Part shown: positions 1 through 64,000 of the stretch, in pieces
How the letters are laid out: every line of letters starts with the position of its first letter
Numbering within the stretch: the stretch's first letter is position 1
Source of the DNA: Trypanosoma brucei
Taxonomy: Eukaryota
Direction: 5' to 3'
NCBI GenBank assembly: GCA_000002445.1
Contig: CM000208.1
Coordinates: 160,001 to 224,000, forward strand
Length of the DNA: 64,000 nucleotides
The notes under the pieces: model-generated
The model's database searches: none
Told to the model about the DNA's origin: nothing
What the model saw: only the letters and a program-made list of their open reading frames with translations
Program-made: the position numbers and the translations under genes

Positions 1-506
1 GGCAGCCGTCGCTTCCACTAAATGAAAAATGGATATCCCAACCATTTGTCACAACCGTGCAAAAAGATGTACAACCGACGACAATAATATCCACGACACC
101 ATCAAACATGTCATCCCCCACAGTAGTTATCTCACTGCCACAGCGCAGGTTGAGCACAGAGGTGATGCGGACATCAACGCCCAGTTCACTTGACTCACGC
201 TCATGTACCATTGTAATGCATCCTCCAGAAGACCGAAAGGCAAATTTGCTTCAGCTGGAGACATCACACCCCACATTTACCAAATTCCCCTCCATCAGCA
301 GCGTATCGGTAGCCCCAACTATAATAGTACCGCGCTCACTCCCTCAACAGCAAGAAAGACGGCCGCAGAGAATAGGAGAGGAAAAGGAACAACAACAAAT
401 GATTGTGATACGGATGCCGCGACCTGTGGACTGCAGAACAAAAATGAGGACGACACAATACTTAGATATTAATGGAAACGATGGTGCTGCACCAAAGGCC
501 ACGTAG
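1..506 (+). CDS. Probable 3' end of a gene that begins upstream of the window. Frame 3 is open from position 3 to the stop at 504-506, and the S/T/P/Q-rich tail is not assignable.
   Basis: No stop in frame 3 from the window edge to 506. The ORF-track entry 57..506 begins with GTG, not ATG, so the real start must lie upstream. Confidence 0.3.
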   Translation, partial: QPSLPLNEKWISQPFVTTVQKDVQPTTIISTTPSNMSSPTVVISLPQRRLSTEVMRTSTPSSLDSRSCTIVMHPPEDRKANLLQLETSHPTFTKFPSISSVSVAPTIIVPRSLPQQQERRPQRIGEEKEQQQMIVIRMPRPVDCRTKMRTTQYLDINGNDGAAPKAT

Positions 507-904
507 CATATTTTTGCTTTACCACGGCGGTAATGGGAAAGAATTCGGGAGAATCATATTGGACGGTTATCAATGCAACGCTATGTGTATGCATGGGGGC
601 GTTAGAAAAACAAAAAGAAAACCAAAAATAAAAGAAAAAAAACAGGTTTAGCGACATATCTGCGCCGTGCAGCGGGGAAGGTAATGGGGTTATTTGTGGC
701 AAAAGTGTGCTGAGCCGCGTGAATATGGGGGGTGGTGGTGGTGAAGAAATAAAGGAAAAAAAAAGGGTGCAAATCCATCATTGGAAATGTAAGGTGTGGG
801 AGGGCGGCAGACGACAGGAATCCGAAAGTTGTGGAATGAGTCACCGGCAGCTGGAAACTTGAGTCTGTCATTGTGTTAACGTAGGGGTAATGCACTTGAA
901 GGTG

Positions 905-950
905 GGAAAAAGAATATATATATATATATATATTTATACACATGCATACA
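905..950. repeat. (TA)n microsatellite.
   Basis: atatatatatatatatatatttatacacatgcatacatatat. Confidence 0.8.
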
Positions 951-1498
951 TATATGAGCGGAGCAGAAAAATCTGGAAAGGTGAAAGGGGGAGGAGGAAG
1001 ACGTCTTGTTTCCATTTTCTTTTTGTTTTCATTTTGTTTATTTGTTTGTTTTGGGTGATAGCGGTGCTGTGGTGAAGTTCTGTGATAATTCTCTACCAAA
1101 TTAAAAGCATTATTTTGTTTTCTATTAGTATTTCGTATGTTTGTGTTGAAGGCTTATTCCTTTGTTGGGGTTTCATGAGGGTCATAACCATTTTAAAGAA
1201 ATATGGAAGGACTAAATATGTGTACGTATGTATGTGTTTTTGATTGCTCGGGAGAATTCTTGTGGGAGGTGGAGTTTCTTTTTTTTTTTTTTTTGCTTTT
1301 TTCTTCTTTTTTTAGAAAAAAAAATGTTAGCTTCAAATCGTAAAAACTGGTACATCTTGGAGGTCATTATGAACCAATAATGATAGTAATATTGAAAGGA
1401 AAAGAAAGGTGGGGGAAAGGGGGGAATTGCTTTTACCGTCAGGATATACGATTAGTGGAGAGTCGTATAAACAAAAAAGTTGTGTCTAATCTTTCTGT

Positions 1499-1560
1499 AT
1501 GCGTGCTTGTGTTTGTGTGTGTACATGGATGTGTATGTGTATGTGCAAATGTTGGCGATG
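1499..1560. repeat. Imperfect (GT)n / (TGTG) microsatellite.
   Basis: tgcgtgcttgtgtttgtgtgtgtacatggatgtgtatgtgtatgtg. Confidence 0.7.
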
Positions 1561-2867
1561 GTCGGTGGATTTATCAATGTTTATATGTGTGTTTGTATAT
1601 CTTTTCTTTTTTTTTTCTTTTAGGTTTTGCCGCTACCATTTTGCTTTTTTTTTGTTTTACTTTTTGTTTCTTTTGTTTTCTTTAACTTCCACCTTTGTCG
1701 TCGTCATAATCATCACTACCACCATTAGGCGCTCCCCTTCGTTTTTTAAACACGCAGCTGATTGGTACACTTCTGTATTTAACTTTTCCTTCATTCCCGC
1801 ATTTACCAGTTTGTACCTGATTTTTTACTCTGTTTTTCTTTGTTTTGCTTTTATCCTTTTCATTTTTGTTTTATGGTGTTGTTGGTGGTTGCCTTTCATC
1901 CATTTAGTTTTTTGCCACTAACTTGTCTTCCTTTAAGAACAAAAAAACTATTTCCCCCTCATTTAGCCTCTTCTTTTTCTTTTTTGCCCTTTTTTGTCGC
2001 TGCGTTTGTGATTTTTTTTTTAAACCCCCACTTTTCCGTTTCCTCTTCTCCTCTTTCTCTAATACCTTTCCCTTCTTTTGAGTGTTTTACAGTGAATCCG
2101 TTCGTTTTTGCTCAAATTATTTTACTTTTGTCCCGCAATTTTTTCTTGTTTCGCAGGAACGAATTTATAACACCGTTCATGGACTTGTTTGCATTTGTGA
2201 ACTTATAGTACCGTCGGATTTACTGTTACCCTTCACCTATTTTCCTGTTAAGTATAAATATATAATATATATATATATATGTACATATATATTTACATGC
2301 ATATATTTATGTAAACTGTGAAAATAGGGTTGGTTATTAGTTTCCACTATTTTCACACGCATATGCGTATGTATGTGTGTTTGTAAAGGAGGGGTAAGGT
2401 AGAAGAGAAAACAATGAGAGAGGTGTGAAATGTGCTTAACTTTTGATTTGAGTTATTTCATTTCGCATAAATGGAGGACGATTTTTCTTTTCTTTTTTTC
2501 TTCCTGTTGTATGAAAGCGCGTGAGAGTGAGGAAAAAGAGGGGAAGAAGGAATAAACAAACGGGCGAATGAATTTTGGCAACAGTAACGCTGGTGAATGA
2601 TTAAGGAAGGAAATATTTTGCTGCTTTTTACGGGATGATGAATGATACGGGTGAGCACCTCTTCCAGCAGCACCTGTTTTGTTTTGTTGTTGCTTTTTTT
2701 TTTTTTTTACAAGAGAGAAAAAGAACAGAAAGTGGAAGGAAAAATGAAGGATTAACGTAGGAACAAAGAGGAATAACATTTGAGATATTTGTATTGGATG
2801 TTGTACCTTTTCCATACCTCATTCGCATGCAGTTGAGGTGTTTCTTGCGGCTGGGGGTAGGTGTAAT

Positions 2868-2915
2868 TTTTTTTTTAATAATAATAATAATTATTATTAT
2901 TATTTATCTTGCGTT
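2868..2915. repeat. Poly-T followed by (AAT)n(ATT)n microsatellite.
   Basis: ttttttttttaataataataataattattattattatttatc. Confidence 0.8.
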
Positions 2916-3743
2916 TATTACCTGCCAGACACGGCGATATGTTTCTCATTTTCCATTGGCTAAAATGTCCGTGTATTTCCTTCTCCACATGTTCCCTTAC
3001 CCTCTTTTTTTTGTTGTTATCTTACCTTTACACACTTAATTTATTGTTATAATGTAGCGGCGCCTTCTCCTCGTTTGTTTGTTTATTTTTATTTTTGGTC
3101 CTCCTCCGGGTGTTGCTGCAGCCTCATGAGTTTTATATTTAAGTACTTTCAGCGAGGCGCTTCTGGTTTTTGCCAACGCCTTTATATGAAATACAATGTG
3201 CTTTATTGTATAGAGAGAGAGAGAGTAGTCCTCGCGCTAATGCACTTCACCATAGCAATCTTGTTCCACTCTTCCCATCGTCAATCAGATAGCTAGTATT
3301 TAAAAAAAAATAAAAATAATAAAACTTGAGTCAAGACAATGTGAAGGTGATGAACGAACGCACATGCAACTGCAGCTTTAAACTGCAGGGTTGTGTTGCT
3401 CGTTTGCGCTTTCTGGTTTGATACGCTGCTTACGAGTTACTCATAATATATTTTAACATAATTCCATCTCACTCCTGTTTTTCTCCCCCTTCTTTTTTCT
3501 CTCCTCCTACATTCGTTTACGAACACACAGCGGTACTCTTTTAGGTTCAGCTCGGTAATATATATATATATATATATATTACCTGTGTACACCCAATTGA
3601 TTGTATTTGGGTGACGAGGCAGCGCTTCTTAGCGCCCGACTAGGGGAAAAGGGGGCGGATACGATATAGCAGGGAAAAGGTAAAAGAGGGAAAAGTAAGA
3701 AATTAGTGGAAAATAAAGGTAAAGGGATAAAAACTTGTACCAA

Positions 3744-5348
3744 ATGGAGTTTCCGCAAGTCACATGTGATGATGTGAATGCTCTCGTTCAAATGTGTTCA
3801 ATACCGCACGAGACGGCCATCACGTCGCTTAAGCAATGCTCGTCAAGTTTATTTGTGCTTCTCTATCAGCGGTTGTTCAACTGTACAATCGTGGGCATCG
3901 AGAGCTCTCCCTATACTGTGGAGCAGAAGAAATGGAACGTGAAGTGTGTTCTGAATGAATTGTGTGCCAAATGCGGTATGAATGTTGAAGGGATCGACGC
4001 TGAGAAAATTGTCCAACTCAATGAAGAGCACATTAGTCGCCTTATCGCACTTTTCCTTGAAATTGCAAACCGCATGAGTATCCATACCGGCGCCGGGCGC
4101 GGTGCGCTGCCTGTTGGCGCAGGTTTAACTGCTCCCACACCATTTCCAGCCGCTGCACTGCGACCCAAGTTGGCTGAAGTTCCACGTGATCCCGCGGAAG
4201 ATGGGACTTGGTATCCTCCAGCTGCTGCAACACATGTATTACCTACACATTTGATGAGACCCGTCCACGCGGCAGAGGGTCATATGAGAGCTGCTGTTCA
4301 GGCATATTTGCATCACAATGAATCCTCTTATCGAGGGCATCACGACTCTGCTCAACTTGGGGATGCAGTGGACAGTGCGCATGAAAAACATAAGGACAAC
4401 CACGACTCTATGAGAAGTGGCAGAAAGTTTTATGCCGATGTAGTTGAAGCTGAGATGTCCGTGTCCGATGTTGCGAATAGCGGTGACGATGACAAGGCAA
4501 CTTTGTTAGATGAAGAGGATGATGGTGGAAGCGGCGGGAGTTTTGTAAACACGGAGGAAAAGGAGATTCCCACAAGTCAACTCGTAGAGGTGTGGAGCGC
4601 TCAAGTCATTCCACCGAAGCGACATATCGGCATGGGAGACTCCCCAGACCTAACGGAATTACGTGGCCAACTAACCGCTATGGACAAGTGCTTACGGAGA
4701 GGAGAACAACGAAGGGTTCGGCTCCGCCACCAACAACGTCAGCAAAGCGCGGCTCAAAACCAGCGAGGTCATATGGATCCGGTTAGTGATGGTGTCAGTG
4801 CTCAAATGTGGCGTGACAGGCGCGCAATAGCTTCAGCCTTCTTGCCCCATGGCCTCAATGTTGATACCATTAAAGGAAACAAATTTTATGAGAAGCAACC
4901 GAGGCGGATGATCGACTATGAGCGTAGAAATGAGAAGATTGAAATGCTCCGTTCGGTAAGGTTTATTGATGAATTAGAGAGGGAAGTCGGTCGCAAGATG
5001 GTGCAGCAGCATCGAGATACTACAATGAAGCTTCGGGAGGAAGTTAAAGCCGCATTGGAACGGGATCGACAAGAGGTTTTGGAGCGAAGAAGGCTTATTC
5101 GTGAAGAGGATCAAAAATACCGCAACGCGTACACCGCAATTCTCACTGCTGCCAGTAATGATTTACGTATGACCAAGGTACTGATGCTAGAGCGAATGCA
5201 ACATCTTGCTCAGCAACATGCCCTTTCATTACGAGAAAGTCGCCGTATGTGTCAACTTCTTAAGCGGGAGAGTAAAGAGCGGGTTCGTCATGACCTCCTC
5301 CGCTACGCAAGTGCCGTGACGGAGTGGCAATCACATTTTGTTATCTAA
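3744..5348 (+). CDS. Conserved hypothetical protein (~534 aa) with a Cys-containing N-terminal ~110-aa domain, a low-complexity middle and a C-terminal ~150-aa charged coiled coil.
   Basis: Long ORF. The track start 3735 is TTG, and the first ATG is 9 nt later (MEFPQVTCDD). The C-terminus is rich in R/E/L/K heptads (EREVGRKMVQQHRD...LRESRRMCQLLKRESKER). Confidence 0.7.
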   Translation: MEFPQVTCDDVNALVQMCSIPHETAITSLKQCSSSLFVLLYQRLFNCTIVGIESSPYTVEQKKWNVKCVLNELCAKCGMNVEGIDAEKIVQLNEEHISRLIALFLEIANRMSIHTGAGRGALPVGAGLTAPTPFPAAALRPKLAEVPRDPAEDGTWYPPAAATHVLPTHLMRPVHAAEGHMRAAVQAYLHHNESSYRGHHDSAQLGDAVDSAHEKHKDNHDSMRSGRKFYADVVEAEMSVSDVANSGDDDKATLLDEEDDGGSGGSFVNTEEKEIPTSQLVEVWSAQVIPPKRHIGMGDSPDLTELRGQLTAMDKCLRRGEQRRVRLRHQQRQQSAAQNQRGHMDPVSDGVSAQMWRDRRAIASAFLPHGLNVDTIKGNKFYEKQPRRMIDYERRNEKIEMLRSVRFIDELEREVGRKMVQQHRDTTMKLREEVKAALERDRQEVLERRRLIREEDQKYRNAYTAILTAASNDLRMTKVLMLERMQHLAQQHALSLRESRRMCQLLKRESKERVRHDLLRYASAVTEWQSHFVI

Positions 5349-6374
5349 AGGAATAAATGGAAGTGAATTTGAAAAATGGTGTACCGGTGGGTGGGGGGTG
5401 GGGTGGGGTGGAGGCGCAGGCGAAATGAAGAACACCAATACAATAAATAAATAAATGAATAGATACAGTAGCACAACAAAAGAAAATAACTTAAAATGAA
5501 TGAAGGAGAGAGAAGGGAGGGGGAAAAAAAGTAACGTGAGGAAAAGGTGGGTCAGCAAGAAGGTAGTGAAAAGAGCATGTAGATGCTATGGGCATCAACT
5601 GGGGACGAAAGGAGGTAAACTGTGGTTAACAACCCTGTTTGGAGGAAAGGGAATTAATGGTATTCTTAAATTCCACTAAAATTTCCCCTCCCGCTTCGCA
5701 TTCGCAGTTGCGTGTTCGTTGATACGCATGTGCGCATACTTTTTTTTCTTTTGTTTTTGTTAAATTATACATTTGGTTGCGGTGTGTCAGTGTGGTTTCC
5801 ACCACGCAGGAAATTGTGACGTTTTTTTTTGTTTTTGCGTGTGTCCGTGAATGCCTGATTACGTTTCAGTTTGGTTGCAGCTTAGTTCCCTACTTACTGG
5901 TACTGCGCACATGCGTTTTTTTTCTCATTTTTTCTTCCTTCAACATTGGTTCATTATTTCCACCCTGGTAAATATTTGTTTGTTTTTCTTTTCTTTGTTT
6001 ATTAACAGTAATTTATTTTTCCTGTTTTAAAGAGAAATTGAGGTGAGAAGAAAAGTGGAGGGAAAAGAAAACAGAAGAATTACTTACATTTTGTTTTATT
6101 TATTTTATCTGTGCAGCCATTTTACAGTCATTTCGTAGTAGTTGCAACTGCACACATCTGCGATTGTAAAAGTTTTTTTTTGTTTTTTCTGTTGAAGTTC
6201 CTATTCCATGATATATTCTTGAACACCTCCAACCTCGTAGCGTCGCTGCGCATGACATTTCCCTTTTATTTTTCTTTTCTTTTATGCTGAAGCGGTGTCG
6301 TATTCACTGTGTAGACCGTGTTTTACAACGCAATAGTTAATTATAGACACACGCAGGGAAGTTTGCTTCTTTTT

Positions 6375-6425
6375 TTACTTTTTTACTTTTGTGTGTGTGT
6401 GTTTGGTTTGTTTGTTTGTTTGCTG
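6375..6425. repeat. (GT)n followed by (GTTT)n microsatellite.
   Basis: tgtgtgtgtgtgtttggtttgtttgtttgtttg. Confidence 0.75.
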
Positions 6426-7063
6426 CCACGTTGATGATGAATTGTGTCGTTATTGTTGGGAAGAAGAAGTGAATGAAGTCTGTGGAGCCGCTTTTTTCTT
6501 TTTTTTCTTTTTTTTTACGTATAAGTGTCAATCGACACTTTGAACAAATGTGTATGGGAGAAGGTACGAACCCATGGCTCGAAGGAGTGGGCAGAAGTGA
6601 ACAATGTGGTGAATGGGCGGCGGTTGTATGAAATGGCTTGTATACATGCATATGTTTTGTTTTATGTTTGTACGTCTTCGTGTTCCTCCCTGTGTTTTGT
6701 ATATTGGAGGATGCCTTTTGCTTGCCTCTATTTTTTTTCTTCTTTTAAAGATACTGTTCCCCCTCAAAGTCCTGCTGTGTTCATTCTTTTCTTGATTACG
6801 CGTATCGATAATGCGTTTTTAAGGAATGTTTTCACGACAAGCGCTTTCTCTCTTCCTTCTCGTTATCTTTGGCCCCTACCCTCGAACGAACTAATGTATA
6901 ATAATAACAAATAAAAACCAAAGAGAAGGGAACTCACGGCGTGGATATTAAAAAAAAAATAGCTGCACACTAGGGTAGCTGTGTGCAGTAATAGTTCCTT
7001 TAGTGGAGGATTCTACTGGCAGGTGGTGGTGCTACTGTCAGTTTGTAACGGTAAAAGACAGGA

Positions 7064-9037
7064 ATGTCGTACAAATATAGCAGTAGAGAATATTGTTCAC
7101 CTGTTTGTATGAGATGCGTGAAGTCGAATGGGGTACGAGGAAGTGTTGATACCGTGGGCGGGGATACGGGACGGTGCGAGTGTCACACTTCGATCGGGCA
7201 TCGACATAAATATTCAGTGGAGCGAAAGAACAATGCGGGTAGACAAACAACCTCCATATTGTCACCTGCACCATGCAGCGCCCGCGGTACTGCAACCGAT
7301 GCTCCTGCTGATCGCCAAAATGTTGACGGCCAGCGGCGTTCTTCATTTGCAAAACCCTCCCCAAATGACATAGTTTGGATCCCCACCTCTCAACTTCTTC
7401 CCCGTTTTCATGGCACTGACACCGGTGGAAGCAATGAAGAGGAGGAGTACTGCCCAGTGACGAAGTGGCCAAAACCGCAAGATATTCCGTTGCCGTCGAT
7501 GATTCCCCTCCCTTCCAGTGTTCTGCGCTCCCTTCCGCCGGAAAAGTCACAACCGCCATCACAATGGTCTTCCATCCCCGTAAATGAACAAACGATTAAG
7601 AAAAAGCGGGGATGTGACGGCCAGGGGTATGAAGTCGCGGAACGGCCCGTAGCACCAAGTGTGAGAGTAGAAGGGCATGTGTGTCCATGTGAAAAGCGCA
7701 TGTTACATACGTATCCGAGCAACCGCGAAACGGCAGAAACACATGAGGAGGCGGAGCAACAAAAGTGTGATGTAAAAGAATCTGAAGAAGAACCGGCCAA
7801 TATCAACAACAACAACAACACTCCGGGACAATATATTAATGAGTGCTGTGACTCTGATGAAACTCAAAAGTATGACAGCGTACAGATGTGGTGCCAGTCA
7901 CTTCGGCAACCGACTCGTCGGTGTGAGCAGCCACCACCGCGTTCAAGAAAATCGAGTGCTTCCCCTACAGCCGAGGGGTTTGCGGCTTGTGGCACCTCTC
8001 AGCACAGATGTACGGCAACTCATCCAGACGGTTCTTGCGAGAGGCGACGAGATTCGGAGTTGCGTGGCGGTAGTGGCGCTCGCGAGAATTCTTTACATCC
8101 TCCTCGGAAGAGCGTGGATAGCAAGGTTTCGAGGGGAACAAACAACATTCACGCAAGAAAATCTGAAACACGTAAATTGCGTGAGGTTGTGAATGTTAGA
8201 ACCACGTCTTCTAATTCAGATACGGCTTCGGTGAGAAGTGAGCCGGAGGAGGTTTCCAGAGATAGGGAAGAGAGGTTTCGGGTGCACCTGACAAACATGG
8301 ATGAGTTGTATCGACATCTACTGAGCAGATACGATGAGTTCCAGAAAGATCATGCGGATTTCTTGGAAAAAAATGGCAGCTCGAGACGGGTTGTGGATGA
8401 ACAAACTGCGCATCCACAGAAACTTTCCATAAAGAAGGACACGGTTGACTTAGTAGATGACATACCCCCATTACCTGAACGCGGGTACTCGGGTAAGTTA
8501 TATCCGCTTTCTGAAGACTCTCAGAAACTTCAAGAGCAGTTGATTAGCCTGGAGACGCGGTGGAAACAAACTGGAAGACCTAAAAAAGGAGGCGCGGAGG
8601 AACGAATGTGGGGTCTGGCTGAAACTGCAGTGAATGCAGAAAGGGACCGGAAGCAAACGCGACCACTGGCACGGCGCACAAAGACTCTCTCCGCCGATCG
8701 GAAATTTTCCAGCGGTCGAACATATGTGGTGAAAAAAGCAGAAAGTAAAGAATCAAGGGGTAGAACTCAGAGTGTGAAGCGTGTTCCAACTGATTCTAAA
8801 ATTGTCGGAACCACAAGGCACATGTCTCCTCAGGGTGGTGCACGGCGCCGTGACGTCTCTCCACAGTTGGTCTACAACTTCCTCGCTGCTCAGAAAGACA
8901 AAAATAGTGAGGAAAACGACGGCAACGGTGAGTGTGTAAGCGACAGTAGGGGTAGACACTTGGATTTCACTAGGGAACAAGTTCTCCACCTAGTTCGTGA
9001 ACGAAAGATGTTATTTAGTCGTGAAGAGAAAAAATGA
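7064..9037 (+). CDS. Hypothetical protein, 657 aa, basic and low-complexity, rich in R/S/P/E, with no recognisable domain.
   Basis: A 1.97-kb ATG-initiated ORF sits on the same strand as its neighbours. Minus-strand ORFs overlap it, but they are shorter and lie opposite the coding strand of the unit. Confidence 0.5.
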   Translation: MSYKYSSREYCSPVCMRCVKSNGVRGSVDTVGGDTGRCECHTSIGHRHKYSVERKNNAGRQTTSILSPAPCSARGTATDAPADRQNVDGQRRSSFAKPSPNDIVWIPTSQLLPRFHGTDTGGSNEEEEYCPVTKWPKPQDIPLPSMIPLPSSVLRSLPPEKSQPPSQWSSIPVNEQTIKKKRGCDGQGYEVAERPVAPSVRVEGHVCPCEKRMLHTYPSNRETAETHEEAEQQKCDVKESEEEPANINNNNNTPGQYINECCDSDETQKYDSVQMWCQSLRQPTRRCEQPPPRSRKSSASPTAEGFAACGTSQHRCTATHPDGSCERRRDSELRGGSGARENSLHPPRKSVDSKVSRGTNNIHARKSETRKLREVVNVRTTSSNSDTASVRSEPEEVSRDREERFRVHLTNMDELYRHLLSRYDEFQKDHADFLEKNGSSRRVVDEQTAHPQKLSIKKDTVDLVDDIPPLPERGYSGKLYPLSEDSQKLQEQLISLETRWKQTGRPKKGGAEERMWGLAETAVNAERDRKQTRPLARRTKTLSADRKFSSGRTYVVKKAESKESRGRTQSVKRVPTDSKIVGTTRHMSPQGGARRRDVSPQLVYNFLAAQKDKNSEENDGNGECVSDSRGRHLDFTREQVLHLVRERKMLFSREEKK

Positions 9038-9039
9038 TT

Positions 9040-9100
9040 TTTGTACCATTATTGTTATTACTGTTATTATTATTGTTATTGTTGTTGTTGCCATTAGTAG
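9040..9100. repeat. Imperfect (TTA/TTG)n trinucleotide repeat, just 3' of the 7064..9037 gene stop.
   Basis: ttattgttattactgttattattattgttattgttgttgttg. Confidence 0.75.
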
Positions 9101-9498
9101 TTATGGCCTATGCAGCACGCTTTTCGTTTTGTTTTGCTCATTGATGGAAAAGATCAAATAAAGAAATGAACACGCGGGTAAGATTAGAGCCGTACTCTTG
9201 TTTTGGGGAGGGATCAACCGTATCTGCCAGGAGAATATCACGGCAGCAAGAGGTGAAGCAGTACACGGATGGTTGATGTTTTTGTGTTTTACTCTTTTGC
9301 TTTGTTTTGCTTGTTAGTGGCCTTTGCATTTTATCAAACTGGTACCCCTCTGCCTATATGCCCAAGCAACCTGCTAGTTTGCGGAGTTTTTCTCTTACCA
9401 TCATCATCATCACAATTATTATCGTTGAATCGCGTTAGCTCCCTCCTCCATTTTTTTTAAATACTGCTGTTGGTACGTATATCCGCTTCTCATTGTGT

Positions 9499-9520
9499 TA
9501 TCTTCTTTTCTCCCGAGTGA
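9499..9520 (+). promoter_or_regulatory. Polypyrimidine tract and AG dinucleotides, a putative spliced-leader trans-splice acceptor region for PRMT5.
   Basis: tatcttcttttctcccgag lies immediately 5' of the first ATG at 9537, as is typical of kinetoplastid mRNA processing signals. Confidence 0.4.
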
Positions 9521-9536
9521 GGAACAGCCGCACGAA

Positions 9537-11891
9537 ATGAAGCCATGTGTTTCCGCTGCAGCTCCTGCGGATTGGCCGGTTGCCAGCGATGAACAAAAAC
9601 CATCGCGACCGGAGACAGCAATGGAGCACGACGAGGAAACGCGGGGGTGTTCGTCTTCTTCTGTGAGACTTCAGGGCTATGGAGTGAGCGGTGCGGGATC
9701 CTTAATGGACTCCATGAGGCAGCGGGAGATGAGTGGCTCGGCTTTTTTTATGTTTTCCCTAGATGGTGTAAACACCGATGACCCACTCGCAGGTAATGTG
9801 TCTCCCCTTGCGGCGTTGTGTCCTGCAGGGCAATACTCGAAAGAGTCTCAACACTGGTTTTGGAAGGTGCTGTCTAACACGTCATCATGGGGCATGACTG
9901 CTTGCGGTAGCGTGTCGTACTCATCGTGGGCCGACCCCAAATCCGTGCGATGTATTGAAGGTCAACTTCGTTTAGGGGCATTTTTAGGTATACACGCAGT
10001 TGTTGTACCCCTTCCTGATTTCGATGAGGAAGATCCCCAGTGCTCTGAGAAACTTAAAGCGGCTGCGCTTGTAATCTCCAAGCATTTGCAGCACTCACAA
10101 ACAACAAACGTTTGGGTACGCTGCGACGCTTCACGCCAAGCTGATCGTGTGGCTTTTTCGCGCCTTCGTACATTTGTTCTTTGGGGTGGGGAAAATCCAC
10201 CCACCGCTGAAGAAGCACCGCACCGAGTCGTTCGTCCGGCTCCTTACAGGATTGTAGCGTTTCTGAACTTTTCCGAAACGTTTGGTGCGATACCATCAGA
10301 GTGGCTTGGGGAGTCCGTTGCCGCGTTTGAACTTCCCAACGCTGAAAAGCTAAGGCGTGCGTTAAGCGCATCCGATTGCGGACGGCATATGAAACTTCCA
10401 AGTGACTTGATGCCACTGAAGGATTCTTACTGGGGCACTGCCCAACCGATGTTCGTTTCCCTAGCCACGTTCGTTGTTGAGCTGTTGCGCCGACGAGCAG
10501 CTCCAGTTTTTGCGATGGAGGAATTTGTTGATTCGTATCAATTGTTGAATACCTTGTACGAGATGCACGTAGCAGACGGGGGAAGAGATAAGTTTTTCGA
10601 CTACGAAGATGTCTTGCAACTTCCACTACAGCCTCTTGGACATATGCTTGCTAGTGGGGTGTATGAAGTGTTCGAACAAGATCGCACAAAATATCAACAG
10701 TACCACACTGCCATGAGCAAATATTTTAATGAGTGGTTGAACCACAGCGAAAGCCGCAGTCACGAGAAGATGTGGTTGCAAGGACCTAATCCCCGAGACG
10801 GTTGTGGTTGCAGCGCAATGGGAAGTGTGTATGTTGTGTTGCTTGGTGCTGGTCGGGGTCCATTGATCAGCGAGTGCTTGTGCGCTGCAACAGGTGTTGG
10901 GGTTCGCGTTCATTTATTTGTCGTAGAGAAAAATCCCGAGGCGTTGGAACTCGTGCGGCTGCGCGTGCGTGCTGATCCGCAGTGGCATGACTGGATGAAT
11001 TACTCTGGCCACGTAGTCGAAACAATTTATGCAGATGGCCGTAGTGTGTGGTCTGGAGAGGCTCCCGGAAGTGATGATCGGTTGCCGCCATACTGGGGTC
11101 TTTGTGATCTCGTTGTGTCCGAGTTACTTGGAAGTTTCGGCGACAATGAATTGAGTCCTGAGTGCCTTGATGATTTTTACTGCAATCTGTTGAGTTACCA
11201 AGAGTCGTCTGGGATCCCGTGTAATCCCTATCTGACGTCAATTCCACAGCAGTACACGGCATGGATTGCCCCACTGCATTCGGCGCGCATGGAGGAGTCG
11301 GTTGCAACTGCTGCTTTTGGAGGCCTCACAACTCCGCCAGCGGATTGCCACGACCGTCACGCCGCGTTGTACCACTCTATGTTTGTCAGCAACGTTTGCC
11401 GTGCGGTTGGATTGTGCCTCCCTCAACCTTGCTGGACGTTCCACCACTTCGCAACTAAAGTTCAATCGAAGGAACGAGAGGCAACACTTAACTTTACGTT
11501 GTCGGGAGATGGAAGGTTCAGTGGATTTATTTGCTACTTCTCCGCTGTGCTCTTTACTCCCGGGGACACGGGGAATGTTGAAGACAGCATCGCATTACTT
11601 TGCGCATCCGCTGGGTCGCTCTCCACCGTCCAGTACGGGCGCACTACTGGTTTATTTAGTTGGTTTCCTGCTTTTCTTCCTGTGGAGCCTCGTGATGTGG
11701 TGGAGGTGAAATGTGGAGATGAGCTGAGCATCCATCTGAAACGTTGTGTGGACGTTAAGAAAGGACGTGTATGGTACGAGTATGAAGCCTCAATTCTTGT
11801 GAAGGGACATCCAGATGGAAAATTTATGAAGCGGTTGACAAAGACGATGAATGCTGGCGGATGGGCGGGCCACATTTCTCTGCTGACGTGA
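9537..11891 (+). CDS. PRMT5: Protein arginine N-methyltransferase 5 (type II PRMT), ~784 aa, with a long N-terminal region.
   Basis: SAM motif I [30 protein letters not shown] and the following YCNLL...GIP match the hallmark PRMT5 segments [11 protein letters not shown] / [20 protein letters not shown]. The track start 9495 is GTG; the first ATG (MKPCVS) is preceded by a pyrimidine tract. Confidence 0.88.
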   Translation: [784 protein letters not shown]

Positions 11892-12361
11892 GTAATGCAC
11901 TCGCTATAACGTTTATTTTTCACTATGATGTTTTTTTTTTCTTTTTGTGACAGACCAGTTGTTAATTCATTTAATCTCTCGTGCACGCTTCGTTTTGCCG
12001 CTGTCTGTGTATGGTCAGCTTTACGTGCAGTTCAATGTTCCCACTGTCACCGTTTTGTTGTCTTTTGTACGCCTCGTTCATTGTTAGAACGAAGCATATA
12101 CATGTGCACACATACAAACTTTTGTTTATGGATGAAGGAGTCTTATTGGCGATGTAGTGATCGCGTGCGGAACTCTTTCTTTTTTACTTCGTATAAAATG
12201 TCGTGTTCTGTCGTCTGTACCCTTTGCTAGTTCAGCATCGGTATAAGGTTGTAGGAGCACAAAACTGGAAAAAAAGAGCAAAAGTAAGAATACAACCAAC
12301 AAGAAGAAGCTGTTGGACTCTTGCACGCAACGAGACCCCACACACACAAAAAAAAATTTCC

Positions 12362-12386
12362 CTCTATTACTTTGCTGTAGGGTTTA
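12362..12386 (+). promoter_or_regulatory. Polypyrimidine tract followed by AG, a putative trans-splice acceptor for the cytochrome b5-like gene.
   Basis: ttccctctattactttgctgtag lies about 120 nt upstream of the ATG at 12507. Confidence 0.35.
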
Positions 12387-12506
12387 CACCAAGGAAGCAG
12401 CACCACCTGGAGGTTTGCACTATTTAGGTATCCGCGATAAGACATTCACGGATAACATATATAAAGGGACAGAAACGTGATTGAAGTCACTACTTAGAAT
12501 ATAAAT

Positions 12507-13169
12507 ATGCCCCGTTATTACACCCCACATGAGGTGCGTGCGCACTGCTTCGAGGATGATGCATACGTTTCCATCAATGGGAAAGTTCTAGATATAACTC
12601 CTCTCATACAAATGTATCAGGGCACTCGGTACGCCAGTTTGCTGCAGCCGCTTATTCTTGCGGCAGGAACCGATATGACACACCTTCTCGATAAGAAAAC
12701 AATGGATTTCAAAACATGCATCGATCCAGAGACGGGATTCCGCACGTATGCGCAACCTTTCGGCCGCTTCGCCCACACCCCGACGGTTCTCCCCGACAGT
12801 AGCATTGACCTCAGTTATGAGGTGCCATGGTGGCAAGACGAGCGGTACGTTATTGGACAACTCACACGCAAGACCCGAAAAATTCGCATCGTTAATACTC
12901 TCAATGGTCACGAACACACACTCGAGGTTTGTTCGGAGGAAACGCTTCGAGAAATAGTGATGACGAGGTACTTGAGCCACAACGCCCACGCGCTAAGCTA
13001 CACGTGGCGGCGGCTTGACAGTGAACCCCGAGACCTTGATATGGACAAAACGCTAGACGAGAACGGTGTGCTGGACGAGTCGGAGGAATTCGAGTCATTG
13101 GGATTAAATGCAGATTATTACATTCCCGCGCTTCATTTGTATTACGATGATGATCTCACGGAGGCGTAA
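12507..13169 (+). CDS. Cytochrome b5 domain-containing protein 1 (CYB5D1)-like, 220 aa, with a b5 fold that lacks the HPGG haem-ligand motif.
   Basis: N-terminal YTPHEVRAHCFEDDAYVSINGKVLDIT matches the cytochrome b5 core, but the HPGG position reads PLIQMYQG. Downstream, WWQDERY, IRIVNTLNGHEHTLEV and the C-terminal DDDLTEA resemble the CYB5D1 family as recalled from memory. Confidence 0.7.
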   Translation: MPRYYTPHEVRAHCFEDDAYVSINGKVLDITPLIQMYQGTRYASLLQPLILAAGTDMTHLLDKKTMDFKTCIDPETGFRTYAQPFGRFAHTPTVLPDSSIDLSYEVPWWQDERYVIGQLTRKTRKIRIVNTLNGHEHTLEVCSEETLREIVMTRYLSHNAHALSYTWRRLDSEPRDLDMDKTLDENGVLDESEEFESLGLNADYYIPALHLYYDDDLTEA

Positions 13170-13854
13170 TTTGTCTAGAGCGTGGTGCGCCAAAACATTC
13201 AAGAAGAGAACGAAGTGTGGGAGAGGGAAGGGACAACGGCAGAGTTTGTTGGAGACGCCCTCGTGTGGACGTGAGGAAGGATAGAGGGAGTTTGGGTTTT
13301 TGTGTATGTGACCAAACTGACCGTTTTTTTTTGTTCTTGCCGCGTTTCTTCCCCGGGGGCTTGCTCCTTCATCCGTTTGTGTCCCTCTTTTCATAACTTC
13401 GTCCATGTAAAGAACGAGTTACTGCGTGTGTTTGTTTACATATTTGCCGCATTTGTAGGCAAATCACCACTCATACGGGAGGGAGAGGGGGTAGGTCGGT
13501 GAGTGTCGCTCCCCAAAGCTATTCTTCCCTGATCCCTCCTTTATCTCACTTGTATTTCTTGTTGTTGTGTTGTTTTTTTTTTTGCGTTCACTTCCAGTGT
13601 CTCTCCTTAAAGATATACACACTCACGGGTTAAAAACGCTGATTCCACTTATCGTCTTTATTTACCGTTCTCTACTCGGCACTTACCATGTTCATAGCAA
13701 GATTAAACTGTGGTAGGGGCAAGTCTTTGTTTTCCGGACACACCGCATCTGTCAAGTATTAATTTTGTAGCATTGATCTTATTATCGAGAGAGGCTGAAA
13801 CGGGTATTTGGGTTTGATTACATTTACTAAAATCATTTGTTGCAACTGGTGGTG

Positions 13855-15105
13855 ATGCTCCGAGTCTCGTGCCGTTTTTTTGGTGCCCTTCAGGAAATCT
13901 TTTCTCGGGGTCAAGGGGTGTGGAATTTGGATTTTGGTAACTCGCCGACGACGGAGGATCTCATCTTCAACTCGGCCCCCAAGACCTCGACACCCCCTTT
14001 TCACGTCCTCGACCTTGAAGGTAATATCGTTAACAAAATAAACGAACCAGTGGTGCCGAAGGAAACATTAGTGAAGATAATGGAAACGATGATACGGTCA
14101 AATACTATCGACAACATTCTTTTGGAGGCGCAGCGACAGGGTCGAATTTCATTTTACCTTACCGCATTGGGTGAGGAGGCCACCGTCGTTGGTACGGCTG
14201 CAGGATTAGAGATACGGGATGAGGCCTTCCTGCAGTATCGTGAGGCTGGGTTCCTCCTGTACCGTGGTTATAACATTCCACAGTTGGTTGCGCAATGCAT
14301 GGGGAATGTGGAAGACGTGCTGAAAGGGAGGCAGATGCCCATACATTATGGATCGCGGGAGTTAAATGTGCATATGGTAAGTTCGCCACTCGCAACACAG
14401 ATTCCACATGCGGCAGGTGCGGGTTATGCTTTTCGGCTTGAGAATGAGGAATTGTCCGATGAAAGCAAGTCACGAGTAGCCGTAGTGATTTTCGGTGAAG
14501 GAGCAGCGAGTGAGGGAGATTTCCATGGGGGAGTTAACTTTGCCGCTGCTACGGGATCTAACACTCTCTTCGTTGTACGGAATAATGGCTATGCTATTTC
14601 GACTCCTGCGCGTGTACAGTACAAAGGTGATGGAGTGCTAGCGCGTGGTATCGGCTATGGTATTCCATCTGCTCGAGTGGATGGGCAGGACGTGCTCGCA
14701 ATATTGCAAGCCGTCCAGCAAGCACGACAAATCATACGTACTACCAACCAGCCTGTTCTAATCGAAGCTCTTTGCTATCGTTTACAACACCACTCCTCTT
14801 CTGATGATAGTGGTATGTACCGTTCAAGTGATGAAATTGAAAACTTCTTAGCGCTCTCCCCACTTGATCGATTTGAAAAATTCCTTGTGAAACGGGACTT
14901 ATGGACAGCTGAGCATACGGGGGCGCTGGCGAAACAGGTTCGTGAGGAACTGTTGCAGGAGTTACGTCGACAAGAATTGTTACCTCATTGGCCGGCAGAT
15001 GTTATGCATGATGATGTCTACAAGGTAAAGACACCAGACTTGGTTAAAGCACAAAAGGAATTGCAAGCTCACTACGAACGAAACAGGGGATTCTACGGCA
15101 AGTGA
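13855..15105 (+). CDS. BCKDHA: 2-oxoisovalerate (branched-chain alpha-keto acid) dehydrogenase E1 alpha subunit, mitochondrial.
   Basis: Near-colinear match to BCKDHA: YREAGFLLYRGY, GRQMPIHYGS, SSPLATQIPHAAGAGYA, FGEGAASEGDFH (TPP-binding), RNNGYAISTP, YRLQHHSSSDDS. The track start 13837 is TTG; the first ATG gives MLRVSCRFFGA, which looks like a mitochondrial presequence. Confidence 0.9.
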   Translation: MLRVSCRFFGALQEIFSRGQGVWNLDFGNSPTTEDLIFNSAPKTSTPPFHVLDLEGNIVNKINEPVVPKETLVKIMETMIRSNTIDNILLEAQRQGRISFYLTALGEEATVVGTAAGLEIRDEAFLQYREAGFLLYRGYNIPQLVAQCMGNVEDVLKGRQMPIHYGSRELNVHMVSSPLATQIPHAAGAGYAFRLENEELSDESKSRVAVVIFGEGAASEGDFHGGVNFAAATGSNTLFVVRNNGYAISTPARVQYKGDGVLARGIGYGIPSARVDGQDVLAILQAVQQARQIIRTTNQPVLIEALCYRLQHHSSSDDSGMYRSSDEIENFLALSPLDRFEKFLVKRDLWTAEHTGALAKQVREELLQELRRQELLPHWPADVMHDDVYKVKTPDLVKAQKELQAHYERNRGFYGK

Positions 15106-15562
15106 CACGAAAAAGGGGGATGGTGTCGGAAGGGTAGTCTCACATTGTTGTCGACGTATGCACCACTCTGCCGTTCCTGCATCGTCGATTTTATCGTCTT
15201 GAAAGAACGTGTGTTCTCAAACTTACACCTGAAGTGTTTTTTTCATCAATTTTAGTGAACTCATCTGATCCTCCACTTCCTTTTTTTTGTCAAAAAATTT
15301 TTTGAATACTTTTGAGCGCAATACAACTAACGAGCACTCCTAGTAATGCTGTTCCTTCATAACCTCCTTTGCTTCTTTCTCTCATCGCATCTTTTGTTCG
15401 GCCCCTTGAAGTGGCAGTAGCGCCAGCGGTCATTAGGTTTCCTACGGTGTTTGTCCACAGTTCCACATATTATTAACCACAAGAGTACCAAATCACTGTT
15501 AGTTGTTAAATTTGTAGCAACGGGTGGTTGCAGCATCACTCGTTATTCTTCTCACATGTGTA

Positions 15563-16243
15563 ATGTCGTATCGATTTAAGGGTCGCTTGAACCCTACCAT
15601 ATTGCGTAAACTACCCCGCAATTTGGTAGTGTTTGATGGACACTGTTTGATGTGTCAGGCACGTGTGCAATATGTACTGGAACGTAACTTCTCGTATTTT
15701 AGCCTCCTTAATCTTACCCATGACGTGGACAAGGTTAAGCTTGAGGAGAATAAAGTGCTCTTTTGTAGCTTTGACTCAATTGAATGGCGGGAGCTGCGCC
15801 GGCATTTTCCCGATGTTACAAAAGACGTAGAGGGTATTATACTATTCGAGAAGGTACCGTCACGCACTGCCGACTTCCTGAGTAGGGTACGGCGAATGAA
15901 AAAGCGATCAAAGTCCTTATCCAAGTCAAACGAAGCGCTAAGCTTTCCGGTTGCGTCGTCATCGCACCGGCGGAGCTTTACCGATGTGGAAGATGAACTT
16001 GACATACTTATTTCAACTAAGCACACTGCTGTGTGTCGTGTGGGTATGAAATTGGATAGGTGGTTGCCAAGTGTAGTTGCCCGGTGCATGTTATACGCCA
16101 TGCCGCGGTGGATTGGGGACCGTTGGTATGATCGCGTGTTGAGGCGGCGGACATTATGGGGGACATCTGAAGAAGATGCAGTTCGGTACCCCGCCCGTGT
16201 GCTCGGTTTGAAGGAGCGAACATGGCGGCTGCGGGACATGTGA
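15563..16243 (+). CDS. DUF393 (thiol-disulfide oxidoreductase DCC family)-like protein.
   Basis: N-terminal LVVFDGHCLMCQARVQYVLERN fits the DUF393 F/YDGxCxLC signature. The track start 15524 is GTG; the first ATG is at +39 (MSYRFKG). The opposite-strand 203-aa ORF is treated as a shadow. Confidence 0.5.
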   Translation: MSYRFKGRLNPTILRKLPRNLVVFDGHCLMCQARVQYVLERNFSYFSLLNLTHDVDKVKLEENKVLFCSFDSIEWRELRRHFPDVTKDVEGIILFEKVPSRTADFLSRVRRMKKRSKSLSKSNEALSFPVASSSHRRSFTDVEDELDILISTKHTAVCRVGMKLDRWLPSVVARCMLYAMPRWIGDRWYDRVLRRRTLWGTSEEDAVRYPARVLGLKERTWRLRDM

Positions 16244-16567
16244 GGCAATTCGCATTTTGTTGCCACTACTTCGGGTTCCCCGCCATTCTACACTTTTTTT
16301 TTTTGTTTTGGGCGAATTAGCAAACCTTTTTTTTTTTGACATTTCCCCTCATTGACGAGACCCATGTTTTCCGTGTTTGCTCGTTAGCATGTTCTTGTGC
16401 ATATTTCTAATTACAGTAACCACAAATTCCCAGTTATGTGTACTTCGCATCCAACTGCCGCTGTTAGTGTTCACTACGCTACATATATATATATTTCTAT
16501 GAAGATTTTATTTAGTGTGACGTGTCATTCGTAGGGTCTGCTCTTTGTGCATGCTCTCATAGTTTTA

Positions 16568-17440
16568 ATGCGTCGTTCATTAGTATTTCCTCCCTGTCAT
16601 TTGCAGGAGGCCCGTTTGTTGCAGTCGCAACAACTTTTTGGTTGGTACCACCAGACACGCCACTTCACCTCATTAGTTGACCGTTTGAGTACAGGCGTTG
16701 CGAGAAAGTTATCATCGTTAACGGAAACGCACATGATGCCGCTAAGCGAGAAACATATCACAGAGCCGCGACGCCCCTACCCAAAGCGTCCTTCAATGCA
16801 GGAGAATTTGGCCGAGCGCTTGGCTGAGCAACGGCGGTGGCGGAGCCGTGTGGTGCCGCAGCAAATTATACTCTCTAAAGACAAACTTTACATTGAGTTT
16901 GTGTGGAGTGCCGCCACCCTCAGCGCCGCTGCCGCGCGGGAGATGAGGCAGCAACAAAATAACGAGGAGGAAAACGGGGATGGTTGCACACAAAAAAGAA
17001 AGGGAATATCCTGCGGTAGCTTTGCTAATGATGGTATCATTAAGAGTGAGAAGCTTATGTCCCACCGCACACGCTTCCTTGCGGAGTTCTTGCGCGCTTA
17101 CTCCCCCAGCACCGATGTGATTGGTGCTGATGCCCTCATTTACGGTCGTCGCGGCATCACCATAACGGATGTTATTCCAGTTGGAAACTACGCTTTGCGC
17201 ATCGTGTTTTCCGACGGGCATTCAGGCGGTATTTACCCCTACGAATACCTGTTTCATTTAGGTCAATGCAAATACACGAAAATGCGGGAGTATATAAGAC
17301 GACTGCGAGAGAAACGCAAGTCGAGAGATCCGCCGAAGCGGGTCCCGTCAAAGTACGTTCCGCGCGGTCGGAATGCCGCAGAGGGCACACCGAAACGTGA
17401 CAAAACTGATGACTGTGGCCATCGCGTTGCTGCAAAATAG
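16568..17440 (+). CDS. DUF971 / gamma-butyrobetaine hydroxylase-like N-terminal zinc-domain protein, with a probable mitochondrial presequence.
   Basis: ITITDVIPVGNYALRIVFSDGHSGGIYPYEYLFHLGQCKY fits the DUF971 pattern (L.I.wsDGH.s.y....LR..C.C). The first ATG gives MRRSLVFPPCHLQEARLL. Confidence 0.5.
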   Translation: MRRSLVFPPCHLQEARLLQSQQLFGWYHQTRHFTSLVDRLSTGVARKLSSLTETHMMPLSEKHITEPRRPYPKRPSMQENLAERLAEQRRWRSRVVPQQIILSKDKLYIEFVWSAATLSAAAAREMRQQQNNEEENGDGCTQKRKGISCGSFANDGIIKSEKLMSHRTRFLAEFLRAYSPSTDVIGADALIYGRRGITITDVIPVGNYALRIVFSDGHSGGIYPYEYLFHLGQCKYTKMREYIRRLREKRKSRDPPKRVPSKYVPRGRNAAEGTPKRDKTDDCGHRVAAK

Positions 17441-17470
17441 TACCCAAAGTAATTTAACAGCGTAAAGAAA

Positions 17471-17495
17471 GCTGGTGTGTGTGTGTGTGGGGGGG
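17471..17495. repeat. (GT)7 followed by a G11 homopolymer.
   Basis: gtgtgtgtgtgtgtgggggggggggt, in the 3' flank of the DUF971 gene. Confidence 0.8.
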
Positions 17496-17881
17496 GGGGT
17501 ATTGGCCTCTGCTATTTTTTTTTTTTGCTTACTGATTATGAACAGGTCCTTGTGTAACCGCTCGAGCTGTCAATTTGGTTATGGATATATTGGATAGGAG
17601 AGTATGCCACTGCTTACAAGTTAGTTATTACTACCGTCACATTATTGTTTCATTTTACGTATAGTTGCTTACGTAATCTCTTTGTCCCCCTCCAGTCAAT
17701 TCACTCTCCTTTCCGCACAGTTAGTGCCTCCATTTTCATTTACTTCTGTGGGTTTGTCCTTTCTTTGGGTTTGCTAACTAGTGTTTAATGTTTGTCGCCT
17801 TCCTTGCTACTTTCCTTTTATAGGCGTGGACTTAATAAGGGTGCTACGGCGCCCCTTCATATTTGCAACAGTAGAAAGGCA

Positions 17882-18886
17882 ATGACACGCACATCACGGA
17901 GTACCCATGAGGCGGTTTGGTACTTTACGTACATTATGGTACAGCGCGGTGGTATCGTAGTTTTGACAATGGGCCTATCTCTTGTAGTTTTCTGCAGTGT
18001 GACAACTGTGCGCTCAGTGATACCAATGCTGGTGGAACCAGGGACTTTAGGCTTCATGATTTTGTACGGCCTATGCTGTATACTATCATTCGGTATTTTG
18101 TTTAATTACGTTGCTGTCGCTTGCCTCTGTGGACCAAATATAGACCCGAAGGAAACGAAAAGATTGACAGAGCAGGCCGAGGCACTGCCCCCTCAGGAAA
18201 GATGCCGACTGTTGGACGCGCCGAGGCGCTTTTGTCACATATGCGAGCGTCTAAAAGCGCCGCGTGAGTACCACTGCCGGATATGTGGTCGTTGCATTGC
18301 AAGGAGGGACCACCACTGCCCATGGATAAACAATTGTGTTCAAGCGGAAAACAACCGTTACTTTTTAATGATGGTGTTGTACTTGTTGCTTTCAACAGGT
18401 TTTGTGTCATCTATGTTATGTGCAATATACACACATTCCGTGTGGCACGGCTCCACTGTAGCAGCTCGTGATGTCAAACGGTCAACATCGCATCAGTTCT
18501 GCAAAAGTGGAGTTTACTCTTCTCCGATATTGTTGCTTTTTGGCGTTTGCATCATTACGTTCTTCATACTTCTCTTCCTATTTGGAGCGGCCACACTTGC
18601 GGCGCTACGGAACGAAACAGCTGTGGAATCATTCATTGTGGCACAAAAACAAAGTGCCTTTCAAGGGAGTTTGGTTCCCTTTCGCAATCCATATGACCTT
18701 GGCCGACAACGTAACTTACTTGCATTATTCGAAACGAAGGGAGATCCATTGATTACACATTTAAGGAGAGGAGGCCGCATATCTAACATTTGGATTGGTG
18801 TGTGGCTTCTGCTTCCCACATTACGTCCCTCTGCATTTGACGGCATGCATTATGTTGTCTTTGATGACGTGGTGCATGCCGTTTAA
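17882..18886 (+). CDS. DHHC-type zinc finger protein S-acyltransferase (palmitoyltransferase), multi-pass membrane protein.
   Basis: CHICERLKAPREYHCRICGRCIARRDHHCPWINNCV is the canonical DHHC-CRD (Cx2Cx9HCx2Cx4DHHCxW). It is flanked by hydrophobic helices. The first ATG is 90 nt after the TTG track start. Confidence 0.85.
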   Translation: MTRTSRSTHEAVWYFTYIMVQRGGIVVLTMGLSLVVFCSVTTVRSVIPMLVEPGTLGFMILYGLCCILSFGILFNYVAVACLCGPNIDPKETKRLTEQAEALPPQERCRLLDAPRRFCHICERLKAPREYHCRICGRCIARRDHHCPWINNCVQAENNRYFLMMVLYLLLSTGFVSSMLCAIYTHSVWHGSTVAARDVKRSTSHQFCKSGVYSSPILLLFGVCIITFFILLFLFGAATLAALRNETAVESFIVAQKQSAFQGSLVPFRNPYDLGRQRNLLALFETKGDPLITHLRRGGRISNIWIGVWLLLPTLRPSAFDGMHYVVFDDVVHAV

Positions 18887-19152
18887 TCGCTTAGCTTGTT
18901 ATATATGTATGTATATATATATATTAACCCTGCGAGAGTGTGTTGCGTGGTTATCGCAGTGCAGAGGCGGACATTTTTTTTTTCAAAAAATGTCTCATTT
19001 TCGTTTGTGGCACTTCTTCCAAACCGGTGGTGAATTCCACTTATAAAAATCACAATTTTTCACCTCCCCTTTGTGTGTTATCGACCTTCTTTCTCCTTTT
19101 CTCTTTAGTAGTAAGCTGCAGACGCCACTGGCGCATTTGACGAAACGGAAAG

Positions 19153-19938
19153 ATGCTACCGTGGCTATTATTTATCAACGCCATAACATTTGCTGCACTT
19201 TTAATTGCAGTTGCGGTTCCTCCGCTCTACTTTCAGTTCGGAAATGCCAACGATACCCCGACGGACAGTTATCCTGCAGGTAATAGCTTTCCAGGACGTA
19301 ACGCAGAGGGTGAAATCGTGTGGCAGAGACTTTATATACTGTTTGCTGTACCACTGTGCGGGTGCCTGAACGGTTTATTTTTGTACTTTACTTATTATCG
19401 TCATATGAGACATATGCAGTTCAGAGTCGAACTCTGCTGCACAGAACAGAGAAATTTGAAAACGGCACTCTTCGTTTTTCTACATAAAAAGAAAAAGCCA
19501 TCCGGTATGTTTAGCGAGAGTGAAGAAGAGGGTAATTTTTCGGCAGATCTCGAAGGTAATTGGCGACTGCCGGGCGACAGTTTCATTAGAGGATCGTTCG
19601 CTTTCCAACCGAAAGAAGGCAAGGCGCCGCCTATACGTACGGAAGGACTATCACATCGTGCTTACTCCACCACGCCGTGGCTTCCGGAACTGCGAGAACT
19701 ACAAGATATAATTGCAAGCGTGTTTATTCAACGCGCTGACAAATTGCGGGACGAGGTTATGGAACTCCTTCATGAGACAGTTTTGATGCATATTGAAAGA
19801 GACAAGGGATTGACTGAGAGGAGTATACAAAAGTCTATTCTTTTATTGCTGCAACAGAAGGAGGAACTGAGTGTTCCAGTTATGACCAAGTGCTTGAAAC
19901 AGATAGAAATAGAAGGATTTAGTAAAGTCGTGTCATGA
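19153..19938 (+). CDS. Hypothetical membrane protein, 261 aa, with two N-terminal hydrophobic helices and a C-terminal helical region.
   Basis: ATG-initiated ORF on the same strand as its neighbours; LLFINAITFAALLIAVAVPPLYF and LYILFAVPLCGCLNGLFLYFTYY are hydrophobic segments. Confidence 0.5.
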   Translation: MLPWLLFINAITFAALLIAVAVPPLYFQFGNANDTPTDSYPAGNSFPGRNAEGEIVWQRLYILFAVPLCGCLNGLFLYFTYYRHMRHMQFRVELCCTEQRNLKTALFVFLHKKKKPSGMFSESEEEGNFSADLEGNWRLPGDSFIRGSFAFQPKEGKAPPIRTEGLSHRAYSTTPWLPELRELQDIIASVFIQRADKLRDEVMELLHETVLMHIERDKGLTERSIQKSILLLLQQKEELSVPVMTKCLKQIEIEGFSKVVS

Positions 19939-20598
19939 TTGAGGGTTTTGAATCCCCCTTTTCCGTCACCGTATGTTTCGTGTACCTCAGTGTCCCACAT
20001 ATGATAGGAAGTGTTTCCGTATTTATTCATCACAAACACTCACTTTTTTTATCCGAAGGGGCAAGTTTTCGGAGTCGGTTGCTCAAAAAGAGTAAAGCAC
20101 TTGACATTCTGCGGGTCCGTTTAAGTATGTGTGAGTGAATGTGTTGAGTGTATCTTTGTTATGTTTGCATTAAAATGGAAATGACACAAAGGTGTCGCCG
20201 CCGTGACCGCAGAAAATGTCATTGCATCAAATGCTGCGAGTGTAACGACAGATGGTGGTAATGGGTTACCAATAGTCGTGATTGGGGAGAGGATTCGTAC
20301 GATAGCAGTTAACTATTTTTTCTTTCATCTTTTCTATGTATCTCCCCCGTTTACTTATTTATTTTTTTACCATCTCGGTGGGGGCATGATCTTCCAACGT
20401 GAAATATTCGAGAGACGCCAATAAAACGTGGTACCAATCTTTGTGTTTTTATGTGACGCATACCTCTACTGCATATCTTGATGTCCGTGGCGACGCAGCC
20501 TCAATGCCTACGTGAATACGACATCCGCCGCTCATATCATCCCTGCAATTTTTTTCTTAATGCGCAGTGCTTATTGTAGGAAGCCCTCAAGTGGCTTT

Positions 20599-21459
20599 AT
20601 GGCTCATTCAAATGTTGTAGTGGCTTTACTTTCGCTTGTGGCGCTGCATTTCGTGCCCTACTACATCCAGGGCACTGTTAGTGCCGACAGTGGATCTAAT
20701 ACCACTGTGGGATTCCGTTGTATGAGGCCTTTTGCTTCGCTCCCACGCTTTTCTTCAACTTCCATGGACGCAGCGGAAAATTGTAAGTTTAAACGATATA
20801 ACGTACTCAATGCTTCCGCTGTTGTGAAATGTGAGTCCACTGGAAACGCTACGGGGAAGGCTGAACCAACTGCTGTCACTTCGACTTGCAGTGTGACGAT
20901 TCATGCCGCATTCCGTACGATGGGTGGCGGTAAAGATGACAATGCAGACGCGGCGGACGTATACAGGTATTCTCTGCAGCTTCGTGCAATTAATAACAGT
21001 GTGGTGCACTACAAGGGCTTCGACCAGAATGGTTATGGCTTGTGCTGCAGTTTCATTGAAGGGGCGAAATGCACGTGGGAGGAGCGGGAGACCTCTGGAG
21101 TACAGGAGGCTAAACAAGAAGTTAATGCCACGACCTCACAGGCACCCACAGTTAAGGAACCTGCGGTTGTGTCATGCCCACTTCATCATGGGGAAGAGGA
21201 GCATATCGCCTTTCGCGGTAGCACCGTCAAGCCGCTTCACCGCCTTGTAGTGGGAAATTGGGAGGCACGGCTGGAGTTTTGGCGGGGTGGGCCCTCCAAC
21301 CGCGAGGTACTTGGCCGTTTGTTAGTGCCATTTCGACTGACGGATGAGAATATTGCGCAGGGAAACAATAACACGATTACGGAGCGGTCCGACCATACAA
21401 CCGCTGTTGTTGTTGTTGCTGAGCAGGGCCAACTGACGGGAAGCCGTGGGGACCTTTGA
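20599..21459 (+). CDS. Putative secreted or surface glycoprotein with an N-terminal signal peptide and seven N-x-S/T sequons; the start could alternatively be 20560.
   Basis: MAHSNVVVALLSLVALHFVPYYIQGTVSA reads as a signal peptide. Sequons are NTT, NAS, NAT, NNS, NAT, NNT and NNTIT. There are several Cys and no C-terminal hydrophobic or GPI-like tail. The track start 20512 is GTG. Confidence 0.5.
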   Translation: MAHSNVVVALLSLVALHFVPYYIQGTVSADSGSNTTVGFRCMRPFASLPRFSSTSMDAAENCKFKRYNVLNASAVVKCESTGNATGKAEPTAVTSTCSVTIHAAFRTMGGGKDDNADAADVYRYSLQLRAINNSVVHYKGFDQNGYGLCCSFIEGAKCTWEERETSGVQEAKQEVNATTSQAPTVKEPAVVSCPLHHGEEEHIAFRGSTVKPLHRLVVGNWEARLEFWRGGPSNREVLGRLLVPFRLTDENIAQGNNNTITERSDHTTAVVVVAEQGQLTGSRGDL

Positions 21460-22290
21460 TGTGGTTCCGCACGATTCCGTGATTGCTGTGAAGATCGAAA
21501 ATGGCACTGTGTATACTTGACGAAGCATGAGAGCACCACTAGAAGATGTTGGCAGATAACATTGACTGCCGTCATCTCTGGTGAAGAGGGGCTTAATGGG
21601 AATGATGGATGTTGCTGTGTGTAACATATGCACAGCGCGCGTGTGACTTCTGGTTTTTTTTCGGTGTTACTTATCTTTGATTGCGGCTTTTCCTTTTTAA
21701 AAAAGAATACTTTCGATACGCTGTTCGTGTGTTGGTTGCGAACCACAGACTTTCTTGTTCTCTTTTTTCTTTGCTAAACTCCAATAGCTATTCTTTCATT
21801 CCGTAAGAGGCTTCAGCTGCAATTCACACACTGGGGGAAAAGGGGACCTTTGAGGTGGGAGATTGTGCGACTTCCACGTTACCCTTTCGTAAGAAATTGA
21901 TAGATCCCTCCAGACGCGCCCCTTACCTGTAGAAATCATACACAAACCATATACGCACGCTCCGCCATTGTCTTCTAAAGAGGAGGAGAATAAACAGTTT
22001 TGACAGTTTTTCTTTCACAAGTGCTCAGTGAGGTGTTTAAGAGCTGTCATTTCTGATACTAAGTAACAGTACTGTGCCGAAGGGAAAGAATACTTGGTTG
22101 CTGCAACTAAGAAGGGTGGTTGTTACCATTGACGTACACGGGAGAAGAGAGACTGTGACGTGGAACGGTACCTGAATTTCCCGGTTTGGCGACTCGTGGA
22201 GTTTCTCTGTAAGCTATTGTCGCGATACTATACCTCGTTTTTTTCTTAGGTCCAGCAGGTGCTTCAGCAGTTCGACTATCCAGCTGAGCA

Positions 22291-25200
22291 ATGCCAAAGA
22301 AGAGTGAACCGGTCGCACCCGTCACCTCTGCGCGTTCCAGCTCACCCACTTGCAGGCCCCCTGTTCATCCAAGTTCTTTGGGGGAATGGGTAAATGATTC
22401 CGTTAATCAGGAGAATGTAAAGGGTGAGGCTGCCAACAGGTTTCATCCAGAGAGCATGCGGGGCGTAGACTCGCTTTTCTACCGACCACCTGTTCAACAG
22501 ATGAAGACCCCGCCACGTGGAGGTCCTCTTGGGGAGGTAAATGCGGACCCACTCGGTGAACTTGAGGCAATACTCACGTATGTGGAGCACGTTACCGTTT
22601 CTCTCACACGGCGCGAGCGCGTCTCTCCACCACCGGAATCCTTGCGCACGCTGCATGGCTCACTTGTCACGTTCCGTCGCGCGGTAAACACGTCGGACCG
22701 TGAGAGCACAACAAGGCGGGCACTCGCTGCGGAGCTTCACGACCAAGCGGCCACTTTACTTGCGTGGATTGCAAGACTGGAGTACGTATCGATTTCACAA
22801 AGCATTTCCTTAAGGGAGCTGGAGAAGGAGGTTGGTGCATCGGCAGCAAACATCGATGCTGTACTCGATGCCATAGAGGTGCGTTACCGCAATCACGACG
22901 TGGCGGATGTACAAGAGTTCTTCATGGGGAGCAGGGAGACTTTGAAAAGCTGCCGCAGCGCCGTCAGTGATCTAGTAGGAGGCGCACGTAAGGTGCTCGT
23001 GCTGCGTCGTGCTGTGGCCTCACGAGAAGCAGTGCGTGTTAAGGAGCTGTTTGGTGAGTATTGGGGAAACAAGGGCGGGGGAGGGACAGTGCGGATTGTA
23101 TGCCCGTTTGTTGATTGGGTGGAGAAGAGTTGGTTTCCTGCGATAGAAAAGTGGGAGGCGATCGTTTCGGGGGCAAAAAAGGAGGCGGAGTTGGGTGACG
23201 TTAAGGGCGCGTTCGCTCGCGCGCAGCGGCTGGCGTTGACGGAAAGCAGTATGATAGGTAAGATCATTCAACCCGGTGAGACGTTATCTGAACTCCTGCA
23301 CCAGTACCTGGAGGAGCCCCTTGCAGCGGTGGAGCAATCCCTAAAACGGAGGAAGAGCCGTATGGAGGCGTTGCGGGTGGCCATGACAACCAAGGATGGG
23401 AAGAGGTTGGCGGAATGTCTCTGTGCTGTCGAGGAGTTGCGCGCTGGAAAAGAACTGTCAGCCGAAGACACTGAACTAGCGGAGAAGGCAAGGAAGCAGA
23501 TTGTACATCTACAGCAGGTAGGGAATATAACGATGGCTTTGCGCTTGGCTGTTCAGGCGGGCGAAACGGTAACTCTCTTTCGTACAATTCATCAGGCGAA
23601 TGAGCTTTTGTTGCAACTTGGCATTGTGGGTAACCCCGAGGCCGGTGAAGAGACGGTTCAGCGCTGTAATACCTTGCTTAGGGAAATGCAGAATCTTCCC
23701 TCTGGAGTGTCGCTCACAGACTTCGTTGTGAAGCGTGTGAACCCTATGAAAATGAACCTTGCGCACGTGCCCTCGCACGTTTGGACGTCGGAAACAACGG
23801 CAGCGTACCAAGCGGCCTGGCAGCGGCTTGCTACCCGGGCGATGCAAGGTCTTTGTCGCTTTCAACACGAAAGTGATCCTGAATCTGATAGCGGTACTGC
23901 CCATGGTCTACACACAAGGAGCAATAGTGGGTTGAGTTGCGGGTCGCACAGCGTCAGGGGAGGCGGAAATGCGATCGCGGCGTTCACACGTACGCGGACT
24001 CAACAAACTGAGGTGGGAAATCCACAAAATGAATGGTCACATGTACAATTTGGTTCATGGGTCGAACCAGCAGCAAGCGAACGAGCACTAGCAGGAAGGG
24101 CGCGTTCCTCTGATGTGGATGGATTTAAGCTCAAGATCCACTTCGAGGCGCAGTTGCGCGTGCTGCGAATCCAAGGAACTGAAACGTGCACCTTTGATGA
24201 AGTGTATAAGAGGGTGCACGACTTGTGCACACAGCAGACGGCGCTGCATCATCGACCAGCGGGGCAGAAACTCCGGTTACGATATGAAGATGCTGAAGGA
24301 GACTGTATATCCCTGCTTACGCAGGAAGACTGGAACGTATTTATTAGTGAACAAGCACCTAGCGGACTGCGTGGTGCAAAACTAGAGATCTACTGTGACT
24401 TCCCGCCGGTACCCTCCCAAAGTACACTCGATCGTACGCCGCTTTCAACTACTTCAAAGGACGGAGGAAGCAGCCCAACCGTTAAGAATACCCCTCAGAC
24501 CACCACATCTGCGCGGTTAGCGACGGGCGGTACACAGATGAAACCGCTATTAGAGTCGGACCAAGCTAAGGGTGCCAAACCATCACGGTGTCAGAGTGCC
24601 GGCATTGCTCACCGTAGGGGAAATGGTGTTTCTAGATTAGTGTCGAACAGACGAGTTTCCCATGACGATTTCCATGTTCCGAAGCAGACTCCAAAAACGC
24701 CTGCAGGCATGGGAACTTCTGCAGATGGTGGAAAGGATGCGCTTGAGATTGGGGTCCCAAGAGACTTCGACGCAGCAGTCCACGAGAGGGAAGTGCCAAA
24801 AAGGATTGGCGCGGCACCTTCAGTGTCGTATACGCAACCTCGCGCGTTTCCTGTGAAGCAAACAACCTCCTCTGGTAACGCTATGCGTGTCTCACCTAAG
24901 GTTGGGAGGCCGTTGGGAACTGCAGCTGAAGCGAAGAAGTTACGAACCCCACCAAAGTTAGTTGGAGGTGACGTGAAAAATGCAGTGCGTGGAGCTGGAC
25001 TTGCGGGGAACCTGGCGGTAGAGGAACCGGTTGAGGCCATTGAAGCTAAGAAGTGGAAGGATGATGAGACGGGAATGGAGTCGGATGTTGTTACCTCAAC
25101 TATAAGCCAAGCACGAACCCCCATTTCGCAAAGGAAAGCTCCTTCCAGGGTGGTGTCTGCCATGAAGCAAACTGTCCCTAGAAGCGCAGTAACTGGGCAC

Positions 25201-25542
25201 CATGTCAATTCCCGCGTCAGAAACGCACCCGTGGGTGGCATACCGTGCGATGCAGCAGTGGTGGAAGAGAAGCGTGAGTGGAGTGTATACCATTTTAGGC
25301 CAAGTGAAATTCACCCCGTGGCGAACGATCGGGAGGAAACACCGCCGTCAGTGGGAAGTCGTGTAAAAGGTGCTCTCGTTACAGAGCGTTTAAGCGGTTC
25401 TAGTTCCACCTCCATCCCGAATTCGACAACAACCCTTAATGGTGGTGCCAAGAAGGCGGAAGCTCTGATTAGGTATAGACAACTACGCGAAGAAAAGCAA
25501 AGAGCTCTTAAGGCTGCTGTTCAGAAACGAATTAGTAAGTAG
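22291..25542 (+). CDS. Large hypothetical protein, 1083 aa, with a structured-looking N-terminal half and an S/T/P/G-rich, disordered-looking C-terminal half ending in a basic coiled-coil tail.
   Basis: A 3.25-kb ATG-initiated ORF on the same strand as its neighbours. No recognisable catalytic motif. Confidence 0.7.
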   Translation: MPKKSEPVAPVTSARSSSPTCRPPVHPSSLGEWVNDSVNQENVKGEAANRFHPESMRGVDSLFYRPPVQQMKTPPRGGPLGEVNADPLGELEAILTYVEHVTVSLTRRERVSPPPESLRTLHGSLVTFRRAVNTSDRESTTRRALAAELHDQAATLLAWIARLEYVSISQSISLRELEKEVGASAANIDAVLDAIEVRYRNHDVADVQEFFMGSRETLKSCRSAVSDLVGGARKVLVLRRAVASREAVRVKELFGEYWGNKGGGGTVRIVCPFVDWVEKSWFPAIEKWEAIVSGAKKEAELGDVKGAFARAQRLALTESSMIGKIIQPGETLSELLHQYLEEPLAAVEQSLKRRKSRMEALRVAMTTKDGKRLAECLCAVEELRAGKELSAEDTELAEKARKQIVHLQQVGNITMALRLAVQAGETVTLFRTIHQANELLLQLGIVGNPEAGEETVQRCNTLLREMQNLPSGVSLTDFVVKRVNPMKMNLAHVPSHVWTSETTAAYQAAWQRLATRAMQGLCRFQHESDPESDSGTAHGLHTRSNSGLSCGSHSVRGGGNAIAAFTRTRTQQTEVGNPQNEWSHVQFGSWVEPAASERALAGRARSSDVDGFKLKIHFEAQLRVLRIQGTETCTFDEVYKRVHDLCTQQTALHHRPAGQKLRLRYEDAEGDCISLLTQEDWNVFISEQAPSGLRGAKLEIYCDFPPVPSQSTLDRTPLSTTSKDGGSSPTVKNTPQTTTSARLATGGTQMKPLLESDQAKGAKPSRCQSAGIAHRRGNGVSRLVSNRRVSHDDFHVPKQTPKTPAGMGTSADGGKDALEIGVPRDFDAAVHEREVPKRIGAAPSVSYTQPRAFPVKQTTSSGNAMRVSPKVGRPLGTAAEAKKLRTPPKLVGGDVKNAVRGAGLAGNLAVEEPVEAIEAKKWKDDETGMESDVVTSTISQARTPISQRKAPSRVVSAMKQTVPRSAVTGHHVNSRVRNAPVGGIPCDAAVVEEKREWSVYHFRPSEIHPVANDREETPPSVGSRVKGALVTERLSGSSSTSIPNSTTTLNGGAKKAEALIRYRQLREEKQRALKAAVQKRISK

Positions 25543-26530
25543 AGTACTTGAATGCCTTATATCGTGCTTGTACTATTTCTGATCCCCTCTGTAGCATTCA
25601 CTATCATCACGTTGCAAGGTACATGTTACCCGTATGTTTGTACGAGTAATATATGTGCATTCAGATACAACCGTTGCGGATGTACCAATTGTCGACGAAA
25701 GATTTCGTTAGTAATTCTATACCATTTTTTTCCTTTTTTTTTTCGGAGTGGTGTTGGTCATGCTGTCTCTTTTTCCGTTTGTGTGTGTTGTGTATGCCTT
25801 AAAACAAGGTGTGGTGGTTTTTGTGGAAGCAGAGTGCTTTAACGCTCTCGCGTTTTCTTGTACGCGCCACTTCGGTATTTTCGTTTTGTTTGCCTTTGTT
25901 TGTTTTCCCTCTTCTCTTTTTCACTTTTTTTGTTTCAGTTATAAAAATAATTTTTTTTTTCAATATTCCCTCACCGTTTATTGATATATGGTAGCTTCCA
26001 CAATGCTTTGAAGGTTGTGAAGGGGGTTAACTAGGGGCTGCTTAAGGTTGTACGCGGAGTGATTTAAAAAAGATAATAAATTGTGAAAAGGGGGACGCGG
26101 TTGTGCGTGTCACCCCGATTTAAAGATTTCACATACATACCACCACTTAAGGAGTGAGTACATCAGGGAAAAGGGACTCAAGCGAATTGCGGGTAAGGTG
26201 CCTCTCACGTGACGTTGTTAGATGCTGCTGGTGTCGCTACTGTTAGGATATCTACACGACCTCTCGCTATTGTTCAATTTGGTTATTTTACTTCGTTTTC
26301 TTTTGTCCGAGTTGTCGGGATTCGTTGCATTCTTCTTAACAGTGGATATTCTGTTGTATTTTTTAACTTTCCTGGCGTTTTCATTAGTTTCGCTGCTTTC
26401 CTTTAAAATTTTTTTTGTGCACCTGGAACGGCTAGTTTGCTCATATACATTTTTGTGACTGTAGCTGTGTTTGTCTGAAGTTCTAGCTGACACTCAACGG
26501 GGATTTTTATTGATATTGTAGAGAGAATTC

Positions 26531-27937
26531 ATGTCGTCCACGCCCGAGGTTGCGGATGCGCTCTTCCACGTGCGAAAAACGGGATTCGTAGATGAAACCA
26601 TGACGCAGGTGCTTGAGCAGCTTTTTGACTGCCCGCAGCATGGAAGGGTGTTGGAGACCTATATGAGGGGAAGGCACGAGGACATCTGCATGGTGCTGAT
26701 CAAAACGCTTGCAACTACGCATAATAAAAGCACTCTTGGTGTTCTGTTGCGGTTGTTTGCGGATCTCGCTCGATCGTCAACCGTAATGGGAAAGACGCTG
26801 GGACTGTGTTCATCAGTGCTGGTAGACCAGGAAGACCCCGTTCAGATGTTCCTTTACCTCGCCACCACACACAGTCGCGACCGAATGATTTCAGACCCCG
26901 CCCTGTATTTAGCTGCGACGACGTTGCGGTATGCCGATCCGAAGCTTAATGAGGAGTCGTTGGAGCGTTTCTTTGCTATTGTGAACGAGTCCCTTTCGGT
27001 TAACCCGTTACAGGTTGAAGCGGTTAGCTTTACAGTTCATAACTGCGCGATTATGGCCCACGCGAAAGCGCTACGCCACTACTTCTTTGACAACAAACTG
27101 GTGCAATACTTTCCACGGCTTCTTACTGACACCATAGGCGATGATGCAGCGAGTCTTGTTCAGTTGACATACGAGGTGCTGGTTGTGACGTGGTTACTCT
27201 CCTATGAGGTTGACGGGGTCGTCTCCCTGCAGGAACACAAGATGTTGCCACATATTCACCGTGTTATACAACGTATGCAAAAAGAGAAATGTATCCGCGT
27301 CGCGTTGATGGTCCTTTGGAATTTCGTGCAGGCGGAGCGCCAGTACATGGACGCAGTGACCAATCCTTCCGACGCCACATGGGTTTCGGACGAAATATTT
27401 AAACTTGCGCGAGTGAATGGAGGAAAGGGTCCCTCCTTTATTGCTGAGATGGTGGGTGTTGGAATGTTGAAGACGCTAACTCAGCTTGCTCGCCGTAAGT
27501 TTGGTGACGAGGATATAAGTGAACTCATACAAGACTTGCTGAATGTGCTTGAAAACAGCATGGAAACCTTAACTAGCTTCTCGGAATACCGTGGTGAAGT
27601 ACTTAGCGGGTCTCTTGAGTGGACTCCAGTGCACACCTGTGCGAAATTTTGGCAGAGCAATATTATGCAGTTTGAGAAAAACGGCTATGAGGTGCTGGAA
27701 GCATTGGGTAATATAATTATGAATTCCACCAACAGCCTTACTCTCGCTGTTGCATGCCATGACATTGGTGAGATTGTCCGGCATCACCCAACAGGCCGTG
27801 CGCTGCTGCAGTTACCGCAGTTGGAAGGTGTCATGGCTCGTGTTATGGAGCTGATGTCACACGAGACTCCTGAGGTAGCCAAAAATGCCCTTCTCTCAGT
27901 ACAGAAGATTATGGTTCAACGGTGGGAGTGCATTTAA
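26531..27937 (+). CDS. V-type proton ATPase subunit H (VMA13-like), armadillo-repeat regulatory subunit.
   Basis: The C-terminal region LTSFSEYRGEVLSGSLEWTPVHTCAKFWQSNIMQFEKNGYEVLEAL...IGEIVRHHPTGRALL aligns with yeast Vma13 (LTSFDEY..EL.S..L.WSP.H....FW..N...F.K.NY). Length 468 aa fits. Confidence 0.65.
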   Translation: MSSTPEVADALFHVRKTGFVDETMTQVLEQLFDCPQHGRVLETYMRGRHEDICMVLIKTLATTHNKSTLGVLLRLFADLARSSTVMGKTLGLCSSVLVDQEDPVQMFLYLATTHSRDRMISDPALYLAATTLRYADPKLNEESLERFFAIVNESLSVNPLQVEAVSFTVHNCAIMAHAKALRHYFFDNKLVQYFPRLLTDTIGDDAASLVQLTYEVLVVTWLLSYEVDGVVSLQEHKMLPHIHRVIQRMQKEKCIRVALMVLWNFVQAERQYMDAVTNPSDATWVSDEIFKLARVNGGKGPSFIAEMVGVGMLKTLTQLARRKFGDEDISELIQDLLNVLENSMETLTSFSEYRGEVLSGSLEWTPVHTCAKFWQSNIMQFEKNGYEVLEALGNIIMNSTNSLTLAVACHDIGEIVRHHPTGRALLQLPQLEGVMARVMELMSHETPEVAKNALLSVQKIMVQRWECI

Positions 27938-29517
27938 ATTCGGTTCCACGGGGGTTTGGAGGTGGGCAAGGAAAGCTCACGTAAGGGATGAAAATAAGAC
28001 CCACCGGGGATTGAAGGTATATGGCTTCGTTTGGTGGTGCAGCGATATTTATGAAGTTGTGATGTGGAAGGGGAGCGCCGGTATACATATATGATATGTA
28101 TACAAAAGCGTATATATATGTGTGTGTCCCTTCTATTTTCTTTCACAACTGAAGACTCTCTTTACGCTCTTTTTTGGTGTGATTCGTCCTCCTCCTTCAC
28201 TCAGTGGTGTGCTAATGAGGGATGGAGACGGTCCTACGTGTGTATTCTTTGCTATTGTTTCATGCTTAACGAAATTTTCATTGGAGGCGCCATAGTTGTT
28301 TCCGCCATTGCCCATTTTAGGTACTTTTGGTGCATGTCTTTGCTGAATTTAGGAATAAGTTACAGAACACCCCAACAAAAAGAGGGGTAAAACATTGGGT
28401 AGTATTTTAAAAAAGCAGTCGGCGGTTGTGTTTTGTTTTGTTTTCGGTCCCGTCCCATCACTCCAGAAACATCGATTTGCCGCGAAGTGGGAGAGGGGGA
28501 AAGTATATGCATCCATTTTTTTTTTTTTTTTGAGCTTCTCCCTCGACCTTCGCCTGATGTCGTTTTGGTTTGCTCATGTGGTGTAAGATAACATTTGTTC
28601 CAACGAATTACCCCCTTGTTCATGCGCGCACACTCCCATATTATAATTTGCTTTTGTGGCAGGTTGATTCACCGATGTAGTGTTGAGTGCTGAACCTGAA
28701 ACGCAGTTCCTGGAGCATACCTTACAGCCTTTCTTTCCCCTTTTTGTTAGTATTTTCTGGTATCCACTGGAAGAAAAGGGAAGATTTAGCTGAAATATTA
28801 GGTTTTAATACTAGAGCCGATGTGGGCATGCATTTGCGCATTGTGTAGTTTCCAAGCTTGGAGGGCGGCCTTTATGAGTGTTCTGTTGTATAACAGCTAT
28901 GTTTTCCCTCTTCCGTCGGTTATGCCTCTTATGTTGGGCTTCCCCTCTTGCTCTCTCTCTCTCTATCTCTCTCTCATCGGATATTGCGTCCATATTTCTA
29001 ATGTGATCAGGGTACCAGTGAGGAGTTGTAAAACAACGGTTGCACGTTTCCTTGAACATCTGCGTACCAACGTCAGCCAACTTATCATGTTAAAACTCCT
29101 TGCGGTAACCGATATTCCTTGACACGTTTTTTTTTCAGAAATTCCCTCTCTTTTCCAGCAAGTGTGCGGTTTGTTGGTTTCGTATATGTTGTTATAATGG
29201 CGCTTAGTTTCTTCCACGTCATGTGCCCTTGACTCCGGGAGCGAATAGGGCGCCAAAGATTTGATGCGGGTACATTTTAAGTAAACATATCACTAATGCT
29301 ACGGAGGAAAAGCCGAGGGTCATTTATAGGGAGTATTCGTGTCTTCATGCAAAACAGGTATCAGCCGTGGTCGATTTAATCACCATGTTTACTGAACTTG
29401 GCATATTGTTACATGTTTTTTTTTTTGTGAACAGCACGCTCATGTCACTATTTACGGCCCCAGGTAGCGGTGCGCCCTTGACATTAGTTGCTGAAGCACC
29501 AGTCTTCTTACTATCTT

Positions 29518-29570
29518 ACTCCTCTTCCTTTTGCTTCCCTTTTCCTTTTTATAACAATCAAAATATAGGA
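29518..29570 (+). promoter_or_regulatory. Long polypyrimidine tract and AG, a putative trans-splice acceptor for SMC4.
   Basis: ctcctcttccttttgcttcccttttcctttttataacaatcaaaatatag lies 30-80 nt upstream of the ATG at 29600. Confidence 0.4.
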
Positions 29571-29599
29571 AAAGTCGAACCTGAGGACACGAACGTGGG

Positions 29600-32500
29600 A
29601 TGAGCTGCGAAAGCAACGGAGATATTGCTCAACCAGTGGTAGAAAAGGTTTCGAGACTGATAATACGTGACATTGACGTAGAGAATTTCAAATCGTACGC
29701 GGGAAAGCACCGCATCGGACCGTTTCATAAGACATTTGCGACGGTTGTTGGACCTAATGGCTCCGGAAAGTCTAACGTTATTGATGCAATGCTCTTCGTG
29801 TTTGGAAAGAATGCGAGGAAGATCCGTTTGGAGAAACTCTCTGAACTTATTCATACCTCTGCGGCGCATCCAAATTTCACATATGCCTCAGTAACAGTGC
29901 ATTTTGTACGCTTACGCGAGAGTGCAGAACAGCAACGGGACCCGAACCAACGTGAGGAAATCCCAAACAGTGTACTTTCCATTAAGAGGGAGGTGTATAA
30001 AACCGGTGCCTCTCAATATTTCATTCAAGGCACCAGAACAACACAACGGGAGGTCGTGGAGACGCTCATCAAAGAGGGTGTAGACCTGGAACACAACCGG
30101 TTTCTTATTCTTCAAGGTGAAGTGGAGCAAATTGCGCTCATGAAACCTAAAGCAGAGCGTGAGGGTGAGGAGGGTTTACTTGAGTACCTTGATGACCTTA
30201 TAGGAACTAACGACTTTGCACAGTGCATATCAGAGGCGACACGGGAAGCGGAAGCGGCGCAACAACAGCGTTTAGACGCCTTGGATCGCGAGCGTAAGCT
30301 ACGCGCTGAACGGGAGGCGCTAGACTCCGCCAAGAATAGTGCGATAGAATTCGTCAAGAAAGACAATTTACAACAAAAGACGTTGATTGTACTCTGCCAG
30401 CTGAGGATGCAAGTTGTCGAAGAGAAGCTCGCTGAACCCCGTCGTCTTCTGAAAGAAATAGACAACCGTGTCGAAAAATTGAAGGTGACTGTGGATGAAA
30501 AAATGGCGGAGAAGTCAGCTGCTGAGGATGAGCTTCACAAACGGAAGAAAGAACTCGCTGAAGCAACGAAGGAGCGTGACGCAGCCCGTACAAAAAGAGA
30601 CGTTGCTCAGAAGGAGGTGGATCGTTTGAAATCCGGGGCCGATGAGCAGTCGAAGTCAAGGAAAGAAAAGGAAAAACAAATAAAAGATGCTGCAAGCGAC
30701 ATGCAAAAGGCTCAACTACAACAACAGGACGCGGATCGAGAGGCTGCCATCCATCAGCAGAATCTCAATGAAGCGCGAGAACAAGTAGAAAAACTTCAGA
30801 AAGAGTATGACGTCGCAACAGAGAGGTTTGTTAGCATCTTCACACCACTTCGCCAGGAGCTAGATAAGAAGAAGGCTGATTTTGCCCCATATGAAAAAGC
30901 TCTGGTGGAAGCAAAGGAGCAACTTGATACGGCCCAAAACCGCTTACAATTACTTGATGTTTCGGGGACGAAGCGGCAGGAACAGTTACATAACATTGCC
31001 TCTGCGTTACAATGTAACATGCGGCGTATTGAAGAAGTGGAGAGGCTCTTGAAAGGAGCTGATCCCAATAAATACAACGCGGAGCTAAAGGGTCTTCAAG
31101 AAACCCTTGCAAAAGCAGCAGAAAAGAAACACAGCATAAATGCTTCTATACAGGATATCAAGAATTCCTTTAGCGAAGGTGAAAGCGATGATCGGGCCGT
31201 TAGATTTCTTCTTCTGCAGCGCTCGCTCAAGGGCTACTATGGCACACTAAGACAACTTGGTCGCATTGATGACGCATACGATGTTGCAGCTGGTGTGGCA
31301 AGCAACGCGTGGTCTTATCACGTGGTGGAAGATCGGGAGACGGCAGCCAAAGCCCTCGAGTTGCTGCGCACGCATGACATTGGACGTGCCACAATGATTG
31401 TACTGAAGGAAATCGAACGGCAAATTGGAAACCGAATGGAAACACCCTTCACTTCACCAACCCCAAAGGCAAAGCGCTTGTTTGATCTTATTACCCCTGT
31501 CAATGACCGGTTCCGTATTGCCTTCTATCAGGCTTTAGGGAATACACTTGTGGTATCTGGTCTTACTGAGGCGCGTGAGGTGGCCTTTGGTGGTCCTCAA
31601 CGTTATCGTGTCGTAACGCTTCGTGGAGAGTTGGCAGAGCCCGGTGGGTCCTTAACGGGAGGCGGTAACACGCCACGTGGGGCGGGGCTGAAGGCAGCTC
31701 GACTTCCGGTAGACAAGGAGGCGGTGCGCGCAACTCTTCAAAACTTGCAAGCAGAGCTGGTGGAAGCGGCTCAAGCCGAGTGCGACGCCCAGAGTAGAAT
31801 ACATGAACTACGCGAAAAGCAGCGGCACCTCAATCCTGCTCAGATATCGCAACTTCATGTGGAATTAAACACGCTTCGTGTCACCGTGGAAGCGGATTCG
31901 CAGCGCCAGGCTCGGATAGAGCGGGAAATTAGGGAGGCTTCGCAAGAGAACGAGAGGAAACGGAGGGCGCTGGAGTGTGCTGTCGAGGAAGCAGAAAGAC
32001 AGCTTGGTGCCGCAGAGAAGTCTCATATCAAGCACCGTAGTGCACTGGAAGAACTCGAAAACAAAATTGACAACGTTGGTGGACTTGAATACAAGGCGCT
32101 ATGCCAGAACCTGAAGACCCAACAGGAACGGGTGGAGGCAGAAGACAAGGCCCTGCGGGAATGTCGGCGATTATCACAGCGTCTCCGTGCGACGCAAGAA
32201 CGCAAAGAGCGAGATATTGCGCAATACAACGAAGATCTTAATCGCATTCTTGCTGAGTCTTCTGGTGAGTTGGAGGCGGCGCTTGTGACGGCGAAGGAAA
32301 TAGCGGAGGAGGTTACGCGGGCATTCAAAGGGGCAGAGATGAGGTTTAACGACGCCCAGTTGGCTCTGGAAGGTGCAAAGGCAGCTGTACCAGTGGCACA
32401 TAAGGCTTTGGTTGAGGCTCAGAGACGGTTAGACGATGAGGACCGATTTCGACAGATAGAAGTGGCTAAAATGGCTGATGCTTTGCAAGAGTTGGCGAAG

Positions 32501-33700
32501 TTTGAGCAGAAGATTGATGGTTGTGAAGAAAAAATTAGGGAAAACGTAGATTTTTATGGCATAGAAACTCTAGACCTCAAAGATAATGAAGAAGAAAGAA
32601 GAGACGAGGACGAAGAGAATGACGCAGTAAATGCAAACGATGAGTCTGCTTCTCAGGACGCGGAGGGGGATGGTCGTAGTGATAACGGCGCAGACGATGT
32701 TCTCTCTCAGGACCGCGAAGAGGAGAAGGTGGATGTGAGGAACATGACTTTTCGACTTTCGGCAGAGCAACTGTTGAACTACAATTACGACGAATGTGTG
32801 CATAAAGCAAAACTACTGAGTGAAGAAGCCAAGAGGTTGAATAATATGATCGACTTCCGTGCGGTTCGGCTGTGGCGTGAGCGCGATGCTGAGCACCGCA
32901 AGGGGAAGGCTGAATATCTTCGAATAAGGGAAATATCAGATGCGGCCGACCAGCGGTTGCAAAAGTTGAAGGATGAACGCAGGGACTGTTTCATGGCGTG
33001 TTTTGTTCGTGTTCAAAATCGTTTGCGTGAAGTTTACCAACTGCTTACACACGGTGGTGACGCGGACTTGGAACTTGTTGATGCAAATGATCCCTTTGAA
33101 GGAATTCAGTTTGTTGTTCGACCCCCGAAAAAGTCATGGAAGCAGATTTCCAACCTCTCTGGTGGTGAAAAGACTCTGTCGAGCTTAGCACTTATTTTCG
33201 CGCTGCACGACATTAAACCGACACCGATTTATGTCATGGATGAAATAGACGCCGCACTGGACTTCCGCAACGTTTCCATTGTTGCAAACTACATCCTTCG
33301 TCAAGCCAGTGGTGCGCAGTTTATCATCATTTCTCTCCGAAACAACATGTTTGAAATGGCTCATCAGCTCGTTGGTGTTTTCAAACGGTCAGATGTGGCT
33401 CGTACGGTGGGTATAAATCCAGTCGTTTTTCAGCAAAAGGTGTTGAGTGTTCTTCAGGAACGCAAACGCAAAAGGACGGGTTCAACAGGAGATGTGCAAA
33501 TTAAAGTAGAAGATAAAGTTGCATGTAACAACGAAGCCGCTGACATCCTCGTAAGCAGCAGAAGTGCCAGCAGGTGCAGGTCTTCAGTGCCGAGAGCCAA
33601 AACAACACCAAAGTCTTCTCAAAAGGGTAGTGGAAAAACTCCGAGGAATTGTGGGGTTGCCGCAAATGGAGTTCGTTTGAAGGTAGAGGAAGATGCCTAA
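29600..33700 (+). CDS. SMC4: Structural maintenance of chromosomes protein 4 (condensin subunit), 1366 aa.
   Basis: The N-terminal FKSYAGKHRIGPFHKTFATVVGPNGSGKSNVIDAMLFVFG (Walker A) is SMC4-like. The hinge is LKGYYGTLRQLGRIDDAYDVAAGVA. The signature motif LSGGEKTLSSLALIFAL and Walker B IYVMDEIDAALD are present, with long coiled-coil arms. Confidence 0.9.
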   Translation: MSCESNGDIAQPVVEKVSRLIIRDIDVENFKSYAGKHRIGPFHKTFATVVGPNGSGKSNVIDAMLFVFGKNARKIRLEKLSELIHTSAAHPNFTYASVTVHFVRLRESAEQQRDPNQREEIPNSVLSIKREVYKTGASQYFIQGTRTTQREVVETLIKEGVDLEHNRFLILQGEVEQIALMKPKAEREGEEGLLEYLDDLIGTNDFAQCISEATREAEAAQQQRLDALDRERKLRAEREALDSAKNSAIEFVKKDNLQQKTLIVLCQLRMQVVEEKLAEPRRLLKEIDNRVEKLKVTVDEKMAEKSAAEDELHKRKKELAEATKERDAARTKRDVAQKEVDRLKSGADEQSKSRKEKEKQIKDAASDMQKAQLQQQDADREAAIHQQNLNEAREQVEKLQKEYDVATERFVSIFTPLRQELDKKKADFAPYEKALVEAKEQLDTAQNRLQLLDVSGTKRQEQLHNIASALQCNMRRIEEVERLLKGADPNKYNAELKGLQETLAKAAEKKHSINASIQDIKNSFSEGESDDRAVRFLLLQRSLKGYYGTLRQLGRIDDAYDVAAGVASNAWSYHVVEDRETAAKALELLRTHDIGRATMIVLKEIERQIGNRMETPFTSPTPKAKRLFDLITPVNDRFRIAFYQALGNTLVVSGLTEAREVAFGGPQRYRVVTLRGELAEPGGSLTGGGNTPRGAGLKAARLPVDKEAVRATLQNLQAELVEAAQAECDAQSRIHELREKQRHLNPAQISQLHVELNTLRVTVEADSQRQARIEREIREASQENERKRRALECAVEEAERQLGAAEKSHIKHRSALEELENKIDNVGGLEYKALCQNLKTQQERVEAEDKALRECRRLSQRLRATQERKERDIAQYNEDLNRILAESSGELEAALVTAKEIAEEVTRAFKGAEMRFNDAQLALEGAKAAVPVAHKALVEAQRRLDDEDRFRQIEVAKMADALQELAKFEQKIDGCEEKIRENVDFYGIETLDLKDNEEERRDEDEENDAVNANDESASQDAEGDGRSDNGADDVLSQDREEEKVDVRNMTFRLSAEQLLNYNYDECVHKAKLLSEEAKRLNNMIDFRAVRLWRERDAEHRKGKAEYLRIREISDAADQRLQKLKDERRDCFMACFVRVQNRLREVYQLLTHGGDADLELVDANDPFEGIQFVVRPPKKSWKQISNLSGGEKTLSSLALIFALHDIKPTPIYVMDEIDAALDFRNVSIVANYILRQASGAQFIIISLRNNMFEMAHQLVGVFKRSDVARTVGINPVVFQQKVLSVLQERKRKRTGSTGDVQIKVEDKVACNNEAADILVSSRSASRCRSSVPRAKTTPKSSQKGSGKTPRNCGVAANGVRLKVEEDA

Positions 33701-35020
33701 TACCCACTTCTACAGTTTCCTTTCCTTTTTTTTTCGTTGTGTCACACGTTAACAAATGTTCATTTACAAATGCAGCAGGGTCTCCTCATTTTTCTTTTCT
33801 TTAACTCTCTTTCTCTCTCTCTCTCTCTTGCAACACTGGGACTCATCTTGATAATTTGTTTGGGATTCCCTTTACACATCGTTAATAACTCGACTGTTGG
33901 CGAGATACTGATGGGAAAAAGAAAATGCAAGTGCGTCGCTGCATAATTTATAGAGCTTCCTTTAGTTGCTTCTTTTCTTTTTTGTATGTTTATTCCCTCT
34001 TTATTGCATGCCTGAGTACTGCATTGGTGTTTTTTTTGTTGGTTGAAAAATAATTTTCTGTGGTGAGCAAATACTTATTAATATATGTCGTCCGAATTGT
34101 CCTTACCCTCCCCGGGATTTGTTGGTGAGAGTTTTTTATTTGTGTCCAACCTCTTTTGTTCCCTTTTCTCTTAACACTTATGGTACCCGCACGCGCATGC
34201 AATGTTTGTAGCTGTCGTGTCCATGTTTTTAAAAAAGAAAAGGGAAAAGGAAGAAATGGTTAGTAAATCATAGGGAGTAGTGATCCAGTGGCTCGTAGCT
34301 TCTTCTACATGACATTGTTTATATACTCACACACAATTTCTTCAACCCTTCTCCGTCTTTTACTTTTTTTTGTTGTTCTCTTTGTTTTTTTTCTTCTCTT
34401 CTTAATTTTTAGCGTGGTTTCACTTTGTTTCCTTTACTGTAGTGTTCCGCCATTTTTCCCCCTGCTTTCATGTACTTAATGTTGCGTTTTTATCATCAAT
34501 GCATTTTACTTGGTTGCGGTGCCAACTTGCTCTTCTTCTTTTTCTCCCTTTTTTCTCCTTCTTCTTCATAATTTACTGTTCCTGATCATACAGTATATCA
34601 AAGATTATATATATATATATATATATTTTTTTTAAAAAAATCATTAGTGCATGGTTTATTTGGAGATAGCTTTATAAGCAATCTCGTATTTTTGTACGTA
34701 GAAGTCAAGTTGAAGCTATAATAAATCCGTTCGGTTTCTTCCCTTTTATTTTTATTTTTGTCTGGTTTCTTCCAGTCCGCAGCACCTTACTGCTTTGAGT
34801 TTGTTTGCGCGTGTATTTTGCACCTGCTTCCGTTAAGGGTACGCAGGGCCTTTACACGTGTATAAGGGACTTGAAGAAGCGGAGAAAAAAAATAAAAATA
34901 AAAAAAGAAGAAGCTTCCAAAATAATTTCTATTTAATAACAAAAAGGAAAAAAAACGGACAGATTGCAGAAGCGAAGAGAATAGGGAGGTGTAGAGCGGA
35001 AGGATCAGGATAATTTCAAG

Positions 35021-35401
35021 ATGTTAAATAGCTGTTTGTGCAAAATCTTCATGTTTGTCCGGTTTCTGGTACTCATTGTTTTCGCATTATGTACCAACAT
35101 CTTGAGTGCTGGCGCGAAGGAATGCAAACTGATGGGAGAAATGGAAGCGTGGAAACATGATGGTGGCTCTTTTATTCATGACGAGAAGTCCGGAACGTGG
35201 CATGAATTAAACAGCGACGGGGAAAGTGTTGCATCTTTCGTAGAATTCACTCGTAAAGATGATACCGTTGTCTTACGCGATGAGAGCCGGCACCTGTTTT
35301 TACTTCTGCGACCCGATCTTGCTGCAATTATGAATAATGGGGACGATAACTTCCAACCGCTTTTTCAGGGACGCTTCGTCAGCTCAGTGAGTTGTGCATG
35401 A
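35021..35401 (+). CDS. Small hypothetical protein, 126 aa, with an N-terminal signal-peptide-like segment; possibly secreted.
   Basis: An ATG-initiated ORF, MLNSCLCKIFMFVRFLVLIVFALCTNILSAGAKE followed by a hydrophilic body. It is isolated inside a 2.7-kb ORF-poor gap and could be spurious. Confidence 0.35.
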   Translation: MLNSCLCKIFMFVRFLVLIVFALCTNILSAGAKECKLMGEMEAWKHDGGSFIHDEKSGTWHELNSDGESVASFVEFTRKDDTVVLRDESRHLFLLLRPDLAAIMNNGDDNFQPLFQGRFVSSVSCA

Positions 35402-36400
35402 GGCAAAGCGAAGGAAGTGATGTGGTAGTGAATTTTATATTTTCCTGCATGGTTGGCTCCTCCTTAACTGAACTTCTTCTTCTTCATATTTTTACACATT
35501 ATGCAGTCATGTCTTATGTGTAGTTCTTTCAGCTGCTTTTATATGGACTCAAATTCACAACCGCATCGCTTTGTTTCTCGCTTTCCCCGTGCGTTTTGGT
35601 GGTCGCTGCTTGTAACTTATTTGATGTGTTTTGTTCCCTTCAATCCGTTGCTCTGTTTTGCTTTTTTGTTTTGTTTTGTTTTAACTGAGTGTCAACCTTT
35701 CTTTTCGTACTTCTGATCCCCTTCGAACGATCTGCCTCCTTTTTTTTCTCCCGTCTTTCGTCCTCTGCCCGTTTTTTTAAAAAATGCCTCCATTATTTTT
35801 CGGTCGAAATATTTCAAATCATTGAATAAAGAAAGGAAGGACGAGCCCAAAGGAAAAGAAAAAAGAAAAAAAGGCGCGCAAAGGCAAGACTAAGTGAGTT
35901 TCAGATACTTTTATATATGAGTTACCGCAGCGAAAATTTATTCAAAGAGTCGCAGCCAATATTTTTTTGCGTGTGAAGAACCCATTGCGGTTGCACTTAT
36001 TTGTATTGCAGCAACATTTTACACTTTACCGAAAGTATCTGATCTGATCTGATCGTTTTATTTTTTCTGTTGTTTTGTGAAGTCGGTATTTATTATTATT
36101 ATTATTTTAGTCTGTAACATAACGCACTGCCGGTGAAGGTGATACAGGGGTAACACATTTCTTTTTTTTTTAGTTGTGGGAGCACTGCAGTCAATAAAGG
36201 AGAGAATCGGCAGGAAATTCAATTGCACAAAAGTAAATAAATAAATAATCTTAAATACAAGGTGGCCGTACGTGTTGATCGTTGAGACATTTAAACAAAA
36301 TATCACAAACAGTTGACGAAAGAGTGAGCAACACGGACGTGACACCTTTCGTCACAAAAAAGAAAAAAACAAGCAAACGACAAACAAAGGACGTGTATAA

Positions 36401-37459
36401 ATGCAGAAATGTTTAGTCATACGTCATGGCAGGCTTAGGTTTCCACTGGGAAATGGGAGTACTAGCCGTTACCTCACAGTTGGCCGCGATTTGCTTCCCC
36501 TCATCCCCAGTAACGAAATTTATCATGATCCACCGAAACTCCGTCATCGTCTTGACAGGGACGGGTATCTTTATTTTAAAAGTATTGTCCCACGAGTGAC
36601 AGTAAGTGCAGCTCTCGATAATCTTAGGCTGCAAATGACCGCATGTGGTTGGACTTGTGAGGAGGACCATAAGCGCATGTTGGAGCGTAGTGGCGGTGTG
36701 GCATTAGGTTTGCCATTTCCTTCTACAGGGAAGCTTCCACCACCGCAAATAACATACACGGACTCACTTCGAGCTGCGGTGAGCGGTACGAGTGTCATGG
36801 CGCTTGTGCGACAAGTGTTTGGTGGAGCAGTTCGTGTGTGGGACATACAGTCTGTACATCTTGCGGCTCCTCAGGAATCCTTTGGATTACGTATGCCAAG
36901 TGTATATATGAATAGAGGGACAAAGTTGGCCATCATTGCACTTGTGCCATTACACGACACGCCAATGCACATGGGTACACCAGTCATTGTGAAGGGCAGT
37001 AATAGCAGCGACACATATGCTGCGTTACGGAGTTCCTATGGTCAACACGATGTAGAAGGTGATGATATTTGTGGCGATGGCTGCTACACAGATGACCCTG
37101 ATGAGTTGCTGCCGTTAGGCAAACAGCTCGGCATAGATGAGGTGACTGGCCGCCGCATAACAGTGGACGTTAACCCATTTCTTTCAGTGGCTGTTGAACC
37201 GGGAGATGTTATTCTTTTAACAGTTTATACGATGCATTCCTTTCTCACCAATACAACCGACTGCTGGCGTATCATGACGGAGGCGGTGTGGACTATGGAA
37301 GGCGATGATGTTGGTCCTGATCCCCGTTACGTTGGTAGCAATGCACCGGGGCTTAATAAGTGGTGTAGCGAGCGTGACAACAGGAAGAAATACCCGCGAA
37401 CCATGAACGAGGCGAAAAAGGCTTGGGGGTTAGTACCAGATGCCCCATCCACCATATGA
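36401..37459 (+). CDS. Phytanoyl-CoA dioxygenase (PhyH)-like 2OG-Fe(II) oxygenase family protein; tentative.
   Basis: An ATG-initiated 352-aa ORF. C-terminal PGDVILLTVYTMHSFLTNTT resembles the PhyH family ending (G..L.F.....H.S..N.S). A candidate HxD lies in VPLHDTPMH. No stronger motif was found. Confidence 0.45.
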   Translation: MQKCLVIRHGRLRFPLGNGSTSRYLTVGRDLLPLIPSNEIYHDPPKLRHRLDRDGYLYFKSIVPRVTVSAALDNLRLQMTACGWTCEEDHKRMLERSGGVALGLPFPSTGKLPPPQITYTDSLRAAVSGTSVMALVRQVFGGAVRVWDIQSVHLAAPQESFGLRMPSVYMNRGTKLAIIALVPLHDTPMHMGTPVIVKGSNSSDTYAALRSSYGQHDVEGDDICGDGCYTDDPDELLPLGKQLGIDEVTGRRITVDVNPFLSVAVEPGDVILLTVYTMHSFLTNTTDCWRIMTEAVWTMEGDDVGPDPRYVGSNAPGLNKWCSERDNRKKYPRTMNEAKKAWGLVPDAPSTI

Positions 37460-38314
37460 ATCATGTTTTTTTATTTTATTTTTTATTTTATTTTTATTTT
37501 GGGGGGGGGACTCTATGGAGTGGGAATGGATGGGTTTTCTTCACCATGTAGTTTAAACGCGATGCAACTTTGGCTTGCGTTACTCAAGGAGACGTCTCGT
37601 ATGTTTTACAGGCAATATATGCGTGACTGCCTCGTCTAGATTGTTTTTGGTGTTTCTTTATATATATATATATATATATTTTGGTGGAAGGTGGGGGAGG
37701 AAATCATTGTTGGGAAGAAGGGAGGTTAATGGAAGTTCCACCACGTCTCGTCATTTTTGGAAATTTTTTTTTCTTATCGATGCGAAATACCACCGCACTA
37801 TTTGCCTACGGTGATGGTGTAGTTGTATATTTTCCCCTACTTCCAGATATGCTTGTTTTATTTTACATTTGTGTAGGTAGATAATGATGAGGCTGCTGGA
37901 CGCAGCAGTGATGTGAAGCAGAGTAAGCGTAAGATAAGGTTAATACGAATTATAATGGTGTTTCGTTGATTTGTGGTTATCAGCAATAAGTTTCTGACGA
38001 GTACGAAATTTTGAGAGGTTCCATTGCACTTTTCCTTTTTTTCTTTTGTCTTTTGCATGCTAGTTTTATTTAACCGGTGTAGGTAACGCAACACATTGCA
38101 GTGACGAGATTCGTGCATTGTGCTGCCAGTGCACGCGGTGGTTTACATAAGCAAAATAATAACATTAGCGGAAGAAGAACCAAGAGCGTTTGGAGGCCAA
38201 CTGACTTTACCAAGTGTGGTGAAAAGGAATAGGCTCAAAGGATATCGTTGTAGTTAACGTAAAAGTGAACATAAGCTTACGTGTATAGTTCAAAGCGCCA
38301 CTTATCGTTGCGAC

Positions 38315-40213
38315 ATGCATCGCCAGCGCCGCCTTGTGCGTGGCCTTCTTTCAAATTCTTCTTCTCAAATGTTGGGATGCCGACCTTTTTTTGGAATGAG
38401 TGGAAGGGGCAGCGGTGGTGCCGGGGGTCGTGGGGATTCGGGAAAAGAAGGGGAAGTTGGAGGGAAAGGATGGTCAGGGCTGTTTAGCGGTGCAGGTGGA
38501 TTGCCACCGGGATTTGACGAACAGAGGTTGAAGGCAGTTCAAGAAATATTTAATAAACAGTCCCCTGAGAAGCAAGCGGAGCTGATGAAAAAGGCACTCG
38601 AGTTCCAAAAGGTTTTTGGGAAGGTCCCGGGGATTGGTAAAATGGCGCAGAAAAATATTGAAATGTTGGAGAAGGTGGTGATTAACAACTCCAGCCAGCA
38701 GCAACAACAAACACCTCCAAAGGCGAATGGAATCCGCAGCATGTCTGGGGCTGCTGAAAGGGAAAATAAGGCAAAAATAAAGTCGTCTAATGAATCGACA
38801 GCAGCCGGCTCCGCGAGAATCTCGGGGGGTGCTGCCGGACCCACCATTGACGAACTGAAGAAAATTAACTTGGGACCCGAGATTGAGGAGCTTTTCGCCG
38901 AGCTCTCCTCGATAAGGGCAAAGAAAAATTCTTATCGTAGTAAATTCCTCGCTGCTGAAACAGATCTTGAGAAGTTGAGGAAAGAGGTTGAACAGTTGCG
39001 TGAGACAGACGCTAGTCTCCGGTCAAAGCTGCGTCGAGTGGAACAAGATGTTATGCTTCTCAATTCTGAAAACATGGAATTGAAAGAACATGAAAAAGAA
39101 TGGAGACAGGTAAGGCACAAAAATGAGAAACTGACAGACGCAGTGCAGCGACTTCAACATGATAATGCGGCGCAAGACCGTCAGCTCAGCGAGGCCCTGC
39201 AAGTGCAGCTAAAGGAGAAGGATGATATGTTACGGTCGCTGCAACGAAAACTTGACAGACTCAGGAAGCGGGATCCACTTCTTCAATTTTCACTTCTCTG
39301 TAGTGACGTGGCACGGCTGTGTGATACTGAACAAAATGCCGCTAAGGATGCAGCTGAGGATGCCTTTAACATGCTGCAGGGAATTCACCAACAGAAGCAA
39401 GACGCTGCTTGGAAGTCAGCTATGTTACAGGATGGTGCAGCAGCGAAAGCATTCATGGCAGTGGTCCGCCGTTTTTACTTGAGTCGTGTTCCACATGCAA
39501 ACTATGATGCGCTTGTTGCGGTGGATGATGCGGAAGCGCTCCGACCTCTTGTGAGTGAAATGGGTTTCACTTTAGAGCATGTGGCTGCCGGTCGTTATGT
39601 CATCGTCGCTCCCTCTGTTGAGGTGCCCAAAACTTTTATTGGTCCGTACGGGCTGTGTGCTGCTTTATATCTTGCAGGGAAATCTGTAGAAGGAGAGAAA
39701 ATGTTTTCCTTTAAACTTACTGTTGTGTATCCACACGTAAGCTCAACTCTGTTTGGAAACACGTGCAGGACGGGGGTGCAGTATGACACGGCGAGGTCTA
39801 GCGGACCTGGTGGACAGGCCGTTAACGTTTCGGAGACCCAAATTATCGCAAAGTTGTCTATTGATGGCGATGCGGCTTATACCGCAGAGGCACAAGATTC
39901 TCGCAGTGCACTCAACAATCGGGAGGCTGCCACCGAGAAGTTGGCTAAAACAAGGCGTCAGCATTACAACGAACAACTCGCGAAGCAGCACAAGCCGGAA
40001 GGGTTAGAACGCGAATTAGTTGCTGTCGTACAGTCCACTCTTAATGGAAACGGTAGTAGTGGAAGTGATGGGATGGTGGGCCCCGTCCCCAAAGAGATTG
40101 TTGAGTTGGTAAATGACACTGTTGCCAAGAAATTGCTGCCTGGCGCAGAACTGGGGTTGCTGTACGGTATGTTGTATTTGTTTCGTGAGGCGGCGGCCGC
40201 TGCCTCCTCATAG
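38315..40213 (+). CDS. GGQ-motif (RF-1 / peptidyl-tRNA hydrolase ArfB-ICT1-type) domain protein with a long N-terminal Gly-rich and coiled-coil extension, predicted mitochondrial.
   Basis: RSSGPGGQAVNVSETQIIAKLSIDGDAAYTAEAQDSRSALNNREAATEKLAK is a canonical RF-1 domain GGQ loop plus helix (nt ~39790-39960). The N-terminus MHRQRRLVRGLL reads as a presequence. Residues ~180-330 are heptad-rich. Confidence 0.7.
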   Translation: MHRQRRLVRGLLSNSSSQMLGCRPFFGMSGRGSGGAGGRGDSGKEGEVGGKGWSGLFSGAGGLPPGFDEQRLKAVQEIFNKQSPEKQAELMKKALEFQKVFGKVPGIGKMAQKNIEMLEKVVINNSSQQQQQTPPKANGIRSMSGAAERENKAKIKSSNESTAAGSARISGGAAGPTIDELKKINLGPEIEELFAELSSIRAKKNSYRSKFLAAETDLEKLRKEVEQLRETDASLRSKLRRVEQDVMLLNSENMELKEHEKEWRQVRHKNEKLTDAVQRLQHDNAAQDRQLSEALQVQLKEKDDMLRSLQRKLDRLRKRDPLLQFSLLCSDVARLCDTEQNAAKDAAEDAFNMLQGIHQQKQDAAWKSAMLQDGAAAKAFMAVVRRFYLSRVPHANYDALVAVDDAEALRPLVSEMGFTLEHVAAGRYVIVAPSVEVPKTFIGPYGLCAALYLAGKSVEGEKMFSFKLTVVYPHVSSTLFGNTCRTGVQYDTARSSGPGGQAVNVSETQIIAKLSIDGDAAYTAEAQDSRSALNNREAATEKLAKTRRQHYNEQLAKQHKPEGLERELVAVVQSTLNGNGSSGSDGMVGPVPKEIVELVNDTVAKKLLPGAELGLLYGMLYLFREAAAAASS

Positions 40214-40792
40214 ATGGTATCGAATTACTAATATACATTGCGGTGCACACCTGGTCTACGAGGCTTTATTTCAGTTAGCTAACTTTGCAGAGACAGTGAT
40301 ACACTTGTGTGCATGTGCAGAGCTAGTATGAAGTCCTGATGGTCAGTCGAAATGAGATCTGCGCGGGCATATGTGCTCATGCACCGAGCAGATGAGGGAA
40401 TGGTGCAAGGGGGAAATGCGTTCTGCAACCCAATGTGTATCTGTTTGCATGCGCTTACGGGTCAGTGTTGGCACCGTTAGTACTGGGTGTTGTAACAACT
40501 GTTATCATCCTTCAACCGCCTGGTGTTATGTACATCCCTCTCTTTTTCGTTTCGCTTCAGTCGTTGTTTTGCGCCGCGCTTCAAAATTATGCCTGTACCC
40601 ACCCTCATCCCCTCTGCCGTTACGGAGGAGTGAGGAGCAGGAGGGGATCCTGTTGCTGTTCTATTCGTTTGTTCCACCATTCCCTAATTAATTTTTTTTA
40701 TTTTTACCTTTTCTTTCTTTCCTTCCGTGTATTTACTCTCTGTCTTTTTTTCTTTTTTTTTGCATGACAAGAAAAATTTAGAGCCCTAACTA

Positions 40793-41314
40793 ATGTATTT
40801 TTGCCACGGCTGCCAAAACTTCCACACTGGTATTGGAGCTTCCGAGCAACTGACTCAGTGCCAAGCGTGTCAGTCCCCTTTAATTGAGAGAGTATACAGC
40901 CATGGACAAATGAATGAACTCTGTGCTTTATACGGACTGAGACACATAACGATTCATGAGGACAGTGAAGTGGATGAAATTTTGCATCTCCTTCAGTTTT
41001 TGCAGTCAGCTGAAGAAAGGGCCGCACGTCACTCGAGTGCCACAAATAACGCCATTGTTGAAGAGCTCATGCGCACATTTGTTAGTGCTGCCGAGGAATC
41101 GCGATCCGAACCACCAGAAGCAATGGGCCCTTTTTCATGCCGCATTTGCCTCGATTCGGACGATTTGGATGATATTCAAGTGGCACAACTGCCGTGTCAG
41201 CACCGTTATCACGCAAACTGCATTCGGTCATGGCTGCAGAAAAGTTTAGTTTGTCCCTTATGTCGTGCCTCAGTCCTCCCTGCATCCACAGCAGACACGA
41301 ACACCACAGCATAG
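40793..41314 (+). CDS. RING-H2 zinc finger protein (probable E3 ubiquitin ligase) with an N-terminal Cx2C...Cx2C zinc-ribbon-like segment.
   Basis: CRICLDSDDLDDIQVAQLPCQHRYHANCIRSWLQKSLVCPLCR fits C-x2-C-x15-C-x-H-x2-H-x2-C-x10-C-x2-C. The N-terminus has CHGC...CQAC. Confidence 0.8.
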   Translation: MYFCHGCQNFHTGIGASEQLTQCQACQSPLIERVYSHGQMNELCALYGLRHITIHEDSEVDEILHLLQFLQSAEERAARHSSATNNAIVEELMRTFVSAAEESRSEPPEAMGPFSCRICLDSDDLDDIQVAQLPCQHRYHANCIRSWLQKSLVCPLCRASVLPASTADTNTTA

Positions 41315-41415
41315 CAGAAGAAACAAACAGATATTACAAGCATTCAGTGCGTGCGTATATGCATATACATATATTTACTTGATATTTACTTATTCATATC
41401 AATGCTGGTATGTGT

Positions 41416-41416
41416 T

Positions 41417-41454
<38 letters not shown>

Positions 41455-41462
41455 CATTACTG
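41416..41462. repeat. Compound (TA)n(TG)n microsatellite.
   Basis: tatatatatatatatatatatgtgtgtgtgtgtgtgtg, in the 3' flank of the RING gene. Confidence 0.85.
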
Positions 41463-42540
41463 TCTTTTTGTTTTTGTCTTTCCACAGTCCGCATCTAGAA
41501 TTACAGACATGCCTGTGCCCACAAGTGCTATTATTTGCGTCCGCGAAACAAAGGGGAGGGGAACTCTTTTTTTTTTTTTTCCCGCCGTTCGGTGACGTTT
41601 TCAATGGTAAATTTTCGTGGGAACATATATTTGCGTATTGATGCACGTGTTTGTTTGTGCAAACAAAATATATTTATTTTTACATATTTCTATTCGTATG
41701 TCTGTTTGAGTGAAGGGGTTCTTGGCTACATTAATTTAACCTTCTGCTATTTATTATTAATTTTATTATTGTAATTTCAATGTTGAACCTGAAACGATAA
41801 TAAATTAATATGCAGGGGTGGAAGACAAAGTAATGGTAAGGAAAAAAAAAAACAAAAACGGAGGAAAGACATGAAAGAAGGAAACTCCCGGGAACGGTTA
41901 TATTAGGGTTTTTTTTTCCAACACAGTGGAGTGACTCCCTCTTCCTGAATATGTTGCGACTGTTGTAAATAATTTTTTTCTTTCTTTTTTTGTTGTTTTT
42001 TCTACTGTTTTGTTACGTGTTTTACCACTTCGACTTGTTTTGTGTCTGTTTGTCCACGTTATGTTGAGGTTTTTCCATGCCTCGTCTCCCACATGTTTTG
42101 TGCTCTACATCAATCTTAAAAAAAAAAAAAAGAAAGTTTATTTATCTTTGTTCACTACTATTTGAGGGTTGTTGCTTTCTTTCTTTTCTTTTTTTTCTCC
42201 CCCTTTCGCGCGCCCTTTTTTCCCCTCGTGAGCACATCTTTTGACTCTCTTGCGGGCACACTTGAAGGAATAACTGCATGAAAACGCTGACATTAATGTT
42301 AAAATAATTTCAATATTAATGTTGATCACAATGCTAACATTGTGGTGTTATTGTCAAGGGTATTTTTGTATCAAATTTCCCATTAGTTTATTGACAATGT
42401 CCAGAAATTTCTTTTATTTGTCATTTTCCCGCTTTCCTTCCTTCTTTCTTTTCTTTTTTTTTTTACACCCCCTCCCCCTGATGTTTGCTTGTGAGGTTTA
42501 TCCGTTAGCTGTGCTATAAACGATCGGAAGAGGTGGAGGT

Positions 42541-42650
42541 TACGATTATTGTTATTGCTACTATTATTATTATTATTTCCGTTATTATTATTATTTCCAT
42601 CATTATTATTATTATTGTTATTGTCACTGCTGATGTTACTGTTATTGTTT
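42541..42650. repeat. Long imperfect (ATT/GTT)n trinucleotide microsatellite, about 110 bp.
   Basis: attattgttattgctactattattattattatttccgttattattattatttccatcattattattattattgttattgtcactgctgatgttactgttattg. Confidence 0.85.
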
Positions 42651-42994
42651 TTTTTTCTTTTTTGGTTCTTGATACAACCGCGGACACTCCTCTGCAGTTG
42701 TTTGCCAAAAAAAAAAAAAACAACAACAACGAAGAAAAGCATTCTGAAATCCAACTCAATCTTGCTTACACCGTGTTTCCTCTTCCTTTCTTAAAAAATA
42801 TTTTGAGGTGTTTCGGTGTTTGTGCATCGTATCATTAAAAGGAAAACAACCATATTTCTAAGATAAGGAGAAAAACATTAATTTAGTGTATTTAGTTTAC
42901 TTTCCCATTATCTTTATTACATTTTGCTTTTAGGCGGGGGTGGGAAAAGAAATTGTGCAGTCCATTTCTTTCTTTTTCTGTTTACCGTTCAGTT

Positions 42995-43027
<33 letters not shown>

Positions 43028-43045
43028 CCCCTCCCCTCCCCCATC

Positions 43046-43765
43046 ATGCAGGGAGGAACAAAAATATATGGCGGGGTCGTGGTCCGACTGACGGATCGGT
43101 TACTGCTCTGTAAAGCTCCGGGTTTTACCACCAGCGACTTTTCCATTCCGGAACTCATGTGGGCGGAACTTGTCAGTAAATGTGCCGCACCTAATATGCG
43201 TACTAGTTCTACTATGATGGCTAATAATGCCACTTCTAGTGGTTCTGCAGCTCCACAACTTTCTTACCATATTTGTACTGATAATGAACTTGCCTTCGCT
43301 ATTTTATCAGATATGGGGCTTACACGCCATAAGGCGCATGCCACATTGGATGAGGCATCCAAAACATTTCGGAAGATGTTCGTTGAGAGCGTGGCGTCGT
43401 TTACTCCCAAAGCAGTGGAGGTGTTTGTAAAACCCTACCGTGATTTATTGCTCCGCTCCAGTGATGGGGGTTCATCAGATGATAAGGTAAATAAAGTTAA
43501 AAAAGCTGTGGATGAGGTTAAGGAAATTGCTCTCGATAATGTAGAACGTGTCATGCAACGTGGACAACGGATTGATGATATTGTTCGCTCTACAGAGGAT
43601 TTGCAGCTTCAGGCGCAAGGTTTCCAGCGAAGTAGTCGTGATCTCCGCCAACAAATGTGGTGGAGTTCAGTCAAGGGGAAGTTATTGATTGCAGGTGTGG
43701 CTCTTTTTTTTATTTTAATTGTGGTATTCGTTTTTGTAGGTGGTAAAAAAGAGGAAAAGAAGTAA
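43046..43765 (+). CDS. Longin-type R-SNARE (VAMP7/synaptobrevin-like) with a C-terminal transmembrane anchor.
   Basis: The SNARE motif VKEIALDNVERVMQRGQRIDDIVRSTEDLQLQAQGFQRSSRDLRQQMWW has the zero-layer Arg in RGQRID. The N-terminal ~120 aa are longin-like. The C-terminus KLLIAGVALFFILIVVFVFV is hydrophobic. The track start 42953 (TTG) would translate a (TA)n microsatellite, so the first ATG at +93 is preferred. Confidence 0.8.
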   Translation: MQGGTKIYGGVVVRLTDRLLLCKAPGFTTSDFSIPELMWAELVSKCAAPNMRTSSTMMANNATSSGSAAPQLSYHICTDNELAFAILSDMGLTRHKAHATLDEASKTFRKMFVESVASFTPKAVEVFVKPYRDLLLRSSDGGSSDDKVNKVKKAVDEVKEIALDNVERVMQRGQRIDDIVRSTEDLQLQAQGFQRSSRDLRQQMWWSSVKGKLLIAGVALFFILIVVFVFVGGKKEEKK

Positions 43766-45306
43766 TTTTCTTTTTGTTTACCCCTCCTCTTTTTTTTTTA
43801 TTTTTAAACCTTCATTCCTACAAGTACCAACATACACCCCAACGGGAATGTGCGCTTCATACAAACATGAAAAAAAAAAAGGAGAACAAACAAACAAACA
43901 AAAGAGATATTTTCTCTACTGAAAAGCAAAAAAAAAAAAGAAATAAGAAATAAGAAGTGATGATAGCGGCTGTGGAAGGTTGGTAAAAATGAACTGCAGG
44001 TGGTTTGGCCTTTTTTTTTTTCTCCTCCTTTTGGTGTTGTTTTTCTTTCTTTGATTATTTGCTTGAAATAATATTGTGAATATGTGCCTACGAAGCACTG
44101 AGGGTGGGGAGCAAAAAAAAAAAAGAGAGAGAGAGAGAGGGAGAGAGAAAGGCGGGAAGAGAAGAAAGTGACAGTAAAGGATGAGGAAACAAAAAAAAAT
44201 GAGGTTAAAAAGAAAAATAAAAAATAAAATAGAATAATAACATGGTGGATGGGTTTTATAACCAATTGGAAAGGGTCTCATACAAAAATGAAAAAAAAAG
44301 GAGGTAGAAGAAGAAAGAAGAAGAAAGAGGAGGAGGAGGAGGGAAAAACAAAACAAAGAAAAAGTGTTGAAGTAGTGGTATATAAACTGCTGTGGAATTA
44401 TACCCGTATGTGACAAAAACTGTTCATGCTTTCCCTTCATTTTCCCTCAGTTTCCGTTTGTTTGTTTTTGTTTGTTTGTTTTTGTTATTCACTGCGGCCG
44501 TTTAGTTATGTCTGGGAGTTTCCATGCTTAGGTTTGCATCAACGTATGACTAAAAGAAAGAAAAAAAAAGAAAATGAGTTGCAGAGGGAGAGAGAAAGAG
44601 AAGAGTGTGTGTGTGTGAGAGAGAAAGAGAAAAAAAAAAAGAAGGACTTCACGTGCACACACACACAAAAAAAAAAGAATTGAAAAATTATTCACCGAGG
44701 CACTTTATTTATTATCTCAGATCTCGACTGTCGTTCGGTCGTTGGACATTTCCTTTTCCCTCTCAATTTTTATTACGTTACTAAATTAATTTTTTTTTTC
44801 CCCCATCCCCTCCCCTCTTTTTCGTTGAACGATGTTGTTAGTGCTCTTTTGTCGTCGTTGTTGCTAATCTTCCTTCCGCAACCCGAATACCTCCCGTGTG
44901 CCTCAGGCATTTGCTTTTGTCTGCCACATATCTATTTTCCCATAGGGAGGAAGAGGGGGAAAAAAAAAAGAAAAAAAAAAGATGGGCTGCTTCTGAACCT
45001 GCGTGAAATGTTCTGATTGTCTCCACCTAAGTGATCGCTGCGAGTCTTTCTTTATTTATGGTCTTCCTCACTCTCCCGCGCTTGTTTAGGTATCTGCTTG
45101 ACCTATTGCTGTCTTGACTCTCACCTCATCCTCTCCTTCTTTACTTATATATTTTTTTTGTTTCGTTTTGCTCCGTTAACATTTACTGTTATTATTATTA
45201 TTACTATTGTCATCTTCATCATCATCAATCTTGTTTTATCTTTTACACCATTAGAAGGAAACCGTGTACCCTCCGTGCAACCCCCCGTTGCAACCGCCAG
45301 TATTTA

Positions 45307-46527
45307 ATGCATCCGGAAATTGAAGCACTCAAGCGACGTAATCGCGCCGCGGGAAAACGGCTGGTGCCTATTGAACCTGATCATACCAACAGGCAATCGC
45401 GTTCCACTTCCTGCAGTGTGAGGCGTAATGGTTCCATTTCTTCACTTACCGCTCGAACCCCTCAAAGTCTCGAACAATCTGCTGAGCGAGTTCATGAGGA
45501 ACGCAGACAAGTTAGCAGTTTAACATCGCGGTTTACAGCAACAGCACCCATTTCCGTCAACAAATCGTATAACAATAGGAATGATGGAATGTACACGGTG
45601 GCTAATGGCCGTATGGGGCAGAAACCTCAGTTATCCATTCCAAGAGTACCAGCAAGGCCACCTGTGGGTGTTCGTGGTAAAACTCGCAATAATTTAGGAA
45701 GTTTTGTTAGAACCCCGACCAATGGAGAAGATCCCGTTGCGTGTGTGAGTGGCCCCGCTGTGGCAAATGTGTCGAAGGTTGGAAATAAAATATCTCCGGA
45801 AATGTGTCACATGCCATCTAGTGGGGGCCTCTCCAGTACTTCTGTGCACCCAGCGGAAAAAGACGTAATTGAAGAAGAGTACCGACAACACGTGGAAGAA
45901 AGCTTAAATGACGGAGATGAGGTATCTTCTCTTGGGGGCCATCTCGCCAAGCATGAGTTTAAGTCTGTACCAGATCATATTCGTAGGATGCTGGAAGGAG
46001 ATAGAATAGAAGAACCGTATACAACAAAGCTTTGGGAACAGATAAATACGGACGAGGGGCGACGAACTAATGGCTATTACGAATGCATCCGCTGCGGTAT
46101 GCCTTTGGTGTCACCTAAGCACCAAATACGTTTTTTCACGCGCGGTATTGCAGCGTTTTCGCTTATGCATTGGGACGGCGTGGAGGTGCGTGTTGGAGGC
46201 GTTGCTTCTTCAAACAACAAATCGAAGAGTCGCGGCACCTCAGAGGCACTTCAGTTGCAGGTGCGTTGTAAATGTTGCTCAGGTTTTGTTGGCATTCTTG
46301 TGCCCGATCCAGAAGGGGAACCCCGCAATATATTTGTTGTGAACAGTTGCTGTTTGAGTTACGTGAAGGATAAAACAACACGGTGTAAACTCAGTAAACC
46401 GTGTGGTGCTCACGGAGATGACGGTGATGGAAGCGGAATGAAGCGATTAAATAGCCGAAACAGCAGGGCCTCTGAAGGTGACGTAGAGATAGATTTCAAT
46501 GACCCAGATATATTCGAGATTGATTAA
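45307..46527 (+). CDS. Hypothetical protein, 406 aa, with a C-terminal Yippee/Mis18/MsrB-type (beta-tent) zinc-binding domain; the N-terminal ~250 aa look disordered.
   Basis: YYECIRCGMPLVSPKHQIRFFTRGIAAFSLMHWDGVEVRVGG ... VRCKCCSGFVGILVPDPEGEPRNIFVVNSCC gives two CxxC pairs about 60 aa apart, with spacing and flanks like Yippee (YSCxxCRxHLA...GRAYLFNSVVNV...IYCENCKTTLGWKY). Confidence 0.5.
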   Translation: MHPEIEALKRRNRAAGKRLVPIEPDHTNRQSRSTSCSVRRNGSISSLTARTPQSLEQSAERVHEERRQVSSLTSRFTATAPISVNKSYNNRNDGMYTVANGRMGQKPQLSIPRVPARPPVGVRGKTRNNLGSFVRTPTNGEDPVACVSGPAVANVSKVGNKISPEMCHMPSSGGLSSTSVHPAEKDVIEEEYRQHVEESLNDGDEVSSLGGHLAKHEFKSVPDHIRRMLEGDRIEEPYTTKLWEQINTDEGRRTNGYYECIRCGMPLVSPKHQIRFFTRGIAAFSLMHWDGVEVRVGGVASSNNKSKSRGTSEALQLQVRCKCCSGFVGILVPDPEGEPRNIFVVNSCCLSYVKDKTTRCKLSKPCGAHGDDGDGSGMKRLNSRNSRASEGDVEIDFNDPDIFEID

Positions 46528-47160
46528 TTGTGAAAGAATGAAGGCGCGAGCGTCCAACTGTTTGATGCGCGTGTTCACTATGGTAGCGAACGGTACAGAT
46601 TAAAAATGAGCAGGAAAGAGGAGGGAGGGGAGGAAAAAAAAACAAAAAGGGAACGTGAGGAACCGGGGGGGGGCAGAAGGCGAAGGTTGTGGCACTTCAC
46701 TCCCGTTCCACTTCCTTCTCTACGGGCGCGTTATTTTAAATGTCTCTTCCCATCGCTTCTTTTCCCTTCCTTCATTTTTCCTTTTAAGGATTTCTCTCAG
46801 CTATGACCTTCATTGGACAGAGGAGGGAAAGAAAATAAAGAAAATGGAGTGGCAAGTATTATGCTGCGCTTTCTCTCACTATTATCACTGCCCTTTTATT
46901 TATATATTTTATTTATATAAATACTTTTACGAGTTTTTACTTCATAGATGAAAATGCACTTCACCCGTTAACACGTAAAAACCAAGTATTGGAGGAATAG
47001 AAGGAAGAAATGAAGTTACTTCCGTATGGGTTTGTTAGGTTTTCTCTGTTACTTGTCCTCCTCTTGTTTTTCTCCCCTATCTTTTGCATTTGCAGGAGAG
47101 AGAAAGAGAAATAAAAGGCAGGAAACCAATGAAGGAGAAAAACAAGGGCATGCATACCTC

Positions 47161-47162
47161 GG

Positions 47163-47193
<31 letters not shown>

Positions 47194-47215
47194 GTGTGTG
47201 TGTGTGTCTGTGATT
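47161..47215. repeat. (GTT)10 followed by a (GT)n compound microsatellite.
   Basis: ggttgttgttgttgttgttgttgttgttgtgtgtgtgtgtgtgtctgtg. Confidence 0.85.
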
Positions 47216-47990
47216 TTAAATCGTGACTTAATGAATTTTTGTTTAGGGTATATAAATAAAATAAATAAATATATATATATATATGTCTGTGTGTGTCTTC
47301 CGTATTTTCATTATTATTGCTTCATGCCTTTTCTTTTTTTGTTTGCTTTTTCCCCTACCGGAAAAACGCGGATACGATGACGTTGCGAAATGATCGCCGA
47401 GAGGGAGTAAATGGAAGGGAACGTAATGAGGAGAATGAGGGCCCGAAGAGAAAAAATGAAAGAAAAAGAAAAAAAAACGTGAGGTTAAGCCCTCAGTGAG
47501 GTGATTTGTTTAAGGAGAGGAAAGGTCTGTCATGCTGTTTTTCTCTCTTTTTTTTTTTTTTCTCCTGCCTCCTTTCAGTTTTTTGCTTTCTTTTTTTCTT
47601 TTTCATTGTCCGTGTACGGTAAGCGGCAGGGAACACAACTCATCTGCGTTTGCTCGTTTCGTTGCGAGGCATGCGGTCACTCACTCCTCTTTTCTTTCGT
47701 TATGTGTATCTCTCCTCTCTCGGGGTGGGTGCGCACCCTCTCACTTTGTCTTCTCTTTTACTGCAGAAATTACACCCTTCCGTCATTCAGTTATTTTATC
47801 TGATATGTTCTTTCATATTACAGTGCAATTGAGTTTTATAAGTTTACCTCAGGGGGGATCGTTGGAAGGACCTCCCCCTTGTTTTTTTTTATTCTTTTTG
47901 CCTGTCTTAACTCTCCTGTCGAAAATACTTTATATACTTCTGTCTGCACCAGTTGTGTCAGTGTTCTGTTCTTTAGTCTGAAGGTCATGA

Positions 47991-49802
47991 ATGGGGGCGG
48001 AAAAAAAAATAAATCGTCCCACCAACTCTGGTGAGGTTGCAGAGAATGTTGGCGCATTTACAGAGGTGATGGTACCGGTATGGAGTCGACTTTGTGACAA
48101 AGTTATCGCAGCCTACAAGGCAGGTGAAGATATTGTAGTATTACAGCATTTTGAGGAACTGCGGGCAACACCCGAGCTTGATGTTATTGCGCATGATTCG
48201 CTCATATCTGCTGCTCCCGACCTCACAGTTGGGGCGGTTGAGAAGAAAGAAGATGATAGAGCTGCTAAGAAAGAAAGGTTGGAATATTGTTGGGGGCGCG
48301 CACTTCTCTCTGCTAGGCACTTGGCAGGAGACGATGATGAACACATTAACAGCATCGTGGAAAGTTTTGAGCAACAGTTTGGATGCGTCTCCGGGTACCT
48401 TCGCGCTCTAGCTATAAACGCTGAGAGCGCACTGGAGGTGCTTCAGTTATACCAAATGATGGAGGGTCCGGTAACCACGAGGGTTGCCACTGCTGCTCTG
48501 CACCGGTTTTTAACAAATGACGCCAGTGAAGTTTCTGGACTGTTGCAGTTCCTGAAGTTGAATAATGTTCCACTGACACGTGAGTTTCATGATCAACTGG
48601 AAAAAAATTTTGTCATGCGTATGAAAACGGAGGATGCTGAGGAAGTCTTTAAGGACATGCGTAACGCTGGCGTGGAGCCAGTTAGTACACATCCGTATAA
48701 CTTTATTTTCATGAAAACACCCCCGTTTAAGTACATGGATCTTCTTGATTACTACGAGGACATGCTGGATCGCGGTATCGTGCCTATGAACTCCACCTTC
48801 CGCATTCTCAGCAGACAGACACAAAACGGGGGTTTGGTGAACCAACATTTTAGTGCTCTTGCGAGGGGGACGACTACGGGATCCGATCGTCGGCATGAAA
48901 CTGAAGGGCACGGCGGGACGCAGGCTTTTTTTGCCACACGCCTTGAGGAACTCGCTCGTTTGAAATCCAGTACAACTTTAGATGATGCTCTGCGCGTGCT
49001 CCGGCGTATGGACGTTGAGGGTACGCCATTAATTAGTGGCTCCGTTGTACTCAACGTCTTATTGTCCGTATTCTGCCGTGCAGGGCACATCGAAGACACG
49101 GAGCGTGTGCTTCAATTAGCAAAGGAGCGCGGATGTACTCCCAATGGTGCAACGTTGTCTAGGGTTTTAAAGAAGAGTAATGCAGACCGCTTTCTTCAAG
49201 CTGAGCTTATCCTACCAGACGCACTAGAAGCAGGTGACGTACGGTTAAGCGACATCACTGATGTTATGTGTCACTTCTTCAATAATGGCATGCGTAGTCA
49301 AGTAGTGCGTATACTCCGTGCATATGTTGTCCGTTGTTATCGCAACCCCACCGAGTCGATTCCCCACACCGTTGCCTTATGGGCGTTGCGACTGGGTCCG
49401 TTTGATTGGGCACTGGGTTTTTTAGCAATATTGCTTGCATCCAATGATGAGCCACTTAGCGATCGAATTCAACGGCGCATGCACGAAGTTGTGAAGGAGA
49501 ATCGAAGTCGTGAGATTCTTAAGGTTCTGGAGGGACACAAATGGGACCGCCGCAGTATTTTGCTCGCACCGCAGCTTCAAGAGCCAACAAACAGCAGCGA
49601 TGGCGCTGGTGAAGTTAATGGGCGCAGCAGTGAAGGAGGTAACAGCGGGGGTGGACATCATCGTCGCGACATGGGCCCGTCATGGATGAGTGCCATGCAT
49701 TTGGTACTAAAGGAAATGGGTGTGGAGAAGGAAGTACTGATGGGATATAAGGCGAAACTTTCGGCTCTCATTAATGATGCGAAAAAGAAGCGTGATAATT
49801 AA
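47991..49802 (+). CDS. Pentatricopeptide repeat (PPR)-containing protein, probable mitochondrial RNA-binding protein, 603 aa.
   Basis: Helical-repeat protein. VLNVLLSVFCRAGHIEDTERVLQLAKERGCTPNGATLSRVL is a textbook PPR unit, and several weaker units lie upstream (DSLISAAPDL..., YQMMEGPVTTRVATAALHRFL). Confidence 0.6.
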   Translation: MGAEKKINRPTNSGEVAENVGAFTEVMVPVWSRLCDKVIAAYKAGEDIVVLQHFEELRATPELDVIAHDSLISAAPDLTVGAVEKKEDDRAAKKERLEYCWGRALLSARHLAGDDDEHINSIVESFEQQFGCVSGYLRALAINAESALEVLQLYQMMEGPVTTRVATAALHRFLTNDASEVSGLLQFLKLNNVPLTREFHDQLEKNFVMRMKTEDAEEVFKDMRNAGVEPVSTHPYNFIFMKTPPFKYMDLLDYYEDMLDRGIVPMNSTFRILSRQTQNGGLVNQHFSALARGTTTGSDRRHETEGHGGTQAFFATRLEELARLKSSTTLDDALRVLRRMDVEGTPLISGSVVLNVLLSVFCRAGHIEDTERVLQLAKERGCTPNGATLSRVLKKSNADRFLQAELILPDALEAGDVRLSDITDVMCHFFNNGMRSQVVRILRAYVVRCYRNPTESIPHTVALWALRLGPFDWALGFLAILLASNDEPLSDRIQRRMHEVVKENRSREILKVLEGHKWDRRSILLAPQLQEPTNSSDGAGEVNGRSSEGGNSGGGHHRRDMGPSWMSAMHLVLKEMGVEKEVLMGYKAKLSALINDAKKKRDN

Positions 49803-51314
49803 ACTGTGTAAAAATGTCCCCAGAGGGAATAAAGTGAAGGTGGAAGTGTGAAGGGAAAGGAAGGGAATGGGGCCGTGGACATAGGAAAAGTATAAACAAA
49901 TTGGAGAAGGAAAGAGAAAGAGAGAGAGAGAGAGAAGGCACCAGAACAACGAAGTTGTTATGTCGGAGGCGAAATTGACGGCAGAATTGCTCGAGTTTTT
50001 TTTTTGTATGGATTGAGCAAAGAAAAGGGGGACCATGAGGGAAAGGGTGTGTGTGGGGCAAGGGTTCCTGTATTTGCGTATGTGCGACTGAACTGCGAGC
50101 CGAGACACCCGGTAGTGAATTACATTTGGTATTTTTTACATTATTATTATTATTATTGTTTTTTTTTAATAGTCTCGTTTCCTTTTCCCCGTGCCTCCCC
50201 ACCCTCTCCTTTGATCTCTATGTTGTAGTGTCTTTCATGCACTTTAACTTCACTTCTCCAGGACTTTATTAACGTCACTTAATGTGTGCAGTGAGAAATA
50301 TTGAAAGAGAAAGAGAGAGAGAGAAGGATACCCACGTGTATGTGATATCCACATTTATTTCCCATCAGCAGAGAGAGAGATGTGCTTGAAGACCCGTACT
50401 TAGATGTAGAACGCAAAAACCTCTGCGCCGAATAATTGTTTCTAAAAGAAAGAAGGAAAAACAGAGCAAATTGTGGACGGTACCGGTGTGGTTTTAATAT
50501 CGTGCCAAACCGTCACCTCCGCAAGCCGTTGTGTTGTACGGAATCATCATTTGTAAAGCCGTTGGATGGGTGAGCCAAAAAAAAAGGAAAATGATAACAG
50601 AAGTAAAGGGGACGGAAACTGGGAGGGTGAAGCGAGAAAAGAGAAGACAGTTTTGAAGGAATTGGAATGATTTTCGAAGGAAAAAGACGAGGGGGTGCGT
50701 GAGTAAACGCTTTTTTTTTTGTTTCCACCACTTGACACTTTTGTTTCGCCCCGCCTTGTTTCGTTGTCCCCCTCTCAAGTTTTTTCATTGTTATTATCAT
50801 CATCATCATCACTATAATTACTCTCCTTTTAAAAAGAAATGGATTGTCACTTTGTTCGTCCTTTTTTACCTATTCCTAAATTCCCCATCATCCATTTTCC
50901 TCGAGTCACACACCTCGGGTACTACTTAAATATATTCGATGTTATTGTTTTTTTTTGTTTCTGTGTCCCGCGGAAATAGAGTTTATTATTCTAAACAGGA
51001 GAAGAACCAACGGAGAATACAAATCAAGAAGGTGAAAAAGAAAGGATCTGGGGGGAAAGTTGGGCTGTCATGTGACAGCAAGTGTCAGCCACCACCTTTC
51101 CATTAAACCTCGTTGTTTCTGTTTCCCTTGTTTAATTCCACACCTCTGTTTGGTTTCTGTGTCTTCACCTGTTTTCACATTGATTGCACCCCTTACTTTT
51201 AGTTTTAGGTTATGTGTTTGGGCCCATTGTGAGCGAACCACCGACTATTTTATCAGGCTTTGCACATACGCAAACACAGCTACTTTATCTACTTATACGC
51301 GCCACATAATTAAA

Positions 51315-51316
<2 letters not shown>

Positions 51317-51351
<35 letters not shown>

Positions 51352-51352
51352 G
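51317..51352. repeat. (AT)17 microsatellite.
   Basis: atatatatatatatatatatatatatatatatatatc, upstream of the LRR gene. Confidence 0.85.
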
Positions 51353-51623
51353 TATTCGCACGAGCACTTGTTATTGACGCGATATCGGTGAGTTACCGAC
51401 CGACGGACAGCAGTAGTGGTAACATAAGCAAATTAAAGATAGAAAGTAGCGTAGAGCAGACCAGTGTGGTAGCGTGCGGCTTTCACCATTTCGGTTGAAA
51501 AATTTTTTTGCCGTCAGTTAAGGAGGAAGGGGAGAGTGCGAGACATCGGAATCTTTGGGGTGTGTTTTCGGACACAATAGAAAATCAGCAAATAAATCAC
51601 GAGTAGGTAATAGGCAACAAAAA

Positions 51624-52661
51624 ATGGAGTCCCCTGTGGAAATGTACCGATCCCACTGCCAAGCTGTTGGGGTGGCAATGAACAGTGCGTTGCTAAGGGG
51701 GCTGCCGGAAACCACTGAGAAATTGAGGAACATGAAAGTAATGCATTTTGGGCGAAATTTTCTCGGTGACCGGGGTATCCTCCCGTTACTTCCTGTAATA
51801 AAGCAGGCCAAATCTTTGCACACTCTTGATTTGCGTAATAATGGGATAGGGAACGAGGGGGTGAAGGCACTTTGTCGCCAACTCCGTGATCATCCCTCAC
51901 TGAGGGTTCTGGAATTGGGTGGGAATCCCTTTACGTACCTGGCGGCGCGGCAACTCACATATTTGTGTGAATACAACGACAGAATTACTTTTATTGGCGT
52001 TGACGACACCCTCATGACGGAACCACTTCGCCAGAGCATAGTTCACCGCATGCAAGCAACAATGAAGCGTCGGGAGAATCGGAGGCAGAGGAAGCAGGCT
52101 TCACCTAATGTAATAGACAATGAGGAAAATACCACTGAAGAAGTCACCGCTACTGGAGACACCGAATATATCGACGACGCTGCAGTAGCTATGGGGGTTT
52201 TTGTTTCAGAGGATCCACTGGCAACACCTCTGCAACCGGTTGAAGTGGTAACGGAGGCTTGTGTGCAACTCATTAGTCCACCAGCCAACACCCCATCGGT
52301 CAAATCAGAAAAAGTTGCTGAGATGACGGGAGATGAAATGATATCCGGTCCCTCACCATCATCCTCTTCAGTTACTCCCCCATCCACAGGAGCCGCCGCT
52401 TCTTCAACCTCCGACTCTCGGGAGACAACACAAGCCAATGAAGACGAAGTGGGAGAACCTGCTGAGGTTTTCTCCGATGAGGAACAAAATAAAGTGGCGG
52501 CAGTAGAGGAAACCGACGAGACGAGTGACGTGTCGGTGCATAGTGCAGGGGAGGAGTTAAGCGGAAGTATGGTAGATGATGATGTGCAGAGCGAAAGCAG
52601 TGTGACGAGGAGTGACGCAACGGAGCCGCAAGAAGATAGCATTGTGGAAGACGAAGATTAA
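51624..52661 (+). CDS. Leucine-rich repeat (RNI-like) protein with a hyper-acidic S/T/E/D-rich C-terminal tail.
   Basis: LRNMKVMHFGRNFLGDRGILPLLPVIKQAKSLHTLDLRNNGIGNEGVKALCRQLRDHPSLRVLELGGNPF are LRR units of the ribonuclease-inhibitor type. The tail is SSSSVTPPSTGAAASSTSDSRETTQANEDEVGEPAEVFSDEE.... The track start 51555 is TTG; the first ATG is at +69. Confidence 0.7.
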   Translation: MESPVEMYRSHCQAVGVAMNSALLRGLPETTEKLRNMKVMHFGRNFLGDRGILPLLPVIKQAKSLHTLDLRNNGIGNEGVKALCRQLRDHPSLRVLELGGNPFTYLAARQLTYLCEYNDRITFIGVDDTLMTEPLRQSIVHRMQATMKRRENRRQRKQASPNVIDNEENTTEEVTATGDTEYIDDAAVAMGVFVSEDPLATPLQPVEVVTEACVQLISPPANTPSVKSEKVAEMTGDEMISGPSPSSSSVTPPSTGAAASSTSDSRETTQANEDEVGEPAEVFSDEEQNKVAAVEETDETSDVSVHSAGEELSGSMVDDDVQSESSVTRSDATEPQEDSIVEDED

Positions 52662-54353
52662 TATTATTCAAGCGAATATCTTTGCATGTGGTACGAAATG
52701 AGAAGTAAAGAGAAGAGAAAAAGAGGGGAGAAAGAGAGAGAAACTCAGGAAATGCGGAATGTGGGGTATCTGTCGTGTAAATATTGTTTTTGCGCCCACC
52801 GCAAACAAAAGTGTTCTTTTTTTTTTTCATTCGAGGTCCGACAAAGCGTTCAAAGATAGTTGAGGCTATGAACATCAGCAACTATGTGGCTGTACTTGAC
52901 CGTATGAAGTAAAACCTACACCTTGGGAATACGTCCATTTGTGTTACATATAATTGCTTGGCACCGTCAGTGCAATCGTATGTGATGCGTGGGGTTAATC
53001 GTTTCGTTCCAGGCACTCTTTCTTTTCGTCATTTGATGTTGTTTTTTTTTTTGTGTGTGTTTTTTGTGTTGTTCCTTGTTTCATATTTCTTTATTGCATG
53101 ACTGCATGGGCGTAAGGAAAAGGTGAGGGAGAGGCAACCCTTGTTATTTTAATTTTCTTCCGTCCTCGTTACCCGCCCCTCCAAATAAAACAGTTGAGCG
53201 CAAATTCACACAAACTCACATACACATACACGTGCATATGCATATATGTATCATTACACTATTCATCTCTTTTCCCTTCTATTTCTCTCTTAAACTTTTT
53301 TTTTTCCTTTTTCGATTGTATTCGGCTTCTCATTTACTCCATTGTGTGCCTTCCTCTCTCTCTCTCTCTGTTTTTTTTTCATTTTTATGTTCTGTGGTGT
53401 CCTTCATTTTCCCCCACAGTGAGGAGTGTTTGTTGTTGTTGTTGTTTCCCTTTTTTTGTTCCATCTTATTATTTCCTGTCCCCTTCTGCCACTTCTCATA
53501 TCATTTTTTTTTGTCCACAACCACATGCCACTATTGTGTGTAATGAACTGAAGAATAAAAGAAATGGGATGAAAACGGGGGGAAAAACCTTTTAAAAAAA
53601 GGAGAAGAGGAGAAAAAGAGAAGAAGAAAAGAAAAGATAAGATAAGAGAAGAGAAGAGAGAAGGTAAAAAGAAAGAATGGGAAGGGAAAAGGGAAGGAAA
53701 TGTGGACAAAAAAAACGGGTTGGGTGTGGAGTGAGTGAAAGCGTCAGATGTACTAAATAAATGGTATTTATTTTAGTGATGCCTTTACTGTTCTATTTAT
53801 TAGATTTGACGAAGCTTTCGCGATTATTATTATTATTGTTGTTGTTGCTACTGTTCTCAATTTTTTTTTTCTTACTTTCCTCTCTTCTTCTTTTCTTTTC
53901 ATATCCTATTTGGTGCCGTCACTGCCTTTTCTCTTTTTTTTTTTCTGAGCTGTGAATTTTTTGCTCAACCTCGAAAGAAATAGATTGAAAAGAAGAAATA
54001 CTGGTTGCAGTTCCTGTATTCCATTGGTTATTTTCATAATCTTGTTTGGGTACGTGTACAAATAAATAAAAAGTAAAGCCACTTAAAAACAAAAATATTG
54101 TTTTGTTGAGGTGGTTCACCCAAGTGTCAACACCTTTTAGGAAGAAGTAGCAAAAGAGGAAACAAATTAAAACAGCGAGAAGGGAAATCAAACAAGCCAA
54201 AGGAGAAATTAAAAGGCATTTATCAACTTGCGACTGCACATCTACTCGTGTTTATAAGAGTTGTAGTAGCAGGAACAAGAACAAGCAAAGAGGAAACCTA
54301 TTTATTTAATTTCATTTTTGTTACCTTCTTTCATTAAAAAAGAGTTTCAAGCC

Positions 54354-55136
54354 ATGGCGGACCTTTCCGATAATAAGTTTGCCTACCTCAAAGACAAAAA
54401 TATACCACAACTCATGGAGTATATTCTACAGAAACTCGTCACGGACCTTCCTGAAAATCCAATGCATTATATTGGGGAACTGATGGAAGAACCCGTTCCA
54501 CCGAGGATTATTGTCGCCGGCCCACCCGGCAGCGGCAAAGGGACGCAATGCGAAGCCATTGCAGAGAAGTTTGGTGTTGTACATATTTCTACTGGAGATT
54601 TAATTCGGGAAGAAGCAACAGCGGATACGGAGGAAGGCAGAGAGTTGGCGCAGTTGATGGAAGAAGGCGATTTAGTCCCTGACGAATTCATCTCTCAGTT
54701 GGTTTACCGCCGCCTTCAAAAAGACGACGCGAAGCGGTTTGGTTGGCTGCTTGATGGTTTCCCCCGCTCCAAACAACAGGCGATGGAATTGGATACATGG
54801 ATGTGCCCTCCACATCTCTTCATTTTGTTGGATGTAGCGGATGAAGAAGTTTTCAAACGCATTGAACACCGTCGTGCCGATCCCGTGACGGGGAATGTGT
54901 ATCATTTAATATTTAACCCACCCCCAAAGTCTGATAAAGAATTATGGAATCGCCTCGTGCAGCGGACAGATGACCATCGCGACACGGTGGCGAAACGGTT
55001 GGAAGTATATCGCGAGGAAATAAGTTGGTTGATGGGACACTACGGTGGTATAACCGAAGTTGTGGATGGGAATCAGGGCATCAGAGCCGTTACAGCGGAT
55101 GTACTGAAAACAGTGGAGAGCCGGCTGTTGCGTTGA
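54354..55136 (+). CDS. Adenylate kinase with an N-terminal DPY-30/RIIa-like docking extension; probably flagellar-targeted.
   Basis: P-loop IIVAGPPGSGKGTQCEAIAEKFGVVHISTGDLIREE, NMP-binding and LID regions (GWLLDGFPRS, RRADPVTGNVYH) are present. The N-terminal KFAYLKDKNIPQLMEYILQKLVTDLPENPMHYIGELM fits the Dpy-30 motif. The track start 54318 is TTG; the first ATG is at +36. Confidence 0.88.
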   Translation: MADLSDNKFAYLKDKNIPQLMEYILQKLVTDLPENPMHYIGELMEEPVPPRIIVAGPPGSGKGTQCEAIAEKFGVVHISTGDLIREEATADTEEGRELAQLMEEGDLVPDEFISQLVYRRLQKDDAKRFGWLLDGFPRSKQQAMELDTWMCPPHLFILLDVADEEVFKRIEHRRADPVTGNVYHLIFNPPPKSDKELWNRLVQRTDDHRDTVAKRLEVYREEISWLMGHYGGITEVVDGNQGIRAVTADVLKTVESRLLR

Positions 55137-56093
55137 AGACAAGAGGAAACATTTTTTTTTTTTCTTGTTCCACTTCTTGTTTTCTTTTCCTTTCTTTTCT
55201 GTTCGTTTTTTTCTTTGTTTTTGAAGACGCCGGTGTTTCATGTTCTGAGTCCGCTGTTTGTCTCGTTCATTGCCATTCCATTCTCCCTCCCTTCGTCCCT
55301 TAGCGTTGCGTATCGTGATTGGAAGAACAGCGAAATGTAGTTTTATGCGCTATTCTCAAATGATGGCAATATATTGAGCTGTAAACTCATTCCATTTTTT
55401 ATTGGTGTTTCTGTTTCCCTCCACCTTTTGCCTCCTAACACAAACTATCACGCAAACACAAATATCCGCCAGTTTATACATGGATGTGTATCTTCTTTCC
55501 GCTCTAGGACATGGAAGTGCGAGTTGGGTTTCGTGACTATGAAATATATATATATATGAATTGGGTTTGTGATTGTTTTCATTCTTCTTCTTCTGTTTTT
55601 TGAGGAGTGAAAGAGGTGGGGAAGAGAGACCTGTAAAAATAAGGAGTTGCAGCTCGTATTTTTGTGTAATTTACCCTCTTGGGCGCGTATTTCTATCATT
55701 ATGAATCAATGTATATTTGCGTGAAAACATGTATGAAGAAAGTTATTTGTGCGTGTAGAACTATGTTAGACTCTCCCTTCCATATCCACACTTCACGACG
55801 AACGCACACGCACCCACTCATATTTATATCAACACATATATTTCATGCGCGTGCACATATGCACTCGCTTAAAGCAGGTATGTGATGAAAGACAGGGGAA
55901 GAGTGAGAAAAAAAAATTATGTCAATGTGCTGCACACCAGACTTTTTTCCCCCTCTTTTTTAACAAAAAAAATTGAAAAATGAAGGGAGAGAGACTGAGC
56001 CAATACCAAACCCCCGATGCATATGCAACTTCATATCTCTTTACCTCTTTTCTTGTTTCTTTCCCGTTGATTTCCCTCCATTTTTCACATTTT

Positions 56094-56096
<3 letters not shown>

Positions 56097-56130
<34 letters not shown>
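56097..56130. repeat. (TA)16 microsatellite.
   Basis: atatatatatatatatatatatatatatatattttt. Confidence 0.85.
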
Positions 56131-57112
56131 TCGAACCTTCGTGTTGATCGGTGCTGTTCTTTTGTGTGCGTCCATGTGTGTCTGAAGTTGTTGATAGTGT
56201 GTTGGATCTCTGTAGTGACGAGAGTCCGTTATGTAATTACCGTTATTGTTTTTCGCTTTGTAGGATTTTTCTACCTGACAGTTGCGGTTGGAGGTAGATT
56301 AAACACAAATTTATGCAACCAACCCCATTTCAAAACATTTCCTGCATTACTTTGTTCTCTTTTTCTGGTCGTTTTGTTATGCTTTGTTTTAGTGGTTATG
56401 GTCCTACGGTTTGTTTGGTTCGCATTTAGTGTCTCCGACGGACTATCTTGGTGTTTATTGCAGGTAACTTTATGTATTTATGTATAATTGGCTTCCAGCA
56501 TTTTTTTCTTTTCTTCTTCCCCCCCCCTTCATCTTTCTCTCTCTTTTTGGTGCGTTTGACTTATTCTGCGCTTTCAGTTTCCCATGTTGTGAATGTATGA
56601 CATAATATATATTTCATGCCGGCCTTTCCCTCCATTTTTCTTCTTTGCTTTCCCCTTCTTTGATTTGCTTTGTGACCAAAACAATGTTGCCCCGGTGAGT
56701 TTCTGTTTTGTTTCGCTTTAGGCATCTAATATTCACTGAATTTTTCTTCAGTCTCCGCGGCATTTAACTCGATAACACACTGCTTCTAAGCGGTCCACCT
56801 GAAGTGTAGGGGAGAGGGGATAATTTTTTCCTTGAAAGAAAAGGACGCAAATACGTTTGTACGCATCTAAGTATATAAATATAAACACTTATTTATACAG
56901 CAAAAGGAAGAAGTCACCACGTGCATTATTATCTGTAGAAGTGAATAGTAGAGTTCAACATTTTGGACACATTTTTTTTTTTGTGACACTTTGTCACTTA
57001 AACCCATCGACACTTAGTCGTTGATAATAGTGAATTTCGGTGTCTGTTGTGGCTCCGGTTCCCTTCACCGCCATATTTTCTCCACTCAGGTGAATCATTA
57101 AAAAAAAAATCG

Positions 57113-57150
<38 letters not shown>

Positions 57151-57152
57151 CA
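57113..57152. repeat. (GT)n microsatellite of about 18 units, upstream of the giant coiled-coil gene.
   Basis: gtgtgtgcgtgtgtgtgtgtgtgtgtgtgtgtgtgtgtgc. Confidence 0.85.
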
Positions 57153-57407
57153 AACGCGCGTGAAGAATCCACACAGAACACCACAGGAGGGGGAAGGGGC
57201 TGAACGCATTTCTCCTTTCTTTACCAGGGAAATAAAACGGCGAGGATAGAAACACGCGGGCATACTTTTTCCTTGAACGGTGGCTTTTGAGTGTTTGAGA
57301 ACTGGGCACTGCACCCCGTTGAAAGTATTTTAACCTTGGTGTATATATATATATATATATTTTAGTGCCGGTGCTGCGAGCGACTCACATCAAAAGTTGT
57401 TTGAAAA

Positions 57408-60400
57408 ATGATTGGCACTCGGCGAAGTACTAAAAGCACCTCCTTTCAGCACCTGTACGGGTCACAAAACCGCACGCTGCGAGGTGCAAATGGTCAAAAG
57501 GGATTTTCCCATCAGCGGAATGGCACGGCTCGTGAGGAGCAGCAGTCAACCAAACCTCCAGGGCCACGTAACTCCGTTTTGATCAATCGTGTGGTTGATG
57601 TGTTGCCGCTGTTTAGCATCAACGGCACCGTTAGGTATATTGAGGCCGTAGGGGGACGTAGTGCGTGGACTGCAGAGGCGGATGGGTGCATTCGCGTGAG
57701 GAGTGTACCAAAGGGAACGGAAGTGCGAACACTGGAAGGAAGGGAAGGATGTTTCTGCACGTGCATATTATATGTAGAGTCAACGAATGCCATGTGGACA
57801 ACCTTCAGCGATGGCTTCATTCGCGTTTTCGACTTCAATACCCATGCGCTGCTCTCTGAGTTCATTAAACATGACAAAGCTATTGAATGTATATGGGAGG
57901 TGGAGGGATATGTATTTACGGGTGGTCGTGACTGGCAAATATATCAATGGAAGCCGGACACTTACGTCTGCGAACGACGACTCTCCGGTCACAATAATAC
58001 TGTTCGGTGCCTCTGCCAGTACGCTGGGGATACCGGAGCTGTCCTCTTCTCTGGAAGCGATGATGGCACTGTACGGGCGTGGGATCCATACCTTCCCGCG
58101 CGGAAAGGTAAGGACGGGGGCCCTATGATGCATATTTTTACTGGACACACACAGGGCGTGCTTTCTCTAGAACTTGTAACAGTCAGCAATCAGTTATGGT
58201 CTGGGGGCGAGGACACCACCATACGTGTTTACGACCTTCAAACGCTTGGGTGTGTTAGTGTGCTAAAGCACCACAGAGCACCCGTGAGTTCCATCAAGTT
58301 GATAGGAATTCGTGTGTGGAGTGCTGACAAGTATGGAAAGACGCTCTTGTGGGACCCCAAGACGTTAACACCACTGAAAGACCTCACCACTCATATGGCT
58401 ACCGACCCCGGTTCGATGCTCAGCATTTGTAAGGTGAAGCAACTGGTGTCATGGAAAGTATGGACTGCCTGTTCTGGGGGGAAGATTTATTGTTGGAATG
58501 CAGATTCTATTCCTATAGCGTTTGATGGTCCCACAGCCGGCAAGGACGCTGTTGATGTTAGCGATGCGGTGCAGCTGCTTACAGAAAATAAAGGCTTGCG
58601 AGGCGAAATAGAAAAGTTGAGGAGGCAGCTGATGGGTGAGGCCGAGGATGGGGGGTCTTCGGCAAACAGAGGGTCTGCGAGTGTGTCACCATCAAGAGCC
58701 AAAAGTGTTCCTTCTCATCCGCGGCACCATGAGTCCAAAATGGGACGAGGAACCTCCCCGTCGGCAACTCCACCGGGGAAAAGGCGGTCTCCCCCTGCGT
58801 TTTCTGCTGAATACGCCAACGATACTCCTATTCACGAGAGAGCAAACACGGCCTCCAGGGAGGGTGATGATGCACGAGGTTGCACGACATGTCATGAGAG
58901 ATTTTTCTATGGTGATGCATGGGAATTTATCTTCAGGCAAGACACGGAAGAGCTGTGCGCAGTGATCCGTCATGAAGTTGCTACTGTCCTCGGCATTCCG
59001 GCCGATCAGGTGCAAATCACCCAAATGGAACTTGGCAGTGCTGGCCAGGGGTGTGTTGTGAAGCTGAATATACAGCACAGTGCGAGTTTGCCTCCTTCAG
59101 AAATTGATACTATGCTAAGCAATTATCCATTTATTGATGTCTATGAGTTGTATGGTCGTTACCTCGCGAAGAAGTACGGGGACCCTAACGAAGTGCATGT
59201 TTCAGAGAGTGGAAGTGGGACGTTGGGTGGGCAGGTGCACCGGTCCCTGTGCGTTGACGACAGCAGAGGGGAGGAGGAGATGGCAAATGGTTACGACGAC
59301 CCTACGCCACTCCAAAATATGATCAACACGTTATTGAAGGAGAACGAAGAACTGCGGGGCCAGTTAATGCCAAAGGCGGAGACACCACCAGACGAAAACA
59401 ATGCTGAGGTTCGGACAGCGTTAACTAACTACGAAGAAGAGAGGATGAAGCCCCGGATTGCACAACTTGAGAAGGCTCTTGCCGAGAGAGATGAAACGCT
59501 TCACAGAAAGGATGAACGGATAAGGCAATTGGAGAGGGAACTTGAGGCAACCAAGTCCGATACCGGTATGAAGGAAGTCATGAAAGACCTGCGCAAAAGA
59601 GAGAAGAAACTGTTGACTGAAGTTGAAGCACTCACATCTCAGGTGGAGGCAATGGAAGAAGATAAGAGGAGAGCGGAAGACGATGCCAGCTTCTACCGAA
59701 GGGAAAATGAGTTGTTACGCAATCGTATCTCTGCAATGAATGAACAAATGGCAAAGGCATCAGGTTCTGAAGCAGAGGAAATGCAAAAGGTATTGACGAG
59801 TTATGAGGAAGAAAATGTAAAACCGAGGATAGCGCGACTTGAGGAGGTCATCGCAGAGAAGGATGAAAACCTTCAGTCACGGGACGAGAAGATAAAGAAG
59901 CTCGAAGATGAACTTGAGGCGGCAAAACAGGAAGCGAAATTTGCATCGGGGGAAAGTGTGAAGAGTAACGGCAAAGCAGGGAGTGAAACGGAAACATCGC
60001 TCTTAACGGAGGTGCAGGTGCTTAGAGACCAGGTGGAGGCAATGGAAGAAGATAAGAGGAGAGTGGAAGACGATGCCAGCTTCTACCGAAGGGAAAATGA
60101 GTTGTTACGCAATCGTATCTCTGCAATGAATGAACAAATGGCAAAGGCATCAGGTTCTGAAGCAGAGGAAATGCAAAAGGTATTGACGAGTTATGAGGAA
60201 GAAAATGTAAAACCGAGGATAGCGCGACTTGAGGAAGCGGTTTCTCAGAGGGACGAGGTTCTTCGTTCACAAGATGAACGGATAAAGGAGCTGACGAGAG
60301 AAATTGAAGAAAATCGGAGAGAAGACAAGAAGGGTTCCTACCACGTTACAGACGAGGCTGTTGTAGCGTCCAAGGAGGAAGTTCAGGCACTGAAGAATCA

Positions 60401-62567
60401 AATGAAAGCAATGAAAAAGGAAAAAGAAAAACTGGAAAATGAGTCTAAGCTCTATAGGAAGGAGAATGAGTCGCTGAAGGAACGGCTTTCTGAGACGAAT
60501 GATCAGCTGAAGAAGTCATCACCTCTTCACGAAGAGGAGAAACAAAAGGTGCTGTCAAGATACGAGGAAGAAAATATGAAAGCGAGAGTCGCGCGACTTG
60601 AGGAAGCCGTTACTCAGAGGGATGAGGCTCTTCGTGCAAAGAGCGAGCGGATACGCCAACTGGAGAAGGAACTGAGGGCAGCGCACCGAGAAGTGAAGGC
60701 TGCTCTCGAGGAGAGCAAGAAAAGCAGCAGTCGGCTTCACAGCGACTCCACGCAGACATCGGCAGAGGAACTGAGGTCTCTCATGACAAAAGCAAGGGAA
60801 AGAGAAAAAGAAAAATTAAAGAATGAGTCTAAGCTCTATAGGAAGGAGAATGAGTCGCTGAAGGAACGGCTTTCTGAGACGGATGATCAGCTGAAGAAGT
60901 CGTCGTCTCTCGACGAAGAGGAGAAACAAAAGGTGCTGTCAAGATACGAGGAAGAAGACGTGAAGCCGAGAGTGGCACGACTTGAGGAAGCCGTTACTCA
61001 GAGGGATGAGGCTCTTCGTGCAAAGGATGAGCGGATACGCCAACTGGAGAAGGAACTGAGGGCAGCGCACCGAGAAGCGAAGTCTGCTCTCGAGGATGGC
61101 AGGAGAAACAGCAGTCGGCTTCACAGCGACTCCACGCAGACATCGGCAGAGGAACTGAGGTCATTGAAAACAAAGATGGATGAAATGGAGAATGACAAAC
61201 GAAGGCTGAATGAAGAAATCGTCCTGTTAAGAAAGGAAAACGAGACACTAAAGCGAAATTTGGGTGACGTAATGAGGAGGTTAAAGAATCCATCAAGTTT
61301 CATTGCAAGCGAGAAACAGAAATTGCTGTCGAGCTACGAGGAAGAACACGTGAAACCGAGAATTACACGACTTGAGCATGCGGTTACTCTGAGGGACGAG
61401 AGACTTCAAGCAAAGGAGGATCGGATACGTCAACTGGAGAGGGAACTCGATGCCCTGCGGTATGGTGGTAAAAATGATGTGGATAACAATGCAGTGGAAG
61501 ATGGTAAGACCTTCCGCCAGCTGGAAGAGGCACTCTTAGTTGAAATTCAAGGAGTAAAGGATCAAATGAGGGCAATGGCAAAGAGCAATCAAAAAATGCA
61601 AGAAGAAGCTGTTTGTCTAATGAGGGAGAATCAGATGCTGAGAGATCGTCTTGCGGAGGCGTGTGAACAGCTCGGAAAGACACCATCTATCGAGGCGAGG
61701 GAGACTAGTCGAGAACTAGTGAAGTGTGAGGATGTAAGTCCTAACCCTAGAATAGCACAGCTTGAGCAAGCCGTAACTGAGAGGGATGAAATACTCCACA
61801 CAAAGGATGAACGGATAAGGCAACTGGAGAGGGAACTCGAGATGTTTCAGCACGAAAACAGGGCGATATGTGGCAACAGAGATTGTCGGGACGCAGGAAG
61901 GAAGTTGGCGGCTGAAAACCAAGAACTGAGGAATCTGGTGAAGTATATTGAGAATGACAAGCAGAAGCTGGAGCACGAGGCCAGTTTTTTCAAGCATGAA
62001 AACGATGCTCTGATCGGCCGTATCGCGGAGCTGGAAAGTACTCCAAGAGCGCCGTCCTTGTCACCAACTAAGACTCATACCCTTTCGGGTGATAGGGAGG
62101 CTCTTATGTCGCGGCTGGGCACTGCAATCGAGCAGGTTCACAATGTTCAGAAAGAAAGAGAGGCTGCAGAACGCAAGATTGCTGTATTGCAGGAGGATTG
62201 TAGGGACCTCCGTATGAGGCTTCAGCACGCTTCTGATACTCCTGTACGTAATGAAGCGTTGTTTCCGTCTTCCACTAACTGTGACGGCACATACCAAACA
62301 GGTCTTCACAGTGGAGAGGATGCTCATTTAATTGAAAGTGCGAGGGGAGCGCCTCACAGTAGTAGTGACGCCATTGTTGAGTTATTGCCCGACAGATTAA
62401 CCGCATTGGAGGATACGATGGCGTCTTTAAATACAGGACTTCATGACGCTATACGTCGTTTGAGCTCCGTAAGCGACAACAGCGCGCTGCTACGCACACA
62501 AATTGCGGATATGCTCTCGCAGCGTTCGTCTCACAATCTGATTACTGATCCTCATGAGAGGTCGTAG
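57408..62567 (+). CDS. Giant WD40-repeat plus repetitive coiled-coil protein, 1719 aa; probably cytoskeleton or flagellum associated.
   Basis: The N-terminal ~aa 80-400 carry WD40 signatures (SGSDDGTVRAWD, SGGEDTTIRVYD, TGGRDWQIYQW, ADKYGKTLLWD). Then comes an S/P-rich linker and about 1000 aa of heptad coiled coil with at least 7 copies of the motif YEEE-VKPRIARLEEAVTQRDEALRAKDERIRQLEKEL. Confidence 0.85.
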   Translation: MIGTRRSTKSTSFQHLYGSQNRTLRGANGQKGFSHQRNGTAREEQQSTKPPGPRNSVLINRVVDVLPLFSINGTVRYIEAVGGRSAWTAEADGCIRVRSVPKGTEVRTLEGREGCFCTCILYVESTNAMWTTFSDGFIRVFDFNTHALLSEFIKHDKAIECIWEVEGYVFTGGRDWQIYQWKPDTYVCERRLSGHNNTVRCLCQYAGDTGAVLFSGSDDGTVRAWDPYLPARKGKDGGPMMHIFTGHTQGVLSLELVTVSNQLWSGGEDTTIRVYDLQTLGCVSVLKHHRAPVSSIKLIGIRVWSADKYGKTLLWDPKTLTPLKDLTTHMATDPGSMLSICKVKQLVSWKVWTACSGGKIYCWNADSIPIAFDGPTAGKDAVDVSDAVQLLTENKGLRGEIEKLRRQLMGEAEDGGSSANRGSASVSPSRAKSVPSHPRHHESKMGRGTSPSATPPGKRRSPPAFSAEYANDTPIHERANTASREGDDARGCTTCHERFFYGDAWEFIFRQDTEELCAVIRHEVATVLGIPADQVQITQMELGSAGQGCVVKLNIQHSASLPPSEIDTMLSNYPFIDVYELYGRYLAKKYGDPNEVHVSESGSGTLGGQVHRSLCVDDSRGEEEMANGYDDPTPLQNMINTLLKENEELRGQLMPKAETPPDENNAEVRTALTNYEEERMKPRIAQLEKALAERDETLHRKDERIRQLERELEATKSDTGMKEVMKDLRKREKKLLTEVEALTSQVEAMEEDKRRAEDDASFYRRENELLRNRISAMNEQMAKASGSEAEEMQKVLTSYEEENVKPRIARLEEVIAEKDENLQSRDEKIKKLEDELEAAKQEAKFASGESVKSNGKAGSETETSLLTEVQVLRDQVEAMEEDKRRVEDDASFYRRENELLRNRISAMNEQMAKASGSEAEEMQKVLTSYEEENVKPRIARLEEAVSQRDEVLRSQDERIKELTREIEENRREDKKGSYHVTDEAVVASKEEVQALKNQMKAMKKEKEKLENESKLYRKENESLKERLSETNDQLKKSSPLHEEEKQKVLSRYEEENMKARVARLEEAVTQRDEALRAKSERIRQLEKELRAAHREVKAALEESKKSSSRLHSDSTQTSAEELRSLMTKAREREKEKLKNESKLYRKENESLKERLSETDDQLKKSSSLDEEEKQKVLSRYEEEDVKPRVARLEEAVTQRDEALRAKDERIRQLEKELRAAHREAKSALEDGRRNSSRLHSDSTQTSAEELRSLKTKMDEMENDKRRLNEEIVLLRKENETLKRNLGDVMRRLKNPSSFIASEKQKLLSSYEEEHVKPRITRLEHAVTLRDERLQAKEDRIRQLERELDALRYGGKNDVDNNAVEDGKTFRQLEEALLVEIQGVKDQMRAMAKSNQKMQEEAVCLMRENQMLRDRLAEACEQLGKTPSIEARETSRELVKCEDVSPNPRIAQLEQAVTERDEILHTKDERIRQLERELEMFQHENRAICGNRDCRDAGRKLAAENQELRNLVKYIENDKQKLEHEASFFKHENDALIGRIAELESTPRAPSLSPTKTHTLSGDREALMSRLGTAIEQVHNVQKEREAAERKIAVLQEDCRDLRMRLQHASDTPVRNEALFPSSTNCDGTYQTGLHSGEDAHLIESARGAPHSSSDAIVELLPDRLTALEDTMASLNTGLHDAIRRLSSVSDNSALLRTQIADMLSQRSSHNLITDPHERS
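59641..60240 (+). repeat. In-gene tandem duplication: two ~208-bp segments (59641-59850 and 60031-60240) with 390-bp periodicity and a single mismatch.
   Basis: The string caggtggaggcaatggaagaagataagaggagag[c/t]ggaagacgatgccagcttctaccgaagggaaaatgagttgttacgcaatcg...gcgcgacttgaggag was read twice. Confidence 0.85.
60421..61175 (+). repeat. In-gene tandem duplication: two ~365-bp units about 95% identical with ~384-bp period.
   Basis: gagtctaagctctataggaaggagaatgagtcgctgaaggaacggctttctgagac... through ...cacagcgactccacgcagacatcggcagaggaactgaggtc occurs at ~60441 and ~60823. The minus-strand shadow ORFs 60555..60740 and 60939..61124 are near-identical. Confidence 0.85.
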
Positions 62568-64000
62568 AGTTATGTAACTGTATCATTTTATGTACAAAAG
62601 GAAGAAAATAAACAAATAAATGAAAAGGTGGGCGATTGTAAACGACTTAAATGCTGTCTGCCCGTTTGTCGGACAACTAACTCCGCAACGCAGCACCTGA
62701 AGTACTGTATGTGCTTAAGCTTATGAACTCCTCATATGAGGTGATATGTGGTGAGTTTAACCCTTGGTACAATGTAGACAATTATTATTTATGGACATTG
62801 TCGATGTAATATTGTGGGGGCGCTCCCTTTTTGTATGGAGGTTGCTTTGTATCTATTGCTTTACTGGCGCCACCCGAGTTTGTTGTTGTTGTTGTTTTCA
62901 CTCTTCTTGCTATCACTACACCCACACGTGTACGTCAAGTTCTTGGGATGTTCAATCACTCATTTTTTTTTAAAAGCAATGAGACATCATATGTGAAGAA
63001 ATATTATTCCTTTACTTTTAGGTATCTCCTTGTGTACGATGCCTCGCTGGCTCACATACCTTTTTGTTTACGCCCGCCTTTATCTTCCGTTTTGTGTTTA
63101 AATAGTGCTCTTTTTGCTTCATGTTAGTTTGATTGATCCTGTTGGATAAGTTAACGGCGGCGTTTTACTTTTCATGGGGAAAGTAGACGTGCCACCGACC
63201 GGTTTTTCTTTTTTTTTTTCACACAGTACTCACGTCGAAACATTTTTTTTTTTGAGTGTGAATGCTGTGTGAAAAGTTTCCACTTCCCTCCTTTTTTTTT
63301 TGTGTGTGTGTGTGCGTTTGTGTGTAGTTCTGGGTATATCAGGGGATGGAGTAGGTTTTCCATTTGTGGTCACGAAGAGAGGGGAGAGAGAGAGAGAGAG
63401 GAAACAAAAAAAAATGGAACTGTTCAATAGGCTGCGCAAGTGGGCAAATATCTGTAGTAGTGGAAGTCGTCGCAGGCTGACGTGGGGCAACGAGTGTTTT
63501 TTTTTTTTTTTGAAGAGAAGAAATAGAGGAACAGAAGCCCCGTGTTTAAGTGGTTGTACGACGTTTTGTGCGTGCCAAAAAAAAAAATTGTGAACAAAAA
63601 AAAGGGAGTAACCCCTTTCGTTTGCCTCCTTTGTTTTTTTTTTCGTGGCCTCGAGAGGATTTTGCTTCTTTCCTCTCTTTGCATCTGATTGAAATGACTG
63701 TAGTCGGAGTGATTGTACCGCTAACGCACAGACAATAACCCTGTTTTTATTTGGAGGGAAGCAAACGTTTTCACTATCACCTTCTTTTGTACTTCTAACT
63801 GCGTATGTATGTATGTACATGTGTCTGTTTGTTTTAATGTATACTAACTACTCCCCTTCCTCCTCCTCCTCCTCCTTCTCTGTTGCGTAACCAAGTGGAC
63901 GGTAAACATTGCAGAAGGTATGTGCCCAAGTGGCTTGTAATCGCTGTATTTGCTCTGTTTTACCGTCAACAATACATCCCCCATTTTTTTTTTAAAAAAA

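What the first reader, a model, noticed from the sequence alone, without database searches (positions are those of the whole stretch)
12507..13169. Cytochrome b5 fold that has lost its haem ligands (CYB5D1-like)
The first 30 residues follow the cytochrome b5 haem-binding domain pattern (YTPHEV..H...DDAYVSINGKVLDIT). The invariant HPGG motif that provides the first axial His is replaced by PLIQMYQG. The second-His region reads AGTDMTHLL. The remainder (WWQDERY, IRIVNTLNGHEHTLEV, C-terminal DDDLTEA) resembles the CYB5D1 family, a conserved cilium or flagellum protein. The family is remembered from knowledge of the family, not searched. A haem-less b5 scaffold in a flagellated parasite is a good candidate for a structural or redox-sensing flagellar component and not an electron carrier.
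Basis: partly seen in the sequence, partly recalled or inferred. Interest (0 to 1): 0.55.

Follow-up and report, generated by a model that had tools for sequence, protein, structure and literature searches.

The report
Trypanosome radial-spoke protein CYB5D1 (TAX-2)
This gene encodes the Trypanosoma brucei copy of CYB5D1 (TAX-2), an already studied flagellar radial-spoke protein whose cytochrome-b5-like domain does lack the two classical haem-binding histidines; the algal orthologue lacks the first one too yet is reported to bind haem, so "haem-less" is not established.

Summary
The ORF at 12507..13169 (+) is real and encodes 220 aa. It is 100% identical over its full length to PDB chain 9e5c_4o, "Cytochrome b5 domain-containing protein 1", in the cryo-EM model of the T. 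brucei flagellar 96-nm doublet repeat. Databases name it TAX-2 or CMF17.

So is the sequence observation:
- Tyr37 sits where the HPGG histidine of cytochrome b5 sits.
- The second axial histidine maps to a loop (Lys64/Thr65) with no histidine.
- Solved b5 structures superpose over only about 58-60 residues, and strands replace the helix that follows the second histidine.

Residues 111-220 form a ubiquitin-like domain.

The inference "haem-less scaffold" is not secure. Chlamydomonas CYB5D1 has Asn at the first-histidine position, and Asp58 was needed for its reported hemin binding in vitro. That Asp is invariant in the family and is Asp56 here.

One small lineage-specific point: T. brucei and T. 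congolense alone replace the otherwise invariant Trp60 (D-I-S-H-W-F becomes D-M-T-H-L-L) in the helix next to that Asp.

Verdict: an already known gene, family, location and structure. Interest is low.

The parts
12507..13169 (+). Complete CDS of T. brucei CYB5D1 / TAX-2 (220 aa plus stop codon)
   Evidence: ORF and translation. 100% identity over 220/220 residues to PDB 9e5c chain 4o. Exact protein found in T. b. gambiense chr 10 (FN554973) and T. equiperdum assemblies.
12507..12692 (+). Residues 1-62: cytochrome-b5-like core (beta1, alpha1, beta-hairpin, helices 31-37, 43-52 and 58-60)
   Evidence: Pfam PF00173 matches residues 6-62. AF2 secondary structure. Foldseek aligns b5 chains over about 58-60 columns at rmsd about 3 A and 25-29% identity. 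The family profile hits b5 chains at E 1e-9 to 1e-6, ending near profile position 66.
12615..12617 (+). Tyr37 codon, in the column of the first axial His (His39 of HPGG) of cytochrome b5
   Evidence: Alignments. The family column holds Y 31, N 8, H 7, F 1, Q 1 of 48.
12672..12674 (+). Asp56 codon, invariant Asp of the AG-D motif, equivalent to Chlamydomonas Asp58
   Evidence: Invariant in 48/48. D58G abolishes hemin binding in Chlamydomonas CYB5D1 (PMC13505981). Equivalence read from the pairwise alignment.
12675..12689 (+). Met57-Thr58-His59-Leu60-Leu61: the short helix after Asp56, remodelled in salivarian trypanosomes from the family consensus I-S-H-W-F
   Evidence: Trp60 is W in 46/46 other homologues, with Leu only in T. 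brucei and T. congolense. Position 57 is I in 44/48 and M here. Position 61 is F in 39/48 and L here. The helix aligns with b5 A54-T55-E56-N57-F58.
12696..12701 (+). Lys64-Thr65: the loop where the second axial His (His63 of b5, His66 of b2) would map; no His present
   Evidence: Profile alignments to human CYB5B and yeast b2 (low alignment confidence). Column composition.
12717..12719 (+). Cys71 codon; Cys in 22/48, all kinetoplastid-like sequences of the alignment, where other eukaryotes have His, Tyr or Phe
   Evidence: The column holds C 22, H 12, Y 10, F 4 of 48.
12693..12836 (+). Residues 63-110: CYB5D1-specific extension (short strands, long loop, invariant G86, H90 in 47/48, W108-W109). 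It replaces the alpha5/alpha6 half of a canonical b5 domain.
   Evidence: AF2 secondary structure shows strands at 61-62, 70-72 and 79-81 and no helix. Conservation.
12837..13166 (+). Residues 111-220: ubiquitin-like (beta-grasp) C-terminal domain, ending in the conserved Y-x-D-D-L-T-E-A tail
   Evidence: Foldseek hits to UBX, SUMO, ubiquitin and FERM F1 domains, TM (target) 0.66-0.79. Weak profile hits to ubiquitin over positions 131-155. No Pfam hit. Described as a COBL-type ubiquitin-like domain in PMC13505981.

Best explanation
The ORF is the Trypanosoma brucei orthologue of CYB5D1, known in trypanosomes as TAX-2 or CMF17 and in Chlamydomonas as FAP198.

Shown:
- It is a two-domain, 220-aa subunit of the axoneme. 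It is built into the 96-nm repeat of the flagellar doublet microtubule, with two chains per model.
- The N-terminal about 60 residues keep the beta-sheet and the first three pocket helices of the cytochrome b5 fold. Both axial histidines are missing, and strands and loops stand where the helix after the second histidine should be.
- The C-terminal half is a ubiquitin-like domain.

Inferred:
- The two chains sit one each in radial spokes RS1 and RS2, as in other organisms.
- The protein works mainly as an architectural and regulatory piece of the spoke neck or stalk, needed for normal axoneme organisation and beat coordination. It does not work as an electron-transfer cytochrome.
- The degenerate b5 pocket, centred on the invariant Asp56, may still bind haem weakly and reversibly, without bis-His ligation, as reported for the Chlamydomonas orthologue. 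If so, it would couple flagellar redox or haem status to spoke function.
- Whether the T. brucei protein keeps that binding is untested. Its pocket helix is unusually diverged.
For: - Identity: 100% over 220/220 residues to 9e5c_4o. E = 2.2e-57 to human 8j07_Z, 1.7e-59 to bovine sperm 9fqr_G0 and 4.4e-51 to Chlamydomonas radial spoke 7jtk_k/8glv.
- Structure: the AF2 model (pLDDT 88.9) superposes on 9e5c_4o at TM 0.91, and on the human, bovine and Chlamydomonas chains at TM 0.81-0.88 normalised by query length.
- Names: sources give 'TAX-2 [T. equiperdum]', 'Cytochrome b5 domain-containing protein 1' and 'Component of motile flagella 17 [T. cruzi]'.
- Function in T. brucei: eYFP::TAX2 labels the axoneme. 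TAX-2 RNAi gives axonemal defects, including wrong doublet numbers, in 16% of cells (Farr & Gull 2009, as described in PMC6771564).
- Location in other organisms: Cyb5d1 is fitted into the stalk/base regions of mouse RS1 and RS2 (PMC10774353). FAP198 is listed among Chlamydomonas spoke-neck proteins (bioRxiv 10.1101/2023.08.11.551218).
- Ligand loss.
- Partial b5 fold.
- Haem and redox role in the family: hemin binding and a D58G phenotype in Chlamydomonas (PMC13505981). The equivalent Asp is invariant in 48/48.
- Taxa: every homologue that carries an organism name comes from a lineage I know to have flagellated cells, namely kinetoplastids, cnidarian, mollusc, tunicate, crinoids, ctenophore, fish, moth, Plasmodiophora and stramenopile algae.
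Against: - No experiment on haem binding exists for the trypanosome protein.
- The published hemin-binding evidence for the family is in vitro. It uses a GST fusion with added hemin, gives a Soret peak at 402 nm, and identifies no axial ligand.
- I could not check whether any cryo-EM model carries haem.
- No ligand-capable residue in the pocket half is invariant except His13, which is also conserved in ordinary b5 proteins, where the ligands are His39 and His63. His59 is H in 40/48 and Tyr37 is Y in 31/48.
- T. brucei and T. congolense have lost Trp60, which is invariant in the other 46 homologues, and Phe61 beside Asp56. This may mean the pocket is further degraded in this lineage.
Confidence: 0.9

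Rival explanations
1. Purely structural, haem-free scaffold. The b5-like domain of the T. brucei protein binds no haem at all and serves only as a protein-protein interaction module in the radial spoke.
For: - Both canonical axial His residues are absent.
- The half of the b5 fold that carries the second His is replaced by strands and loops.
- The Pfam match stops at profile position 52 of 74.
- The salivarian-specific changes W60L, F61L and I57M lie in the helix that in b5 carries the haem-contact residue Phe58.
- In Chlamydomonas, deleting the N-terminal domain prevents axonemal incorporation, so the domain clearly has a structural role.
Against: - The Chlamydomonas orthologue lacks the first His as well (Asn at that column) yet shows D58-dependent hemin binding and a D58G motility phenotype with normal flagellar localisation (PMC13505981).
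- Asp56 is invariant. That is hard to explain by scaffold function alone, although a structural role for this Asp is possible.
Confidence: 0.3
2. Bona fide cytochrome b5-type electron carrier that shuttles electrons in the flagellum through a tightly bound bis-ligated haem.
For: - The Pfam Cyt-b5 match is above the gathering score.
- Database names include 'heme-binding domain-containing protein'.
Against: - Neither axial His is present.
- The column of the first ligand varies across the family as Y/N/H/F/Q.
- The helix after the second ligand is missing.
- The reported Soret peak of the orthologue-hemin complex is 402 nm. From general haem-protein knowledge this does not fit a low-spin bis-His b5, whose oxidised Soret peak is near 413 nm.
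Confidence: 0.02
3. MAPR-like (PGRMC1/CYB5D2-type) ligand-binding domain that binds haem through a tyrosine (Tyr37), or binds a sterol or lipid instead of haem.
For: - Tyr occupies the first-His column in 31/48 homologues, including T. brucei.
- The functional Asp was identified by analogy with CYB5D2, per PMC13505981.
- A 402 nm Soret peak resembles five-coordinate, Tyr-ligated MAPR haem (my own knowledge of PGRMC1, not tested here).
Against: - Chlamydomonas CYB5D1, the only member tested, has Asn and not Tyr at this column.
- Among the 60 matches listed (of 67), the sequence profile names only classical b5 domains, a few b5-domain proteins and ubiquitin chains; none is named PGRMC. The 50 Foldseek matches likewise include no PGRMC entry.
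- There is no evidence for any sterol ligand.
Confidence: 0.1

Closest known systems
T. brucei CYB5D1 / TAX-2 (PDB 9e5c chain 4o; 96-nm repeat of the T. brucei flagellar doublet microtubule, released 2025-03-12)
   Same: The sequence is identical over 220/220 residues. The predicted fold superposes at TM 0.91. Gene order matches T. brucei-group chromosome 10 assemblies.
   Different: Nothing. This is the same protein.
Chlamydomonas CYB5D1 / FAP198 (PDB 7jtk_k, 8glv) and mammalian CYB5D1 (8j07_Z human, 9fqr_G0 bovine)
   Same: - Same length class and two-domain architecture, with about 46% identity.
- All lack the HPGG histidine.
- All share the invariant Asp (Cr D58 = Tb D56), G86, WW108-109, N159/H161 and the C-terminal DDLTE tail.
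- All are modelled as part of the axoneme: the Chlamydomonas chain in isolated radial spoke 1, the others in 96-nm repeat models.
   Different: - T. brucei has a 3-4 residue insertion after the YQG motif ('TRYAS'), shared with other trypanosomatids.
- It has Cys71 where the animal and Chlamydomonas proteins have His.
- Uniquely with T. congolense, it has Leu60-Leu61 in place of Trp-Phe.
- Hemin binding is shown only for the Chlamydomonas protein.
Classical cytochrome b5 (e.g. bovine/human microsomal b5, flavocytochrome b2 haem domain)
   Same: The first about 60 residues share the fold and sequence motifs: Y-T-x-x-E-V-x-x-H, W-V-x-x-x-G-K-V-Y/L-D-L/I-T, and A-G-x-D.
   Different: - His39 is replaced by Tyr37.
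- His63 has no counterpart.
- The alpha5/alpha6 half of the haem crevice is replaced.
- There is no membrane anchor.
- It is fused to a ubiquitin-like domain.
- It is a stoichiometric axonemal subunit and not a soluble or membrane electron carrier.
MAPR proteins (PGRMC1, CYB5D2/neuferricin, yeast Dap1)
   Same: These are b5-like domains without bis-His ligation. A conserved Asp in the A-G-x-D motif is needed for haem binding (the analogy used in PMC13505981).
   Different: - CYB5D1 is closer in sequence and fold to classical b5 than to MAPR entries.
- The MAPR ligand tyrosines were not shown to be conserved here.
- Cellular location and partners differ.

Membership tests
CYB5D1 (cytochrome b5 domain-containing protein 1; TAX-2 / CMF17 / FAP198) | Full-length sequence similarity to characterised CYB5D1 proteins | tested here: met
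   100% identity to T. brucei 9e5c_4o. E = 1.7e-59, 2.2e-57 and 4.4e-51 to the bovine, human and Chlamydomonas chains, each covering residues 2-219 or 3-219.
CYB5D1 (cytochrome b5 domain-containing protein 1; TAX-2 / CMF17 / FAP198) | Two-domain architecture: N-terminal b5-like domain plus C-terminal ubiquitin-like (COBL-type) domain | tested here: met
   Pfam Cyt-b5 matches residues 6-62. The AF2 model and Foldseek give b5 hits for the N-terminus and UBX/SUMO/ubiquitin hits for the C-terminus. The architecture is described in PMC13505981.
CYB5D1 (cytochrome b5 domain-containing protein 1; TAX-2 / CMF17 / FAP198) | Physical presence in the axoneme / radial spoke | tested here: met
   The identical sequence is a modelled chain (2 copies) in the T. 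brucei 96-nm doublet repeat structure 9e5c. Axonemal eYFP::TAX2 signal is reported in PMC6771564. Its exact position within the spoke in T. brucei was not read here.
CYB5D1 (cytochrome b5 domain-containing protein 1; TAX-2 / CMF17 / FAP198) | Family-invariant residues (H13, D18, G54, D56, G86, W108, W109, N159, H161, Y165, W167, and others) | tested here: met
   All 19 invariant columns of the 48-sequence alignment are present in the window protein. It departs from columns conserved at 85% or more at only 3 of 63: I30, M57 and L60.
CYB5D1 (cytochrome b5 domain-containing protein 1; TAX-2 / CMF17 / FAP198) | Hemin binding dependent on the AG-D aspartate | not testable with these tools
   The Asp is present (D56). 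Binding is shown only for the Chlamydomonas protein (PMC13505981). It needs biochemistry on the T. brucei protein.
Classical cytochrome b5 (bis-His haem electron carrier) | First axial ligand: His of the H-P-G-G motif | tested here: not met
   Tyr37 occupies this column. The motif reads Y-Q-G-T.
Classical cytochrome b5 (bis-His haem electron carrier) | Second axial ligand: His about 24 residues later (V-G-H-S), at the start of helix alpha5 | tested here: not met
   It maps to Lys64/Thr65 (low-confidence alignment), and there is no His in residues 60-89. No helix is predicted after residue 60 in this domain.
Classical cytochrome b5 (bis-His haem electron carrier) | Complete b5 fold (about 75-80 residues, four-helix haem crevice) | tested here: not met
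   The local structural alignments to b5 chains (rmsd about 3 A) cover only 57-60 columns; the longer alignments (about 120 columns) have rmsd 6-8 A. The Pfam match covers profile positions 1-52 of 74.
MAPR (PGRMC1 / CYB5D2 type b5-like haem/steroid-binding proteins) | Closest sequence or fold relatives are MAPR domains, with conserved Tyr haem ligands | tested here: inconclusive
   No entry named PGRMC or MAPR appears among the 60 profile matches listed, of 67 found, or among the top 50 Foldseek hits. The Tyr37 column is only 65% Tyr, and it is Asn in the haem-binding Chlamydomonas protein. No direct alignment with MAPR sequences was made.

The most novel reading that the evidence does not exclude
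Salivarian trypanosomes (T. brucei group and T. congolense) may carry a natural 'pocket-dead' CYB5D1. In the helix next to the invariant Asp56 they alone replace Trp60, which is W in the other 46 homologues, and also Phe61 and Ile57 (D-I-S-H-W-F becomes D-M-T-H-L-L). Their radial-spoke protein may therefore have lost the hemin and redox sensing reported for Chlamydomonas while keeping its structural role. If so, these haem-auxotrophic parasites would be a natural separation-of-function case for the proposed haem, redox and Ca2+ control of flagellar beating.
Probability: 0.2. Interest if true: 0.35.

Novelty: already known. Interest (0 to 1): 0.12.

Why it matters
It matters little as a discovery. 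The gene has been named (TAX-2; the T. cruzi orthologue is annotated CMF17) and knocked down, its protein has been localised to the axoneme and modelled in an in-situ cryo-EM structure, and the family's role in radial spokes and beat coordination is published.

The useful outcome is a correction. Loss of the two classical b5 histidines is a family-wide trait of CYB5D1 and cannot by itself be read as loss of haem binding, because the Chlamydomonas orthologue, which lacks the first of them too, is reported to bind hemin.

The axial ligand or ligands of that haem remain undefined. No ligand-capable pocket residue other than His13 is invariant. That is a real open point for the family, and the Trp60/Phe61 loss in T. 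brucei offers a cheap comparative test.

Tried and rejected
- A literature search for the PDB code 9E5C returned only unrelated papers.
- Four papers are not held in the library: Zhao et al. 2021, Xia et al. 2025 and my recalled PMC id for Gui et al. 2021. I could not read the original hemin-binding data, the position of the T. brucei chain within the spoke, or whether any cryo-EM model contains haem.
- Searches combining 'radial spoke', 'cytochrome b5', 'heme' and 'cryo-EM', or 'FAP198' with 'cytochrome b5', found nothing.
- I considered His59 ('THLL') as a displaced second ligand. It aligns with surface residue Glu56 of b5 and is His in only 40/48 homologues. It is not excluded, but it is not the canonical ligand.
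- I considered Cys71 and its His counterpart in animals and algae as the second ligand. The column is C/H/Y/F, so it is not a conserved ligand.
- I considered Tyr37 as a MAPR-style ligand. The haem-binding Chlamydomonas protein has Asn there.
- Pfam gives no hit for the C-terminal 120 residues. The ubiquitin-like assignment therefore rests on fold comparison and weak profile hits.
The core of the human CYB5A sequence was checked against the PDB: the printed rabbit b5 alignment has an identical HPGG-to-VGHS region, and human 2i96 matches residues 1-108 at E = 6.9e-70.
- Residue-level geometry of the pocket could not be examined, because the tools return no coordinates.

Full report
**1. The observation.**
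The window holds an ATG-initiated ORF at 12507..13169 on the + strand. The short antisense and out-of-frame ORFs listed over the same interval were not examined further. Pfam's Cyt-b5 model (PF00173) matches residues 6-62 at E = 2.2e-6 and 28 bits, above the curated cut-off of 23.7. The match covers only profile positions 1-52 of 74.

**2. What it is.**
A search of all PDB chain sequences gives a 220/220 identical match to chain 4o of 9e5c, "Cytochrome b5 domain-containing protein 1". The same search gives full-length matches to three other CYB5D1 chains:

| Chain | Source | E-value |
|---|---|---|
| 9fqr_G0 | bovine sperm | 1.7e-59 |
| 8j07_Z | human airway cilia | 2.2e-57 |
| 7jtk_k / 8glv | Chlamydomonas radial spoke | 4.4e-51 |

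Foldseek describes 9e5c as the [quoted passage not shown], released 2025-03-12. An AlphaFold2 model built from a 48-sequence family alignment (mean pLDDT 88.9) superposes on that chain at TM 0.91. It superposes on the human, bovine and Chlamydomonas chains at TM 0.81-0.88, normalised by query length.

The large protein collection holds the identical sequence under the names "TAX-2 [Trypanosoma equiperdum]" and "Cytochrome b5 domain-containing protein 1 (Trypanosoma)". The T. cruzi orthologue (84% identical) is called "Component of motile flagella 17".

The exact protein is encoded on chromosome-scale records, including T. b. gambiense FN554973. The neighbours are the same as in the window: PRMT5 upstream, a 2-oxoacid dehydrogenase E1 alpha subunit downstream, then DCC1-like, GBBH-like and DHHC genes, all on one strand. 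The window is therefore a T. brucei-group chromosomal segment, and the gene is the known TAX-2/CYB5D1.

**3. What is already published.**
- TAX-2 was tagged with eYFP and labels the axoneme. It was knocked down by Farr and Gull (2009). As summarised in PMC6771564, 72 h of RNAi gave various axonemal defects, including altered doublet number, in 16% of cells, without a growth defect.
- Cyb5d1 is placed in the stalk/base regions of mouse radial spokes RS1 and RS2 (PMC10774353).
- FAP198 is listed among the spoke-neck proteins of Chlamydomonas (bioRxiv 10.1101/2023.08.11.551218).
- The PDB count of two chains per T. brucei model fits one copy each in RS1 and RS2. That placement is my inference.
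[quoted passage not shown] Both are needed for incorporation into the axoneme.
- The same paper reports hemin binding by GST-CYB5D1, seen as a 382->402 nm shift and hemin-dependent peroxidase activity. D58G abolishes both. D58G still reaches the flagellum but reduces beat coordination.

**4. The haem ligands.**

*First axial histidine.* I built a profile from residues 1-100 of the 48 homologues and aligned it to five b5-type haem domains. The core of the human CYB5A sequence was checked against the PDB. In all five alignments the family column holding Tyr37 pairs with the His of HPGG. The phmmer alignment to 1cxy shows the same pairing. Across the family that column is Y 31, N 8, H 7, F 1, Q 1. 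The first ligand is therefore not conserved as His anywhere in the family, apart from a minority of sequences.

*Second axial histidine.* Sequence similarity to b5 fades just before it.
- Where the alignment continues (human CYB5B, yeast b2), the second histidine falls on Lys64/Thr65, with low alignment confidence.
- Those columns contain essentially no His in 48 sequences.
- The T. brucei protein has no His between residues 60 and 89.

*Other candidates.*
- His59 of "THLL" pairs with Glu56 of b5. From my knowledge of b5, that is a surface acidic residue at the rim of the haem crevice and not a ligand. His59 is His in 40/48 homologues.
- Cys71 is Cys in 22/48, all kinetoplastid-like sequences of the alignment. 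Animals, Chlamydomonas and others have His, Tyr or Phe there.

*Fold.*
- The model has the b5 strands and helices 31-37, 43-52 and 58-60. It then has strands instead of the helix that follows the second ligand in b5.
- The local Foldseek alignments to solved b5 chains cover only 57-60 columns at about 3 Å; the longer ones (about 120 columns) have rmsd 6-8 Å.
- The family profile's matches to most b5 chains end near profile position 66.

**5. Why "haem-less" does not follow.**
The Chlamydomonas protein has Asn at the first-ligand column ("KANQGA") and is the member for which hemin binding was reported. The one residue shown to be needed, Asp58 of the A-G-x-D motif, is invariant in 48/48 sequences and is Asp56 here. 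Absence of bis-His ligation is therefore a trait of the whole family and does not discriminate binders from non-binders.

The published binding evidence has limits. It is in vitro and names no ligand. From general knowledge, a 402 nm Soret peak suggests a five-coordinate or loosely bound haem, unlike that of a b5-type cytochrome.

In my alignment the only invariant ligand-capable residue in the N-terminal 100 residues is His13. Ordinary b5 proteins also conserve it, and their haem ligands are His39 and His63. His90 is His in 47/48.

**6. A lineage-specific detail.**
Among 63 columns conserved at 85% or more in the other 46 homologues, the T. brucei protein departs at three: I30, M57 and L60. 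All three are in the b5-like domain, and two are in the short helix after Asp56.
- Trp60 is W in 46/46 other sequences and Leu only in T. brucei and T. congolense.
- Phe61, the column pairing with the b5 haem-contact residue Phe58, is also Leu in these two species.
- T. cruzi, T. melophagium, Leishmania and the bodonids keep the Trp.

This could mean that the pocket is further degraded in salivarian trypanosomes. It could equally be a neutral hydrophobic swap. It is the only point here that I did not find described in the papers I could read.

**7. Mechanism and rivals.**

*Best explanation (confidence about 0.9 for identity and role).* This is a radial-spoke structural and regulatory subunit. 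A partial b5 module and a ubiquitin-like module dock it into the spoke. It is not an electron carrier. Its pocket may bind haem weakly as a redox or haem sensor, as proposed for Chlamydomonas.

*Rivals.*
- A wholly haem-free scaffold in T. brucei (about 0.3, nested within the main explanation as an alternative for the pocket).
- A MAPR-like pocket using Tyr or binding a sterol (about 0.1).
- A true b5 cytochrome (about 0.02).

**8. Comparison and verdict.**
Every testable defining feature of CYB5D1 membership is met. Three defining features of classical cytochrome b5 (both ligands and the complete fold) were tested and are not met.

The named homologues come only from lineages with flagellated cells.

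The finding is an accurate reading of a known gene. The family, location, knock-down phenotype and in-situ structure are all published, and the one interpretive leap (haem-less) runs against published data on an orthologue. Novelty: already known. Interest: low.

Noticed in passing
window 12675-12689 (residues 57-61): T. brucei and T. congolense alone read D-M-T-H-L-L where 46 other CYB5D1 homologues keep an invariant Trp (consensus D-I-S-H-W-F). This is the helix adjoining the Asp needed for hemin binding in Chlamydomonas.
   Followed up: partly
window 12717-12719 (Cys71): All kinetoplastid-like CYB5D1 sequences in the alignment (22/48) have Cys in the K-T-C-[IV]-D motif, where animals, Chlamydomonas and others have His, Tyr or Phe. 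Its significance is unknown.
   Followed up: partly
window 12624-12635 (residues 40-43, 'TRYA'): A 3-5 residue insertion after the Y-x-G motif is seen in the trypanosomatid sequences and a few of the unnamed kinetoplastid-like ones. It lies between the helices that correspond to b5 alpha2 and alpha3.
   Followed up: no
window 9495-11891 (+): The upstream ORF (798 aa as listed from a GTG; 784 aa as called in the assemblies) is a PRMT5-type arginine methyltransferase (PF05185 E = 6.8e-41, PF17286 E = 1.8e-22).
   Followed up: partly
window 13837-15105 (+): The downstream ORF is a 2-oxoacid dehydrogenase E1 alpha subunit (PF00676, E = 4.7e-81). The called gene in the assemblies is 416 aa, so the true start is probably an ATG a few codons inside the listed TTG ORF.
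   Followed up: partly
window 15524-18886 (+): Three further same-strand genes: a DCC1-like thiol-disulfide oxidoreductase (weak, E = 5.9e-7), a protein with a GBBH-like N-terminal domain (E = 3.5e-15) and a DHHC palmitoyltransferase (E = 1.9e-28).
   Followed up: partly
window 7064-9037 (+): A 657-aa ORF with no Pfam match at E <= 0.01. It is called as a gene at the same position in all three T. brucei-group assemblies.
   Followed up: no
window 1-64000: All 21 long non-overlapping ORFs (200 aa or more) lie on the + strand. The two long minus-strand ORFs overlap + strand ORFs. This fits a single trypanosomatid polycistronic transcription unit.
   Followed up: no

What the first reader, a model, noticed from the sequence alone, without database searches (positions are those of the whole stretch)
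38315..40213. ArfB/ICT1-type GGQ peptidyl-tRNA hydrolase domain fused behind a ~400-aa Gly-rich and coiled-coil extension
Codons around nt 39790-39960 encode RSSGPGGQAVNVSETQIIAKLSID...EAQDSRSALNNREAATEKLAK. This is the catalytic GGQ loop and following helix of the RF-1 domain used by release factors and by the codon-independent rescue hydrolases ArfB/ICT1/MTRFR. Typical ICT1-type proteins are about 140-200 aa. This ORF is 632 aa. It has an Arg-rich N-terminal presequence (MHRQRRLVRGLL), a Gly-rich stretch (SGRGSGGAGGRGDSG) and about 150 aa of heptad coiled coil before the catalytic domain. It could be an unusually elaborated mitoribosome rescue or quality-control factor, or a GGQ domain recruited to a new complex.
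Basis: partly seen in the sequence, partly recalled or inferred. Interest (0 to 1): 0.7.

Follow-up and report, generated by a model that had tools for sequence, protein, structure and literature searches.

The report
Kinetoplastid mitochondrial GGQ release-factor relative
This Trypanosoma brucei gene (Tb927.10.770) encodes an uncharacterised mitochondrial protein in which a release-factor "GGQ" peptide-release domain sits behind a long coiled coil, an architecture found only in kinetoplastids and most likely used to free stalled or unfinished proteins from the parasite's unusual mitochondrial ribosome.

Summary
Window 38315-40213 (+) is one 632-aa ORF, T. brucei TREU927 chr10 Tb927.10.770 (Q38CG3). 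It has a significant but marginal Pfam RF-1 hit (aa 488-560), an invariant GGQ, a basic presequence, and a 131-residue heptad helix. Full-length orthologues occur across Kinetoplastea (trypanosomatids, Cryptobia, Papus, Perkinsela). An exhaustive profile search found no member outside them. Published proteomics place it in the mitochondrial importome. It elutes at the megadalton end of native SEC. It is absent from solved mitoribosome structures, and I found no paper describing it.

The "ArfB/ICT1-type" label is not supported. The protein lacks the ArfB/ICT1 inserted helix and the basic C-terminal tail. ArfB models fit worst, and RF2/PrfH models fit best. The roughly 90 aa before the GGQ domain look like a degenerate RF2-type domain 2 with the SPF/PxT codon-reading loop deleted, but this evidence is weak. 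An invariant GGQ-Ala is otherwise seen mainly in C12orf65, so the ancestry is unresolved.

Best reading: a kinetoplastid-specific, codon-independent peptidyl-tRNA hydrolase on the mitoribosome with a specialised rescue or quality-control role. It is a new variant of a known kind, and its function is untested.

The parts
38315..40213 (+). Complete ORF, 632 aa plus stop codon. This is Tb927.10.770 (old ID Tb10.70.7440; XP_822335.1; UniProt Q38CG3).
   Evidence: ORF. 100% identity to T. brucei TREU927 protein P0001. The ID-to-Q38CG3 link is in the PMC5436138 supplement.
38029..38063 (+). Polypyrimidine tract followed by AG, about 250 nt upstream of the ATG. Candidate spliced-leader acceptor site (inferred, no transcript data).
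   Evidence: Sequence read. The interpretation rests on general knowledge of trypanosome trans-splicing signals.
38315..38395 (+). aa 1-27: basic mitochondrial presequence (net +5, no acidic residues).
   Evidence: Composition. TargetP and MitoFates positive, and in the importome. The M-x-R-R start is conserved.
38396..38515 (+). aa 28-67: Gly-rich, poorly conserved, predicted disordered segment.
   Evidence: pLDDT below 50. Mean conservation 0.37 and 17 Gly.
38516..38698 (+). aa 68-128: conserved three-helix module (QPPEKQxEMMKQALExQK...KIPGxGKLAQKN) with no detectable relatives.
   Evidence: Helices 69-81, 84-101 and 108-128. Conservation 0.60. Profile search against the PDB found nothing. 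The module does not align in the Perkinsela sequence.
38699..38836 (+). aa 129-174: low-complexity, variable-length linker.
   Evidence: pLDDT below 50. Conservation 0.33. Length varies between orthologues in the alignment.
38837..38905 (+). aa 175-197: the most conserved motif outside the GGQ loop, GPTIDELKKINLGPEIEELFAEL, at the start of the long helix.
   Evidence: Mean conservation 0.88. Invariant residues P176, L181, L186, G187, E189, I190, E191, L193, F194, E196 and L197.
38876..39268 (+). aa 188-318: a single 131-residue alpha-helix with heptad periodicity (coiled coil, about 19 nm if straight).
   Evidence: AlphaFold2 helix H188-318. Periodicity test with 0 of 2000 shuffles reaching the observed value. 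Only coiled-coil-type Pfam and NCBIfam hits in this region.
39245..39292 (+). aa 311-326: conserved basic motif RKLDRLRKRDPLLQFS at the C-terminal end of the coiled coil.
   Evidence: Invariant residues R311, K312, R315, R317 and D320. Conservation of aa 319-335 is 0.79.
39317..39487 (+). aa 335-391: long helices that pack onto the alpha/beta domain.
   Evidence: Sub-model helix at residues 6-57, which is aa 340-391, with pLDDT about 90.
39488..39754 (+). aa 392-480: alpha/beta domain with topology beta-alpha-beta-beta-alpha-beta. Probable degenerate RF2-type domain 2. The SPF/PxT codon-recognition hairpin is replaced by a short linker (aa ~456-462).
39755..39994 (+). aa 481-560: GGQ peptidyl-tRNA hydrolase domain (three strands plus helix alpha-7), matching Pfam RF-1.
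   Evidence: Sequence and profile matches. Strands 486-494, 508-516 and 519-526, and helix 532-558.
39809..39817 (+). Codons for G499-G500-Q501, the catalytic GGQ. They are invariant and followed by an invariant Ala502.
   Evidence: Invariant columns. GGQ+1 is Ala in 59 of 59 family sequences. Translation.
39995..40210 (+). aa 561-632: acidic C-terminal helices (net -4) that replace RF domain 4. This is not an ArfB-like basic tail.
   Evidence: Helices 561-578, 593-604 and 611-631 with pLDDT about 90. Charge. Pfam RF-1 profile positions 83-116 are not matched.

Best explanation
Tb927.10.770 is a nuclear-encoded, mitochondrially imported, kinetoplastid-specific member of the bacterial-type class-I release-factor (GGQ) superfamily. 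The most likely mechanism has four parts. (1) Its GGQ domain enters the peptidyl-transferase centre of the mitoribosomal large subunit and hydrolyses the peptidyl-tRNA ester bond. (2) It does this without reading a stop codon, because the codon-recognition elements (the PxT/SPF loop and a recognisable PCRF domain) are missing. (3) The degenerate domain-2-like module, the acidic C-terminal helices, the roughly 19-nm coiled coil and the invariant flanking motifs provide lineage-specific docking or substrate sensing on the protein-rich kinetoplastid mitoribosome or on a partner. (4) The role is specialised (rescue or quality control of stalled or aberrant translation complexes) rather than general termination. 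Shown here: domain content, conservation, architecture, taxonomic restriction, and, from the literature, mitochondrial import and a large native size. Inferred: catalytic activity, ribosome binding, codon independence and the rescue role.
For: The RF-1 domain is significant in the query and in 27 of 27 orthologues. Profile matches to solved RF1, RF2, mtRF1 and PrfH have E values of 7e-8 to 3e-5. GGQ and its flanks (R494, P498, G499, G500, Q501, A502, N504, E507, T508, Q527, R530, S531, N535) are invariant from Trypanosoma to bodonids, and GGQ is kept in Perkinsela and Papus. That argues for retained catalysis. No PCRF domain is found in any orthologue, and the SPF/PxT loop position collapses in the RF2 alignment. 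Mitochondrial location comes from importome tables (20-33 peptides, 40-44% coverage), the mitochondrial proteome and presequence predictors. On native SEC300 the protein elutes in fractions 1-10 of 47 (column range 8 kDa-1.2 MDa), overlapping the mitoribosomal protein MRPS15 in fractions 1-13. The gene is retained in Perkinsela, a highly reduced endosymbiont. The TbMrf1 knockout combined with TbPth4 RNAi is cytostatic with loss of FoF1-ATPase (PMC5865105), so this protein is not a redundant general release factor. That fits a specialised role.
Confidence: 0.55

Rival explanations
1. It acts on split large subunits rather than on whole ribosomes. In this reading it is a functional analogue, or a divergent descendant, of C12orf65/MTRFR. 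Its GGQ domain releases peptidyl-tRNA trapped on the free mitoribosomal LSU, and the coiled coil and N-terminal modules take over the tRNA/LSU-clamping role that the separate protein MTRES1 plays in humans.
For: The invariant Ala after GGQ (59 of 59 family sequences) is otherwise rare. It occurs in 2 of 106 non-family hits, one of which is the C12orf65-like P0109. Like C12orf65, the protein lacks the ICT1-specific helix. The profile alignment to human C12orf65 and to P0109 runs on past helix alpha-7. A 19-nm helix is comparable in length to the LSU interface (inference).
Against: The profile match to human C12orf65 (7a5h_C) is weak (E=0.022), against about 1e-7 for RF1, RF2 and PrfH. P0109 ranks only 19th by BLAST score. 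The basic C-terminal helix that defines C12orf65 and ArfB is absent, and the tail here is acidic. A domain-2-like module, if real, suggests contact with the small-subunit decoding site. I could not test whether kinetoplastids have a separate C12orf65 or MTRES1.
Confidence: 0.2
2. It is mainly a structural or assembly component of the kinetoplastid mitoribosome or of another large matrix complex. Mammalian ICT1/mL62 is a built-in subunit of this kind. In this reading the GGQ domain has at most a secondary catalytic role.
For: The protein elutes with very large assemblies in native SEC. Kinetoplastid mitoribosomes and their assembly intermediates have recruited many repurposed enzyme folds (general knowledge). 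The long helix and conserved flanking motifs look like scaffold-binding elements.
Against: No chain in the 2026 PDB copy matches it, although T. brucei and Leishmania mitoribosome and assembly-intermediate structures have been solved. Unassigned poly-UNK chains are excluded from that search. It is not in the 2008 affinity-purified mitoribosome list. Strict invariance of GGQ and its flanks across Kinetoplastea is what a retained active site would give.
Confidence: 0.15
3. It is a stop-codon-dependent or otherwise signal-specific release factor that reads its signal with new elements, as mtRF1 does for AGA/AGG in humans. The signal could be a particular codon or mRNA context peculiar to edited kinetoplastid mRNAs.
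For: A domain-2-like module seems to be retained. The best PDB sequence hit is mtRF1. Invariant residues in the alpha/beta domain (D398, A399, G417, G443, P444, P473) show it is under constraint.
Against: The whole recognition hairpin and the alpha-5 tip region have no counterpart. No PCRF signal is found. Kinetoplastid mitochondria use UAA and UAG, which TbMrf1 reads, and no orphan stop codon is known (PMC5865105 and general knowledge).
Confidence: 0.07
4. The GGQ domain is a relic with no ribosomal function, and the protein works as a coiled-coil scaffold in some other mitochondrial process.
For: The RF-1 score is marginal. Structural similarity to RFs is low. More than half of the protein is non-RF sequence with its own highly conserved motifs.
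Against: The GGQ domain is the most conserved large block (0.75). The catalytic tripeptide and neighbouring RF-conserved residues are invariant in every orthologue examined, including very divergent prokinetoplastids.
Confidence: 0.03

Closest known systems
Bacterial-type RF2 (PrfB / mtRF2a), domains 2-3
   Different: There is no SPF motif and no recognition hairpin. There is no detectable PCRF domain, no domain 4 (RF-1 profile positions 83-116 are unmatched) and no domain-1 similarity. The protein scores 31 bits against an RF2 model cutoff of 370. It carries an added N-terminal region of about 335 aa with a 131-residue coiled coil.
PrfH (bacterial release factor H, which rescues damaged ribosomes together with RtcB)
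   Different: The NCBIfam PrfH model scores 29 bits against a cutoff of 167. The alignment is limited to the GGQ domain (77 columns), and the upstream domain shows no PrfH similarity (P=0.57). PrfH is about 200 aa, bacterial, and has no coiled coil.
C12orf65 / MTRFR (mtRF-R; yeast Pth3)
   Same: Both are mitochondrial GGQ proteins without codon recognition and without the ICT1-specific helix. They share the rare GGQ-Ala-x-Asn signature and a similar SRSALxNKE(A/L)A helix start.
   Different: C12orf65 is about 160 aa with a strongly basic C-terminal helix. This protein is 632 aa with an acidic C-terminus and an upstream alpha/beta domain. The sequence-profile match to human C12orf65 is weak (E=0.022).
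ArfB (YaeJ) / ICT1 (mL62) / TbPth4 (Tb927.6.2500)
   Same: The GGQ loop is very similar (RSSGPGGQxVN), and both are presumed to be codon-independent. T. brucei already has a characterised mitochondrial ICT1-type factor, TbPth4 (PMC5865105).
   Different: This protein lacks the inserted helix (a 22-residue gap in the alignment) and the basic mRNA-channel tail. The ArfB model scores 15 bits against a cutoff of 100 and matches 1 of 27 orthologues. It is a different gene on a different chromosome from TbPth4.
Plant mtRF2c/pRF2c
   Same: As described by Duarte et al. [quoted passage not shown]
   Different: mtRF2c is a shortened protein (257 aa) restricted to land plants, with no N-terminal coiled-coil extension. 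No direct sequence comparison was made here.

Membership tests
RF-1 / GGQ peptidyl-tRNA hydrolase domain superfamily (Pfam PF00472) | Match to the RF-1 HMM above the gathering threshold | tested here: met
   37.5 bits against a GA of 35, E=2.6e-9, aa 488-560. 27 of 27 orthologues match, with a best E of 3.5e-11.
RF-1 / GGQ peptidyl-tRNA hydrolase domain superfamily (Pfam PF00472) | Conserved catalytic Gly-Gly-Gln loop between strands beta1 and beta2 | tested here: met
   G499, G500 and Q501 are invariant. The loop lies between strands 486-494 and 508-516 in the model.
RF-1 / GGQ peptidyl-tRNA hydrolase domain superfamily (Pfam PF00472) | Ribosome-dependent peptidyl-tRNA hydrolase activity | not testable with these tools
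   This needs a biochemical assay.
Canonical class-I release factors (RF1/RF2, mtRF1a) | PCRF domain (Pfam PF03462; domains 1-2) | tested here: not met
   No PCRF hit in any of 27 orthologues at E<=0.01. The domain-only profile finds no RF in the PDB.
Canonical class-I release factors (RF1/RF2, mtRF1a) | PxT or SPF tripeptide in the recognition loop | tested here: not met
   In the RF2 alignment the loop GVHRLVRxSPFDxxxKRHTS corresponds to a short non-conserved linker, LAGKSVEGEKM. A PKT at aa 437-439 lies upstream of GPYG and is not conserved.
Canonical class-I release factors (RF1/RF2, mtRF1a) | Full-length model score above the curated cutoff (prfA/prfB) | tested here: not met
   prfB scores 31.2 against 370. 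prfA scores 20.5 and 27.0 against cutoffs of 423 and 400.
Canonical class-I release factors (RF1/RF2, mtRF1a) | Domain-2 alpha/beta fold preceding the GGQ domain | tested here: inconclusive
   [not shown]
ArfB / ICT1 (mL62) | Family-specific alpha-helix inserted between beta2 and beta3 of the GGQ domain | tested here: not met
   The ArfB alignment needs a 22-residue gap in this protein. The model has a tight hairpin at 516-519. ArfB HMM alignments stop at aa ~523.
ArfB / ICT1 (mL62) | Basic C-terminal tail that probes the empty mRNA channel | tested here: not met
   aa 561-632 have 5 K+R and 9 D+E, net -4, and are predicted as packed helices with pLDDT about 90.
ArfB / ICT1 (mL62) | Model score above the curated cutoff (NF006718) | tested here: not met
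   15.4 bits against 100, with 24 residues aligned. 1 of 27 orthologues matches at E<=1e-4.
C12orf65 / MTRFR | GGQ domain without the ICT1 helix, with a GGQ-Ala signature | tested here: met
   There is no insertion. GGQA occurs in 59 of 59 family sequences and in the C12orf65-like P0109. The feature definition is from PMC3472500 and from the P0109 sequence.
C12orf65 / MTRFR | Small single-domain protein with a basic C-terminal helix homologous to that of ArfB | tested here: not met
   This protein is 632 aa with several domains and an acidic tail. The profile E to 7a5h_C is only 0.022.
PrfH | Equivalog model TIGR03072 above its cutoff | tested here: not met
   29.1 bits against 166.65.

The most novel reading that the evidence does not exclude
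Kinetoplastids are thought to have lost mitochondrial RF2 when UGA became a Trp codon. In this reading they did not lose it but rebuilt it. Tb927.10.770 would be a neofunctionalised mtRF2 whose stop-codon-reading loop was deleted and which gained a roughly 19-nm coiled coil and new docking motifs. The result would be a lineage-specific, codon-independent rescue or quality-control hydrolase for a mitoribosome that must cope with a flood of partially edited, aberrant mRNAs.
Probability: 0.3. Interest if true: 0.75.

Novelty: new variant of a known kind. Interest (0 to 1): 0.55.

Why it matters
Translation termination and ribosome rescue in kinetoplastid mitochondria are known from only two factors, TbMrf1 and TbPth4. 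The organelle translates RNA-edited messages on a highly divergent, protein-rich ribosome. How it handles unedited, partially edited or non-stop transcripts is an open question. A third mitochondrial GGQ protein, conserved across Kinetoplastea and absent elsewhere, with a unique architecture, is a concrete and testable candidate for that quality-control step. Because it is parasite-specific, it could also be a selective drug target. In evolutionary terms, it may show what happens to a release factor after its stop codon is reassigned. The function is only inferred, and databases already flag the domain, so the interest is moderate.

Tried and rejected
1. ArfB/ICT1-type classification: rejected, because there is no inserted helix, no basic tail, and it is the worst-fitting subfamily model.
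2. Independent detection of RF domain 2 from sequence alone: the mid-domain profile against the PDB found no RF, and Pfam PCRF is absent. Only a weak pairwise signal to RF2 remains (P=0.0077), so this is reported as inconclusive.
3. Subfamily assignment from GGQ-domain similarity: hhalign gives 98-99% probability to ArfB, PrfH, RF2 and RF1 alike, and BLAST means differ by only a few bits. This is not discriminating.
6. N-terminal modules (aa 62-205): a profile search against the PDB found nothing, and Pfam and NCBIfam gave only generic coiled-coil or SMC-like hits.
7. Literature: no main-text mention of Tb927.10.770, Q38CG3 or the accessions. There is no paper on a third trypanosome GGQ factor.
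8. Other datasets: the gene is not in the held TrypTag supplement files or in the Gazestani complex map. The Alsford RIT-seq paper and the Pyrih sub-mitochondrial map are not held, so no fitness or sub-organellar data were obtained. The Duarte 2012 supplementary table is not held, so I cannot say how that study classified the kinetoplastid protein.
9. The idea that the N-terminus is a separate gene: rejected, because the ORF is uninterrupted and transcript-derived orthologues carry both parts.
Full report
OBSERVATION

The window is a stretch of Trypanosoma brucei brucei TREU927 chromosome 10. All long ORFs lie on the + strand, as expected for one polycistronic unit. At 38315-40213 (+) there is an uninterrupted ATG-initiated ORF of 632 aa. 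It is 100% identical to XP_822335.1/EAN77507.1, UniProt Q38CG3, annotated as "hypothetical protein, conserved".

The supplement of Peikert et al. 2017 ties Q38CG3 to gene ID Tb927.10.770, old ID Tb10.70.7440 (PMC5436138). The downstream 173-aa RING-finger ORF fits the published description of Tb927.10.780. A polypyrimidine tract followed by AG lies about 250 nt upstream of the ATG. It is a plausible trans-splice acceptor, but that is inference only.

DOMAIN CONTENT

- Pfam RF-1 (PF00472) matches aa 488-560 with E=2.6e-9, at 37.5 bits against a cutoff of 35. All 27 orthologues tested also match it, with a best E of 3.5e-11.
- A profile of 15 orthologues hits solved class-I release factors at E values of 7e-8 to 3e-5. 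These are human mtRF1 7nqh, T. thermophilus RF1 and RF2, E. coli RF1 and RF2, and PrfH.
- The same profile hits C12orf65 at only E=0.022 and ArfB/ICT1 at E=0.05-0.4.
- No chain in the 2026 PDB copy is this protein or an orthologue. It has therefore not been modelled in any solved kinetoplastid mitoribosome or assembly intermediate. Chains made only of unknown residues are excluded from that search.

ARCHITECTURE

AlphaFold2 with a 27-sequence alignment, and a separate model of aa 335-632 (pLDDT 88, pTM 0.81), together with conservation and composition statistics, give this layout:

- aa 1-27: basic presequence (net +5).
- aa 28-67: Gly-rich, disordered, poorly conserved.
- aa 68-128: conserved three-helix module.
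- aa 129-174: variable low-complexity linker.
- aa 175-197: nearly invariant motif GPTIDELKKINLGPEIEELFAEL.
- aa 188-318: one 131-residue helix. Its heptad periodicity is highly significant, with 0 of 2000 shuffles reaching the observed value.
- aa 311-326: invariant basic motif RKLDRLRKRDPLLQFS.
- aa 336-391: long helices.
- aa 392-480: beta-alpha-beta-beta-alpha-beta domain.
- aa 481-560: GGQ domain of three strands plus helix alpha-7, with a tight beta2-beta3 hairpin.
- aa 561-632: three acidic helices (net -4).

DISTRIBUTION

The word-indexed search found 28 full-length relatives, all kinetoplastid where named. An exhaustive HMM search of 1.84 billion cluster representatives found 34 clusters at E<=1e-30. 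After those there is a gap down to generic RF-1 domains at E>=6.6e-8.

Named members include Trypanosoma, Leishmania, Leptomonas, Phytomonas, Strigomonas, Cryptobia borreli (Parabodonida), Papus ankaliazontas and Perkinsela (both Prokinetoplastina). No named member lies outside Kinetoplastea. The Cryptobia and Papus sequences come from transcriptome assemblies and span both the N-terminal region and the GGQ domain. The extension is therefore part of the same mRNA and protein.

WHICH KIND OF GGQ PROTEIN

The GGQ core alone does not discriminate between subfamilies. hhalign gives 98-99% probability to ArfB, PrfH, RF2 and RF1 alignments alike, and BLAST scores differ by only a few bits. Four features do discriminate.

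1. ArfB/ICT1 carry a family-specific helix between beta2 and beta3 (Duarte et al. 2012). The alignment needs a 22-residue gap there. ArfB HMM alignments stop at aa ~523, and the model shows a tight hairpin.
2. The basic C-terminal tail of ArfB, ICT1 and C12orf65 is replaced by acidic folded helices.
3. Over the 27 orthologues at E<=1e-4, RF2 matches 27, PrfH 25, RF1 25 and 19 (two models), and ArfB 1.
4. Only RF2 alignments extend upstream of the GGQ domain. The RF2 HMM alignment starts at or before aa 470 in 23 of 27 orthologues. HMMER alignments to solved RF2s start at aa 460-464, and for E. coli RF2 at profile position 409. hhalign against RF2 covers 162-177 columns. It pairs NYDALVAV with the LEIxAG strand, GPYG with GxxAYG, and FSFKLTVVYPHV with HTSFASVxVYP. 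The SPF-bearing hairpin corresponds to a short non-conserved linker.

Tested without the GGQ domain, the alpha/beta domain aligns to RF2 in the same register, but only at pairwise P=0.0077 (HH probability 5%). It gives nothing against RF1, PrfH or ArfB. Its profile finds no RF in the PDB, and no orthologue has a PCRF hit.

I conclude that an RF2-type origin with a degenerate domain 2 is the best-supported reading, but it is not proven. A counter-signal is the invariant Ala after GGQ, found in 59 of 59 family sequences. Among the 106 best non-family hits it occurs only twice, once in a C12orf65-like protein. C12orf65 also lacks the ICT1 helix.

LITERATURE AND EXPERIMENTAL CONTEXT

The characterised T. 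brucei mitochondrial GGQ factors are TbMrf1 and TbPth4 (Tb927.6.2500) (PMC5865105). I found no paper that mentions Tb927.10.770 or its accessions in the main text, and none that describes a third factor.

- In Peikert et al. 2017 the protein is listed at 69.1 kDa. It was identified with 20-33 peptides at 40-44% coverage and is flagged in the importome tables.
- It belongs to the earlier mitochondrial proteome set and is TargetP and MitoFates positive.
- It is not in the Zikova 2008 mitoribosome, editing or MRB1 lists.
- In the native SEC300 profiles of Crozier et al. 2017 (procyclic lysate, range 8 kDa-1.2 MDa) it elutes in fractions 1-10 of 47. The mitoribosomal protein MRPS15 elutes in fractions 1-13 (PMC5724185). 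It is therefore part of a very large or very elongated species.
- In bloodstream forms, TbMrf1 knockout combined with TbPth4 RNAi is cytostatic and loses FoF1-ATPase. Tb927.10.770 therefore cannot act as a redundant general release factor in that setting.
- Duarte et al. state that mitochondrial RF2 was lost in kinetoplastids. If the RF2 affinity seen here is real, that statement needs qualifying.

MECHANISM

Shown: a conserved GGQ domain with invariant catalytic and flanking residues, absence of the recognisable stop-codon-reading elements, mitochondrial import, large native size, and restriction to Kinetoplastea.

Inferred: the protein binds the mitoribosome (or its large subunit), inserts GGQ into the peptidyl-transferase centre, and hydrolyses peptidyl-tRNA independently of the codon. 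The coiled coil and the invariant motifs at its two ends would serve as lineage-specific docking or sensing elements.

I put about 0.55 on this specialised rescue or quality-control hydrolase reading. The rivals are an MTRFR-like action on split large subunits (0.2), a mainly structural or assembly role (0.15), a release factor for a new signal (0.07), and a non-ribosomal scaffold with a relic domain (0.03).

VERDICT

The subfamily label is wrong: it is not ArfB/ICT1-type and is more RF2/PrfH-like. The protein fails the membership tests for canonical RF1/RF2, ArfB/ICT1, C12orf65 and PrfH, while clearly belonging to the GGQ superfamily. It is best described as a new, kinetoplastid-specific variant of a known kind. 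UniProt and TriTrypDB already flag the RF-1 domain, but the protein is functionally uncharacterised. Interest is moderate (0.55).

Noticed in passing
Orthologues P0003 (T. grayi), P0004 (T. conorhini) and P0023 (Strigomonas culicis): These orthologues are named 'type 11 methyltransferase' in NCBI and UniRef. No methyltransferase domain was found in any of the 27 family members scanned against Pfam. The name is probably a propagated misannotation.
   Followed up: partly
window 38396 (Met28), cluster members P0032-P0034: Three Logan-assembly members of the same 90% cluster are 605 aa, which is 27 residues shorter. That matches a start at the second in-frame ATG (MSGRGSGG...). The conserved M-x-R-R...R-R-x-F-F N-terminus in orthologues favours the first ATG.
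   Followed up: partly
P0027, P0056 (Papus), P0063 (Perkinsela): Prokinetoplastid members and one metagenomic (ENA) member of unknown taxon read SS-K-PGGQ instead of SS-G-PGGQ. The Perkinsela protein (519 aa) does not align over the N-terminal helical module at aa 68-128 and has a divergent C-terminus. The conserved core is therefore the motif, the coiled coil, the alpha/beta domain and the GGQ domain.
   Followed up: partly
window 36401-37459 (+): The upstream 352-aa ORF has no Pfam hit. By position it appears to be Tb927.10.760 (Q38CG4), which is also in the mitochondrial importome and is listed with twin Cx3C motifs. One supplement table gives it 29.9 kDa and another 38.9 kDa, so the annotated start may differ from the ORF start.
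   Followed up: no
window 40793-41314 (+): The downstream 173-aa RING-H2 protein fits Tb927.10.780. That protein is reported to be constitutively associated with TbUbL1 in the nucleus-mediated quality-control pathway for mistargeted mitochondrial proteins (PMC9163028), and its mRNA is bound by ZC3H11 (PMC3616968). Adjacency has no operon meaning in trypanosomes.
   Followed up: no
window 37460-37700: The intergenic region after the upstream ORF has a long T-rich tract (about 37465-37500), a G10 run (about 37500-37510) and a (TA)n microsatellite (about 37664-37680).
   Followed up: no
window 22291-62567 (+): Other genes in the same polycistron are a PB1-domain protein (22291-25542), V-ATPase subunit H (26531-27937), an SMC protein of 1366 aa (29600-33700), a weak SelR-like protein (45307-46527), a PPR protein (47991-49802) and a 1719-aa WD40 protein with a FAZ1 conserved domain and a coiled coil (57408-62567).
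   Followed up: no
[not shown]
   Followed up: partly

What the first reader, a model, noticed from the sequence alone, without database searches (positions are those of the whole stretch)
57408..62567. Giant WD40 plus coiled-coil gene with hierarchical repeats and near-identical 384-390-bp DNA duplications
The 1719-aa ORF joins an N-terminal WD40 beta-propeller to about 1000 aa of coiled coil. The coiled coil is built from a ~40-aa core motif, YEEExVKPRIARLEEAVTQRDEALRAKDERIRQLEKEL, in at least 7 copies. These copies are nested in ~128-130-aa higher-order units. Two unit pairs are almost identical at the nucleotide level. Pair A (59641-59850 and 60031-60240) differs by 1 mismatch in ~208 bp. 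Pair B (~60421-60790 and ~60808-61175) is about 95% identical. The other copies have diverged strongly. Such recent duplication or gene conversion inside a coding coiled coil implies that copy number could vary between strains or be collapsed in a short-read assembly. A WD40 plus repetitive rod architecture resembles kinetoplastid cytoskeletal or flagellum-attachment-zone repeat proteins. The family assignment is open.
Basis: seen in the sequence. Interest (0 to 1): 0.7.

Follow-up and report, generated by a model that had tools for sequence, protein, structure and literature searches.

The report
Trypanosome FAZ6 gene with recombining repeats
This ORF is the already-named Trypanosoma brucei cytoskeletal protein FAZ6; its helical rod is a tandem array of seven ~128-residue units that still exchange sequence with each other, a real but ordinary feature of trypanosome cytoskeletal genes.

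Summary
ORF 57408-62567 (+) encodes 1719 aa. It has a 7-bladed WD40 propeller, a FAZ1_cons domain and a helical rod of exactly seven units spaced 369-390 nt apart. Pair A is 206 nt with 1 mismatch and sharp edges. Pair B is 384 nt at 90.6% identity, not ~95%.

The gene is known. The protein is 100% identical to T. brucei TREU927 XP_822342.1. Mass (195.5 kDa), domains, chromosome-10 position and neighbour match FAZ6 (Tb927.10.840), a flagellum-attachment-zone protein concentrated at the distal FAZ/anterior tip. NCBI calls the T. cruzi orthologues "Flagellum attachment zone protein 6".

The modest additions:
- A published table scores FAZ6 "Repeats: No", yet the rod is a single-level array: conserved helix A, S-rich linker, unrelated helix B.
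- Helix A carries a family-wide motif (AL..Y....LKP.IS.L) present in 1-10 copies across kinetoplastids.
- Unit number varies: T. cruzi proteins are 826 + 65n aa with n = 2-7, and T. congolense has 10 units, four of them 97-99% identical.
- T. equiperdum has 6 units, with the breakpoint in a 54-nt identity block. That assembly is short-read (Velvet, k=33), so collapse is not excluded.

The "hierarchy" of repeats is not supported. The function of the repeats remains inferred.

The parts
57408..62567 (+). Complete CDS of FAZ6 (Tb927.10.840; XP_822342.1 / UniProt Q38CF6), 1719 aa, 195.5 kDa
   Evidence: ORF. 100% identical to the TREU927 protein. Mass. Matches the FAZ6 entry in Table 1 of PMC4827413.
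57408..57599 (+). N-terminal low-confidence (probably disordered) region, aa 1-64
   Evidence: AF2 pLDDT about 30 for aa 1-62.
57600..58502 (+). Seven-bladed WD40 beta-propeller, aa 65-365
   Evidence: AF2 pLDDT above 90, 28 strands = 7 blades of 4. Foldseek against PDB hits WD40 propellers at E about 1e-20, with target TM-score up to 0.89. Pfam PF00400 scores 48.9 bits against a cutoff of 27.
58560..58634 (+). Conserved post-propeller helix, aa 385-409, containing an 'ENxxLR' motif like that of helix B
   Evidence: AF2 helix 385-409. N394 and L397 are invariant, and L390, E393 and L404 nearly invariant, across 15 orthologues.
58635..58874 (+). Ser/Pro/Arg-rich low-confidence linker, aa 410-489
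   Evidence: pLDDT below 50. Heptad score is negative.
58881..59177 (+). FAZ1_cons domain (Pfam PF23398; probably the former PFAMB506), aa 492-590, a compact beta-alpha-beta-beta-alpha-alpha module
   Evidence: Pfam E = 1.3e-22, 80 bits against a cutoff of 27.5. AF2 pLDDT about 85-90. No solved relative found by sequence.
59304..62042 (+). Segmented alpha-helical rod, aa 633-1545: a lead-in half unit plus 7 tandem units of 123-130 aa. In core-start phase the units are U1 59430-59801, U2 59802-60191, U3 60192-60560, U4 60561-60944, U5 60945-61334, U6 61335-61724 and U7 61725-62042.
   Evidence: Heptad signal is found in 28% of windows against 2% in shuffles. The AF2 two-unit model shows helices of 51-66 aa separated by short low-confidence breaks.
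59640..59845 (+). Pair A, copy 1: the gene-conversion tract (helix B of U1, the junction, and the first 15 aa of the U2 core)
   Evidence: 206 nt with 1 mismatch against 60030-60235, and sharp edges. The adjacent cores of U1 and U2 have pS = 0.87.
60030..60235 (+). Pair A, copy 2
   Evidence: The single mismatch (59674/60064, Ala/Val at aa 886) is shared by DAL972 and absent in the T. equiperdum assembly.
60405..60788 (+). Pair B, copy 1: a whole 128-aa unit in helix-B phase
   Evidence: TRF period 384, 2.0 copies, 91%. 36 of 384 positions mismatch.
60789..61172 (+). Pair B, copy 2
60725..60778 (+). 54-nt block identical between the pair B copies. The breakpoint of the one-unit (384-nt) deficit in T. 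equiperdum OVI lies here.
   Evidence: The single T. equiperdum copy is copy-1-like up to 60724 and copy-2-like from 60779.
62043..62564 (+). Non-repeated C-terminal region, aa 1546-1719, with two further heptad-bearing helical stretches (about aa 1575-1600 and 1665-1697)
   Evidence: Heptad scan. Identical in the three Trypanozoon sequences apart from 1 residue.

Best explanation
The ORF is the T. brucei gene for FAZ6 (Tb927.10.840), a cytoskeleton-bound component of the flagellum attachment zone (FAZ) filament.

Shown here: the protein has a 7-bladed WD40 propeller and a FAZ1_cons domain at one end. These are followed by a segmented alpha-helical rod made of seven tandem ~128-aa units. Each unit contains:
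- helix A, about 53-66 aa, under purifying selection and carrying the family-wide motif AL..Y....(L/V)KP.I(S/A).L;
- an unconstrained Ser-rich break;
- an unrelated helix B, about 51 aa;
- a short junction.

The array is old. Synonymous sites between most units are saturated, and the 3' units have positional counterparts in T. congolense. Even so, neighbouring units still exchange sequence by non-allelic gene conversion and unequal crossing-over. That exchange produced the 206-nt near-identical tract of pair A and the 384-nt pair B. It also explains why unit number differs between species and strains.

Inferred: the rod pairs into a coiled coil up to about 120 nm long. The propeller and the FAZ1_cons domain dock it to FAZ partners. 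The periodically repeated helix-A motif offers several equivalent binding sites, so unit number sets reach and valency.

From the literature: the protein is enriched at the distal FAZ and anterior cell tip. It co-purifies with FAZ4 and lies near the polo-like kinase TbPLK.
For: Identity:
- 100% match to TREU927 XP_822342.1 on a 4,054,025-bp contig. The DAL972 orthologue lies at chr10:157-168 kb.
- The mass of 195.48 kDa matches the 195 kDa listed for FAZ6 in Table 1 of PMC4827413, which also gives 'WD domain/PFAMB506' and coiled coils Yes.
- The downstream neighbour is a WD40 + coiled-coil protein, as published for Tb927.10.850.
- NCBI names the T. cruzi cluster members 'Flagellum attachment zone protein 6'.

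Domains: Pfam, AF2 and Foldseek.

Rod anatomy: unit alignment, heptad scan against shuffles and the AF2 two-unit model.

Selection:
- Helix A has pN 0.18-0.29 against pS 0.43-0.87 for pairs outside the recent tracts.
- The linker has pN about equal to pS.
- The motif aligns without gaps in every orthologue.

Conversion and crossing-over:
- The pair A tract is sharp-edged with 1 mismatch in 206 nt.
- TREU927 and DAL972 differ at 12.4 sites/kb in the array against 4.8 and 3.8 sites/kb in the flanks (Fisher p = 0.002).
- Clustered differences lie at paralogue-diagnostic sites (p = 4e-12).
- T. equiperdum has one unit fewer, with the breakpoint in the 54-nt identity block.
- Four T. congolense units are 97-99% identical, while Tb6~Tc9 and Tb5~Tc8 pair by position.
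- T. cruzi proteins are 826 + 65n aa, with n = 2-7.

Localisation and partners: PMC4406125, PMC4551316, PMC10953051 and PMC7394968.
Against: - No tool output directly links XP_822342.1 to the locus tag Tb927.10.840. The link is inferred from mass, domains, chromosome position, the neighbouring gene and orthologue names.
- No functional (knock-down) data for FAZ6 were found in the searchable library.
- The oligomeric state and the relative arrangement of helices A and B are unknown. The AF2 monomer has pTM 0.25, and my heptad score is crude.
- The only copy-number difference within the T. brucei group comes from an Illumina 2x150 / Velvet k=33 assembly. It could be a collapse.
- Some low T. cruzi counts are probably collapses too.
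- The direction and donor of the clustered TREU927-specific changes in pair B are unresolved.
- A binding role for the helix-A motif is purely inferred from conservation.
Confidence: 0.85

Rival explanations
1. The near-identical tracts are assembly artefacts in the TREU927 reference (a unit wrongly duplicated or consensus-smoothed), not real sequence.
For: Tandem near-identical units are a classic source of assembly error. T. cruzi gene models of 708 and 773 aa break inside the array.
Against: The independently sequenced T. b. gambiense DAL972 has the same 7 units and the same pair A mismatch. It also has its own SNPs inside both pair B copies. Arrays of the same kind occur in T. congolense and T. 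cruzi.
Confidence: 0.03
2. The near-identity reflects strong purifying selection on the protein rather than recent duplication or conversion.
For: Helix A is clearly constrained (pN well below pS).
Against: Within the pair A tract the synonymous sites are identical too (1 difference in 206 nt). The adjoining cores of the same two units have pS = 0.87. Selection on the protein cannot hold silent sites identical or give such sharp edges.
Confidence: 0.03
3. Pair B is simply a recent whole-unit tandem duplication that has since diverged by point mutation, with no ongoing conversion. The 6-unit T. equiperdum gene is a de Bruijn-graph collapse, so copy number in the T. brucei group is in fact fixed at 7.
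For: Pair B spans exactly one unit (384 nt) at a fairly uniform 91%. T. equiperdum OVI was assembled from 2x150 reads with Velvet at k=33, and the breakpoint block (54 nt) is longer than k. TREU927 and DAL972 both have 7 units.
Against: Pair A covers only part of a unit, so it cannot be a unit duplication. Between-strain differences in pair B are clustered (5 in 11 nt, 3 consecutive) at paralogue-diagnostic sites. The longer 206-nt pair A identity was not collapsed in the same T. equiperdum assembly. Copy number demonstrably varies in T. cruzi; per the accessions, two sequences (6 and 3 units) were each deposited in two independent projects.
Confidence: 0.3
4. The rod is not an extended parallel coiled coil. 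Helices A and B of each unit fold back on each other (spectrin-like or antiparallel hairpin bundles), giving a shorter beaded rod.
For: Each unit has two helices of similar length (about 53-66 and 51 aa) separated by a flexible Ser-rich break. Only 28% of windows show a strong heptad signal.
Against: The AF2 monomer did not pack A against B (pTM 0.25, no confident tertiary arrangement). T. cruzi units lack helix B altogether (65-aa unit), so the conserved element works without an A/B hairpin.
Confidence: 0.2

Closest known systems
FAZ6 (Tb927.10.840) of Trypanosoma brucei (Sunter et al. 2015, PMC4406125; Sunter & Gull 2016, PMC4827413)
   Same: It is the same gene. The mass is 195 kDa, the domains are WD + PFAMB506/FAZ1_cons with coiled coils, and it lies on chromosome 10. 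It was found by immunoprecipitation of FAZ4. It localises to the distal FAZ with strong anterior-tip signal and is stably associated with the cytoskeleton.
   Different: The published table scores it 'Repeats: No' (RADAR-based). Here the rod is shown to be a 7-unit tandem array with two recently homogenised pairs and a family-wide helix-A motif.
T. cruzi 'Flagellum attachment zone protein 6' and the T. congolense and Leishmaniinae orthologues
   Same: Same order of propeller, FAZ1_cons and rod. Same ungapped motif AL..Y....LKP.IS.L.
   Different: Unit length and number differ. T. cruzi has 65-aa units (helix A only), 2-7 copies. T. congolense has about 130-aa units, 10 copies, four of them 97-99% identical. 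Leishmaniinae have 2-3 copies at 73-97-aa spacing, and Angomonas has 1. Mundinia species and Angomonas carry unrelated 70-aa and 60-aa arrays elsewhere in the rod.
FAZ1 (Tb927.4.3740) and other PFAMB506/FAZ1_cons proteins (FAZ4, FAZ8, FAZ10, GB4, PFC20, FLAM8, Tb927.10.870)
   Same: They share the FAZ1_cons domain and cytoskeletal association. Several are large, repetitive coiled-coil proteins (PMC4406125; Pfam PF23398).
   Different: According to the published table, none of the others combines the domain with a WD40 propeller. FAZ1 runs along the whole FAZ filament rather than concentrating distally. The repeat units are unrelated. That PF23398 is the successor of PFAMB506 is my inference.
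Tb927.10.850, a hook-complex WD40 + coiled-coil protein (PMC4695855)
   Same: It is the immediately downstream gene. Its propeller is 31% identical to FAZ6's over 358 aa (E = 1e-48), so the two are tandem paralogues with the same propeller-plus-coiled-coil plan.
   Different: It localises to the hook complex, not the FAZ (literature). Only its first 431 aa were available here, so whether it has a FAZ1_cons domain or the helix-A motif was not tested.

Membership tests
FAZ6 orthologue group (Tb927.10.840) | Sequence identity with the T. brucei TREU927 chromosome-10 gene product | tested here: met
   100% identity and coverage to XP_822342.1/EAN77514.1 on a 4,054,025-bp contig. The DAL972 orthologue lies at chr10:156979-168138.
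FAZ6 orthologue group (Tb927.10.840) | Published descriptors of FAZ6: 195 kDa, WD domain + PFAMB506, coiled coils | tested here: met
   195.48 kDa. WD40 and FAZ1_cons are both above the Pfam cutoffs. Heptad signal is present. The published descriptors come from Table 1 of PMC4827413.
FAZ6 orthologue group (Tb927.10.840) | Explicit mapping of this sequence to the locus tag Tb927.10.840 | not testable with these tools
   No TriTrypDB access. The mapping is inferred from the downstream neighbour matching Tb927.10.850 (WD40 + coiled coil) and from orthologues named FAZ6 by NCBI.
FAZ6 orthologue group (Tb927.10.840) | Localisation to the flagellum attachment zone | not testable with these tools
WD40 beta-propeller | Closed propeller of 4-stranded blades with WD-repeat sequence signal | tested here: met
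   AF2 gives 28 strands = 7 blades, with pLDDT above 90 over aa 70-365. Foldseek against PDB gives E about 1e-20 to beta-TrCP, PRL1 and COPB2 propellers. PF00400 scores 48.9 bits against a cutoff of 27.
FAZ1_cons domain family (Pfam PF23398) | Score above Pfam's gathering threshold over the full model | tested here: met
   80 bits against a cutoff of 27.5, model positions 2-92 of 93, aa 492-584. It folds confidently as a compact alpha/beta module.
Coiled-coil rod protein | Long alpha-helices with heptad a/d hydrophobic periodicity | tested here: met
   AF2 helices of 51-66 aa. 28% of 28-residue windows pass a heptad criterion, against 2% in shuffles and 0% in the propeller. The score is crude and home-made. 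Pfam hits are only generic coiled-coil families.
Coiled-coil rod protein | Two or more chains wound together (oligomeric state) | not testable with these tools
   Only single-chain prediction is available, and inter-helix packing is undefined (pTM 0.25).
Tandem-repeat gene evolving in concert (unequal crossing-over / gene conversion) | Tracts of near-identity with sharp edges, including silent sites, between otherwise diverged units | tested here: met
   Pair A has 1 mismatch in 206 nt, flanks at about 45-60% identity, and pS = 0.87 in the adjoining core. Four T. congolense units are 97-99% identical.
Tandem-repeat gene evolving in concert (unequal crossing-over / gene conversion) | Unit number polymorphic between strains of one species | tested here: inconclusive
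   Met for T. cruzi (826 + 65n aa, n = 2-7), although some low counts may be collapses. In the T. brucei group the counts are 7, 7 and 6, and the 6 comes from a Velvet k=33 short-read assembly.
Hierarchical (nested) repeat protein | A short motif repeated within each higher-order unit, or sub-units homologous to each other | tested here: not met
   There is one core per unit. Helix A against helix B by hhalign scores 11.8, no better than column-shuffled controls. The peak at offset 1143 is only summed core similarity from units three apart.

The most novel reading that the evidence does not exclude
The conserved helix-A motif (AL..Y....LKP.IS.L) is a docking site, and its copy number is a tunable parameter of FAZ architecture. 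Counts are 1-3 in lineages with a short, pocket-restricted FAZ (Angomonas, Leishmaniinae), 2-7 in T. cruzi and 7-10 in African trypanosomes with a long lateral FAZ. Recombination within the array would then generate heritable variation in valency or reach at the distal FAZ and anterior tip, and so in cell morphogenesis. The evidence does not exclude this. The correlation rests on essentially one phylogenetic contrast, and no partner is known.
Probability: 0.1. Interest if true: 0.6.

Novelty: already known. Interest (0 to 1): 0.25.

Why it matters
FAZ6 is a named but functionally uncharacterised part of the structure that shapes trypanosome cells.

- Its rod is a recombining array of seven units with a conserved per-unit motif. 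This corrects a published descriptor ('Repeats: No').
- The anatomy gives natural boundaries for truncation and unit-number experiments.
- Short-read assemblies and gene models of this locus are unreliable. Examples are the 6-unit T. equiperdum gene, T. cruzi models with 2-7 units, and T. cruzi models truncated inside the array.

None of this changes how such proteins are understood. Repetitive, copy-number-variable coiled-coil genes are common in the trypanosome cytoskeleton.

Tried and rejected
1. Nested hierarchy. Helix A and helix B profiles were compared with hhalign and scored no better than column-shuffled controls. Rejected.
2. A three-unit super-period suggested by the autocorrelation peak at offset 1143. 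Local windows show it is only core-to-core similarity summed over two unit pairs. Rejected.
3. A donor for the TREU927-specific clustered bases in pair B copy 1. No other unit or window position carries them. Unresolved.
4. A PDB sequence search with the FAZ1_cons domain gave no hit at E <= 1. The whole-model Foldseek search was dominated by the propeller, so the fold class of FAZ1_cons was not determined.
5. Pfam on the rod alone gave only generic coiled-coil families (KASH_CCD, PKcGMP_CC, ATG16). There is no model for the unit.
6. Literature searches for a FAZ6 knock-down phenotype found none among the papers retrieved for 'FAZ6' or 'Tb927.10.840'.
7. I tried to anchor the locus through Tb927.10.830, described in PMC5746284 as a spliceosomal U1A-complex protein. 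The upstream ORFs are an adenylate kinase and an LRR protein, so this gave no clean confirmation. The downstream neighbour did.
8. More T. brucei-group strains could not be sampled. The protein database holds only TREU927, DAL972 and T. equiperdum OVI for this gene. The DNA collections cover viruses, prokaryotes, plasmids and E. coli only.
Full report

Yes. The ORF 57408-62567 (+) encodes 1719 aa.

A profile built from the core motif finds exactly seven copies. They start at aa 675, 799, 929, 1052, 1180, 1310 and 1440, with spacing 372/390/369/384/390/390 nt.

It peaks at offsets 390 (0.43), 384 (0.385) and 369 (0.351). The background is 0.274 +/- 0.018, and the maximum over 50 codon-shuffled controls is 0.332.

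Pair A is 59640-59845 against 60030-60235. It is 206 nt with a single mismatch at 59674, and identity falls abruptly to about 45-60% on either side.

Pair B is 60405-60788 against 60789-61172, a whole unit at offset 384. It has 36 mismatches, which is 90.6% identity.

**2. What is it?**

The protein is 100% identical to T. brucei brucei TREU927 XP_822342.1 (UniProt Q38CF6, 'FAZ1 conserved domain-containing protein') on a 4.05-Mb contig. The T. b. gambiense orthologue lies at chr10:157-168 kb.

Pfam finds WD40 repeats and, above its gathering cutoff, the FAZ1_cons domain at aa 492-584. The computed mass is 195.48 kDa.

Table 1 of Sunter & Gull 2016 (PMC4827413) lists FAZ6 = Tb927.10.840 as 195 kDa, 'WD domain/PFAMB506', coiled coils Yes, repeats No, FAZ filament domain.

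Two further lines agree:
- The next gene downstream in the DAL972 and T. equiperdum loci is a WD40 + coiled-coil protein, as published for the hook-complex protein Tb927.10.850.
- NCBI names the T. cruzi cluster members 'Flagellum attachment zone protein 6'.

I therefore identify the ORF as FAZ6. The one untested step is the explicit mapping from accession to locus tag.

All real-looking ORFs in the window lie on the + strand, as expected for one trypanosome polycistronic unit.

**3. What is known about FAZ6?**

- It was found by immunoprecipitation of FAZ4. The eYFP fusion labels the distal part of the FAZ with a strong anterior-tip signal, stays on detergent-extracted cytoskeletons and colocalises with DOT1 at the tip (PMC4406125).
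- It is a proximity-labelling hit of the polo-like kinase TbPLK (PMC4551316).
- I found no knock-down phenotype in the searchable library.

**4. Anatomy**

AlphaFold2, run with 15 orthologues, gives these regions for aa 1-640:

| Region (aa) | Prediction |
|---|---|
| 1-62 | low confidence |
| 65-365 | 28 strands = seven 4-stranded blades, pLDDT above 90 |
| 385-409 | a conserved helix |
| 410-489 | low-confidence Ser/Pro/Arg-rich linker |
| 492-590 | compact beta-alpha-beta-beta-alpha-alpha module (FAZ1_cons), pLDDT about 85-90 |

Foldseek matches the model to WD40 propellers such as beta-TrCP, PRL1 and COPB2 at E about 1e-20.

The rod (aa 633-1545) is not one continuous coiled coil. In the two-unit AF2 model each unit has four parts:
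- helix A, 53-66 aa, starting in the 'EEKQKVL' junction and running through the KP of the core;
- a 7-8-residue Ser-rich low-confidence break;
- helix B, about 51 aa;
- a 1-5-residue break.

A simple heptad scan finds strong a/d periodicity in 28% of rod windows. The figure is 2% in shuffled rod sequence and 0% in the propeller, and the signal sits precisely in helices A and B.

If the rod is fully extended as a coiled coil, 117 helical residues per unit give about 17 nm per unit and about 120 nm for seven units. This is an inference.

**5. Is the repeat hierarchical?**

No. Each unit has one core. Helix A and helix B profiles show no similarity beyond column-shuffled controls. The autocorrelation peak at three units (offset 1143) is only summed core similarity.

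The impression of a core nested in a larger unit comes from uneven constraint within a single unit:
- Between old units, helix A has pN 0.18-0.29 against pS 0.43-0.87, which indicates purifying selection.
- The linker has pN about equal to pS, so it is unconstrained.
- Helix B is intermediate.

**6. History of the array**

Synonymous sites between most units are saturated, so the array is old.

Compared with T. congolense (10 units), the 3' units pair by position (Tb6~Tc9 at 49%, Tb5~Tc8 at 46%). Four central T. congolense units are 97-99% identical to each other. Divergent edges with a homogenised centre are the classic signature of a tandem array evolving by unequal exchange.

In T. brucei the homogenised tracts are mosaic:
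- Pair A joins helix B of U1 and U2 and the first 15 residues of the next core, while the rest of those cores has pS 0.87. This is gene conversion, not unit duplication.
- Pair B covers a whole unit.

TREU927 and DAL972 differ at 12.4 sites/kb in the array, against 4.8 and 3.8 sites/kb in the N- and C-terminal parts (Fisher p = 0.002).

In pair B copy 1 the between-strain differences are clustered: five within 11 nt and three consecutive bases. They fall at sites that distinguish the two copies, and DAL972 and T. equiperdum both carry the copy-2 bases there. T. equiperdum differs from TREU927 at only 3 other sites in the CDS, so the cluster is highly non-random (p = 4e-12). Direction and donor remain unresolved.

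**7. Copy number**

T. equiperdum OVI has 1591 aa, exactly one 128-aa unit fewer. Its single pair B copy is copy-1-like up to 60724 and copy-2-like from 60779. The breakpoint therefore lies in the 54-nt block that is identical between the copies.

That pattern fits unequal crossing-over. It also fits a collapse in this assembly, which was built from Illumina 2x150 reads with Velvet at k=33 (PMC5278650). The longer 206-nt pair A identity was not collapsed in the same assembly, which mildly favours a real deletion. I leave the question open.

In T. cruzi the evidence is clearer. Every full-length orthologue is 826 + 65n aa, with n = 2, 3, 4, 6 or 7 and a constant 65-aa spacing; a fifth count, n = 5, comes from an N-terminally truncated model. 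According to the accession lists, the 6-unit and 3-unit sequences were each deposited identically by two independent projects. Some 2-unit models and two truncated models (708 and 773 aa) probably reflect assembly problems.

**8. The conserved element**

An ungapped alignment of every KP-containing segment from all orthologues gives E..AL..Y....LKP.IS.L.R. The T. brucei version is EE.QKVL.SYEEE.VKPRIARLEE. Copy numbers are:

| Lineage | Copies of the motif |
|---|---|
| Angomonas | 1 |
| Leishmaniinae | 2-3 |
| T. cruzi | 2-7 |
| T. brucei | 7 |
| T. congolense | 10 |

Other lineages have expanded unrelated segments of the rod. There are 70-aa arrays in L. enriettii and L. orientalis and a 60-aa array in Angomonas. 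The rod is therefore a general hot spot for lineage-specific repeats.

**9. Mechanism**

Shown here: the domain architecture, the array structure, constraint on helix A, and sequence exchange between units.

From the literature: residence at the FAZ and anterior tip, association with FAZ4, and proximity to TbPLK.

Inferred:
- The rod dimerises.
- The propeller and FAZ1_cons domain anchor the protein. FAZ1_cons is shared with FAZ1, FAZ4, FAZ8, FAZ10 and other cytoskeletal proteins.
- The repeated helix-A motif offers several equivalent binding sites, so unit number sets reach and valency.

**10. Verdict**

The finding is accurate, and its guess at the protein family was right. The gene is already known and named, and recombining coiled-coil repeats are commonplace in trypanosome cytoskeletal genes.

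The useful additions are a corrected repeat annotation for FAZ6, a defined unit and motif, evidence of concerted evolution and copy-number variation in the family, and a warning about assemblies of this locus.

Interest is low to moderate.

Noticed in passing
Outside the window, about 1.7 kb downstream of the FAZ6 stop; L002:9866-11160 and L001:9470-10776: The next gene encodes a WD40 + coiled-coil protein (1404-1417 aa in the two assemblies). It fits the published hook-complex protein Tb927.10.850. Its propeller is 31% identical to FAZ6's over 358 aa (E = 1e-48), so FAZ6 and this gene are tandem paralogues that ended up in different flagellum-associated structures.
   Followed up: partly
window 60498-60528 and 60642-60644: TREU927 carries clustered differences in pair B copy 1 (SSPLH against SSSLD; AGC Ser against GAT Asp, three consecutive bases). 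Both DAL972 and T. equiperdum have the copy-2-like bases at these sites. No donor for the TREU927 bases exists elsewhere in the gene or window. The cause could be patchy conversion in the other lineages, a haplotype difference or a reference error; this is unresolved.
   Followed up: partly
window 57112-57148 and about 57345-57362: A (GT)18 microsatellite and a (TA)9 run lie in the intergenic region just upstream of the FAZ6 start codon. Both are potentially polymorphic and sit where the trans-splicing signals should be.
   Followed up: no
window 1-64000: Every plausible ORF of at least 200 aa is on the + strand, and cumulative GC skew rises throughout, as expected for one polycistronic transcription unit. 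Pfam identifies a PB1 protein (22291-25542), V-ATPase subunit H (26531-27937), an SMC protein (29600-33700), an RF-1 domain protein (38315-40213), synaptobrevin (42953-43765), a PPR protein (47991-49802), an LRR protein (51555-52661) and adenylate kinase (54318-55136).
   Followed up: partly
Orthologues P0013 (L. enriettii), P0010 (L. orientalis), P0006 (Angomonas), P0007 (Porcisia): FAZ6 orthologues carry unrelated lineage-specific tandem arrays in the rod. These are 70-aa units spanning about 670 aa in L. enriettii and about 320 aa in L. orientalis, 60-aa units in Angomonas, and 73-aa units containing the KP motif in Porcisia.
   Followed up: partly
T. cruzi proteins P0124 (708 aa) and P0127 (773 aa): Two T. 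cruzi FAZ6 gene models end inside the 65-aa array with short out-of-frame tails. They are probably frameshift or assembly errors in the repeat rather than real truncations.
   Followed up: no
window 63230-63820 (-): A 196-aa ORF of low-complexity, Lys/Phe/Leu-rich sequence lies in the intergenic region after FAZ6, on the strand opposite to all genes. It is most likely spurious.
   Followed up: no
window 60064 (pair A copy 2) against L001: In the T. equiperdum assembly the only pair A mismatch is absent, so the two 206-nt tracts are 100% identical there. This is either a further conversion or bubble-merging by the short-read assembler.
   Followed up: no
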